Positions 1 to 32,000 of a DNA stretch of 32,000 nt are shown one piece after another. The stretch lies in assembly GCA_964480775.1 (NCBI GenBank), contig CAYZRF010000017.1, positions 7,305-39,304 of the forward strand, in the 5' to 3' direction. A model generated the notes under the pieces. It ran no database searches, was not told the DNA's origin, and was given only the letters and a program-made list of their open reading frames with translations. The stretch's first letter is position 1. Every line of letters starts with the position of its first letter. The position numbers and the translations under genes were made by a program. This DNA comes from an uncultured Nitrososphaerota archaeon. Lineage in GTDB: Archaea; Korarchaeota; Korarchaeia; Korarchaeales; Korarchaeaceae.

Positions 1-1
1 C

Positions 2-244
2 AACACCATAAATTTTGTCAAATCAAGAAGAAGATATGTCGCTGAGCTTTCAAGAGTACTTAAACCAAAAGGATATCTGTTTATTGAAACTTTATCAGAG
101 AAGAGCAAAGAATACGGAATACCAAGGGAAGAACTTGACTGGCTGATAACTCCTTTCTTTGAAATTTTAGAAATAGAGGAGTTTAACGCCCCTTGGGGAG
201 GACATAACCTTCTACATTATAGAATCTTAGCTCAGAACAGATGA
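2..244 (+). CDS. C-terminal fragment of a probable class I SAM-dependent methyltransferase (5' end outside the window)
   Basis: Frame 2 is open from the window edge to TGA at 242-244. It is absent from the ORF track because there is no start in the window. Translation: ...RRYVAELSRVLKPKGYLFIETLSEKSKEYGIPREELDWLITPFFEILEIEEFNAPWGGHNLLHYRILAQNR. The VLKPxGxL segment resembles the distal part of Rossmann-fold methyltransferases. The call rests on this short fragment only. Confidence 0.45.
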   Translation, partial: NTINFVKSRRRYVAELSRVLKPKGYLFIETLSEKSKEYGIPREELDWLITPFFEILEIEEFNAPWGGHNLLHYRILAQNR

Positions 245-408
245 ATGATTATAACTGATTTATTCGTAAAAAGGTAGCTCGTACTTCATCTTTTTCAATT
301 AACTAGTTTTGTCGAGATAAGACATTTTTCTCTTCTCATAGGGTGGTTTTGGATTCAAAAACGAGATCTCCTAAAGTTTTTGCTATAGCCTTTCTCTCCT
401 AAACTAGG

Positions 409-424
409 AAAAAATTTAATTAAT
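409..424 (+). promoter_or_regulatory. Candidate archaeal TATA/BRE box for the acyl-CoA dehydrogenase gene
   Basis: AAAAATTTAATTAA lies about 25-40 nt upstream of the ATG at 449. That spacing implies a very short or absent 5' leader. This is sequence pattern only. Confidence 0.25.
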
Positions 425-448
425 CCCAATAAAGAGCATAGGGTCACT

Positions 449-1681
449 ATGGACTTTAGTTTCTCTGAGGAGGAGGAGCTTTTCAGAAGTAGCGTTAGAG
501 AGTTCTGCGAGAAGTATATAGCCCCAAAATGGATAGAAATTGATGAAGCCAGGGAAGGAACCCCTGTAGATCTAATTAAAACAATGGGACAGCAAGGACT
601 CTTTTGTATCCCGGTAAGCGAAGAATATGGAGGAATGGGTGGAACGCTCACTATGGCAGCCATAGCTGTAGATGAAATGGCCTACTACGATCCCTCAATA
701 GCTATCCCAGTTTATACCCTTCTTGTCAACGGATGGCCCATGTTACTTGACCTTTATGGAAGTGAAGAAGCCAAATCAGAGATTTTACCAAAAGTAGCTG
801 CTGGAGAAGCTTTCTTTGGAATTGCAACAACTGAACCCCAAGGAGGTTCAGATATCGCTGGTACAAGGGTAACTGCTAGAAAAGAAAATGGAAAATGGAT
901 TTTTAATGGAGAAAAAGCCTATATCAGCGGGGTGAAGGAGACATTAGAACTTCCTTGGGGAGGAGGCTTTTTCTTGATCGCAAGAACTGGTCCAAAAGAA
1001 GCTGGACACAGAGTTCTCACAACTTTTGCGTTCTTGGTCAAGAAAGACGGAGAAATAGTCAAAGGATTTGAACCGACCTATTATGAAGATATTGGAAGAG
1101 CGGGCATCTCCTGCGGAGGCTTTATGCTCAACGACGTTGAAGTAGACGACAAGTATAGGCTTGGAGATGAGAACAAGGGATTTTACGTAAATATGGAAGG
1201 CTTTAACGTAGCAAGGATACTTGTAGCAGCAGCAGCCATAGGTTCTGCTAGATGGGCCCTTGATCAGGCCAAAGAATGGTTTAGAGTGAGAAAACTCTTT
1301 GGTAGGTATATTTCCAGCTTCCAAGGAGTCAACTTCAAGTTCGCAGAGCTTTATGCAAAGCTGGAAGCGGCTAGGCTCATAGTTTACAAGGCCGCTTGGC
1401 TCGCTGACCAGATATACATTTACAAGAACCCGGCTTACAGTCCCAGAGACCTTAACGTTCCCGTTGCTATGGCAAAGATGATGGGACCAGAGGCTGCTGC
1501 GGACATATATGAGGAGGTCATGAAGTGGCACGGAGCATACGGCTACACAAGGGAGTGCCCAATCTTCAGAGGTTGGTTAGGAACTTTCTCCTACGTGATA
1601 GGAGCAGAAGGAGCTCAAAACATCATGAGATACATAATAGCCCGTGATACAATAGGTGCAGAATACGTTAGACCAGGCTAG
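449..1681 (+). CDS. Acyl-CoA dehydrogenase (ACAD family flavoprotein)
   Basis: 410-aa ORF with typical ACAD layout. The N-terminal helical region is FSEEEELFRSSVREFCEKYIAP. The middle domain carries FGIATTEPQGGSDIAG. The C-terminal helical domain ends in GAEGAQNIMRYIIARD, which holds the expected catalytic Glu position. It sits in a beta-oxidation and ETF gene context. Confidence 0.9.
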   Translation: MDFSFSEEEELFRSSVREFCEKYIAPKWIEIDEAREGTPVDLIKTMGQQGLFCIPVSEEYGGMGGTLTMAAIAVDEMAYYDPSIAIPVYTLLVNGWPMLLDLYGSEEAKSEILPKVAAGEAFFGIATTEPQGGSDIAGTRVTARKENGKWIFNGEKAYISGVKETLELPWGGGFFLIARTGPKEAGHRVLTTFAFLVKKDGEIVKGFEPTYYEDIGRAGISCGGFMLNDVEVDDKYRLGDENKGFYVNMEGFNVARILVAAAAIGSARWALDQAKEWFRVRKLFGRYISSFQGVNFKFAELYAKLEAARLIVYKAAWLADQIYIYKNPAYSPRDLNVPVAMAKMMGPEAAADIYEEVMKWHGAYGYTRECPIFRGWLGTFSYVIGAEGAQNIMRYIIARDTIGAEYVRPG

Positions 1682-1726
1682 ATCCAAAAATAGATAGGGA
1701 AAAGCAGAGTTGAACACTCAACCAAC

Positions 1727-1781
1727 TTTCTTACCCCTTTTCCCTTTTTTATGCCTTTTCTACCTATCTTCTCTATATTTT
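1727..1781 (+). terminator. Pyrimidine/oligo-T-rich tract, probable archaeal terminator for the acyl-CoA dehydrogenase transcript
   Basis: TTTCTTACCCCTTTTCCCTTTTTTATGCCTTTTCTACCTATCTTCTCTATATTTT begins about 45 nt after the stop codon and contains several T4-T6 runs. Archaeal RNA polymerase terminates at oligo-T. Confidence 0.35.
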
Positions 1782-1896
1782 CAATTCCTCCCTTTGTCTT
1801 ATGAGCTTATATCAAATTTTAGAGATATTGCTTTGGAAAACATTTCTTTTGCCTAGGAATGCCCTCAAGCCTGCTCATTAACACTTCTATATCCTC

Positions 1897-1930
1897 AAAA
1901 TATAGATAAAGAAAAGAGAAGAGGGAAAAG
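1897..1930 (-). terminator. Oligo-T-rich tract on the minus strand, probable terminator for etfBA
   Basis: The plus strand reads AAAATATAGATAAAGAAAAGAGAAGAGGGAAAAG, so the minus strand is T/C-rich. It lies directly downstream of the etfA stop at 1948. It mirrors the tract at 1727-1781 in this convergent intergenic region. Confidence 0.35.
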
Positions 1931-1947
1931 ATGTGCCTGGTGCTAAC

Positions 1948-2916
1948 TCATCCTTCTTTCTCAGAGACCTCTTTCAGCGCCTTCATCAGTTCTGGAATAA
2001 CTTCATAGAGATCTCCTACAATGCCGTAATCTGCGGACTTGAAGATCGGGGCCTCTGGATCTTTGTTTATCGCTACTATTACCTTTGAGTCCTTTATGCC
2101 TGCAACGTGTTGTATTGCTCCGGAAACCCCTACTCCTATGTAAAGCTTTGGTTTTATTGCTACTCCTGAGAGGCCAATCCATTCTGTGTACCATCCCAGG
2201 TCAGCTGCAATTGGTCTTGTGCATCCTACACATCCTCCAAGCATTTCAGCCAGTTGCTCCAGCATCCGAAAGTCCTCTTTCTTCTTTATACCTCTTCCTC
2301 CAAGCACAACGACCTCTGCTTCCTCTACCCTAACAGCTTTGATTTCTTTCGGTTTGAATTCAATGAGTTTTAGGCTTGGCTCTGGCAACTCCAAGCCGAG
2401 TTCGACAATTTCCCCTTTACCTCCAGAGGGGGCCTTTTCATACCTCCCTGGCTTCAGCAAAACTACCGCTGGTGTGCTCTTACATCTCTCTGTAGCGACC
2501 GCCATTCCAGCGTAAGCTGCACGTTTCGCTACGACGCTCCCATCGTCACCAATGTCAACTTCCGTGCATTCCGACATACAGCCTGCATTGAGCCTAGCTG
2601 CTAACCTTCCAGCCAGCTCCTTGCCTCTCTTAGTTGCGCCAATTAGCAGCACCTTTGGTTTTTCCTGCTTGGCAATGGTCTCGATGGCAGCAGCATAGGA
2701 CACAGGATCGAATCTCTCTAAGGAAGCATGATCTATAAGATAGACTTTATTTGGTCCGTGTTCAGACAGCTCTTCAGCCATATCCTTTACTCCATGTCCC
2801 AAGATGACTGAAGCTAAAGGAACATTCAGCTTCTCTGATAATCCTTTTCCAGCCGTTAAGAGCTCGAGACTAACGTTTTTATTCTCTGAATAAACCCAAA
2901 CCTCGTTTTCAGCCAC
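1948..2916 (-). CDS. etfA: Electron transfer flavoprotein, alpha subunit
   Basis: 322-aa ORF whose C-terminal FAD-binding signature region is [53 protein letters not shown]. It overlaps the etfB stop by 8 nt (2909-2916). Confidence 0.92.
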
Positions 2917-3706
2917 CTAGAACTCCCTCCCTAATCAAAGCTTCAACGAGCTTTTTCACCGCTTCGCTTGCTGGCATTTCCTCAAATATGACTCCCTTTC
3001 TCTTTATCTCGGGAGCTTTAGCATCTAAAATTTGCACTGCTGAGCCATTTTGGCCAAGTAATTCGCTGGGTATACCGAGTTCAGATGCATTCAGCATTTT
3101 CATGGGCTTTTTAGAGGCTCTCATTATTGCCGGTAGGGGTGGAATTCTTGGATCGTTTATCTCTCTCGTTACTGTGAGTAGGGCAGGCAATTTGACCTCC
3201 ACAACCTCATATCCGTCCTCTAGGTCTCTTTCGACTACTATTGAATCGTCTTTGACCTCTATGATTCTCTTTACGTAAGCTACTTGGGGAATTCCTAGCA
3301 ATCCAGCTAACCTAGGGCCTACTAAAGAGGAGTAACCATCACTCGTAGCTTCTCCGCATATTATCAGGTCGAATCCTTCCAGCTTTTCAATGGCCGTTTT
3401 TAGAACGAGGGACGTTACAAGAGTATCTATGTCATTGAACAAGGGATCGACGAGCAAATAAGCTTCGTCTGCACCCATTGCAAGAGCTTCTCTGAGTCCC
3501 ATCTTTGCGCTTTCTGGACCAACTGTTAAGACCGTTACATGCCCACCGTGCTTTTCCTTGAGTCTAATAGCTTCTTCTATTGCCCTTTTATCGACATCGC
3601 TGAGTTTCATCTTTGCTCCGGCCAATATTGGCTCTCCAGTTGACGAATCAAACCTAAGCTCGCTCACATCAACAGCATACTTAGCACAGGTGATTACTCT
3701 CAACAC
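2909..3706 (-). CDS. etfB: Electron transfer flavoprotein, beta subunit
   Basis: 265-aa ORF with typical EtfB sequence: VITCAKYAVDV..., GADEAYLL, LIICGEATSDGYSSLVGPRLAGLLGIPQVAYV, ALLTVTREINDPRIPPLPAIMRASKKP. The start is GTG at 3706, with a GGAG about 9 nt upstream. Confidence 0.92.
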   Translation of the reverse strand: MLRVITCAKYAVDVSELRFDSSTGEPILAGAKMKLSDVDKRAIEEAIRLKEKHGGHVTVLTVGPESAKMGLREALAMGADEAYLLVDPLFNDIDTLVTSLVLKTAIEKLEGFDLIICGEATSDGYSSLVGPRLAGLLGIPQVAYVKRIIEVKDDSIVVERDLEDGYEVVEVKLPALLTVTREINDPRIPPLPAIMRASKKPMKMLNASELGIPSELLGQNGSAVQILDAKAPEIKRKGVIFEEMPASEAVKKLVEALIREGVLGG

Positions 3707-4034
3707 ACTCTTGATCTCCGATTGTTTAGTTATAAGTAATTATGTCGGCAGGTTCGACTGGGCCAGATGGAGAGATTTCTATTATTAAAATAGTGAGATT
3801 ATTGGAAGTGACAGGTAATTAAGATGTTCTCAGATTTCTGGCTAACTTGTTGGTTACCATGGTTCCAGTAGCTTCGGCCCCAAGATCGGAATTTTCATCG
3901 TTTTCAAATTGTAATTTCACTATGTGGTGCAGCTGTAGATTTCTGTACCCCTTTCTTATAGCTATAAGAATAAGCTAACAAATTAATAATCTAAGAAAAG
4001 AGAATTTTATCCAAAAATTTCTAATTTCTCATAG

Positions 4035-5345
4035 TTAGGATTCAGGGACTCCCATCTTTTCTTTTAGATAAATCAAAGTGCTTGTGGCAGCGGCTCTGGC
4101 ATGAGAAATGCTACTCATAATATCCATTGGACCGGTGCAGCATCCTGACAGAAATACACCATCGATTTGTGTCTCATTAACTGATCGTAGAGGATCTAAA
4201 ACCTTAAAGAAAGTATCTCCATTTATTTGAACGCCCAGCTGGTTTCCAACATTCCTAGCATGGCTTGAACCAGTTACTCCAGGAATCAAGATGACGAGGT
4301 CGACATTTAACTCCTCTAACTTCCATGTTCCTGCGTCAAAGATCCTTAAGGTTAACTTTCCCTCTTTATCTCTTATCTCAGAAGGAATTCCGTGGAGCAT
4401 AACGATGCCACTGTCTCTAGCGGTCTGATAAAATTCCTCGTGCATTCTTCCAGAAGCTCTTATGTCGTTGTAACAGACGTATACCTCTACCTCTTCCCTA
4501 TATAACTGCTTTATCTCGTATGCTTGTTTTAGTGCTGTCATGCATCCTATCCTGCAGCAGTGCTTTAGAAATCGTCTGTCTCTTGAACCAGCACATAAGA
4601 CAAAGGCAACTGATTTGGGTCTCTTCCCATCAGATGGTCTTACCACCTCTCCTTTAGTTGGCCCTCCTGGATCTAGCATCCTTTCTAATTCCAAGCTCGT
4701 AATTATGTTCTTATATCGGCCATATCCCAGCTCCTTTACCCTTGAAATGTCAAATAACTCCATCCCAGTGGCTAAAATCAAAGCCTTAACTTGGATTTTT
4801 GTTTCTTCTGGTCTTTCATCTAAGTTTATTGCATCATTTGGGCAGGCCTCGACGCAAGCATAACATTCCTCTCCTTTGAAATGAAGACATGCTCTTTCAT
4901 CTATTGCAAATCCCTCCGGAAAGGGCCTCACAGAAGGATAATCTATAGCCTTCCTTTTTCCTATACCGAGTTCATATTCTCTATTGTACTCGACTGGGCA
5001 TACTTCAGAACACTTCCCGCATGAGATGCACTTGTTTATGTCCACATGCCTAGGCTTCTTAATGATTTGAAGTTCAAAACCCTCTTCAGTCTTCTTTATA
5101 GCTTTAATTTCAACATTTGTCATTATCTGAATATTCTCTAAGTTTCTTAGCTCCTTGAACATCCCATCTAGTATGCTTGATGTTGGATCAAGCGTCGGGA
5201 ACACTTTGCTTAAAAGCGAAACATTTCCTCCTAAGCTGAAGTTTCTCTCAAGCAGGTAAACTCTCACACCTTGTTTTGAGAGGCATAGGGAAGACTCAAT
5301 GCCAGCTACTCCTCCTCCCACAACTGCTACCGGTCCTATAACCAT
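4035..5345 (-). CDS. hdrA: HdrA-like FAD/FeS oxidoreductase (short form of heterodisulfide reductase subunit A family)
   Basis: 436-aa ORF that starts directly with the dinucleotide-binding motif VAVVGGGVAGIE. An inserted ferredoxin domain carries CISCGKCSEVCP and CX7CYACVEACP. An HdrA-type CAGSRD...HCCRIGCMTALKQA segment follows. It lacks the N- and C-terminal extensions of the roughly 650-aa methanogen HdrA. Confidence 0.8.
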   Translation of the reverse strand: MVIGPVAVVGGGVAGIESSLCLSKQGVRVYLLERNFSLGGNVSLLSKVFPTLDPTSSILDGMFKELRNLENIQIMTNVEIKAIKKTEEGFELQIIKKPRHVDINKCISCGKCSEVCPVEYNREYELGIGKRKAIDYPSVRPFPEGFAIDERACLHFKGEECYACVEACPNDAINLDERPEETKIQVKALILATGMELFDISRVKELGYGRYKNIITSLELERMLDPGGPTKGEVVRPSDGKRPKSVAFVLCAGSRDRRFLKHCCRIGCMTALKQAYEIKQLYREEVEVYVCYNDIRASGRMHEEFYQTARDSGIVMLHGIPSEIRDKEGKLTLRIFDAGTWKLEELNVDLVILIPGVTGSSHARNVGNQLGVQINGDTFFKVLDPLRSVNETQIDGVFLSGCCTGPMDIMSSISHARAAATSTLIYLKEKMGVPES

Positions 5346-5449
5346 ATCTATCGGCCTCTACTCATTGTGTATTATTGCTTGGTTACTCATCACTGACACT
5401 GGATCTTTTTATGGTTAATCCTTAATCTTTTGAGGGCAGGAGGGGACAG

Positions 5450-5983
5450 ATGGCAAGCGGTATGTCTAGCAGCCTATTGGATCTGATGACTCTAAAAAGA
5501 GCAGACTGGAGTATTCTGAAGGAAATAGCTAAGAAAATTGGAGAACAAAACCCAAAGAGTTGCTTTGAATGTACGAAATGCACCAGCGGTTGTCCAGCAG
5601 CAGAATTCTTGGAGATGTATCCCCACAACATAGTGTGTGCCGTCAGGGAAGGACTAGCAGAGGAGATTATCAACTCTGATGTGATCTGGAGGTGTGCTCT
5701 CTGTCTTAAATGCAAGGAAAGGTGTCCTCAAGAAGTAGCGCCTTCGGATCTCATAATAGCTCTAAGAAATATCGCCACGGACCGGGGAGTTGGCGTTCCC
5801 GAAGACCTAAACTCCGTTCTCAACTCGATCATGGAAATTGGATACATTCATCCCCCTATGAAGGCCTTCTCGAGAAGGCTAAGGAAAACTTACACGCGGG
5901 AAGATCTTGGCCTGAAAGTTCTGAAGGGACCTAAGGATATGGATGCTTTCAGGGAGGCTCTGATGGCTGCCTTCGAAGAGTAA
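5450..5983 (+). CDS. hdrC: HdrC-like 2x[4Fe-4S] ferredoxin subunit
   Basis: 177-aa ORF with two CX2CX2CX3CP motifs (CFECTKCTSGCP, CALCLKCKERCP). A strong Shine-Dalgarno sequence, GGAGGGG, lies upstream of the ATG at 5450. Its stop overlaps the hdrB-like start (TAATG at 5981-5985). Confidence 0.78.
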   Translation: MASGMSSSLLDLMTLKRADWSILKEIAKKIGEQNPKSCFECTKCTSGCPAAEFLEMYPHNIVCAVREGLAEEIINSDVIWRCALCLKCKERCPQEVAPSDLIIALRNIATDRGVGVPEDLNSVLNSIMEIGYIHPPMKAFSRRLRKTYTREDLGLKVLKGPKDMDAFREALMAAFEE

Positions 5984-6879
5984 TGGGAGGGTTTCGATTG
6001 GGAAGCGATGGTCCGAGATATGCTCTCTATCTGGGATGTATGATAGCGAATGAGGAGTATGCATATGAGATGTCCACTAGAGAAATCATGAGGGAGCTTG
6101 GCGTTGAATTAGTAGATCTAGAAGGAGAAAGCTGTTGTGGTAGTCCAATCCGCAGCTTGAACACAAGATTATGGCTATACCTTGCAGCCAGAAACCTTTC
6201 TCTTGCCGAAAGAACGGGATTAGATGTTCTTTGTCTCTGTAGTGGGTGCTTCGAATCCCTGCTCGAAGCAAAAAATTTCCTAGAGAACAGCGAAAGTCTA
6301 AAGAAGTGGGTTAACGAGGCGTTATCTCTTGAAGGGCTTGAGTATACAGGCAGGTGTAAGGTGAAGCATCTTGTCCAGGTTTTGCATGACGACTTGGGCG
6401 TTGAAAGACTGAGAGAGCACGTAAAAAATGAGCTTAAAGGTCTAAAATTAGCATCTCATCCAGGGTGTCATCTGCTTAGGCCAAGCAAGGTGCTTAGAGC
6501 AGATGATCCAGAGGATCCGAGGAAACTGGATGAACTTATCGAAGCAAGCGGCGCTGAGGCTATCGACTATCCAGAAAAACTAGATTGTTGCGGAGCAGGA
6601 CTGCTTCTAATGAAACCAGAGGGGACTATGAGCTTTGCTGGGACTAAACTAAAGGCTTTGGCAGCCAGAGAAGTGGATGGTTTGGTAACGGTGTGTCCTG
6701 CTTGTCATGTCGTGTTCGATAAAAGACAGGGGGCCATAAGCAGACAGGTGGGCGTCGATAAGAGGATTCCAATAATTTACTACCCACAGCTACTGGGACT
6801 GGCCTTTGGTATAGAGTCTGAGAGGTTGGGAATCCATCTGAATAGCAGCCCTGTGGAGGAAATCCTATCCAAGATATAG
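5983..6879 (+). CDS. hdrB: HdrB-like subunit with two CCG (cysteine-rich) domains
   Basis: 298-aa ORF with two complete CCG-domain patterns. The first is GC...CCGSP...CLCSGC. The second is GCHLL...CCGAG...VCPACH. It is translationally coupled to the hdrC-like gene. Confidence 0.82.
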   Translation: MGGFRLGSDGPRYALYLGCMIANEEYAYEMSTREIMRELGVELVDLEGESCCGSPIRSLNTRLWLYLAARNLSLAERTGLDVLCLCSGCFESLLEAKNFLENSESLKKWVNEALSLEGLEYTGRCKVKHLVQVLHDDLGVERLREHVKNELKGLKLASHPGCHLLRPSKVLRADDPEDPRKLDELIEASGAEAIDYPEKLDCCGAGLLLMKPEGTMSFAGTKLKALAAREVDGLVTVCPACHVVFDKRQGAISRQVGVDKRIPIIYYPQLLGLAFGIESERLGIHLNSSPVEEILSKI

Positions 6880-6881
6880 AT

Positions 6882-7670
6882 TCATTTCCCCTTGAACTCA
6901 GGCTTTCTCTTTGAAAGAAAAGCCTGTAGTCCCTCTTTTGCATCTTCGGTTGAAAAAACAGCGCTAAAAGCGTGCTTCTCTAGTTCTAACCCTACATCAA
7001 TGGGAACCTGAGAACCGAAGATCAAGACTCGTTTTATAAGACTTTGAGCTATTGTAGGTCCTTCAGCGATTCTTTCTGCTAGAGACATGACCTCCTCTCT
7101 AAGCTTCTCCTGAGGAACAACTTTGTGGACAAGTCCCATGTCCAAGGCTTCTGAAGCAGAGATTCTATCTCCAAACATCAAAAATTCCATTGCTCTGGAC
7201 AAACCTATGATCCTAGCCAGCCTTTGAGTGGCTCCCCATCCAGGAATAATCCCCAATTTAACTTCGGGGTTTCCTAGTTGAGCATTTTCGACCGATATTC
7301 TGAAATCACAGGCCAAGGTGAGTTCAAATCCACCACCTAGAGCATAGCCGTTTATAGCTGCTATTACAGGAACACGAAGACTTTCAATTTTCTTCATCAA
7401 TCTCTGCCCTATCTCGGATAGCTCCAGAGCCCCCTGAGAATCTAGCTTAGATAACAATCCTAAGTCAGCACCAGCGCAAAAGGCCTTTTCTCCCTCGCCG
7501 GTTATTACAACACATTTTACTTCCTTATCTTCTTCTACCTTGTCCATGACATCTGAGAGCTCCTTTAACATCTTCATGTTGAAGACGTTCAGCTTATCTG
7601 GTCTGTTAAGATAAACCCAGAGAACCCCCTTCTCCTTCTCCACCCTTAACGTCTCATAATTAGTATACAT
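6882..7670 (-). CDS. Enoyl-CoA hydratase (crotonase family)
   Basis: Crotonase hallmarks are present: VVITGEGEKAFCAGADLG, AAINGYALGGGFELTLACDFR, GIIPGWGATQRL. The ORF track extends to 7715. I prefer the ATG at 7668-7670 (MYTNYETLRVEKEKGVLWVYLNRP), which matches crotonase N-termini and overlaps the upstream gene by only 11 nt. Confidence 0.88.
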   Translation of the reverse strand: MYTNYETLRVEKEKGVLWVYLNRPDKLNVFNMKMLKELSDVMDKVEEDKEVKCVVITGEGEKAFCAGADLGLLSKLDSQGALELSEIGQRLMKKIESLRVPVIAAINGYALGGGFELTLACDFRISVENAQLGNPEVKLGIIPGWGATQRLARIIGLSRAMEFLMFGDRISASEALDMGLVHKVVPQEKLREEVMSLAERIAEGPTIAQSLIKRVLIFGSQVPIDVGLELEKHAFSAVFSTEDAKEGLQAFLSKRKPEFKGK

Positions 7671-8844
7671 AGAACCCTCTCCCTGCCTCTCTACCCACCC
7701 AACCTCTCTTAACATAATCCTTTAAAATAGGGCATGGCTTGTAAATATCCTCTCCTCTCTCTGAGAACAGAGCTTCAAGCTTACTAACAACTTCCTCGAT
7801 TCCTAACTCATCTGCCAGTTCTAAGGGCCCTTTGGGCCAACCAGCCCCCAGTTTCATCGCTGTATCCACGTCTTTCGTTTCAGCCACCTCATCCATAACT
7901 ATCCAAGCGGCCTCATTCACTGCAACTGAAAGAAATTCTAAGGCATCATACTCTTTTGCCAGCTCTTTTGGTATGTTTGGTCTTCCTGCACTCCAATCAT
8001 AGAAACCTCTGCCTGTTTTCCTTCCTAAATTGCCTTGGGCAATCAGCTCATCTATGATAGGGCAGTACTTGAGCCTGTCTCCGTAAGCATCAGATAGGAT
8101 TCTCATTATCTCTGCCAGTACATCTAGCCCTATGTAATCGGCTAGCTCAAACAGACCCATTGGGAGTCTAGCACTATATTTAGCTGCAGCATCAATCTCC
8201 TCTTTCTTTGCTCTTCCTAGGTGAACGTCCCAAAACACCTTGTTAAACAATGCACCAAGTATCCTGTTCACGATGAAACCTCTGAAATCCTTCTTTACAA
8301 GCACCGGCGTCTTTCCTAAAGCTTTTGCAAGCTCCATTACTCTTCTAAGCGTTTCTTCACTTGTATAATCCCCTTTTATCACTTCAACTAAAGCCATAAT
8401 CTGAGGAGGGTTGAAAAAGTGCATTCCAGCGACTTTATCAGGTCTTCTGGTAATTTTTGAAATCTCGGTTATGCTAAGGCTTGATGTATTTGAGGTAAGG
8501 ATAGCCTCCCTTGGAGTTACCTGATCAAGTTTTTGAAATACCAATGTTTTGAGTTTCATTTTCTCTGGAACCGCCTCTATCGCTAGATCTACATCGGTTA
8601 GATCTTCATAGCTCGTTGTCGGCTTTATTCTGGAAAAAGAAGCCTCAGCTTCTTCTTTACCTATTTTACCTTTCTCCATGAGCTTATTAATGCTCCATTT
8701 TATTCTTTCCATGGCCTTATCAAGTATTTCATCGCTTATGTCGACGATGTATACTTTTAGTCCAGCCATGGCACAAAGCTGGGCAATACCATGACCCATA
8801 ACTCCAGCTCCCACAACAGCTACGGTTTCCACCTTCTTACCCAT
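7660..8844 (-). CDS. 3-hydroxyacyl-CoA dehydrogenase (NAD-binding; extended C-terminal domain)
   Basis: 394-aa ORF with the Rossmann motif VAVVGAGVMGHGIAQ, then the SNTSSL and HFFNPP motifs typical of the 3HCDH family. A second C-terminal 3HCDH_C-like repeat follows (WPKGPLELADELG). Confidence 0.9.
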   Translation of the reverse strand: MGKKVETVAVVGAGVMGHGIAQLCAMAGLKVYIVDISDEILDKAMERIKWSINKLMEKGKIGKEEAEASFSRIKPTTSYEDLTDVDLAIEAVPEKMKLKTLVFQKLDQVTPREAILTSNTSSLSITEISKITRRPDKVAGMHFFNPPQIMALVEVIKGDYTSEETLRRVMELAKALGKTPVLVKKDFRGFIVNRILGALFNKVFWDVHLGRAKKEEIDAAAKYSARLPMGLFELADYIGLDVLAEIMRILSDAYGDRLKYCPIIDELIAQGNLGRKTGRGFYDWSAGRPNIPKELAKEYDALEFLSVAVNEAAWIVMDEVAETKDVDTAMKLGAGWPKGPLELADELGIEEVVSKLEALFSERGEDIYKPCPILKDYVKRGWVGREAGRGFYVY

Positions 8845-9273
8845 TCAACCACCCTGTTCTTCCCAAGGCACAAACCTATAGGTCAAAGAACCATGTTCTT
8901 CTTTTGCTAAAAGCCTAACTTTCATGCCAATTGAGACGTGCTCTCCTTCGTACCAAGCTAAAACTTTGACACCTTCTTTCATTCTCGCAACAACTACTGT
9001 ATAAGGAGCTTCACCTGAAAAGCTAGCTGGTGCCGCCATTATCCTAGTATAAGTTTCGACTATGCCTTCACCGCTTAATTCAACCCACTCTACATCAGAA
9101 CTTAAGCAGGAAGGACATGTAGTTGAAGGGGGAAACCTTAACGTTTGACAGTTCTTACATCTTGTGGCTAAGACCTTTCCTTCCTTTAGACCGTTCCAAA
9201 ACTTTTCAATTCTCGATATAGGGATCCTGTACACCAAGCTCAAGGTTTTTGACGTTATAAATGGCTCGCTCAC
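8845..9273 (-). CDS. DUF35 family OB-fold/zinc-ribbon protein (thiolase-associated)
   Basis: 142-aa ORF with the zinc-ribbon CKNCQTLRFPPSTTCPSC followed by an OB-like region. It lies directly between the thiolase and hydroxyacyl-CoA dehydrogenase genes, with 6-nt and 0-nt gaps. Confidence 0.85.
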   Translation of the reverse strand: MSEPFITSKTLSLVYRIPISRIEKFWNGLKEGKVLATRCKNCQTLRFPPSTTCPSCLSSDVEWVELSGEGIVETYTRIMAAPASFSGEAPYTVVVARMKEGVKVLAWYEGEHVSIGMKVRLLAKEEHGSLTYRFVPWEEQGG

Positions 9274-9279
9274 TCTACT

Positions 9280-10443
9280 TCACCTTCCCAACACAGTCAC
9301 AAAACAATACTGCCCAGTTCCTCCAACATTATGAGCCAGGGCTATGTATTTATTCAAGGGAACCTGCCTACTAGGTTCCACTTCTTCCCTCAACTGTTTT
9401 GTGAGTTCAACTATCATTGAAATTCCAGTAGCTCCCAAAGGATGTCCTTTTGCCTTCAGTCCTCCATCGATGTTCACAGGGATTCTACCACCAATTTCGG
9501 TTTCTCCCTCTCTTATCAATTTCGCGCCTTCGCCCTTTTTGCAAAACCCCAAATCCTCATAAGCAAGGATTTCTGCTATGGTAAAGCAGTCATGAACTTC
9601 CGCTACCTCTATCTCTTTAGCTTCTACTTTCGCCATCCTGTAAGCCATTTGAGCTGCTTCCATACTAGATTGAAGCCCAATGAAATTAGTTCTGTTTACC
9701 ATTGTTGAAGTATCCGAAGATACTCCTATACCTTTTATCCAAACAGGGGTATCTACTCCTATCTCTTTTACCTTGTCCTTTGATGCTAAAACCACCGCCG
9801 CAGCCCCATCGCTTATCGGACAACAGTCATAAAGCTTAAGCGGCCAAGCGATCATTCTAGAAGAAAGTACATCCTCGACTGTTATCTCTTTTTGGAACTG
9901 AGCAAGGGGGTTCCTAGCACCATACTTGTGGTTTTTGACAGCAACAAGTGCTAGATCTTCTTCAGTAGTTCCATACTTTTTCATGTGGGCCGTGGCATAG
10001 AGGGCATAGTAAGCAGGGAAGGTAACCCCAAACTCATGAAATTCCCAGAAGTAGGATCCTGCTCTTCCTAAGATCTCTATCATGGTAGGAGTTTCTACCT
10101 CTGTCATCTTTTCTACTCCAAGGGCTACTGCTACATCAAACATTCCTGATGAGACAGCAAACCAAGCTGCATAGAAAGCGGCGCTTCCACTTGCACATGC
10201 CGCTTCGCACCTCATGGTTGCAATTCCTTGTAGTCCTGACTGTTCAGCCACTAGTACTGCAGGAGTGATGTCCTCGGAACTCAGCCCAAAGTTTCCCACG
10301 GAAAGAAATTTTATCTCTTTTTTATTCACGCCAGCGTTCTTAATAGCACTCTTCAGAGCATCTACGGATAGTTCGGAGAGGCTAGCATCTCTCCTTTTTC
10401 CAAACTTAGTTTGTCCAACCCCAATTACAGCTACTTCCTTCAT
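9280..10443 (-). CDS. Thiolase (acetyl-CoA C-acyltransferase, archaeal/SCP-x-like type)
   Basis: 387-aa ORF with the active-site Cys region RCEAACASGSAAF and C-terminal GHPLGATG and NVGGTGQ motifs. A Shine-Dalgarno sequence, AGGGGGGAA, lies upstream of the ATG. Confidence 0.9.
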   Translation of the reverse strand: MKEVAVIGVGQTKFGKRRDASLSELSVDALKSAIKNAGVNKKEIKFLSVGNFGLSSEDITPAVLVAEQSGLQGIATMRCEAACASGSAAFYAAWFAVSSGMFDVAVALGVEKMTEVETPTMIEILGRAGSYFWEFHEFGVTFPAYYALYATAHMKKYGTTEEDLALVAVKNHKYGARNPLAQFQKEITVEDVLSSRMIAWPLKLYDCCPISDGAAAVVLASKDKVKEIGVDTPVWIKGIGVSSDTSTMVNRTNFIGLQSSMEAAQMAYRMAKVEAKEIEVAEVHDCFTIAEILAYEDLGFCKKGEGAKLIREGETEIGGRIPVNIDGGLKAKGHPLGATGISMIVELTKQLREEVEPSRQVPLNKYIALAHNVGGTGQYCFVTVLGR

Positions 10444-10635
10444 TTGACAGCTATTCCCCCCTATTTTTGGTTGTTTAAAATTATTAGGGAATTGAAGCTT
10501 TTCATAGAAGGAAACTTCGTCGATGTGGGATCTCTTGAGCTTTTTGCATATAAATAATGCTATAAAGTGGTCCTATTTATGCTATCTTTTCTCTTAGAAG
10601 ATCTTAATCCTTATTACGCCACGTGTTGTGCAATT

Positions 10636-11535
10636 TCAGTAGAAGAATATCCTTCCTGCGGAAATAAGCTTCCTTACATCGTCTACAAACACTTCGACCC
10701 CTATAACCTTTGGTAGTTTTAGGAGGAAATCTCTCTCCGTTATTATGCCCTGTCCTTTTCCTACTATTAAGTGGCCAATTCCGTGCTTCCGCATCAGGGA
10801 GATCGCTTTTCCTATATCCTCAAGAGGATCGACAGTTACTATCTTCCTGGGATTTAAAGCTTGGAGCGGAGTTGCGTGCACTTCTTTCAGTCTTTTTTCC
10901 TTAAGCATTCCAAGCGTCTTCTCGCTGGAGTAAAAGGATATCAGGTCCATTATGGTCAAGATTCCTTTAAGACCCGTTGATGTCCTTAGAACTAATCTTC
11001 TTATATCATTGGAGATCATCACTTTTTGTCCTTCTATGACAGAGGCTTGGGGAGGAAGCGTTATCAAGCAGGGAGTCATGATTTCTCCCACTCTTACATG
11101 AGTTTCTACATCAGAAAAGAGGGCCATTAGATGCTTCTCGGATATTACTCCTACAACCCTTCCATTCTCGTCTAACACGGGAAGAGCGCCTATATCTCTC
11201 TCCATCATTAAGTCTACCACTTCAACCAAGGAATCATCTAATGAGCACCAAGGATATGGAAACATTATCGAATAAGCTGTCTCTTTCTCTAAAGCCGTAT
11301 ATAGATCCGAATTGTACTCCTCGACAACTTTGTTGAACCTTTCTCCTCCCCCCATAAAGTCTATTAGGTACTTGGCAGATACCACTCCTTCAAGCTTCCC
11401 TTCTTGATTTGCAACAATTGCATGCCTTACTTTCTTCTTATTCATTTCTAACATGACTTTTAGCAAGCTATCTTCTGGCTTAACCACTATAGCCGGCGGA
11501 TAACGACCCACCTTAAGTTCTCTAAGCGTTCTCAA
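10636..11535 (-). CDS. CBS-domain protein (four tandem CBS domains, i.e. two Bateman modules)
   Basis: 299-aa ORF with four repeats of the CBS pattern (for example VRHAIVANQEGKLEGVVSAKYL, IGALPVLDENGRVVGVISEKHL, IRRLVLRTSTGLKGILTIMDL, IGHLIVGKGQGIITERDF). The start codon is TTG at 11535. Confidence 0.8.
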   Translation of the reverse strand: MRTLRELKVGRYPPAIVVKPEDSLLKVMLEMNKKKVRHAIVANQEGKLEGVVSAKYLIDFMGGGERFNKVVEEYNSDLYTALEKETAYSIMFPYPWCSLDDSLVEVVDLMMERDIGALPVLDENGRVVGVISEKHLMALFSDVETHVRVGEIMTPCLITLPPQASVIEGQKVMISNDIRRLVLRTSTGLKGILTIMDLISFYSSEKTLGMLKEKRLKEVHATPLQALNPRKIVTVDPLEDIGKAISLMRKHGIGHLIVGKGQGIITERDFLLKLPKVIGVEVFVDDVRKLISAGRIFFY

Positions 11536-11867
11536 GAAATCTCCCCCAAGATATTGTATAAAATTTTTACAATCGCCTGCTTCGAGAGACTTAGTGCGCT
11601 ATACTTTCATTTAACTATTACGTCGCTATGTCACAATTCTAAAAGAAAATAAGGAGCCAAGCTTTATTGGAATGATTGTCCAAGGTGTGACGAAAATAAC
11701 TTGCCAAAATTTCATTTTTTGTGTTGATTTTAATAAGATCTTCATTGCCTTACATATACACTAAATCACAGTAAAAAGAAGATTAGAAAATCGGCATCCA
11801 AACAAATTCTAGGCATTGTCAGAAACGTATTAATCTTTTACCACACCTTGCAACTAAGGGATGTCCC

Positions 11868-12704
11868 TTGGTCGTGAAAGTAGGTTTTGTCAAGCTGGGG
11901 AACATAGGTTGTGCGCCTTTAATTGAGTTCTTACTTGATGAGAGAGCAGAAAGAGAGGACATTATAGTAAGAGTCTTAGGATCTGGTGCAAAGATGAGTC
12001 CAGAAGAAGCAGAGGAAGTTAGCAAAAAGCTCCTAGAATTCCAACCAGATTTTGTAGTTATAACAAGTCCAAACGCTGCCTTACCAGGCCCTACAAAGGC
12101 TAGGGAGATAATATCATCAAAGGTTCCTGTCATTGTAGTTTCGGATCTCCCAGCAAAGAAAATAATTCCTGACCTGGAGGAGAAAGGCATCGGATATATA
12201 ATAGTAGAGGCAGACGCTATGTTAGGGGCTAGAAGGGAGTTCTTAGATCCCATAGAAATGGCTTTATTCAATGCTGACTTGATTAAAGTTCTATCCATAA
12301 CAGGAGTCTATAATATCCTGTTTGAATCCATAGATAATGTCATTAAAGCTTTTAAAGAAGGTAAAAAGCCCGAACTTCCTCAAATTGTAGTGAAAGGAAA
12401 GAAAGCTGTAAAAGCAGCTGGATTTTCCAACCCATATGCGGCATCAAAGGCCTTTGCTGCCTTTGAAATCGCCAAAAACGTAGCTGATGTCACGGTAGCT
12501 GCATGTTTCAAGGAGAAAGATTGGGAGAAATACACCCTGTTATGCTCTGCAGCTCATGAGATGATGGCAACAGCAGCCAAACTTGCTTCTGAGGCACGAG
12601 AAATGGAAAAATGCGGTGATAAAGTGCTTAGAAAACCGCACTATGACGATGGAACCATCTTATTCAAGAGAGCTCTGATTGAAAAACCATCAAAGCCAGA
12701 ATAA
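11868..12704 (+). CDS. mtd: F420-dependent methylenetetrahydromethanopterin dehydrogenase
   Basis: 278-aa ORF that is collinear with Mtd as I recall it from methanogens: KLGNIGCAPLIEFLLDERAEREDI, ITSPNAALPGPTKAREI, GYIIVEADAMLGARREFLDPIEMALFNADLIKVL, NVADVTVAACF, SAAHEMM. The start is TTG at 11868, with GTG at 11874 as an alternative. Confidence 0.92.
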   Translation: MVVKVGFVKLGNIGCAPLIEFLLDERAEREDIIVRVLGSGAKMSPEEAEEVSKKLLEFQPDFVVITSPNAALPGPTKAREIISSKVPVIVVSDLPAKKIIPDLEEKGIGYIIVEADAMLGARREFLDPIEMALFNADLIKVLSITGVYNILFESIDNVIKAFKEGKKPELPQIVVKGKKAVKAAGFSNPYAASKAFAAFEIAKNVADVTVAACFKEKDWEKYTLLCSAAHEMMATAAKLASEAREMEKCGDKVLRKPHYDDGTILFKRALIEKPSKPE

Positions 12705-12715
12705 CTCTGACGTGA

Positions 12716-12735
12716 GGGCAGGATATATTCTGCCC
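12716..12735. terminator. Perfect 6-bp stem / 8-nt loop hairpin in the 36-nt convergent spacer between mtd and the MFS gene
   Basis: GGGCAG-GATATATT-CTGCCC can form on both strands. It is the only structured element between the two convergent stop codons. Confidence 0.35.
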
Positions 12736-12740
12736 ATATC

Positions 12741-13880
12741 TTACTTTTTCTCTTTAAGAAAGATTGATAGAATGCCACTAATCACTAAATTAAGAGCTAG
12801 AAAAATAAACAATGCTCTATAACCCGCTCTGTCAAGGAGAAATCCTCCAAAACCCGTTCCAAAAGATGCACCAATGAAGGTACCTGTGTTCTGAAATGCT
12901 AAGGCGGAAGCCCTTCTCTTCTCCGGAACTATCTGTGAGATTAAAGAAATTATAGGAGCAGGTACCAACGAGTTAACAAATCCAAAAAGAAGCAGGAAGA
13001 GCAGTATCGTTTTGTTTGAAAAGAAATAAGTTGAAATCATAAAGAGAGCTGAAACAAGGTTTGTAATAGATACTAAAAGCCCTTTATCGAACTTATCAGC
13101 AACGACGCCTCCAAATAGATTTCCGAGAAAGCCAACAGCTGGAATCACACTTGAGAAGACTGCCGCAATTTCAATGGAAAGCCCTCTTTCATTCACCAAA
13201 AATAAAGGCAGAAATGTAGAGAAGCCCATGACAGTCGTCATTCCTAAGAAGGGGACAAGGCAAGCTATGATGAACTTTAAGGAGATAAATCCCTCCTTGA
13301 CCTTGTCTTCTTTAACTTTATGCAAATCCTCTTGCAAGGTCAAAAAGAAGGCGATAGCTACAAGAAATCCAGGCAATGATAGCCCTATGAAAGCAAACCT
13401 CCATCCTCCAAGTAGAGCTATGGGAACGGATATTACTGGAGCTATAGCCGTCCCTATTGACGTTCCAGACATAAGAACTCCTATCGCTTTTCCTCTCTTA
13501 TCTGTTGGAAAGGCTGCTGAGATTGCGGACGTAATGGGGGGAAAGTAAGTACCAGCAAATAAACCGAATAATATCCTCAAAACAAGGAATTGTACAAAAC
13601 TTCTTGAAAACCCTATAAGGAGTGTAGCAGCAGAAAAAACAGCAATTCCTAAGGAGACAACTTTTCGAGATCCATACTTATCGCTAAGATAGCCAGCTGG
13701 TATCTGGGCTATTGCATAGCTTATCATAAACCCCGACATCAGTAGACCCGCCTGAGTATTGCTTATCCTCAAATCGTCCATTATCATTGGCAACAAAGGA
13801 GGTACCATCATCCTGTGAATGTAGCTTATAATCCAGCCTACCAAGCCTAAGATCAGTAAAACGAAACCATAGTTTTTCAT
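12741..13880 (-). CDS. MFS transporter
   Basis: 379-aa ORF that is hydrophobic throughout, with about 10-12 predicted helices by eye. An MFS motif-A-like loop, GYLSDKYGSRKV, follows TM2. Substrate is unknown. Confidence 0.85.
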   Translation of the reverse strand: MKNYGFVLLILGLVGWIISYIHRMMVPPLLPMIMDDLRISNTQAGLLMSGFMISYAIAQIPAGYLSDKYGSRKVVSLGIAVFSAATLLIGFSRSFVQFLVLRILFGLFAGTYFPPITSAISAAFPTDKRGKAIGVLMSGTSIGTAIAPVISVPIALLGGWRFAFIGLSLPGFLVAIAFFLTLQEDLHKVKEDKVKEGFISLKFIIACLVPFLGMTTVMGFSTFLPLFLVNERGLSIEIAAVFSSVIPAVGFLGNLFGGVVADKFDKGLLVSITNLVSALFMISTYFFSNKTILLFLLLFGFVNSLVPAPIISLISQIVPEKRRASALAFQNTGTFIGASFGTGFGGFLLDRAGYRALFIFLALNLVISGILSIFLKEKK

Positions 13881-13897
13881 TTGTGCCCAACACCTTT

Positions 13898-14785
13898 CTA
13901 ATGTGAATTATGCGAAATGTTTTTCGTTCTATTCTGATCACTCTTCCTTCTTCTTAATATAACTAGAGGGCGGTGTTCTACCTTCTCTAACATATTCCAG
14001 CTCACTCCAGTAAGAGATGTACCGAACTTATTTGCCATGTCCCATACGGTTGGTCCGGCTCCGTGGCCCCTTACCCTATCTGCTCTTTCAGCCATATCCA
14101 AGATCTCTTCAACATCGGCTTGCAGTCCACAAACGGCTATAGGAGTTGATCTACGCTTTAAGTGAAGGATCCTTCCTATAAAATAGGCTATAGGACCTAG
14201 ATCTCTAATTCCCTTGACAAAGCTTTTTCTTGGTGCTATGTGGTAGGATTTGAAAGAATAGGTCTTATCGCTGTCGACTATCATGACGGCCACATTTTTA
14301 CCGGTTTTCTTCAAGATTTGCTTCTTTATGTCCTCAGCCACCTGTTCTGCCTGCATTAGAGGTAAAGCAACGAAGGAATAGGCAACGTTGGACCCATCGA
14401 TACCTCCTTCCGATCCGTGTCTTAGCGCAGAGAACAGGCCGACCTCGTCAATGCAAACTTGCTTGTGTTGAGCACCCTCTGGAATAGGATAGTTCCTGAA
14501 TCTATTGATGTTCTCTCTCTTCATCCTTAGAATAGGACCTAAGAAAAGACCCCACACGATCTTCATCCAAAATAAAGCCAAAAAATATGCTAATATTCCA
14601 GGTTTTACCTTGCTTTCGTCAACTATGTTTCCTAAAGCCACAGAAATAGCTTTTTCAGATATTACAAGGATGTCTCCGTCTCTTAACTTAGGGCCTGCCC
14701 TTTTGATTATGTCATCTATATAGCTCGTATTTGGCCTCCAGTAACTCGTTTTGATGGCTATTGCTTTGAATTTTCGCAATTTCAT
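13898..14785 (-). CDS. CofE-like protein (F420-0:gamma-glutamyl ligase family, divergent)
   Basis: 295-aa ORF. GDILVISEKAISVALG, GGIDGSNV and VAVMIVDSD align with the CofE motifs GDVLVV.S.VISKAEG, GIDASNV and VGVIITDTN. It also carries a hydrophobic insertion, GILAYFLALFWMKIVWGLFLGPIL, that I do not recall in canonical CofE. Confidence 0.6.
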   Translation of the reverse strand: MKLRKFKAIAIKTSYWRPNTSYIDDIIKRAGPKLRDGDILVISEKAISVALGNIVDESKVKPGILAYFLALFWMKIVWGLFLGPILRMKRENINRFRNYPIPEGAQHKQVCIDEVGLFSALRHGSEGGIDGSNVAYSFVALPLMQAEQVAEDIKKQILKKTGKNVAVMIVDSDKTYSFKSYHIAPRKSFVKGIRDLGPIAYFIGRILHLKRRSTPIAVCGLQADVEEILDMAERADRVRGHGAGPTVWDMANKFGTSLTGVSWNMLEKVEHRPLVILRRRKSDQNRTKNISHNSH

Positions 14786-14910
14786 ATGAGTTCGCCATTA
14801 TCCACCAAAATATCGCCTATACGGAGCAAACTAATTCACAATAATAAGATTCACAGATCCTTTAAAGCTAAGCGCTCTTTATCCATTGGCCCATTTCGTC
14901 ATCATTTGAC

Positions 14911-15237
14911 TTAGCCAAATTCCTTTATCATAGAGTCTCCTGTGCTTTTTACACGTTCCCAGGTCCTTTCTAGCTCATCATCGTAAACTCCTCTCATTTT
15001 ACATCTTTCATATGTTTCTAAGAACTTGATGAAGCTCCTTAGGATTTCATGCCGTTGTACCCTCAAAACCTCAGAATCTACATTTATTTCCTTAATTAAA
15101 GCTCCACCAACTGGGATTCGATCTCCCAGTATGTCCATGAGAACTAGTTCTCCATTTTGATATGATGTCCTTACAATATCCTCAGCAATCTTTTCTTCTC
15201 CATCTTTTTCAGTCAGAATTACAGTAAATTCACACAT
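14911..15237 (-). CDS. cooT: CooT-family putative nickel-binding protein with a C-terminal helical extension
   Basis: The first ~62 residues, MCEFTVILTEKDGEEKIAEDIVRTSYQNGELVLMDILGDRIPVGGALIKEINVDSEVLRVQ, match the CooT pattern: Cys2, MCE..V.L...G.EE...EDV, DILG, I.EI. The remaining ~45 residues form an extra segment, HEILRSFIKFLETYERCKMRG.... Confidence 0.65.
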   Translation of the reverse strand: MCEFTVILTEKDGEEKIAEDIVRTSYQNGELVLMDILGDRIPVGGALIKEINVDSEVLRVQRHEILRSFIKFLETYERCKMRGVYDDELERTWERVKSTGDSMIKEFG

Positions 15238-15394
15238 CTCCCTTCAATCGCTATGTGAATTGATAAACCTTCTTGATCGTGTTAGGTCAAGGATGAGAAA
15301 GCTTTGGGGTATTCCCACGCCCTTTGGTGCTTATAAAGGGCCTTGAATACATAAAAAATCTTAAATTATTCAATACAAGCGAAACTAAAGGGAA

Positions 15395-15700
15395 ATGGAA
15401 AAGCTTAAGTCCTTAGATCCGGAATTAAAGCGATTTTTAGTAAATCTGGGGCAAGAACAGAGGTCCTCACTAAAATGGGACTTGCTCGGCTATCTTCTTA
15501 CCTTAAAAGCCAAGGCATGTGCTGGAGCTCCAATTGAACAAGTGAAACTCATGTTGTTATATTGGAAATATGATCTTTTGGAGTCTGATGAAGGCCTAGG
15601 AACTCTAATCGAAATATGCAAGGCATTAGATTCAGGAAAAACGGCAGAAATCTTAGCCAAAAATGGTCTAAATGAGCTTGCAGAACGTATTAAGGGGTAA
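15395..15700 (+). CDS. Hypothetical small helical protein, probably co-transcribed with mer
   Basis: 101-aa ORF with ATG preceded by AAAGGG. Its amino-acid composition matches the neighbouring genes. It ends 13 nt before the mer ATG, and the mer Shine-Dalgarno sequence lies in that spacer. I recognise no family. Confidence 0.45.
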   Translation: MEKLKSLDPELKRFLVNLGQEQRSSLKWDLLGYLLTLKAKACAGAPIEQVKLMLLYWKYDLLESDEGLGTLIEICKALDSGKTAEILAKNGLNELAERIKG

Positions 15701-15713
15701 AGGGGTGGAGACT

Positions 15714-16712
15714 ATGGTCAAGTTTGGTGTCGAGTTTATTCCGCAGGAACCGTTCTGGAGAACAGTCTTTTATGTAGCTCAGGCCGAAAAGGGCGGATTT
15801 GATAACACATGGATAACTGATCATTTCATGAACAGGAATCCGTATACAACAATGGCAGCCATAGCGCTTTACACAGAGAAGATAACGATGGGAGTGGGTG
15901 TTACAAATCCTTACTTAGTTAACCCTGTAGTAACAGCTCAAAACATAGCTTCTCTAAGCGAGATGGCTCCAAACAGGGTAATACTTGGAATTGGAGCTGG
16001 AGATAAAACCACTCTTGGTTTCCTTGGTGTTGAGACAAGTCTGCCAGTGAGAGCAGTAAGAGAATGCGTAGAAATTTCAAGAACCCTGCTTTCAGGGGAA
16101 AAAGTCAAGAATTACGAAGGCAAGATCTTCAAGATACAAAAGGCTAAGCTGGCTTTCAAACCTGCTGGAAAAATACCGATATACGTTGGTGCTCAAGGGC
16201 CAATGATGCTTAAGTTAGCAGCCAAGATAGGAGACGGCGTTCTAATTAACGCTTCACACCCTGACGACGTTAAGGAAGCCATGGTCCATCTAAAGAAAGG
16301 AGCAGAGAAGGCGGGAAGAGACCTTAGCAATTTTGATGTGGTTGTTTACACATCATTTTCAACCCATAAAGACAGAGAAAAAGCCAGAAAAGCCGCTCTC
16401 CCCGTGGTTGCCTTCATAGTAGCGGGATGTCCTCCACCCATATTAGAAAAACACGGAATATCTCTGGAGAAAGCAACGAAGCTCAAGAATGCCCTTAATG
16501 AGGGAAAATGGGATGAAGCGTTCTCAAGCGTGACAAATGAAATGATGGAGGCCTTCTCGATCTGTGGAACTCCAGAAGAATGCTCAGAGAAGATAGCGGA
16601 GATGTTCAAACTTGGAGTAACCCAATTCGTCATGGGTTCACCGATAGGTCCGAAGGTTCACAAAGCCATTGATACCATAAGCAAGGAGATCATACCAAGA
16701 TTCAAAGAATAA
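15714..16712 (+). CDS. mer: F420-dependent 5,10-methylenetetrahydromethanopterin reductase
   Basis: Collinear with Mer: KFGVEFIP, WITDHF, GVGVTNPY, GIGAGDK, YVGAQGPMMLKLAAKIGDGVLINASHP, VVAFIVAGCPPPILEKHGI, EAFSICGTPEEC, GVTQFVMGSPIGP, EIIPRFKE. I prefer the ATG at 15714, preceded by AGGGGTGGAG, over the ORF-track start at 15672. Confidence 0.93.
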   Translation: MVKFGVEFIPQEPFWRTVFYVAQAEKGGFDNTWITDHFMNRNPYTTMAAIALYTEKITMGVGVTNPYLVNPVVTAQNIASLSEMAPNRVILGIGAGDKTTLGFLGVETSLPVRAVRECVEISRTLLSGEKVKNYEGKIFKIQKAKLAFKPAGKIPIYVGAQGPMMLKLAAKIGDGVLINASHPDDVKEAMVHLKKGAEKAGRDLSNFDVVVYTSFSTHKDREKARKAALPVVAFIVAGCPPPILEKHGISLEKATKLKNALNEGKWDEAFSSVTNEMMEAFSICGTPEECSEKIAEMFKLGVTQFVMGSPIGPKVHKAIDTISKEIIPRFKE

Positions 16713-16832
16713 TCTCTTCAAAGAAAGCACTCTGGAGCACCGAAGATATGAGCTTTTCATCTATAATGAGCGAAACGAGCATTCATGCTTAATTAACAAT
16801 ATCGTTGATGTTTTTAGCTACAATTTCCAACA

Positions 16833-17813
16833 TCACAAGGGGAGTTCTTTCCCTAACCTCTTCTTTTTCATAGAAACAAACTTGAGCACGAATGATCTGG
16901 AATCCTCGCTTAGTTTCTTTACCTCTAAAAGATTGGAAGAGATTGCTCTATCTACAAGATCTTTAGCTTCTTGACTCCTTGCAAAAATCGTCGACCATCC
17001 TTCTTCAGACCCTATACTTCCTACTGACAGATCCGCAGATTCAGCTGCAAAGTCTCCGCAGAAAGAACAAGATCTTCTAGCATATTCTTTCGTTTCCTTA
17101 ATTCGAATACCGTGGACTTCTCCATTACTAAGTTTAACTGAGAACTTCCCGTGCTTTATTTCAGATCTAATGACAGATGAAGGATCCACACCCATTTTAC
17201 TCTTTAACATCTCACAGAACTTTGTGTAAGGATAGCTCTCCGTGCAAAATAGTCCGATAACTAATTTAATGTGTTTCGCGTATCGTGGTGCCCTCTTTCT
17301 CATGAATTGAATTGCTCTTACTTGGCAAGGAACTCCTACAACTGCTATCGACTGATGCTTGTCAACGATATCCCTTAGGGAGGAAAGACTTGGGCACGAA
17401 ACGTACTTTGATCCAGCCGATGCAATTAAATCCTGCTCAGTTAGAGCTACGAAGGGTTTAGGTCTCAAAGGTTCTTTGTCGCTGAGCTGACATACGGTCG
17501 CAGCCTCAATAATACCATCCCTTAGGGCTTGAATGAGTAAAGTAGTAACAACTCCGCCATCCTGAGCAAATTTAGCTACACCATCTAAGAGAGTTCTTCC
17601 TGTATATGATGCTAAAACGGGGGTCTCTTCGACTCCTCGATTGATTACAGGACACACAAAAGTACAGAGCTTACACTCAATGCACTTCTCTAAATCAAAG
17701 ATGGGCTCGTCGCCGTCTATAGTGACTGCCTCTTTAGGACATACAGCTATACATGCACCACAAAAGGCGCACAATCCAGACTCTATGATCCTACCGACTG
17801 ATTTGAGTTCCAT
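16833..17813 (-). CDS. FrhB/FdhB/FpoF-family F420-binding FeS flavoprotein with an N-terminal 2x[4Fe-4S] ferredoxin domain
   Basis: 326-aa ORF with N-terminal CAFCGACIAVCP and CIECKLCTFVCP. The FrhB_N-like motif AQDGGVVTTLL follows. The C-terminal FrhB_C-like motif is CSFCGDFAAESADLSVGSIG. Confidence 0.8.
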   Translation of the reverse strand: MELKSVGRIIESGLCAFCGACIAVCPKEAVTIDGDEPIFDLEKCIECKLCTFVCPVINRGVEETPVLASYTGRTLLDGVAKFAQDGGVVTTLLIQALRDGIIEAATVCQLSDKEPLRPKPFVALTEQDLIASAGSKYVSCPSLSSLRDIVDKHQSIAVVGVPCQVRAIQFMRKRAPRYAKHIKLVIGLFCTESYPYTKFCEMLKSKMGVDPSSVIRSEIKHGKFSVKLSNGEVHGIRIKETKEYARRSCSFCGDFAAESADLSVGSIGSEEGWSTIFARSQEAKDLVDRAISSNLLEVKKLSEDSRSFVLKFVSMKKKRLGKELPL

Positions 17814-17947
17814 CAGGGCAAAAGCTCAGAGCGTTAACAATTTAAGACTTCCTTTAATTGGAGAGTATCAATAGTTTTTATGTAATCTCCTTGAAGGAAG
17901 AGAACCGCCTAGCTTCGAGTAGCTATTATTATGAGAACGAAGAAGCT

Positions 17948-18718
17948 TTAATTCAATAATCCTATCTTCTTGGCGATTTTCTCAGCTGCTTTTAAGGCTG
18001 GTGAATTGCTCGGGAGTTCAAGAAGAGACCTACCTTCTATGTTGAACCTTGTGACATTTGGATCTGAGGGAATGAAACCAGCGAATCCAACACCCATACT
18101 CTTAGCTTTCTCTTCAAGTAAGCTAACAAGCTCTTCTGGAAATCTATTTCCCACAAGATATATTTTTCCCACATTTATGTGAACCTCATGAGCAAGTTCC
18201 TTTATCCTTTCTGCTGTCTTAAAGCCCATTGATGAGGGATCTGTAACGATCAACATTACGTCTACATCTCTGTCTGTTCTCCTGCTTAGATGCTCGAGTC
18301 CTGCTTCCATATCCATAATTGTTATGTCATAATTCTTCGTGATGGCATCAAGTATCCTCGTGAGAACGCTGTTCACATAGCAATAACATCCCTCCCCTTC
18401 ACTCCTACCCATAACCAAGAGGTCAAATTCTGGGAGTTCTACTAGAGTTTCATAAACCCATGCCTCAAGCAAGTCCGCTTTAGATACTCCTAGCGGAAGT
18501 TCTCCTCTTTCTATCTTTTTTTTGAGTTCATCTGCCACAATTCCAACGTTTTTCTCAGCTTTAACCCCTAAGACCTCTTGCAGGTTTGATGCTGGATCTG
18601 CATCAACCATAAGGATGGAGTCGTTTTTGTTATTATCTAATAAAGTTCTAAGTAGCAAGCCAGCTAAGGTGGTCTTACCCGTTCCTCCCTTGCCAGAAAT
18701 GGAAATAACAAAGCTCAT
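17948..18718 (-). CDS. cooC: CooC-type nickel-insertion ATPase (MinD/ParA-class P-loop), paralog 1
   Basis: 256-aa ORF with the deviant Walker A motif ISGKGGTGKTT, then VDADP and a metal-binding CXC motif (GEGCYCYVN). The Shine-Dalgarno sequence is AGGGGCTGAAA-ATG. Confidence 0.88.
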   Translation of the reverse strand: MSFVISISGKGGTGKTTLAGLLLRTLLDNNKNDSILMVDADPASNLQEVLGVKAEKNVGIVADELKKKIERGELPLGVSKADLLEAWVYETLVELPEFDLLVMGRSEGEGCYCYVNSVLTRILDAITKNYDITIMDMEAGLEHLSRRTDRDVDVMLIVTDPSSMGFKTAERIKELAHEVHINVGKIYLVGNRFPEELVSLLEEKAKSMGVGFAGFIPSDPNVTRFNIEGRSLLELPSNSPALKAAEKIAKKIGLLN

Positions 18719-18829
18719 TTTTCAGCCCCTAGAACCCTCTTAAAACGTTTCGACATCCTCAAATGATTTGGATTTCTAAGAGAGCTATAAACTCTACTAA
18801 CATCCGAAGTTCCATTTTAGCATAGCAAA

Positions 18830-20707
18830 TCAACTTCTCCTAATTTTTCTGCTGGCTTCCCACCAAGTTGGGAACAGGTCCTTTTTCCCAGGAAGAAAGT
18901 AAGCAGCAGTATACTCATCCATGAAGTCTGGATCTTTAAGAAGATCAAAGTACGTTGTAAGCCTAACTACCTCCTCTGCCTCATACCTGTATTTCACCGA
19001 AACGAGGGTAAGATAAGCTCCAGCTACAGAACCATTTCCCAGGTAAGTTATCCTAGCCTTGGGAAGCTCCGGTATTAAACCTATGGCAATAGCGCTATTT
19101 AAGTCCAGGTAATTTCCAAAAGCTCCACAAATAAACATCTGTTCTATGTCCTGAACGCTTAATCTCATCTTTTTCAATAAAACTCCGATAGCAGAGCACG
19201 CTGCAGCCTTGGAGTCGATTAAATTTGCTATGTCTTTCTCAGTTATCACAATGTCCTTACCAATCGCAGTCTTTTCGGCTGGAACAACTACGTATTCATA
19301 TCCATCAATTCCCTGCCTTATTAATGGCGTCTTTAACTCAGCATTTATCTTACCAAGGCTGTCAACTATTCCATTTCGGAACATCTCGGATAGTAAATCA
19401 ATTAATCCCGAACCACATATTCCCTTAGGTTTTACATCTCCTATTACACGATATTCTGCCTTCAGTGTAACAGGATCTATTTTAACGTGATCTATCGCTC
19501 CTTCAATCGCTCTAGTTCCAAACCTGATTCCCCAACCCTCAAAGGCAGGACCAGCAGCAGCGGTAGTGGTTACGAACCATGATTCGCAGCCTAGAACAGC
19601 CTCCACGTTTGTTCCGATATCCACGAGCAATGATATTTTAGGAGATTTATGCATTCCAGATACAAGGATGTCTCCTATAGCATCTCCTCCAAAGAATCTA
19701 CTTACACAAGGAAGACAGTAGACCCTTGCTGCTTCATGAACTTCAAGTTCAATCTCCTTAGCTTCCAAAAACAAAGGGTCTGATGGTACCTTAGCTCCAG
19801 GGTCTAAGAGGGGAGACGCGTCTTTCCCTGCGAAAAGGTATGTCATGACTGTATTTCCAGCAACACAAACGTCGACTATCTCCTCTTTTTTAACCTGGTA
19901 TTTCGAAGTTAATTTAGAAATAAGTTCATTTATCGTATCAACAGCCGCTTTCTGAATCTTTTTAGTGCCGTCTTCCTTTTCCATAGTATATCCTATCCTA
20001 GATACAACGTCTTCACCATACATTAGCTGCTTGTTATATCCTGATTCATATCCAAGGATCTCCCCAGTAGTTAGGTCAACTAGGTAGGCGACTATTTTTG
20101 TAGTTCCTATGTCAACAGCTAGCCCAAAGAGTCTATTTGTTGTATTGCCCTCCTCTAATCCTAATACTTCGACTTTCCCTCCATATCTTCTAATAATTAG
20201 TGTGGCTCCTTCTGGGCAACATTTAGGCATTGCGTTAAGTTTCTCTTGCACATGTTTTGGAAAGCTCTCGATTCCTACGAAATACAATATTTTCTCAAGC
20301 TGATTACCAGCTTTGTCTGCTAGTTGAGTTGGTTTCACAAAGACTTTCCTAACGGCTGGCTCTGGAATAACTTTAGGGACTTTCGCTTCCATTTGAATTT
20401 TTTGACCTTCAAGTCTTGTTTCTGGAGGAATAAAGACCTCACAATCAGATGTCGGAAATGTTAAACAGGCTAGGACGTATCCTTGCTTTAACTCTTCGTC
20501 TGTCAATAATTTCTCTTTTGGATCGTAATTAAATTGAACACTACCTTTCTGTACAATAATTTTACATTTTCCACAACCGCCCTTGCCACCACATACACTT
20601 CTAAGAGTTATTCCCGCCGATCTAGCTGCTTCCAATAAGTTAGTATCTTTGCTAGCAGATACCCTCCTCCCGTATGGCTGAAAGACTATGGTAAATTCTC
20701 TAGTCAT
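18830..20707 (-). CDS. RACo-type reductive activator of the corrinoid/FeS protein ([2Fe-2S] ferredoxin domain plus ASKHA ATPase domain)
   Basis: The N-terminus carries a plant-type ferredoxin motif, SVCGGKGGCGKCKI...LACL. A large sugar-kinase/actin-like domain follows, with GLAVDIGTTKIVAYLVD and LVDIGTNVEAV phosphate motifs. I prefer the ATG at 20707, preceded by AGGTGA, over the GTG at 20716. Confidence 0.82.
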   Translation of the reverse strand: MTREFTIVFQPYGRRVSASKDTNLLEAARSAGITLRSVCGGKGGCGKCKIIVQKGSVQFNYDPKEKLLTDEELKQGYVLACLTFPTSDCEVFIPPETRLEGQKIQMEAKVPKVIPEPAVRKVFVKPTQLADKAGNQLEKILYFVGIESFPKHVQEKLNAMPKCCPEGATLIIRRYGGKVEVLGLEEGNTTNRLFGLAVDIGTTKIVAYLVDLTTGEILGYESGYNKQLMYGEDVVSRIGYTMEKEDGTKKIQKAAVDTINELISKLTSKYQVKKEEIVDVCVAGNTVMTYLFAGKDASPLLDPGAKVPSDPLFLEAKEIELEVHEAARVYCLPCVSRFFGGDAIGDILVSGMHKSPKISLLVDIGTNVEAVLGCESWFVTTTAAAGPAFEGWGIRFGTRAIEGAIDHVKIDPVTLKAEYRVIGDVKPKGICGSGLIDLLSEMFRNGIVDSLGKINAELKTPLIRQGIDGYEYVVVPAEKTAIGKDIVITEKDIANLIDSKAAACSAIGVLLKKMRLSVQDIEQMFICGAFGNYLDLNSAIAIGLIPELPKARITYLGNGSVAGAYLTLVSVKYRYEAEEVVRLTTYFDLLKDPDFMDEYTAAYFLPGKKDLFPTWWEASRKIRRS

Positions 20708-20936
20708 TAGGTTCACCTAAATGGTGAGTTATGGATTATTGTACAGAAGCGATGAAGTTTACTTGAATTTAAACTTAGTTAAGCGCTCATAGCTAGCTTG
20801 TATGCTTCCTTAAAGAATAATTTGATCTTATCCCTATCCTGTAAAAAGAAGGAAGATTGGGCAGGTATAGAAAAAAATAACATTAGTTATATTTAGTGCT
20901 CATCGCAATCCTTGTAGTTATAAAGATGTATGGGGT

Positions 20937-22349
20937 TCAAGCTGTTTCTGCTTTCTTCCATTTTTCATCCAAGAATTTGGGAATTCCTGAAGAATCGGTA
21001 GGACCCACTAGGACCTCCCAACCACTGAGTTCCTCTATTTCTCCTGATAGCCTTGATGCAAGCCCGGGTATGATTAATTTTCTATGTTTCACCACCTTAT
21101 CAACCCCATACTCTTTCAAGGCGTCTGCAACCGTTTCAGCAGTTAATTTTCTACCAGCTACTGCACTTTGAACCGAGATTCCTTCTGTGTCAACGACCAA
21201 GAGGTAGCAATCTATCTTGGCTGCTTCTATGTCTGACAAGACGGTATAATAGGTTAGGGCGAAGTTTGTGGTGACCATCACTGGGGAATTTTCATTAGGT
21301 TGGCCTATGGTTCTAAGACCTGGTTCTACAGAGACAGGCTTTCTTGGATCTGTGTAAATGTTCTCTCTAAGTATTAACAATGGAAGTATGTTCCATCCTG
21401 CGAGACTGTGCATCATTATTAGATCGGCATACCTCATAACGAGTGTAGCCGCAGTTATTGCCTCCCACCATGTCTTCGTCTCTTCATCTCCTTCTATGTA
21501 GAACCAACTGGATATAGCTGAGCCTATGAGCGGATATCCTACTCCCTCATCCTCTTCTTTGATACCCTTCCACCTTAACATCGTGAAATTAGTAACGGTT
21601 TTATGCAAAAGATCCCCCGGGAAGGACCCAGGATCGAGGGCAAGATCTTCGATACCGAACTTCCTTAGGGTTGTCGTTAGAGACAATAGAAGGTCAAGAT
21701 CTCCTGGCGCATAGACAGCAAGAGGACATCCATATTTGAGAGCTAGATCACCCATATCAGCCCAGTTATCTTTAGTAGCTGCATAGATTAAGGGCCTTTC
21801 ACCTTCAAGTTCTTCAAGCCCAGCTTCCATTACTTTCGGATCAAGTGAGCAAAGGATCAAGGGGAAACTGGTATTTTCCTTAACTTTCCTAACTGCTTTC
21901 CTGAAGGTCTCTGGGTCCCTGCTAACGGATCTTACTGCTATGAGATTGAGGTGTATATTCCTTCCTATGTAGTAATAGATAAGTTCCTCAATCTTCTTTA
22001 CCCTATCAACTAGAAGGGCTTCATCCATTGTGTCAGTGACATCTATTGCTACGGGAGGTGGGTTAACGTAGGTTAGCTCATGTCTAAACATGACATATTC
22101 TCCACCTATCTTAACTGCTCTGTCGTCAGGTCCTATCTTAACCTCCTTAATTGGAGGTTTTAGCATTTCCCAAAGTTTCCTGTAATTCTCTTTGTGCTCA
22201 TCAGTGAGTAAAGGAGGACATTGATCGAGGAAAGCTTCTCTGTTTACTAACTTTACTGCAAAGGCCATACAGGTGCTCTCTCCACATTCACCACAGTTGG
22301 TCCTAGGTAAATACTTGTAAACATCTGTTGGACTTATTGTTGTCGCCAT
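20937..22349 (-). CDS. cdhE: Acetyl-CoA decarbonylase/synthase gamma subunit (corrinoid/FeS protein large subunit)
   Basis: 470-aa ORF with the N-terminal [4Fe-4S] motif LPRTNCGECGESTCMAFA. It is the last gene of the cdhABCDE order. Confidence 0.93.
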   Translation of the reverse strand: MATTISPTDVYKYLPRTNCGECGESTCMAFAVKLVNREAFLDQCPPLLTDEHKENYRKLWEMLKPPIKEVKIGPDDRAVKIGGEYVMFRHELTYVNPPPVAIDVTDTMDEALLVDRVKKIEELIYYYIGRNIHLNLIAVRSVSRDPETFRKAVRKVKENTSFPLILCSLDPKVMEAGLEELEGERPLIYAATKDNWADMGDLALKYGCPLAVYAPGDLDLLLSLTTTLRKFGIEDLALDPGSFPGDLLHKTVTNFTMLRWKGIKEEDEGVGYPLIGSAISSWFYIEGDEETKTWWEAITAATLVMRYADLIMMHSLAGWNILPLLILRENIYTDPRKPVSVEPGLRTIGQPNENSPVMVTTNFALTYYTVLSDIEAAKIDCYLLVVDTEGISVQSAVAGRKLTAETVADALKEYGVDKVVKHRKLIIPGLASRLSGEIEELSGWEVLVGPTDSSGIPKFLDEKWKKAETA

Positions 22350-22352
22350 CTT

Positions 22353-23567
22353 TCATGCCTCCCTTTCTATCCATTCATAAAGATCTTCAGGCAGCTCTTT
22401 TCTCCCACGAATAAGGCCATTTATCATGTTTCTTGTTAGCTCAACAGCAAGCGGATGTATCATCATGAAATAGTCTACGCCAGCGAACAGCAAAGTTAGG
22501 GCCGTGAAGGCTTCCCATATTGGTCCTCTCAAAGATTTCGGACCCCATTCTGGCGGCAGCTTTATCCAAGCTTCTCTAGCAGCCCAAGCATTTGAAGCAG
22601 CCGCTGCCATTGGGTGCTGAAGCTCTTCATCACCCATGAGAGCAGCCAGGCGGGCTCTTTCCATTATTGTAAAGGCATAATCTATTCCATAACCTACGGC
22701 AGCCGTTGTAGTGTCCATCACTATGCTTTCCTTTCCCAGATAGTCGTAGAGCTTCCTGTTTAGTTCCCTTGCTTGGTTAAGATCCATTGAGGTGAAAGCT
22801 ATGATTGCATGACCATATTTTTTCGTAAGTTCTCCCATCTTAGGGACGTCCATGTCCAATGTTACATCATTTATCAATATCCTCTCTCCCTGCGCGACCT
22901 CTGCCACTTTCTCGAAAACTTTTTGGTCCTTTGCTGGATCTCCTGAACCTCCAACGCATATTGGCACTTTAACTGCTTGAAGAACTTCTTCAACCATCTT
23001 GGCAGCCTGTTCTGGAGACGTGTCTTTTAACAAGGGATCAGTACTGATCAGGTGGAAGTTTATCATATCCGCCTTATATTTTTCGACGTTAAACCTAGCC
23101 CACTCCACTGGATCACTCATAACATCCCCATAATACTCTTTTATCGCCTTTGGAAGGCTTATTTCCATATCAAAGACATCCATAGCAACAATTGGTGGAT
23201 GGGGCGGGGTTTCCATAAAGAGATGAAAAGCAGGTGCGGACTCACCTCCTATGATTACCGTTTTGTCTCTTGTTCCACCCTCGCTTGGAGTAGCTCCAAT
23301 CTTTACTTCTACGACTTTTCCAATCCATTCCTCCTTTGGAGGCTCGAATCTACTCATTATGAGTTCTTTTGGCTTCTCAAGGATCGGCACGGTCTCTTTT
23401 CTAAGAAGAGCACTAGGTTGAATTGTCAAAATGAGTTTTTCGGCCATTATTTGTACATCTTGTAGCTCTATTTCCACTTCTCCAAGTTGACTTAGGGCCC
23501 TTGCTAATTCTTTACCTAATAGATCGGCCAATAAATCTTCAAGCTTAGGACTTCTCTCCTTTTCCAT
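22353..23567 (-). CDS. cdhD: Acetyl-CoA decarbonylase/synthase delta subunit (corrinoid/FeS protein small subunit)
   Basis: 404-aa ORF with a TIM-barrel-like pterin-binding-type region. It sits between cdhC and cdhE, and its start overlaps the cdhC 3' end by 23 nt. Confidence 0.9.
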   Translation of the reverse strand: MEKERSPKLEDLLADLLGKELARALSQLGEVEIELQDVQIMAEKLILTIQPSALLRKETVPILEKPKELIMSRFEPPKEEWIGKVVEVKIGATPSEGGTRDKTVIIGGESAPAFHLFMETPPHPPIVAMDVFDMEISLPKAIKEYYGDVMSDPVEWARFNVEKYKADMINFHLISTDPLLKDTSPEQAAKMVEEVLQAVKVPICVGGSGDPAKDQKVFEKVAEVAQGERILINDVTLDMDVPKMGELTKKYGHAIIAFTSMDLNQARELNRKLYDYLGKESIVMDTTTAAVGYGIDYAFTIMERARLAALMGDEELQHPMAAAASNAWAAREAWIKLPPEWGPKSLRGPIWEAFTALTLLFAGVDYFMMIHPLAVELTRNMINGLIRGRKELPEDLYEWIEREA

Positions 23568-24936
23568 GTTTTGACACCTTCCTTATTACAGCCTTCTTGG
23601 CTACTATCTTCACATTTTTCAACGTTATCCGAAAACCTCCAGCTCCGGCTGGCAACTCCATGAGCTCCCCAATTTCTGGAGCTCCTTCAACAGCTTCCGC
23701 TGCAAGCTCTTCCATCTCCTTCCATCTTTCAACTACGGGGTGATTTCTCTCCTTGAGGAATTCTTTCAGTTCCTCTACGTTCGTGGCATCCTTTTCTGTG
23801 GCTATTTTCCCAATTAGATGGGAGGGGACGAAGTCCTTCACTCTTTCTAGGACCTCGGAGGGAACCCAAACAACTCTTTCCCACCCTCCGTCTGCCTGTA
23901 AGAACTTTGGAGAACGCATATACTCTATGGAAATTCCATGGAACCCATCAACCTGCCTACCACCTGCTGTAGAGTCAGCTATTGTCGTGAACTTCAATCC
24001 GTTTACGGTTTCACCTCTAAATCCCCTATGAACAATTCCAAAACCATCAACTTCAGGTATATAGAAAGCTGCAGCCTCAAAGCACCCGCAGGATGTGTGT
24101 GGATACCCGAAGGCAGTATAAAGCCAGACTCTTTTAATTGCTCCAAGGGATTTCTTCTTCACAGCTTCATTAACTCCAGTGTACTCTCCTTTGATGGGAT
24201 CCAAGCACTCTCCTTTTTCCATAGGAAAGAGAGGTCCTTTTGGATCGACTCTCGCTGAAGCTCTGGCATCAAACCAGCTTATCGCTCCACAATTTGAATA
24301 TCTTTGGGGAGTTATGACGCAAACATGGGTTGGGGCGAAGGACTGGCAAAGAGAACAACCGTAAAACATGTCGACCTCTTCATCCTTAAGTCCTCTTGCC
24401 CTTGCATCTCTAGCCTCGTAGATCTCAAGTGCCTCCTTGTATCTCTTCTCAACCTCTTCTGGATCTGTTATGAAGGTTATCTGCATCTTCTCGATTATAG
24501 GTAGTTCGCTTTTGAATAGCCTTTCCAAAACCTTTCCAATTATCTTAAAGGACGTAAGTCCCTTCTTATATGAACTTTTGCTGATTCTTATCCATATGTC
24601 ATATCTCTGGTTTAGATGCATGACTCCTTCTATGTAATTCGTATACTCATGAATCCTACGCTCTATTACTCCCTCTAAATCCTTCTCTATTTGTTTCCCA
24701 GCAACCTCTATGTATATACCGAAGGGATATCTTCCTCCTTCCTCTAGTTCATTAAGATCTGGGCCTATTACAGTTATTTTCCCATCTTCAACCTCATCTA
24801 AACTCTTTGCTCTAACCAGTTCGAACTTATGCTTTACTTTTGGACCCCCCAGCTCGACGTACATTTGGGCCTTTCTTATCCTCTCCCCTTCGTATACCAC
24901 TCCAACATCAACAGGTATATCTTCAAACATTGACAT
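23545..24936 (-). CDS. cdhC: Acetyl-CoA decarbonylase/synthase beta subunit (A-cluster acetyl-CoA synthase)
   Basis: 463-aa ORF with A-cluster ligand motifs: CSLCQSFAPTHVCVITPQRYSNCGAISW and the Cys-Gly-Cys motif HTSCGCFEA. Confidence 0.95.
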   Translation of the reverse strand: MSMFEDIPVDVGVVYEGERIRKAQMYVELGGPKVKHKFELVRAKSLDEVEDGKITVIGPDLNELEEGGRYPFGIYIEVAGKQIEKDLEGVIERRIHEYTNYIEGVMHLNQRYDIWIRISKSSYKKGLTSFKIIGKVLERLFKSELPIIEKMQITFITDPEEVEKRYKEALEIYEARDARARGLKDEEVDMFYGCSLCQSFAPTHVCVITPQRYSNCGAISWFDARASARVDPKGPLFPMEKGECLDPIKGEYTGVNEAVKKKSLGAIKRVWLYTAFGYPHTSCGCFEAAAFYIPEVDGFGIVHRGFRGETVNGLKFTTIADSTAGGRQVDGFHGISIEYMRSPKFLQADGGWERVVWVPSEVLERVKDFVPSHLIGKIATEKDATNVEELKEFLKERNHPVVERWKEMEELAAEAVEGAPEIGELMELPAGAGGFRITLKNVKIVAKKAVIRKVSKHGKGEKS

Positions 24937-24942
24937 AGAATT

Positions 24943-25485
24943 TCACCCCTTTCCCTTCAAAGACTCCTTAATTGAGGAGATGTAATTAGCCCACGCATCA
25001 ATCTTCATGTTGTAGAGAGAGAAAGTTGCATGGGGTTGGTAGTAGGGATCAATACTTAGCGTCTTGAAACCCTCTGGGGAGAAGTGCTTTAGTCCGGAAA
25101 GTATCAGCCAACTGTAATAGTAGCGGAAGCCAACGAAGATTGCTAGATCATAGTTTCCCTTACCATCAAATCCCTTCCATTCTGGGTCTCTAAGTCTATC
25201 AGCTAACTCCATCGCCGCCATTGATTTAAACTCCTCCATTCCTATTTCCTCAAATTTTCTGTTTATCCCTCCCGTTACCACAACCTCAGCCCCTACTTCT
25301 TTGGATATCTCAAGAATATCCTTTAACGTCTTTTCAGGAGCTATGTCGAAAGTCTTCGATCCCATAATTACTATGGGCCTTTTAGCATTCTTTATTATAC
25401 CAGCAACTGTTTGGGGCCTTTCTACAGGAATGGCCTTAAGAGGCCCGGGGATTTCAGCTGTCTGAAATGGTTCGAACTTCATCAT
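24943..25485 (-). CDS. cdhB: Acetyl-CoA decarbonylase/synthase epsilon subunit
   Basis: 180-aa ORF immediately downstream of cdhA, with a 4-nt ATGA overlap. Size and position are as in archaeal cdhB. Confidence 0.88.
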   Translation of the reverse strand: MMKFEPFQTAEIPGPLKAIPVERPQTVAGIIKNAKRPIVIMGSKTFDIAPEKTLKDILEISKEVGAEVVVTGGINRKFEEIGMEEFKSMAAMELADRLRDPEWKGFDGKGNYDLAIFVGFRYYYSWLILSGLKHFSPEGFKTLSIDPYYQPHATFSLYNMKIDAWANYISSIKESLKGKG

Positions 25486-27824
25486 TCTTCCTTCACCCTT
25501 ACAAGCTCTTCTATTAAAGTAGGATCGGGTATCTCAGTTTCCTTCCATCCTTTCTTCTCTAATTCAGCGAGAATTTCATCTTTCATAGTTATAGGAATGT
25601 CTGCAGGCCTTCTCACGAATAGATGAATGTCATCGGGCATTTTGCCGTAAAATCTCTTATATAAGTCGATATAATGCGTTAGCTTTATTGCTCTACCCTT
25701 GGTAGTGTCATTTGCTCTCATGCAGAGCTTTGCAGCCATAACCATGGCCTCCTCCTTAGTCTCAGCTGCATAGAAAAGGTGTTCAGGAACCGGACCAACA
25801 TAGACTCGCTTCCCAGTCCTTGCATCGTAAACATACCAGTCTTCCTCCCTTTCTTTTCTCCCTAGAAGCATCCTTCTATACTTTGCCCCATGAGGTCCAA
25901 CAATTACAGGAACTCCCAGCCTCCAGAAACCAGATGCTATCGATGCAGCCTTCTGAGACATGGCTCCCCACGCGATCCCTACTGCTCCAACTCTGTTAAG
26001 TATGTAATCCGCTATCTCCATGTAATTAGCTCTAAGTGGCCTTTTAGCAAATATGTTGGCTATTTTAATTGCAGCTCCGGATATATGGGCATTTGAGACA
26101 CATGAACCAACGTTAATAAGACATCCGGCATCGAAATTCCCTGGATAAAGCTCGTACAAGGTCTTTCCTTCATCGTTCTTGTACATTCCTATAGTCATAG
26201 CAGCACAACCTGAGACCACTACTATGTATTTTCTCTTTAGGAATTCTTCTGCCATCTCTACTAGTTCATATCCCCCATCCGCATAGTTAGCACATCCAAC
26301 GAAGGCTATGATTCCTGGTATCTCCCCAAGAACTATCGATCTTCCGACATCCCTGATCTCAGTATCTTGTATCGGACCCCTTCCAACCCTCACGTTAAAG
26401 ATCTCACTCTTCACCTTTCTCTCGGAGGATTTAACCATCATTGTAATAATGTTAAGCTCAGATGGACATGCTGACTCACACCTTCCACAGGCTATGCAAA
26501 AATCATATAGCTCAGCTAGTTTAGAAAGATCTCCTTCCTTAGCGCTAGTCATAGCCTCAGGTATAGGCAGGGAATTTGGACACGCCTTTTGACAGAAGCC
26601 ACAATTGCGACACTTTTTGGCCTCCTCAATTACTTCTTCTACACTTGGAAGGCCCTTGAACTTTTTCCTTTCTGGAGCAAGCCTGATGGCTACCTTAGCA
26701 GCTACTTCTCCGACCTTATCCATGTCAAGTATTAGAACACCTTTCTGTCTCCCTGAGACCAGGTCCTCAACTATCTCATCGACGGGGTCGTTTGATCTAT
26801 CAGGTAGTCCTCTGCATGCTTTCTCGCTTGCCGCTATCAAAGGTGCATTTATCTTTGCTGCTTCATCAAGGACATCCGTTCTAATGCATTGTTCATCAAC
26901 CACTATGACATCCGGAACTCCTGTTCTTATGAAGCGAAGTTCCCAAGATATTGGACCTATGATCTTTGCTTGGTCGCTATATCTTGTTATGTCGTGAGCC
27001 GTGCAACAGAGTCCACAGACCTCAACTTCATCTTTGAGGCCCGTCTCATTAAGATAGTTAACGATGTAAACTGATGGGATGACATTGTGACCAATAACAA
27101 GTATTACGGGCTTTTTCAGGTCAACGACACCTAATCCCAACGGAGCAAGAGGAGCATTTGGATCTCCCTTTGGAAAATTGAAAGCAGCAATCTGAGCTAT
27201 ATCTGCTACTTCCATGGCAACATGATCCAACATTCCCGCGTGAAAGACCTTGGATTCAAAGTCGATGTTATCTCCCTCCTGCCCTGTATGGGTTGATGCA
27301 AGAAGATGTGTGATTTGCTCCTCAACGTAGTCCAAGACCTCCTCAAGATCTCCTATTGTCTTTGGCTTTATCCCTGTTACCAATCTCATGTTTGGAGCCT
27401 CCAAGGCCACTTGATCTCCTAAATCTAATGGGAAGTCCCTTCCATATCTCTCCACTAAAAATTCTACGATCTCTCTCGCATGGCCAGTGTGAGTTGCGGC
27501 CCCTATACAGCAGGCAAGTAGTACTATCCTAGACTGTTGAGCATCTAATTTTATCCCACAGGCGCCTTTCTTATCCTTCGTGAGATCGCATTTTCCGAAA
27601 GTACATAGACAGCAGAGGTCACAGAACGGAAGATAGAGGGGCCTATATCTGTTTAGAAGCTTATAATCCCACCTTCTAAGAGATGTTATGGACGGCATTG
27701 GAGTAGGTCCCAAGGGTTCTTCCCATTCCTCTTCTACTCTCCCAAGAATTATCTCAAGATTCCTAAAGGTAGCTATATCGGTTTTAAGTTCCCCTACCTT
27801 GAATGTTACTCCCTTTCTGGTCAA
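25482..27824 (-). CDS. cdhA: Acetyl-CoA decarbonylase/synthase alpha subunit (Ni-Fe CO dehydrogenase, C-cluster)
   Basis: 780-aa ORF that is collinear with archaeal CdhA. It has the N-terminal CDLCCLCTFGKCDL cluster motifs and the inserted ferredoxin domain CRNCGFCQKACP / CIACGRCESACP. It also has GCPNY-like FVGCANY and NVGSCVSNAHISGAA. The start is TTG at 27824, with GGTG 7 nt upstream. Confidence 0.95.
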   Translation of the reverse strand: MTRKGVTFKVGELKTDIATFRNLEIILGRVEEEWEEPLGPTPMPSITSLRRWDYKLLNRYRPLYLPFCDLCCLCTFGKCDLTKDKKGACGIKLDAQQSRIVLLACCIGAATHTGHAREIVEFLVERYGRDFPLDLGDQVALEAPNMRLVTGIKPKTIGDLEEVLDYVEEQITHLLASTHTGQEGDNIDFESKVFHAGMLDHVAMEVADIAQIAAFNFPKGDPNAPLAPLGLGVVDLKKPVILVIGHNVIPSVYIVNYLNETGLKDEVEVCGLCCTAHDITRYSDQAKIIGPISWELRFIRTGVPDVIVVDEQCIRTDVLDEAAKINAPLIAASEKACRGLPDRSNDPVDEIVEDLVSGRQKGVLILDMDKVGEVAAKVAIRLAPERKKFKGLPSVEEVIEEAKKCRNCGFCQKACPNSLPIPEAMTSAKEGDLSKLAELYDFCIACGRCESACPSELNIITMMVKSSERKVKSEIFNVRVGRGPIQDTEIRDVGRSIVLGEIPGIIAFVGCANYADGGYELVEMAEEFLKRKYIVVVSGCAAMTIGMYKNDEGKTLYELYPGNFDAGCLINVGSCVSNAHISGAAIKIANIFAKRPLRANYMEIADYILNRVGAVGIAWGAMSQKAASIASGFWRLGVPVIVGPHGAKYRRMLLGRKEREEDWYVYDARTGKRVYVGPVPEHLFYAAETKEEAMVMAAKLCMRANDTTKGRAIKLTHYIDLYKRFYGKMPDDIHLFVRRPADIPITMKDEILAELEKKGWKETEIPDPTLIEELVRVKEE

Positions 27825-27849
27825 TATGAGGCACCGTTCACCAACTGCA

Positions 27850-27869
27850 TCCTTAAAATAAAACTTTAC
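27850..27869 (-). promoter_or_regulatory. Candidate TATA box for the cdh operon
   Basis: The minus strand reads GTAAAGTTTTATTTTAAGGA, and its 3' end is about 26-30 nt upstream of the cdhA TTG. This is pattern only. A more distal promoter within the 427-nt AT-rich spacer cannot be excluded. Confidence 0.25.
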
Positions 27870-28251
27870 CCCTCCAATGATTCAGGAGCTTTTAGAGAGA
27901 GAAAAATATCTGTTCTCGCTTTTAACTTGCATACAACTGGGAATTTGTTTATTTAAGCGAATAAAAACTGGAATTCTAAATGGAAAATTTATAAACCAAA
28001 GCAAAATATGCTTCAGAAGCTCTCACTTTGAGTTTTGACTGAAGAAAAATGCTTTTTAAATCAATTAAAAACTCCGCTGTTATATTCCTTAAATGGAGGA
28101 TCCTTAAATTTATTCAGATTAAAATATGGCATTACCAACAAGACTAGAAAATCCCGCAGTTTAGGAAAATATTTTAACAAATGCCAAGGGCTCGTCTTTT
28201 TTTCAAAACATACCTAAAATTCCAAAATTTTACTAAATTAATTTATGACGT

Positions 28252-29043
28252 TTATTGTTTATGAAAATATTTCTCTCTAAGCTTGTCTTTCAATTCTTTA
28301 ATTGCTCTAACGGCTTCACAGCTTGGATCATAATCTAAAAGAGCTTTTCCTGTAATTTCAGCCTTTATCACCGCTTCATCGTATGGAACATAACCTATTG
28401 TAGGCACTCCTAGCTCTTCTATTTTTTTAAAAATGAGTCTGGCTTGTTCTTCTCCCTTCACTTTGTTCCCCACGGCTAGAAAATTCTTTACTCCTATGTC
28501 TTTAGAAAGTTTCAATATTCTCTTGGCCGTTATTATAGACTTGGCCCCGGGTTCTACAATACATAACATGCAGTTCACTCCTCTGGCGGTTCCTCTTCCA
28601 AGATGTTCTAAACCAGCAACCATATCCATAATCACAATGTCTTTAGTCCCTACGACAAGATGAGACATCAAAGCACGTAAAAAGGCATTTTCAGGGCACA
28701 AACACCCAGAATTTCCTGCTCTAACTGTTCCCATTACAATTAGCTTAACTCCATCAGGACCAATTATTCCAAACTTATCTACAATGTCATCAACTTTTGG
28801 GTTCATCCGTAGTATGGCACCAAAGGAAGATTCTGTTCTAGATCGAATTAACTCAGCGTTTTCAGAGATTGGGACAATTTTAGAAGCAACTGAGTCCTCA
28901 ATTCCCAGCGATATATGCAAGTTCAGATTTGGATCTGCATCCACCGCTAGCACGTTATAACCATCCTTGGCAAGAAGTCTAGCTAGAGTTCCAGCTATTG
29001 TAGTCTTCCCAACACCACCTTTTCCAACTACGGCGATCTTCAT
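28252..29043 (-). CDS. cooC: CooC-type nickel-insertion ATPase, paralog 2
   Basis: MKIAVVGKGGVGKTTIAGTLARLL (deviant Walker A), VDADPN, and CXC motif NSGCLCPEN. I prefer the ATG at 29043 over the ORF-track start at 29151. The extra 36 residues lack P-loop-family similarity and would overrun the divergent promoter. Confidence 0.86.
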   Translation of the reverse strand: MKIAVVGKGGVGKTTIAGTLARLLAKDGYNVLAVDADPNLNLHISLGIEDSVASKIVPISENAELIRSRTESSFGAILRMNPKVDDIVDKFGIIGPDGVKLIVMGTVRAGNSGCLCPENAFLRALMSHLVVGTKDIVIMDMVAGLEHLGRGTARGVNCMLCIVEPGAKSIITAKRILKLSKDIGVKNFLAVGNKVKGEEQARLIFKKIEELGVPTIGYVPYDEAVIKAEITGKALLDYDPSCEAVRAIKELKDKLREKYFHKQ

Positions 29044-29144
29044 TCTTCTCAAAGATGTTTTGCAACCTCGATATAATGATAATGGTACTACACTCTTGAG
29101 TAAATACGTTTTAATGTCATTCAAGACAATCCCCACACGATGAT
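29044..29144. promoter_or_regulatory. Divergent promoter region between cooC paralog 2 and the nucleotidyltransferase-like gene
   Basis: This 101-nt spacer contains two AT boxes, GATATAATGATAATGG (29070-29085) and TAAATACGTTTTAATG (29101-29116). Each lies about 25-35 nt from one of the two start codons, which suggests back-to-back promoters with very short leaders. Confidence 0.3.
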
Positions 29145-30170
29145 ATGACACACAGAAAAGAAAGTTGGATGGAAGGTGACTTCATAGAGAACTTAGACGG
29201 AGTAATCTTCAATGTCAAAGGTAATCTTCATCCAAAAAACTCCGTTGTAGCTTTTGTTAGGTATGTACCTGATTCGAAAGGTGATAGAAGAAGAGATTCT
29301 ATTATTTACAGAAAGCTTCACTCTCTAAATGAGAAGATCCAGTTTCTTAGAGCAAATTATCCTCAATATTTAGTGAAGGATCCAGTATTTGACGAAAAAG
29401 TCTGTGAAGTTCCTAACAATGAAATACTAAGGTTCTATGATCCAAAAAGGAAAGCTCAAGAGATTCTTCTTTTGGAGGAGACAGATTTCTTAAAACTAAA
29501 AATCAAGAGGTTTATAAGGCTTATCTCATGCCTCTCAAACGTTCCATCCTCTTCCTTTGGGGTTTCTGGGTCTGTATTGGTAGACCTTCACAAAGCCAGC
29601 TCAGACATGGATCCATTAGTCTATGGATCTGAAAACTGCTACAAAGTATATGAAACACTTGTAGAGCTGCATAAATGCTCAAAAACAGTTAGAAGTCTAA
29701 ATAAGAGAGAGATTGAGAGATTATACAAGGATAAAATTAAAGACACTCTCTTTGAGTTTGAAGCTTTCGCCAGATCAATGAAAGGTAGGGTGATGGAGGG
29801 CATCTTTGAGGGCACGCTATACTCAATAAGATTTCTAAAGGATCCAAGAGAAATCAAAGAAGAGTATAGCAAAATATCGTTCAAAAACCTAGGAGAGGTA
29901 GAAATAGAGGGAAGGGTAATTGACGCAAAAGAGGCTATCTTCACTCCGTGTCGCTACACACTAGATGATGTCAGGATTATTAGTGGAAGTTCTCCTGAGG
30001 ATATTAGAGAAGTGTGCTCCTTCCGATCTAGATTTTGCGATATAGCCAAGGAGAGGGATGTGATAAGAGCAAGAGGTAAATTGGAGAGGGTCATAACAAG
30101 AGAGGATGAATATCTAAGGGTTTTGGTGGGAGGAAAGCGCTCTCACTTTATGGTGAGATTAATTACGTAA
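29145..30170 (+). CDS. Uncharacterised Pol-beta-superfamily nucleotidyltransferase-like protein with a C-terminal beta-barrel (OB-like) region, paralog A
   Basis: 341-aa ORF with the nucleotidyltransferase core FGVSGSVLVDLHKASSDMDPLVYG (G-S ... D-x-D). It aligns over its full length with the convergent neighbour: N-terminal NVKGNLHP...FVRYVP and C-terminal EDIREV...RARGKLERV...YLRVLVG. ATG at 29169 is an alternative start. Confidence 0.72.
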   Translation: MTHRKESWMEGDFIENLDGVIFNVKGNLHPKNSVVAFVRYVPDSKGDRRRDSIIYRKLHSLNEKIQFLRANYPQYLVKDPVFDEKVCEVPNNEILRFYDPKRKAQEILLLEETDFLKLKIKRFIRLISCLSNVPSSSFGVSGSVLVDLHKASSDMDPLVYGSENCYKVYETLVELHKCSKTVRSLNKREIERLYKDKIKDTLFEFEAFARSMKGRVMEGIFEGTLYSIRFLKDPREIKEEYSKISFKNLGEVEIEGRVIDAKEAIFTPCRYTLDDVRIISGSSPEDIREVCSFRSRFCDIAKERDVIRARGKLERVITREDEYLRVLVGGKRSHFMVRLIT

Positions 30171-31250
30171 CCAGCTCTTTGGCAGAATAAAGTCCCTTCC
30201 TTTAGCTTCAAAAGATCCGACTAACACTCTAAGGTATGTTGAACCATCCTCAACGTTCTTCACAGACTCAAGCTTTCCTCTGACAACTATCTCCTCTCCT
30301 TCTTCAGCTATTCCAGAAAAGAGACCTTCGTAACTGACAACTTCCCTTATCTCAGGACGAGACTTATTATCAATTGTCTTAGCCTCTCTTATTGAATACT
30401 TTGAGGGCATGAAAAAAGAGTCCCTACAGTCTTCCACGAAACAGCTAATTGTGATCATGCCAAGCGATTGGTATTTCTTTTGACCGTACCTTTCCTCCAC
30501 CTCTGCTTCTGTCTTAACAGGATGGATGGAAAATTGTCTCCCTCTAAAAAGTCCCCTATCCCTCTTTTTTCTACAAAGCTTAGCTGCTATCTTCGGTTCC
30601 AGAAAGTATATCTTAGCTACATCCTTAATACGGCGTTCTAGAAGCTCTCCACTTAGCGGTTCAAGCCCATCATAGCTCTCATATAGTTGTGGTAGCTGCT
30701 CCAAGAGCTTTACAGAATTCTCTCTGCTGTACACAATTAGATCTATATCAGAGAACCTAGGGTTATGTATGCCCAAAAGTAAGGAGCCAGTAAGTCCGAA
30801 GTTCTCTATAGCTATTTTACATTCTCTTGAAAGGATTGAGATGAGTTCAACTACCTCTTCCTCTAACGGATCCCGGTTCTCCTTAGAAAAAATCTGTTTT
30901 ACCCTTTCTTCTGGAAGGAAGTGGACTTTTATGTCTTCTATAGGCACGGCCGTTATCAAAATATTCATAAAGGGATCCTCATAGAGGTACTCTGGTTTCT
31001 TCTCACTCAAGTACTCCTGTGTCGAGAGAACTCCAACGGTACTATAATATGGCAATATCCTGTTATACCCTATGTTGCCCTTTTTCCACTTAGTACTCTC
31101 ACTTATTCTCTCTGGTATATACTTTAGATATGAAATAACCCTGCTGGGTGGATGAACATTTCCAATGACACAAAAGAACATTCCTTCTTTGTCCATGAGA
31201 TAATCTCTGTCTCTGAAGCAAGTCTTAGCTCTTGTTTGATCCTGAGCCAT
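30159..31250 (-). CDS. Uncharacterised Pol-beta-superfamily nucleotidyltransferase-like protein with a C-terminal beta-barrel (OB-like) region, paralog B
   Basis: 363-aa ORF with the core FGLTGSLLLGIHNPRFSDIDLIVYS (G-S ... D-x-D). It shares blocks with paralog A: CVIGNVHP...YLKYIP and PEIREV...VVRGKLESV...YLRVLVG. The two 3' ends overlap by 12 nt. Confidence 0.72.
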   Translation of the reverse strand: MAQDQTRAKTCFRDRDYLMDKEGMFFCVIGNVHPPSRVISYLKYIPERISESTKWKKGNIGYNRILPYYSTVGVLSTQEYLSEKKPEYLYEDPFMNILITAVPIEDIKVHFLPEERVKQIFSKENRDPLEEEVVELISILSRECKIAIENFGLTGSLLLGIHNPRFSDIDLIVYSRENSVKLLEQLPQLYESYDGLEPLSGELLERRIKDVAKIYFLEPKIAAKLCRKKRDRGLFRGRQFSIHPVKTEAEVEERYGQKKYQSLGMITISCFVEDCRDSFFMPSKYSIREAKTIDNKSRPEIREVVSYEGLFSGIAEEGEEIVVRGKLESVKNVEDGSTYLRVLVGSFEAKGRDFILPKSWLRN

Positions 31251-31269
31251 GAGCTACACTCTCATGACC

Positions 31270-32000
31270 TCAAGACATCAACGACTTCTTAAGCATATCA
31301 TAATCCGTTTTGCCAGAAGCAAACGAACTACCACTTTTCCTATTAAAAACGCTAATTGCGCCAGGTGCAAAGAAAGCAGGATCAAGCTTTGACCAGTCAA
31401 AATCAACTTCCTTTAAGGTCTCGTATGAGGTCTTTCCATAGTAGGCGGAAGTTGAGGCTGGAGCATCCTCTACAAGTTCTTTTAGCTTAGAATCGTCGTC
31501 AAAGTCAACCGTATATGCTGTAGATCCTCCGTATATTAGTGCATCCTCCTCTCTGGCTAAGGTAACCTTTTCATCTGGATGAATTGGCATTATTGGCGCT
31601 GAACCAGTCCCAAAAACGACTTTCTTTGGGTCAAATCCCAAGTAATCAAGTCTATACATCCCTACCTCAGCTATCCTTCCAGATACTTGGACAGAGCCAG
31701 CTGTAGAGTTCGTGGTTGTTAATACGAGGTAAACATCCTCCGGTTTGACGCCGCACTTTTCAGCCACGTACTTTGCTACATCATCTCCAGGCATTTTATT
31801 CGTTTCCAAGATTAAGATCGCAACGTCGCTATCATCCCTATACTCTATCTTTTCGAAGACCTTCTTTGGTTTCAAGGCTAGAGCTCTAGCTGGACCTGAT
31901 GCCATGCAGAAGAAGCTCTCGGTCTTAACACCCCATCCTGCAAGCTGAGATCCGAGCAAAGAGATGGCAGGATAATCTGTGCTAACGAAAATAGTCGGTA
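31270..32000 (-). CDS. mch: Methenyltetrahydromethanopterin cyclohydrolase (5' end outside the window)
   Basis: The frame stays open upstream of the ORF-track start, which is an internal TTG/Leu. It reads ...PTIFVSTDYPAISLLGSQLAGWGVK, which matches the conserved Mch segment. The rest is collinear with Mch (MASGPARALA, GSAPIMP). Confidence 0.9.
   Translation of the reverse strand, partial: PTIFVSTDYPAISLLGSQLAGWGVKTESFFCMASGPARALALKPKKVFEKIEYRDDSDVAILILETNKMPGDDVAKYVAEKCGVKPEDVYLVLTTTNSTAGSVQVSGRIAEVGMYRLDYLGFDPKKVVFGTGSAPIMPIHPDEKVTLAREEDALIYGGSTAYTVDFDDDSKLKELVEDAPASTSAYYGKTSYETLKEVDFDWSKLDPAFFAPGAISVFNRKSGSSFASGKTDYDMLKKSLMS

Follow-up and report, generated by a model that had tools for sequence, protein, structure and literature searches.

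A truncated HdrA and an HdrCB-like pair linked to ETF and acyl-CoA dehydrogenase genes in archaea: a possible soluble route from acyl-CoA to a disulfide

An archaeal beta-oxidation cluster in which genes for an acyl-CoA dehydrogenase (ACAD) and an electron-transfer flavoprotein (ETF) lie beside genes for heterodisulfide-reductase (Hdr)-like proteins raises the question of whether the ETF exchanges electrons with a soluble Hdr-like trio. The locus was analysed in a window, the whole stretch of 32 kb, with the following features.

2..241, plus strand: TehB-like methyltransferase, 3'-terminal 80 codons, truncated by the window edge
449..1681, plus strand: ACAD, 410 aa, with all four Pfam Acyl-CoA_dh domains
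1948..2916, minus strand: EtfA, large ETF subunit, 322 aa, GTG start (Pfam ETF and ETF_alpha)
2909..3706, minus strand: EtfB, small ETF subunit, 265 aa, GTG start (Pfam ETF)
3827..3915, minus strand: decayed 5'-terminal remnant of a type III sulfide:quinone-reductase (SQR)-like gene (blastn against relatives)
4035..5345, minus strand: truncated HdrA, 436 aa (phmmer against PDB HdrA, NCBIfam, tree)
5346..5449, no strand: divergent hdrA/hdrCB intergenic region, 104 bp (read from the sequence)
5450..5983, plus strand: HdrC-like protein, 177 aa, two CX2CX2CX3CP motifs
5983..6879, plus strand: HdrB-like protein, 298 aa, two CCG domains
6882..7715, minus strand: enoyl-CoA hydratase (Pfam ECH_1, 1.6e-72)
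7660..8844, minus strand: 3-hydroxyacyl-CoA dehydrogenase (Pfam 3HCDH_N and 3HCDH)
8845..9273, minus strand: DUF35/ChsH2-type OB-fold protein, thiolase partner (Pfam zf-ChsH2 and OB_ChsH2_C)
9280..10443, minus strand: thiolase, SCP-x type (Pfam Thiolase_N and Thiolase_C_1)

The open reading frames and their Pfam domains match the gene order given in the first-pass annotation (ACAD, etfBA, hdrA, a divergent hdrCB pair, then beta-oxidation genes), and the TAATG said to couple the HdrC-like and HdrB-like genes is present in the sequence. The etfA and etfB genes overlap by 8 nt. The intergenic region at 5346..5449 is presumed to hold a shared hdrA/hdrCB promoter, and the divergent arrangement is kept in relatives down to 41-48% HdrA identity. 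The trio was also correctly described as free of membrane helices, since none of its members contains a 19-residue stretch with a Kyte-Doolittle hydropathy of 1.6 or more. No second Hdr, Etf or ACAD gene occurs within the 32 kb window.

The adjacency of etfBA and hdrA is real but secondary. The 328 bp spacer between hdrA and etfB holds a decayed gene remnant, the relic at 3827..3915, which has a broken reading frame and is 81-86% identical in blastn to the start of a Pyr_redox_2 gene of the relatives. All relatives at 74-90% HdrA identity carry SQR-like, DUF1641 and AsnC genes, and the SQR-like flavoprotein and DUF1641 genes lie between hdrA and etfB there. As judged from this comparison, the tight spacing in the window is due to a deletion of approximately 2.4 kb that removed the SQR-like gene, the DUF1641 gene and the AsnC regulator. 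In the relatives HdrA might in fact work with the SQR-like flavoprotein, a possibility that counts against a coupling of ETF to Hdr.

The homology of the trio to the methanogen Hdr proteins is, on these alignments, far beyond chance. The HdrB-like protein matches 5odc_B over its full length (E = 1.2e-66) and the HdrC-like protein matches methanogen HdrC at E = 4e-16. Motif checks agree with the cysteine patterns reported earlier: two complete CX(n)CCGX(n)CX2C motifs in the HdrB-like protein, and two CX2CX2CX3CP motifs, at C38 and C82, in the HdrC-like protein. In the alignment with M. wolfeii HdrB all 10 cluster cysteines are present, including C89 and C241. A catalytic bridging role has been described for Cys81 and Cys234 of HdrB (PMC13083937), and C89 and C241 are, by alignment, the two catalytic bridging cysteines.

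The HdrA-like protein matches methanogen HdrA at E = 8.5e-98 (phmmer, PDB), covering only residues ~147-565 of 650. It consists of an FAD/thioredoxin-reductase-like core into which a 2x[4Fe-4S] ferredoxin domain is inserted (C106/109/112/116 and C153/161/164/168); the core cluster motif is C251-x11-C263-C264-x3-C268, and K273 occupies the position of the conserved flavin-N5 lysine. Comparison with PDB HdrA structures and the alignment show neither terminal domain, nor the CxxC pair beside the flavin. The earlier term "minimal HdrA" thus fits as far as the flavin core and inserted domain go, with the terminal domains and the CxxC pair gone; since these electron-input parts are missing, the canonical HdrABC-type bifurcation previously considered for the trio cannot simply be assumed.

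Set against the methanogen ferredoxin:CoB-CoM heterodisulfide reductase HdrABC (PDB 5ODC, 9SFI, 8RVU, 7BKB), the trio thus has full-length homologues of HdrB and HdrC with all cluster cysteines, the catalytic bridging ones included, and an HdrA that shares the FAD core, core [4Fe-4S] cluster, inserted 2x[4Fe-4S] domain and flavin-N5 lysine. It differs in its HdrA, from which the N-terminal cluster domain, the C-terminal ferredoxin domain and the CxxC pair are absent and in which one cluster cysteine has shifted position (C-x11-CC-x3-C). No gene for an Mvh, Fdh or MvhD partner lies near the trio, whose neighbours are instead etf, acd and beta-oxidation genes. Each of the three proteins falls below the NCBIfam equivalog cut-off: HdrA (best model HdrA2) scores 423 bits against 1100, HdrB 279 against 345 (TIGR03288) and HdrC 80 against 160 (TIGR03290).

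The truncated HdrA carries a 'CC..GC' signature. The CxxC pair is missing from all 16 truncated 'CC..GC' forms, while both of its cysteines are retained in five of five long CC forms and in 86 of 102 other HdrAs. The truncated forms are monophyletic in 53 of 60 NJ bootstraps, placing the window HdrA, on sequence, in a small, distinct clade. The sHdrA of sulfur oxidisers (PDB 6TJR) likewise lacks the terminal domains and the CxxC pair and has the 'CC..GC' motif; unlike the window protein, it is also without the inserted ferredoxin domain, and it holds a different position in the tree. The sHdr system (hdrC1B1A-hyp-C2B2 + LbpA) further differs in its two HdrBC pairs, its dedicated GcvH-like carriers and its lack of etf or acd linkage.

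ACAD adjoins the truncated HdrA in four of the six independent lineages of the clade. Three of these, namely the window clade, Bathyarchaeota Kmv02 (L012) and Methanomethylicia GCA_038859835.1 (L143), have ACAD, EtfBA and HdrCB together, and no two of them share a gene order. A fourth lineage (L141/142/144) has ACAD alone, and a fifth (L010) has a thiolase, within which the contig ends. In the control set of 59 other HdrA loci, only one has an ACAD within 10 kb (Fisher p: ACAD, 1e-4; ACAD + Etf, 0.0018). The recurrent linkage and this control support the functional link of EtfAB/ACAD with the soluble trio that the first-pass annotation had suggested. The link is not universal: in the L008/9 lineage the trio stands with no etf, acd or any acyl-CoA gene within 10 kb. 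Gene linkage may also reflect co-regulation instead of direct contact.

The Hdr-linked Etfs form a subfamily of their own, with 48-55% mutual identity and common motif deviations; the window ACAD shares 69% identity with the ACAD adjoining the Hdr trio of Methanomethylicia L143 and 45% with its Bathyarchaeota L012 counterpart. The best PDB matches are CarE 6fah for EtfA (2.9e-64, followed by 7koe, 5ol2, 7qh2 and 4kpu) and CarD 6fah for EtfB (5.9e-51). Bifurcating Etfs are the best matches of both subunits (1e-40 to 1e-64) and non-bifurcating ones match less well (1e-18 to 1e-44), which would suit a Bcd/Etf-type NADH/ferredoxin bifurcating (or confurcating) ACAD-EtfAB complex, with the Hdr trio merely sharing the ferredoxin pool; a bifurcating EtfAB-Acadm complex has been proposed for the related archaea Culexarchaeia (PMC9723716). 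Against the published group-2 motifs of bifurcating Etfs, EtfA has 'RAAYAG' in place of RPxFGG, and EtfB, which was to be inspected for second-FAD features, lacks both of its motifs, with 'LAGA' for RxGV and 'GSAVQI' for GxxSPTxV. Two of the three motifs are thus absent and the third keeps only the arginine; the FAD/AMP loop also deviates ('GEATSDGYSSLVG' against 'GRQAIDGDTAQVG'), and we regard such a complex as very improbable. FixABCX/EtfABCX, composed of a bifurcating ETF, an ETF-QO-like flavoprotein and a ferredoxin, follows the same logic of EtfAB and a ~430 aa Fe-S flavoprotein leading to a terminal acceptor; the window, however, has no FixC or FixX homologue, its Etf lacks the group-2 motifs, its flavoprotein is HdrA-derived and its terminal site is of the disulfide-reductase type, not a quinone site.

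A conventional acceptor has also to be considered. As first annotated, the 32 kb window contains no EtfD/DUF224 or FixCX gene, but the premise that there is no conventional ETF acceptor is doubtful, because an EtfD-like membrane ETF oxidoreductase is encoded in this neighbourhood in the closest relatives. The window begins inside the gene upstream of ACAD, and its methyltransferase fragment is 94% identical (tblastn) to the methyltransferase that precedes ACAD in relatives; therefore the synteny carries on past the window edge. In a 90%-identical relative the EtfD-like gene lies four genes and about 4 kb (~3.8 kb) upstream of ACAD, beyond that edge. Its 683-aa product (NarI + Fer4 + CCG, with N-terminal hydrophobic helices) matches mycobacterial EtfD 9OJN at 9e-37 and could take ETF electrons. 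Such a membrane EtfD/EMO-type ETF:quinone oxidoreductase outside the window might reoxidise the ETF. The trio would then work on its own as a ferredoxin-dependent, non-bifurcating disulfide reductase that only shares its location or regulation with beta-oxidation and might, for instance, keep a thiol cofactor reduced. The SQR-like enzyme of the relatives, which hints at a membrane quinone, the L008/9 trio and the missing bifurcation input parts of HdrA are consistent with this. On the other hand, the EtfD-like gene was not found on the window's own contig, at the equivalent place in an 81% relative or within 8-10 kb in L143, only a CCG fragment was found in L012, and the enrichment of truncated HdrA beside ACAD/Etf in varied gene orders is left unexplained; we consider two independent modules rather unlikely.

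EtfD/EMO (DUF224), the membrane ETF:(methyl)menaquinone oxidoreductase of mycobacteria and syntrophs, shares with the trio an HdrC + HdrB-type unit (Fer4 + 2xCCG) and a position beside etfAB and acd. It is a single membrane protein with a cytochrome-b-like domain and shielded, non-catalytic clusters, whereas the window unit is split and soluble, keeps its catalytic cysteines and has a flavoprotein instead of a quinone site; the relatives carry the true EtfD-like gene separately from the trio.

A parallel to the flavoprotein arrangement is BamDEF of the class II benzoyl-CoA reductase (BCRII) of Geobacter metallireducens, a bacterial HdrA/HdrBC-like module reported in 2026 to exchange electrons with ETF (bioRxiv 10.64898/2026.04.10.717634), which supports a functional ETF/ACAD-Hdr link. 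Like the trio, it combines a soluble HdrA-type flavoprotein and an HdrBC-like subunit with an ETF coupled to an acyl-CoA dehydrogenase, and BamE/BamD and EtfD are precedents for electron transfer between Hdr-like proteins and ETF. Unlike the trio, it is bacterial. In BamE two HdrA units are fused, with the CxxC pair and input domains retained; in BamD, HdrB and HdrC are fused, the site is blocked and the distal cluster has degenerated. The complex also needs BamBC, BamF and BamGHI. Its ETF (BamOP) is of a different type from the window Etf; 5ow0, which we take to be a Geobacter metallireducens ETF, is the weakest EtfB PDB match.

From the parts with their cofactor-binding motifs, the recurrent genomic linkage and the intact HdrB catalytic cysteines, all directly observed, we tentatively favour a single soluble electron-transfer system of truncated HdrA, HdrC, HdrB, EtfBA and ACAD between acyl-CoA/enoyl-CoA and a thiol/disulfide couple, a reading to which we give somewhat less than an even chance. 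In the beta-oxidation direction, ACAD would reduce ETF, which would dock at the truncated HdrA; with both terminal domains and the CxxC pair gone, MvhD-type input would be abolished and the flavin region left free. The inserted ferredoxin domain would be the entry of reduced ferredoxin, so that a high-potential and a low-potential electron would converge at the HdrA FAD and leave through the core [4Fe-4S] cluster, HdrC and HdrB to reduce a disulfide. This might be a CoM-S-S-CoB-like heterodisulfide, a lipoyl-GcvH-type protein disulfide or CoA disulfide. Textbook potentials are approximately -10 mV for acyl-CoA, -140 to -290 mV for disulfides and -450 to -500 mV for ferredoxin. Acyl-CoA alone is therefore unable to reduce the disulfide, while the average of acyl-CoA and ferredoxin, approximately -250 mV, would suffice. 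Running in reverse, dithiol oxidation may drive the reduction of ferredoxin and enoyl-CoA.

The port assignment in this ETF/ferredoxin to HdrA to HdrB model is speculative, because canonical HdrABC wiring makes the HdrBC arm the high-potential branch. In addition, Ernst et al. in 2021 are said to have found that sHdrA, which is truncated, 'CC..GC'-bearing and CxxC-free, does not bifurcate, and this counts against the proposed model. The flow might instead be inverted: a mid-potential donor would reduce the HdrA flavin, and the electrons would split between ferredoxin and a path through HdrC, HdrB, ETF and ACAD to enoyl-CoA, with ETF docked at the HdrB non-cubane clusters and no disulfide handled by HdrB. 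BamD, which is HdrBC-like, binds ETF beside its non-cubane clusters and reduces it, the electrons passing in vitro via butyryl-CoA dehydrogenase to crotonyl-CoA; the conserved K273 and the same ACAD/Etf linkage would also fit. However, the trio has no module for mid-potential input: an MvhD/BamF-like subunit, the terminal domains and the CxxC pair are all missing. The catalytic bridging cysteines are lost or modified in the ETF-docking relatives (the BamD site is blocked and its distal cluster degenerate, and EtfD also lacks catalytic ligands), while the HdrB-like protein retains all 10 cysteines and both full clusters. We judge this inverted flow improbable, and return to the soluble system ending at a disulfide as the preferred reading. 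Its pairing of genes is found again in unrelated archaea, a recurrence that points to a so far undescribed route for the disposal of fatty-acid electrons.

The HdrA-like protein of the window falls in a distinct clade of truncated HdrA forms that is recurrently tied to an acyl-CoA dehydrogenase (ACAD) and EtfAB in TACK archaea. The gene order that the first-pass annotation gave for this region matches the ORF list and the Pfam scans.

Genes of the ACAD, Etf, Hdr and beta-oxidation region, from the ORF list and Pfam.
449-1681, forward strand: ACAD
1948-2916, reverse strand: EtfA, with an 8-nt overlap with EtfB
2909-3706, reverse strand: EtfB
4035-5345, reverse strand: HdrA-like flavoprotein, 436 aa
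5450-5983, forward strand: HdrC-like protein, divergent from hdrA across a 104-bp spacer
5983-6879, forward strand: HdrB-like protein, with a TAATG overlap with the HdrC-like gene
6882-10443, reverse strand: enoyl-CoA hydratase, 3-hydroxyacyl-CoA dehydrogenase, DUF35 and thiolase

The longest hydratase ORF (6882-7715) overlaps the end of the hydroxyacyl-CoA dehydrogenase gene (7660-8844) by 56 nt; since gene callers alternate between 277-aa and 262-aa versions in relatives, the gene probably begins at the downstream ATG. The remaining window codes for Mtd, Mch, a Mer-like F420 enzyme and an FrhB-like protein, and for RACo, CooC, CooT and a five-subunit CODH/ACS, a gene content that indicates an archaeon with an H4MPT Wood-Ljungdahl pathway and beta-oxidation. 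The region separating the beta-oxidation genes from the CODH/ACS cluster encodes the luciferase-like (Mer-type) F420 enzyme (15672-16712, forward strand) and the FrhB-like protein (16833-17813, reverse strand). The FrhB-like protein begins with a 2x[4Fe-4S] domain and might serve an Hdr or ferredoxin as an F420-linked partner. Two ORFs between CooC and Mch, of 341 aa (29145-30170, forward strand) and 363 aa (30159-31250, reverse strand), gave no convincing Pfam match, the second showing only a weak match to a nucleotidyltransferase. NCBI labels near-identical proteins "Thermoproteota archaeon" and "Candidatus Korarchaeota archaeon" (RLG... accessions); the RLG... proteins presumably come from hydrothermal-sediment MAGs. 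An exact look-up of the window HdrA found no contig, and identical HdrC was found only on contigs of 1.5-3.3 kb.

Over its whole length the HdrB-like protein aligns with methanogen HdrB (E = 1.2e-66), and the HdrC-like protein matches HdrC (9sfi_E) with E = 4e-16. Their cysteine motifs, as first annotated, proved exact on re-inspection of the sequences: HdrC carries two CX2CX2CX3CP motifs, at C38 and C82, and HdrB two full CCG motifs. The reported lack of a membrane helix also holds, no 19-mer in the HdrA-, HdrC- and HdrB-like proteins (the trio) having a Kyte-Doolittle hydropathy of at least 1.6. All 10 cluster cysteines of the HdrB-like protein align with those of M. wolfeii HdrB, and its bridging cysteines C89 and C241 correspond in the alignment to C81 and C234, to which the disulfide-cleaving chemistry of HdrB has been assigned (M. 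wolfeii numbering; PMC13083937). In contrast, the clusters of EtfD/EMO, the membrane ETF:quinone oxidoreductase, are shielded, with Thr and His for catalytic ligands, while in BamD of class II benzoyl-CoA reductase (BCRII) the site is blocked and the distal cluster degenerate. Because the bridging cysteines are kept here, the HdrB site looks catalytic rather than a mere relay. HdrB might alternatively be a docking site for ETF, as BamD is, but the intact catalytic site speaks against such an arrangement.

The HdrA-like protein matches methanogen HdrA with E = 8.5e-98, over residues ~147-565 of 650 only. From the extent of this match, three elements remain: a thioredoxin-reductase-like FAD core, its core [4Fe-4S] site and the ferredoxin-domain insert with 2x[4Fe-4S] (8 Cys at aa 106-168). 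Both terminal domains of the methanogen enzyme, an N-terminal one with clusters and a C-terminal ferredoxin domain, are missing (436 aa versus ~650). In an alignment of 123 homologues the core cluster motif reads C-x11-CC-x3-C ('HCCRIGC'), compared with the canonical C-x12-C-x3-CC. The flavin-N5 lysine (K273; K409 in M. wolfeii) is invariant across the alignment. The positions of the CxxC pair (C194/C197 in M. wolfeii, C59/C62 in BamE) are occupied by P54 and S57; in BamE these cysteines lie on the bifurcation path, according to the 2026 BCRII preprint (bioRxiv 10.64898/2026.04.10.717634). None of the 16 truncated 'CC..GC' proteins of the alignment has the pair, whereas both cysteines are kept in 5/5 full-length 'CC..GC' HdrAs and in 86 of the 102 other HdrAs. 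In a neighbour-joining (NJ) tree computed on core columns of a reduced sequence set, the truncated 'CC..GC' proteins are monophyletic in 53/60 bootstraps, beside the full-length 'CC..GC' forms; the phylogenetic placement suggested in the first-pass annotation thus puts the window HdrA in a distinct truncated clade. A representative-sequence search of the HdrA family returned mostly multi-HdrA fusion proteins.

Six lineages of this clade could be compared by gene neighbourhood; a further locus (L094) is uninformative, its contig being cut 845 bp upstream of hdrC.

Neighbourhoods of truncated-HdrA loci, with HdrA identity to the window protein; arrowheads give gene direction.
Window clade, 74-100% (L001-L007, L138-L140): full synteny, with SQR-III-like, DUF1641 and AsnC regulator genes between hdrA and etfB
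Bathyarchaeota Kmv02, 41% (L012): EtfB-EtfA> <ACAD <HdrB <HdrC HdrA>
Methanomethylicia GCA_038859835.1, 37% (L143): <EtfA <EtfB ... <ACAD ... HdrC> HdrB> HdrA>
'CCQVGC' group (L141, L142, L144): lone HdrA, convergent with ACAD
P0007, 43% (L010, L011): trio, then a thiolase within which the contig ends
P0006, 48% (L008, L009): trio amid unrelated neighbours

The control set consisted of the 59 loci with other HdrA homologues and at least 6 kb of flank among the contig-scan matches listed; these matches are mostly generic HdrA loci and include none of the close relatives, and the Kmv02 locus came from them. ACAD was present in four of the six truncated-clade lineages, against one of the 59 control loci (within 10 kb; one-sided Fisher, p = 1e-4), and ACAD together with Etf in 3/6 against 1/59 (p = 0.0018, same test). 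Chance juxtaposition of the trio with ACAD and Etf is rejected by this comparison, and the linkage is real. Its occurrence in three different gene orders argues that it was selected rather than inherited as synteny. The neighbourhood comparison proposed at first annotation therefore gave a recurring association with ACAD and Etf, although in P0006 the trio stands among unrelated genes.

The window ACAD is 69% identical to that of the Methanomethylicia locus (4391-5617), whereas identity drops to 37-51% for the HdrA, HdrB, HdrC, EtfA and EtfB encoded with it, which suggests that ACAD is under unusually strong constraint or has been laterally exchanged. The P0007 trio (ERZ650341 NODE_4614; JGI 3300014886), 43% identical, is a second truncated-HdrA trio, and both metagenomes also contain the window's 90% relative. 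Trio and relative have similar coverage (11x and 15x, respectively), and the P0007 trio may be a paralogue from the same organism. In the 74% relative (L007, 4384-9876) the divergent hdrC and hdrA genes are separated by 5.6 kb of inserted DNA, which carries a phage-integrase-like gene and several ORFs that match no Pfam family.

The side-by-side arrangement of etfBA and hdrA noted at first annotation is present in the window, but the tight adjacency is derived. Within the hdrA-etfB spacer (3707-4034), positions 3827-3915 hold a frameshifted relic, 81-86% identical to the 5' end (the GxGxxG region) of a type III sulfide:quinone-reductase-like (SQR-like) gene. All relatives with 74-90% HdrA identity carry SQR-like, DUF1641 and AsnC genes at this position; ~2.4 kb has been lost here, in the window lineage or in assembly. 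The SQR-like/DUF1641 pair is rejected as an obligatory partner, since it is absent from the window and from the Kmv02 and Methanomethylicia loci. The AsnC-type regulator, found between the SQR-like gene and etfB in L001 (13347-13931) and lost in the window lineage, has a Cys-rich C-terminal tail (CGLDCSGC...CLGCP) and could be a redox or metal sensor of the cluster.

Comparison with known systems shows partial likeness to several. As in methanogen HdrABC, the trio has the 10 HdrB cysteines, the double HdrC motif and the flavin-N5 lysine; however, the four-domain HdrA with its CxxC pair has no counterpart in the window, and all three proteins fall below the NCBIfam equivalog cut-offs (423 vs 1100 bits for HdrA, 279 vs 345 for HdrB and 80 vs 160 for HdrC). 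No Hdr input partner (MvhAGD, FdhAB, MvhD or FrhB) adjoins the trio, the only FrhB-like gene lying 10 kb off, in the CODH/ACS region. EtfD/EMO is likewise encoded beside etfAB and acd, but it has a membrane cytochrome-b-like domain fused to Fer4 and 2xCCG, whereas the window HdrC and HdrB are separate and soluble. The closest functional precedent is BCRII, in which the soluble HdrA-type BamE and the HdrBC-like BamD reduce ETF, as shown by cryo-ET and in vitro (bioRxiv 10.64898/2026.04.10.717634); it is bacterial and differs in architecture. A Bam complex itself is rejected for the window, from which the BamB/C tungsten module, the double-HdrA BamE, BamF and the BamGHI domains are absent.

An sHdr system is likewise rejected: the window has just one hdrCB pair and lacks GcvH, where the sHdr set comprises hdrC1-B1-A-hyp-C2-B2 and the GcvH-like LbpA. 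The sHdrA protein, of ~340 aa, lacks the inserted ferredoxin domain that the window HdrA has, and sHdrA 6TJR aligns only to residues 180-424. One of the compared loci (L032, 8020-13908; unclassified bacterial MAG) is a classical sHdr locus, hdrC1-B1-A-C2-B2 with two GcvH-like genes, preceded by genes for a hydratase and an ArsR regulator. Like the truncated clade, the sHdrA encoded there has the 'CC..GC' motif and lacks the CxxC pair, but it has no insert and branches elsewhere in the NJ tree; the likeness is apparently convergence. FixABCX/EtfABCX was rejected in the absence of FixC (ETF-QO-like) or FixX Pfam domains from the window, and QmoABC because the QmoC membrane subunit is absent and there is only one HdrA.

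The type of Etf bears on whether ACAD and Etf might by themselves form a Bcd/Etf-type complex. The five top PDB hits of each window subunit are bifurcating Etfs, which favours such a complex. Group 2 (bifurcating) Etfs are characterized by RXGV and GXXSPTXV in the small subunit and by RPXFGG, with an essential Arg, in the large subunit (PMC10734219). EtfB, which the first annotation wished to see inspected for bifurcating features, has neither small-subunit motif, with 'LAGA' in place of RXGV and 'GQNGSAVQI' at GXXSPTXV. At RPXFGG, EtfA reads 'RAAYAG', in which only the Arg is kept; the remainder resembles the non-bifurcating 'RxIYAG', the comparison being with the human sequence. Two of the three group 2 motifs thus fail, and the nucleotide loop of the Etf is altered as well, which counts against a Bcd/Etf-type complex. 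The Kmv02 and Methanomethylicia Etfs deviate from the small-subunit motifs as the window Etf does, and the three form one subfamily with 48-55% mutual identity.

A second alternative is that ETF delivers its electrons to a membrane EtfD-like enzyme, the trio working separately. Positions 2-241 of the window encode the end of the methyltransferase that precedes ACAD in relatives. Further on in the 90% relative (GCA_003661365.1) come a CDC48-like ATPase and a 683-aa NarI + Fer4 + CCG protein with N-terminal hydrophobic helices, which among PDB entries is most similar to mycobacterial EtfD (9OJN, 9e-37) and is plausibly a conventional ETF:quinone oxidoreductase. This EtfD/HdrDE-like gene lies side by side with a bona fide GcvH gene and one for a lipoate-protein ligase (L138, 1735-6181), upstream of the equivalent of the window start. 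However, it is not at the equivalent position in the 81% relative, nor near the trio in the Methanomethylicia locus. No contig of the length of the window's own (39,304 bp) appears among the listed members of the EtfD-like protein cluster, and tblastn of the relatives' protein against the window gave only a weak match, inside hdrC. The earlier reading that no conventional acceptor is encoded holds for the window, which has neither EtfD nor FixCX, but a conventional EtfD-like acceptor probably coexists nearby.

On this evidence, functional coupling of EtfAB/ACAD with the trio is probable. The ETF-Hdr complex first proposed gains from the recurrent linkage and loses from an Etf that fails two of the three group 2 motifs and from the EtfD-like candidate acceptor of the 90% relative. 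From the observed parts, cofactor motifs and gene linkage we infer an electron route. Along with both terminal domains and the CxxC pair, the truncated HdrA would have lost the MvhD-type input wiring, leaving two Fe-S exits: the core cluster, leading through HdrC to HdrB, and the ferredoxin-like insert. ACAD would reduce ETF, which would pass a high-potential electron to the exposed flavin region of HdrA, while ferredoxin, kept reduced by the oxidative Wood-Ljungdahl genes of the window, would supply a low-potential electron through the inserted domain. The two electrons would then pass through HdrC and reduce a disulfide at the intact site of HdrB. This specific model, in which ETF and ferredoxin electrons converge on the truncated HdrA, is tentative, and we would put it at slightly under an even chance; a confurcating scheme would be the simplest use of all the conserved partners.

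The textbook potentials are ~ -10 mV for enoyl-CoA/acyl-CoA and ~ -450 to -500 mV for ferredoxin, a two-donor average of ~ -250 mV; those of the disulfides are -140 mV for CoM-S-S-CoB and -290 mV for lipoamide. By these values the scheme is feasible: acyl-CoA and ferredoxin together can reduce such a disulfide, whereas acyl-CoA alone cannot. GcvH genes adjoin Hdr-like genes in four of the compared loci (L138, L105, L013 and L032), so that a lipoyl protein is one candidate for the disulfide, and lipoyl proteins may be the disulfide carriers for Hdr-like enzymes of these archaea. A lipoyl protein has likewise been suggested as the disulfide in Culexarchaeia (PMC9723716).

Thermodynamically, the bottleneck in the anaerobic oxidation of fatty acids and alkanes is the re-oxidation of ETF, at ~0 mV. 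The bacterial solutions are a membrane EtfD/EMO with reverse electron transport, or Bcd/Etf-type confurcation; bacterial acd-etfAB clusters carry the membrane FeS oxidoreductase (DUF224/EMO/EtfD). How beta-oxidising archaea re-oxidise ETF is mostly guesswork in metagenome papers, which name EtfAB, ACAD and several Hdr complexes together but do not connect them (including PMC9723716). No description of an ETF/ACAD-Hdr linkage in archaea was found in the full-text literature searched, subscription journals being outside its scope. The trio is best described as an Hdr-type Fe-S/flavin module that probably serves ETF. If a soluble Hdr module of this kind does couple to ETF, it would add a third way of re-oxidising ETF and would extend the modular logic of benzoyl-CoA reductase to archaea. 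The linkage names five small proteins as a concrete, assayable set, and the truncated clade may help to reveal which parts of HdrA bifurcation needs. The boldest reading, that the CxxC-less truncated HdrA and HdrCB constitute an unrecognised soluble ETF:ferredoxin-confurcating (hetero)disulfide reductase that hands the high-potential electron of ETF and one from ferredoxin to a thiol/disulfide carrier and so permits acyl-CoA oxidation in quinone-poor anaerobic archaea, we regard as rather unlikely. If true, it would mean that in Mcr-bearing relatives fatty-acid or alkane beta-oxidation is coupled directly to heterodisulfide reduction, and hence to methanogenesis.

Follow-up and report, generated by a model that had tools for sequence, protein, structure and literature searches.

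The locus analysed here raises the question of what two convergently transcribed, nucleotidyltransferase-like paralogues do in the genome of an uncultured, Korarchaeota-type archaeon. Their open reading frames, referred to below as A and B, lie within a 32,000-nt stretch of DNA (the window) and belong to an archaeal family that is indeed uncharacterised, as a first-pass annotation had suspected, its members being named "predicted nucleotidyltransferase" at JGI and "hypothetical protein" at NCBI. The two products align from residue 2 of A and residue 6 of B to residues 329 and 345, respectively, with 30% identity over 341 columns (BLASTP, E 7e-49). This is far beyond chance and bears out the end-to-end paralogy claimed for the two frames on opposite strands. 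Conservation begins at residue 10 of A, suggesting that the alternative Met9 (29169) may be its true start. The features of the locus are collected in Table 1.

Table 1. Coordinates of the paralogue pair, its domains and motifs, and the flanking genes (window numbering)
Feature	Coordinates	Strand	Description
cooC-type nickel-insertion ATPase gene	28252..29043	-	Pfam CbiA + Fer4_NifH; divergent from A
Paralogue A	29145..30170	+	ORF, 341 aa; member of subfamily A
A N-terminal beta-rich domain	29181..29438	+	Residues ~13-98; GNLHP block G26, H29, P30
A helical linker + Pol-beta core	29442..29837	+	Residues ~100-231
A G139-x-x-G142-S143	29559-29573	+	Invariant motif residues
A S153-D154-M-D156	29601-29612	+	D-x-D motif, D154 and D156 invariant
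A C-terminal OB fold	29874..30149	+	Residues ~244-335; P268, Y271, GKLE motif (E314)
3' overlap of A and B	30159..30170	.	12 nt, both stop codons inside; TTAATTACGTAA
Paralogue B	30159..31250	-	ORF, 363 aa; member of subfamily B
B C-terminal OB fold	30180..30479	-	Residues 258-357; P282, Y285, invariant E328
B helical linker + Pol-beta core	30516..30914	-	Residues 113-245
B S167-D168-I-D170	30741-30752	-	D-x-D motif; S-D-I-D codons read directly in sequence
B G152-x-x-G155-S156	30783-30797	-	G-S motif, invariant in 133 copies
B N-terminal beta-rich domain	30918..31202	-	Residues 17-111; GNVHP (G30, H33, P34); model secondary structure
mch (methenyl-tetrahydromethanopterin cyclohydrolase)	31270..32000	-	Pfam MCH, E 2.5e-78

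Each protein begins with a beta domain, continues with a Pol-beta nucleotidyltransferase core and ends in an OB fold, making three domains in all. The sole Pfam match of the family is NTP_transf_2 (PF01909, gathering cut-off 21 bits), which scores 23.3 bits with B and, slightly short of the cut-off, 19.8 bits with A (E 0.0011). Of 100 family members, 84 match it with E<=0.1, the best at 5.6e-9. NCBIfam returned nothing for either protein, and searches of PDB sequences and profiles with the A/B family gave chance-level matches only. With no full-length model in Pfam or NCBIfam and no match to a solved structure for the protein as a whole, this Pol-beta enzyme architecture is of interest in its own right. 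In whole-protein Foldseek searches of PDB and BFVD, the OB fold was the only match. In the full-length AF2 model of B (pLDDT 95.5, pTM 0.92), this domain matched SSB, RPA and the N-domain of lysyl-tRNA synthetase over about 100 residues with probabilities of 0.91-0.99, among them 1sru (E. coli SSB, 0.98), 4gop_B (RPA, 0.99) and 7f6w (LysRS, 0.92), as well as viral SSBs in BFVD. The C-terminal region first described as beta-rich is thereby recognised as an OB fold, and that of A was assigned through alignment to B. A was modelled as residues 1-235 only (AF2, pLDDT 93.6), exposing the non-OB domains. The best PDB match of this model was poly(A) polymerase (1q78, E 8e-3, probability 0.94), with Cid1, GLD-2, the A. 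fulgidus CCA-adding enzyme and AadA among the further palm matches, which are weak but consistently of the same fold (E about 0.01, TM 0.2-0.3, ~135-185 alignment columns). The N-terminal domain had no structural match by Foldseek, either in PDB for A or in PDB and BFVD for B. The profile matches and models support the placement of A and B in a family with a Pol-beta type core.

Conservation across the family agrees with this assignment. In B numbering, G152, G155, S156, D168, D170, P113 and E328 (of the GKLE motif) are invariant in 133/133 copies, and G30, H33 and P34 of the GNxHP block are kept in 95-97% of them. G139, G142, S143 and D154-x-D156 of A correspond to G152, G155, S156 and D168-x-D170 of B, and they fit the pattern of the Pol-beta-like superfamily, hG[GS] at a helix-turn and then [DE]x[DE] on a strand. 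The motifs quoted in the first-pass annotation thus do exist, and nowhere is the family better conserved than in them; the G-S and D-x-D residues are intact in both proteins, as it had stated. The core strands that follow D170 contain no invariant acidic residue; E250, which is nearly invariant, and E328, which is fully so and lies in the OB domain, are candidates for the third catalytic carboxylate.

The structural matches raise the possibility that A and B are RNA-directed enzymes that tail or repair the 3' ends of RNA or tRNA, with the OB fold gripping single strands and the genomic context being coincidental. The OB fold is like those of SSB, RPA and the anticodon-binding domain of tRNA synthetases, and the palm is nearest to poly(A), poly(U) and CCA-adding enzymes; A and B have the palm fold in common with the Pol-beta terminal nucleotidyltransferases, together with the G-S motif at a helix-turn and the strand that bears D-x-D. 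However, the weak matches point to a generic palm only, the N-terminal domain differs from that of these enzymes, the C-terminal domain is an OB fold instead, and the PAP-associated central domain, any RNA-binding domain of that type and the tail or body domains are absent. Neither tRNA nor RNA-processing genes recur as neighbours, whereas genes for C1 cofactors recur in several independent gene orders, and an Rfam search of the window returned no RNA gene. An RNA-directed role is, in our judgement, quite improbable. TiaS, the archaeal tRNA-Ile2 agmatidine synthetase that the first-pass annotation had put forward for comparison, is likewise a multi-domain protein containing an OB fold (beside a kinase module and a ferredoxin-like domain), but it has a zinc ribbon that A and B lack, and their genomic context is not tRNA-related; TiaS appeared neither in the PDB sequence and profile searches nor among the best 50 Foldseek matches of either model. 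The proteins also differ from the MNT/HEPN pairs of toxin-antitoxin or defence systems, in which a small nucleotidyltransferase (~100-150 aa) is coupled to a HEPN protein, in that A and B have 341 and 363 residues, three domains and a paralogue as partner. A HEPN gene was found near the family at only two loci, in neither case adjoining a family member.

The spread of the family was examined through 926 relatives at E<=1e-3 (50%-identity representatives) for A and 687 word-filtered homologues for B. A neighbour-joining tree of 133 copies resolves five clades, A-E, with the window genes falling in clades A and B. By this sequence-based classification, A and B each belong, as orthologues, to one of two old subfamilies, which occur in Thermoproteota and Asgard archaea. 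Paralogues come in sets of two to four, Bathyarchaeia showing an expansion to that number per genome. A homologue search from a divergent representative returned Bathyarchaeota and Thermoproteota only, and no Euryarchaeota appeared among the named matches of three homologue searches. Classical methanogens may therefore lack the family, in which case it would not be the universal enzyme for the methanopterin step proposed below.

The arrangement of the copies was surveyed in 82 genome loci chosen with a B-only alignment and 79 metagenome loci chosen with an A-only alignment. The convergent pairing seen in the window recurs across loci but is not universal: among the B-chosen loci, B stands alone in 33, tail-to-tail with A in 17 (gap -12 to +20 nt), in tandem in 13 and head-to-head in three. 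Where A occurs, it nearly always has B or a further paralogue as its neighbour; most of these pairs lie tail-to-tail, with ends only a few bases from each other, and some are tandem. Of 34 A copies, 29 directly adjoin B. In metagenome loci centred on A, a clade D paralogue usually takes the place of B as tail-to-tail partner (A>D< in 25 of the 53 loci with room downstream).

Such recurrence would suit a functional overlap in which convergent antisense mRNAs set the A/B ratio, an explanation compatible with any enzymatic role. In Korarchaeia-like, Bathyarchaeia and Thermoprotei loci, paralogues do lie tail-to-tail repeatedly, separated by about -31 to +20 nt. The 12-nt overlap and the palindrome inside it, TTACGTAA, are both present as first described, but two close relatives that also have a 12-nt overlap (L002 and L003) carry CTACGAGGCTAA instead. 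The palindrome is accordingly incidental, and the overlap was rejected as a conserved element. Asgard archaea and other lineages, moreover, have the genes head-to-head or in tandem with the 4-nt overlaps typical of co-translation, and overlapping convergent genes are often found in compact archaeal genomes. Regulation through the overlap is thus improbable; the overlap belongs to a tail-to-tail gene layout that is compact and inherited, and it is no conserved element of sequence.

The genes around the family proved more informative. C1-carrier genes lie within 10 kb in 62 of the 82 B-centred genome loci and 42 of the 79 A-centred metagenome loci, counts that come from our own ORF calling and BLAST clustering and in which related genomes are non-independent samples. 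The recurring neighbours are CitG-like genes, MptA/E/G/H, DmrX, DUF447, DUF1464, Ftr, Mch, Fwd and Mfn genes. A homologue of CitG (PF01874, E 1.5e-57) turned up in 27 of 81 loci centred on B, no more than 200 nt away in 18 of these, and in 32 of the 79 centred on A; it directly adjoins subfamily A 11 times and is, alongside methanopterin genes, its closest and most repeated partner. Mch directly adjoins subfamily B in nine loci. Gene orders in which the family is embedded in clusters of genuine methanopterin biosynthesis genes include MptG>DUF1464>DmrX>MptH>MptA>A>B> in Jordarchaeia (L052, L053), B>A<CitG<DUF447<MptE>DmrX> in Bathyarchaeia (L045, L055), MptH<DmrX<MptA>MptE<DUF1464>MptG<DUF447<A> (L151, L153) and DUF447>CitG>A>B< (L159). 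The context is consistent across unrelated gene orders, and the position of the family beside methanopterin and methanofuran genes is a new finding. Where the first-pass annotation had allowed an RNA 3' end, a cofactor or a protein as target, the recurrence of these cofactor and C1-pathway clusters across lineages favours a cofactor and argues against RNA or protein.

Tetrahydromethanopterin is the one-carbon carrier of methanogenesis, anaerobic methane oxidation and the archaeal Wood-Ljungdahl pathway, and the final methanopterin cofactor bears a ribose-5-phosphate phosphodiester on an alpha-linked ribose. We know of no genes assigned to the ribosylation and hydroxyglutarate-coupling steps of the pathway and of no identified enzyme for the late side-chain reactions, from ribitol formation to ribosylation and hydroxyglutarate coupling. 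The literature searched likewise assigns no gene to ribosylation or hydroxyglutarate coupling and links neither this family nor CitG to methanopterin synthesis. On the basis of genomic context and of analogy to CitX/MdcG, we propose that the family may build the side chain of a methanopterin-type one-carbon carrier by forming the phosphodiester between ribose-5-phosphate and hydroxyglutarate, a reading that we prefer to its rivals but whose chances we put somewhat below even. A CitG-like enzyme would use ATP to place a 5-triphospho-alpha-D-ribosyl group on the ribitol hydroxyl of the pterin-aminophenyl-ribitol intermediate, releasing adenine. The ribose 5'-triphosphate would then serve the nucleotidyltransferase as its "nucleotide", and the ribosyl-5-phosphate end would be moved onto the hydroxyl of (S)-2-hydroxyglutarate or of a lineage-specific acceptor, freeing pyrophosphate and making the phosphodiester of tetrahydromethanopterin. 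A and B could act as a heteromer or on successive or alternative acceptors. That A and B, as a heteromer or as successive enzymes, are the missing archaeal finisher of this side chain, working through a three-domain architecture not met with before, and with paralogues C, D and E installing lineage-specific head groups, is a further step that we consider possible but doubtful; if true, Thermoproteota and Asgard archaea would make diverse, still undescribed methanopterin variants.

Several observations count against a role in the side chain. White's work with cell extracts reportedly pointed to PRPP as the source of the ribosyl group and to a coupling reaction of its own that depends on ATP. 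The window contains no CitG-like gene, OB folds are found more typically in proteins that bind nucleic acids than in enzymes acting on small molecules, and many neighbours of the family are methanofuran rather than methanopterin genes, namely MfnB, MfnE-like, MfnF-like, MfnD-like, MptN/MyfB-like, CofE/MyfA-like, HisA/F-like and Fwd genes. On the supporting side, published work offers precedents: in a bacterial methanopterin-linked mch-orf5-orf7 island, orf7 is a CitG homologue (PMC3615186; PMC11533326), and a methanogen with no known use for CitG still carries a CitG homologue (PMC7386643). Methanopterin's hydroxyglutaryl-phosphate unit is mentioned in PMC8141765, which also describes, in some bacteria, a dephospho-methanopterin without phosphate and hydroxyglutarate. 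Such bacteria would have no use for the second enzyme of the proposed scheme.

The analogy to CitX/MdcG is one of chemistry and gene arrangement. CitX and MdcG are apo-ACP 2'-(5''-phosphoribosyl)-3'-dephospho-CoA transferases, whose step follows that of the triphosphoribosyl transferases CitG and MdcB. MdcB and MdcG jointly install a 5-phosphoribosyl phosphodiester (PMC5534430), and a relationship of MdcG to nucleotidyltransferases was drawn by Hoenke et al. 2000 (cited in PMC5534430). The citX and citG genes of E. coli adjoin each other, and there, as in the archaeal loci, a CitG-family gene lies beside a gene with the Pol-beta G-S and D-x-D signature; the proposed product of A and B would likewise be a ribose-5-phosphate phosphodiester to a hydroxyl. 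Homology to CitX was rejected, the 100-sequence profile of the family giving a probability of 0.2 against E. coli CitX (hhalign). No family member matches the Pfam CitX (PF03802) or MdcG models at E<=0.1, and the link is therefore one of analogy only. Compared with CitX/MdcG, the archaeal proteins have about double the length, contain an OB fold and an additional domain at the N-terminus, and occur as two to four paralogues together. CitX/MdcG use as acceptor a serine on the acyl carrier protein of citrate lyase or malonate decarboxylase, whereas for A and B the acceptor would be a small hydroxy acid. Citrate-lyase and malonate-decarboxylase genes were absent from the annotated recurrent neighbour clusters.

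A second comparison is offered by CofC/CofD of coenzyme F420 synthesis, which join a 2-hydroxy acid to a ribityl chain through a phosphodiester by way of a nucleotide-activated intermediate. Here too a methanogenic cofactor ends up with a phosphodiester that links a 2-hydroxy acid to the hydroxyl of a sugar or polyol. The folds differ, CofC being MobA-like and Rossmann-type and CofD of another fold, and the activated partner is the phospho-acid in CofC/CofD but the ribosyl side in the scheme proposed for A and B. A MobA-like gene is a frequent neighbour of the family, leaving room for a CofC/CofD-type route.

The methanofuran genes among the neighbours suggest that the family could instead act in the biosynthesis of methanofuran or another C1 carrier, for example in activating or attaching a side-chain unit or in nucleotidyl activation of a phosphorylated intermediate, the CitG-like neighbour being a separate enzyme. 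Subfamily B adjoins MptN/MyfB-like ATP-grasp genes in 11 loci, MfnB in four and Ftr in 12, and stands beside MfnB-MfnE-MfnF-HisA/F strings in Desulfurococcaceae. The known methanofurans, to our knowledge, have no ribose or phosphodiester and offer no obvious place for a Pol-beta transfer to a hydroxyl. The core MfnA-F pathway is already complete, and the ties of subfamily A are closest to CitG and methanopterin genes. In favour of such a role, the Orf5, OrfY and Orf17 homologues represent methylofuran genes in bacteria (PMC8141765). On balance, a methanofuran-type role is unlikely.

The family genes also adjoin those of the Mch, Ftr and Fwd enzymes, and Pol-beta enzymes do modify proteins, so nucleotidylation (AMPylation or uridylylation) of C1-pathway enzymes, in the manner of GlnE/GlnD, was considered as well. 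Linkage to the biosynthetic genes CitG, MptA, MptE, MptG, MptH and DmrX is at least as tight as to those of the pathway enzymes, however, and Pfam and NCBIfam detect no sensor or regulatory domain. Such protein modification is very improbable.

The side-chain proposal provides a concrete candidate family, widespread and well modelled (pLDDT 94-96), with a CitG-like partner and defined substrates, and makes the question directly testable in vitro. The two to four paralogues per Bathyarchaeia genome hint that the cofactor side chain may vary among uncultured archaeal lineages, which, if so, would affect genome-based reconstruction of their C1 metabolism.

In the window itself, horizontal transfer or a mobile element was rejected as an origin, the window showing no compositional anomaly and no RNA genes. 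The informative neighbour there is mch, whose significance the first reading missed; it shares the strand of B and lies immediately upstream, 19 nt away, and its reading frame stays open to the end of the window and runs off it. Other C1 genes near A and B in the window are Mtd, a Mer-like gene and CODH/ACS genes. On the other side of the pair, cooC is probably context only and not part of the A/B system; it adjoins the family only in Korarchaeia-like loci, and a general link to cooC or CODH maturation was rejected on that ground. The 101-nt spacer earlier described between A and cooC holds only if cooC begins at ATG 29043 and not for the mechanical ORF, which reaches GTG 29151. A start at ATG 29043 gives MKIAVVGKGGVGKT, the same start as in cooC homologues.

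The nucleotidyltransferase genes A and B lie in an archaeal Wood-Ljungdahl region that encodes Mtd, a CofE-like protein, CooT, Mer-like and FrhB-like proteins, RACo, CdhABCDE, Mch, and two copies of CooC. BLASTP aligned the two proteins nearly end to end (30% identity over 341 columns, E 7e-49), bearing out the first-pass annotation's description of paralogues encoded on opposite strands. Their GC content (0.36-0.42) is close to that of neighboring genes, and an Rfam search found no RNA genes in the window. Upstream of B, on the same strand and separated from it by 19 nt, is mch, which is truncated by the window end. The 12-nt overlap of the A and B 3' ends had been reported together with a palindrome; the overlap stands, with both stop codons inside it, but the palindrome is incidental, since the overlapping bases vary among relatives and read CTACGAGGCTAA in two compared loci, L002 and L003. 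On the other side, A is preceded by cooC, which runs on the opposite strand. The mechanically called cooC ORF (28252-29151, -) begins at a GTG at 29151 and shares 7 nt with the 5' end of A, whereas the 101-nt spacer proposed earlier holds if the conserved MKIAVVGKGGVGKT start at 29043 is used. Because cooC homologues begin at this internal MKIAVVGKGG, the 37-residue N-terminal extension is probably untranslated.

Coordinates of the A/B pair, the predicted domains of protein B, and neighboring genes
Feature	Position	Strand	Remarks
ORF A	29145..30170	+	341 aa
ORF B	30159..31250	-	363 aa
Overlap of A/B 3' ends	30159-30170		12 nt, TTAATTACGTAA
B domain 1 (AlphaFold2 model)	residues 17-111		beta-rich N-terminal domain
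B domain 2 (AlphaFold2 model)	residues 113-245		helical linker and alpha/beta core
B domain 3 (AlphaFold2 model)	residues 258-357		beta barrel
Protein related to F420-0:gamma-glutamyl ligase	13898-14785	-	PF01996, 67 bits
CooT, nickel-insertion accessory	14911-15237	-	flanks cdh operon
CooC, nickel-insertion accessory, first	17948-18718	-	flanks cdh operon
RACo-type activase	18830-20716		
CooC, nickel-insertion accessory, second	28252-29043	-	flanks cdh operon; beside A

The initial description of A and B as an uncharacterized nucleotidyltransferase pair was right as far as it went. Their sole Pfam match is NTP_transf_2 (B 23.3 bits, A 19.8 bits, cut-off 21), which 84 of 100 family members match; no family model was found in NCBIfam, and neither sequence nor profile searches revealed a related PDB chain. 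The AlphaFold2 model of B was built on a 100-sequence alignment and has high confidence (pLDDT 95.5, pTM 0.92). When this model was compared with the PDB by Foldseek, the barrel alone was matched, to SSB, RPA, and the lysyl-tRNA synthetase N-domain (probability up to 0.99), which identifies it as an OB fold; a viral library again returned the barrel as an OB fold. For A, residues 1-235 were modeled (pLDDT 93.6), and this model matched the palm domains of poly(A) polymerases, Cid1, GLD-2, the class I CCA-adding enzyme, and AadA, although weakly (best E 8e-3, probability 0.94, TM 0.2-0.3). The N-terminal domain of A matched nothing in the PDB. All 133 family copies examined share G152, G155, S156, D168, D170, P113, and E328 (B numbering), and the GNxHP block, Y44, P282, and Y285 are nearly invariant. 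With the G-S and D-x-D residues intact, as noted from the outset, both window proteins look catalytically competent, as do all paralogues in all clades. A and B belong to a known superfamily, yet they represent a distinct, uncharacterized three-domain family with no whole-protein Pfam or NCBIfam model and no solved relative.

This family comprises 926 clusters at 50% identity (E<=1e-3), with at least 433 copies that match B-type patterns in GTDB species genomes; in JGI metagenomes, A-type stretches number more than 578. Named sources are Korarchaeota, Asgard archaea, and many Thermoproteota (Bathyarchaeia, Methanomethylicia, Ignisphaera, Vulcanisaeta, Desulfurococcales, Sulfolobales), and the closest relatives of the window proteins come from Korarchaeota or 'Thermoproteota' MAGs of hydrothermal sediments. 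No Euryarchaeota appeared among the named matches of homologue searches with family members, and classical methanogens may lack the family. The few short contigs carrying DPANN or bacterial labels are probably mis-binned. Two bacterial-labeled proteins, P0088 and P0484 (Acidobacteriota, Krumholzibacteriaceae), lie on contigs of ~2 kb and ~3.9 kb, respectively, and mis-binning is more likely for them than true bacterial membership. In a neighbor-joining tree of 133 copies, window B falls in clade B, which has 81 members, and window A in clade A, which has 34; clades C, D, and E are smaller. On this tree the duplication is old, and the window holds one orthologue of each main subfamily. Duplication has also occurred within subfamily B, as each of two MAGs (loci L006 and L011; L012 and L027) has a pair of clade-B copies on separate contigs, one in a Fwd-Mch-B-MptN setting and the other with no C1 genes nearby.

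Among 82 loci chosen through B, this gene stands alone within 10 kb in 33 (all Ignisphaera and Vulcanisaeta, most Methanomethylicia), tail-to-tail with A in 17 (Korarchaeia-like, many Bathyarchaeia, some Thermoprotei; gaps of -12 to +20 nt), in tandem with A in 13 (A>B> in 12, B>A> in 1; Asgard, Hecatella, and others), head-to-head with A in 3, and combined with clades C, D, or E in 14; of the remaining two, one has no called copy and one is counted as both tandem and C/D/E. Six tandem loci, five A>B> and one B>A>, have 4-nt overlaps, and 29 of 34 A copies directly adjoin B. Another paralogue is present in 46 of 79 A-centered metagenome loci, and a clade-D gene lies tail-to-tail with A in 25 of the 53 having room downstream, mostly at -31 to +5 nt. 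On these counts, the convergent arrangement seen in the window is a recurrent layout of tight paralogue pairs, but neither universal nor the sole one. Bathyarchaeia-type contigs (L048, L062, L072, L073, L081, L136, L137, and many A-centered loci) bring three to four paralogues together, as A> D< C< ... B>; there, clade C is often adjoined by an asparagine-synthase-like gene, with another membrane-protein gene (unannotated cluster c52) between that gene and B.

To describe the wider context, ORFs were called in all fetched loci and clustered, and recurrent clusters were annotated by Pfam and NCBIfam. The main new result is the genomic linkage of the family to methanopterin, methanofuran, and CitG-family genes: at least one C1-carrier gene lies within 10 kb in 62/82 B-centered loci and in 42/79 A-centered loci, many of them short contigs, counts that rest on simple ORF calling and clustering in phylogenetically related genomes. 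The B-centered loci encode Ftr (27 loci), a CitG-family protein (27; PF01874, E 1.5e-57; <=200 nt from a family member in 18), Mch (19), FwdA, FwdB, and FwdC (17 each), an MptN/RimK-like ATP-grasp protein (17), a CofE-like ligase (15), a MobA-like protein (12), Mtd (11), MfnB (9), MfnE-like and MfnF-like proteins (8 each), dihydromethanopterin reductase (8; TIGR02700, 302 bits, over cut-off), GTP cyclohydrolase MptA (6; 317 bits, over cut-off), and MptE-like, MptH, MptG, DUF447, and DUF1464 proteins (5-7 each), with MptH (dihydropteroate-synthase-like, 401 bits) and MptG (beta-RFAP synthase family) also over cut-off. Gene orders include FwdBAC-Mch-B (Korarchaeia-like and Methanomethylicia loci), CitG>B> (Ignisphaera), B>A<CitG<DUF447<MptE>DmrX> (Bathyarchaeia), MptG>DUF1464>DmrX>MptH>MptA>A>B> (Jordarchaeia), MptH<DmrX<MptA>MptE<DUF1464>MptG<DUF447<A> (L151 and L153), B>MfnB>MfnE<MfnF<HisAF> (Desulfurococcaceae), and Mch<FwdCABD<CitG<(ECF S-like)>A>D<C< (many sediment contigs). 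That these orders differ between lineages argues against a single inherited accident. Of the cooC/mch setting highlighted earlier, both genes do flank the pair, but cooC adjoins family members only in Korarchaeia-like loci. Where an RNA 3' end, a cofactor, or a protein had been suggested as target, genomic context narrows the likely substrate class to a C1-carrier cofactor, and we consider it likely that the family acts in the biosynthesis of a methanopterin- or methanofuran-type carrier, a reading falsifiable by a specific experiment.

Pol-beta enzymes move the alpha-phosphate-linked part of a ribose 5'-triphosphate onto a hydroxyl group, and the terminal part of tetrahydromethanopterin is an alpha-linked ribose whose 5-phosphate is esterified to 2-hydroxyglutarate. 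The hydroxyglutaryl-phosphate unit of the cofactor is absent from bacterial dephospho-methanopterin (PMC8141765). A precedent is exemplified by the E. coli pair citX-citG: CitG/MdcB make 2'-(5''-triphosphoribosyl)-3'-dephospho-CoA from ATP (PMC5534430), and the nucleotidyltransferase-related CitX/MdcG join this product to a serine hydroxyl with loss of PPi (PMC5534430, citing Hoenke et al. 2000). A CitG homologue is orf7 of the bacterial mch-orf5-orf7 island (PMC3615186; PMC11533326), and one is present in Methanobacterium too (PMC7386643). Given these facts, the simplest scheme would have two steps, in which a CitG-like enzyme would place a 5-triphospho-alpha-ribosyl group on the ribitol of a pterin intermediate and the A/B enzymes would pass that group to the 2-hydroxyglutarate hydroxyl, releasing PPi. 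Bacteria with dephospho-methanopterin, which has neither phosphate nor hydroxyglutarate, would not need the second enzyme. We propose this CitX/MdcG-like phosphodiester step of the methanopterin side chain tentatively, by analogy. White's cell-extract data reportedly favored PRPP as the ribosyl donor, homology of the family to CitX was not detected, and the window contains no CitG-like gene. Further points against this step are the OB fold, which suggests nucleic-acid binding, the many neighbors now known as methanofuran/methylofuran genes (PMC8141765), and the possible absence of the family from classical methanogens. The literature searched offered no link between the family and methanopterin synthesis. 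As to the pair itself, A and B may form a heteromer, and co-produced subunits would accord with the 4-nt overlaps of the tandem genes in Asgard loci; or each may have its own acceptor, in keeping with the presence of two to four paralogues in Bathyarchaeia.

Several neighbors are themselves of interest. Genes for DUF447 (L031, L034, L045, L051, L055, L065, L067) and DUF1464 (L038, L045, L052, L053, L065, L097, L151, L153, L159) accompany MptA, MptE, MptG, MptH, DmrX, and the CitG-like gene, and are further candidates for missing methanopterin steps, such as ribofuranosyl-to-ribitol reduction. In dozens of loci (L084, L086, L087, L101, L106, L117, L121, L126, L134, L144, L146, L161, and others), subfamily A is immediately preceded by a gene for a ~250-aa multi-pass membrane protein, which occurs also in L015, L023, L033, and L073. 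The protein weakly resembles an ECF-transporter S component (PF07155, 24 bits, below cut-off), in some genomes CbiQ/EcfT-like and ABC ATPase genes adjoin its gene, and its role may be uptake of the cofactor or of a precursor. The window protein related to F420-0:gamma-glutamyl ligase belongs to a cluster that turns up in 15 family loci and has a relative far under the NCBIfam CofE cut-off; it may be a MyfA/OrfY-type glutamate ligase of furan cofactors rather than CofE. A 101-aa ORF (15395-15700, +) has no Pfam match, shares 29 nt with the beginning of the Mer-like gene, and may be spurious. In this Korarchaeia-like genome, the Wood-Ljungdahl genes are closely preceded by a full beta-oxidation-type set, encoded at positions 449-10443: acyl-CoA dehydrogenase, ETF alpha and beta, an FAD/4Fe-4S oxidoreductase, a CCG-domain HdrD-like protein, enoyl-CoA hydratase, 3-hydroxyacyl-CoA dehydrogenase, and a thiolase with a DUF35-type OB/zinc-ribbon partner.
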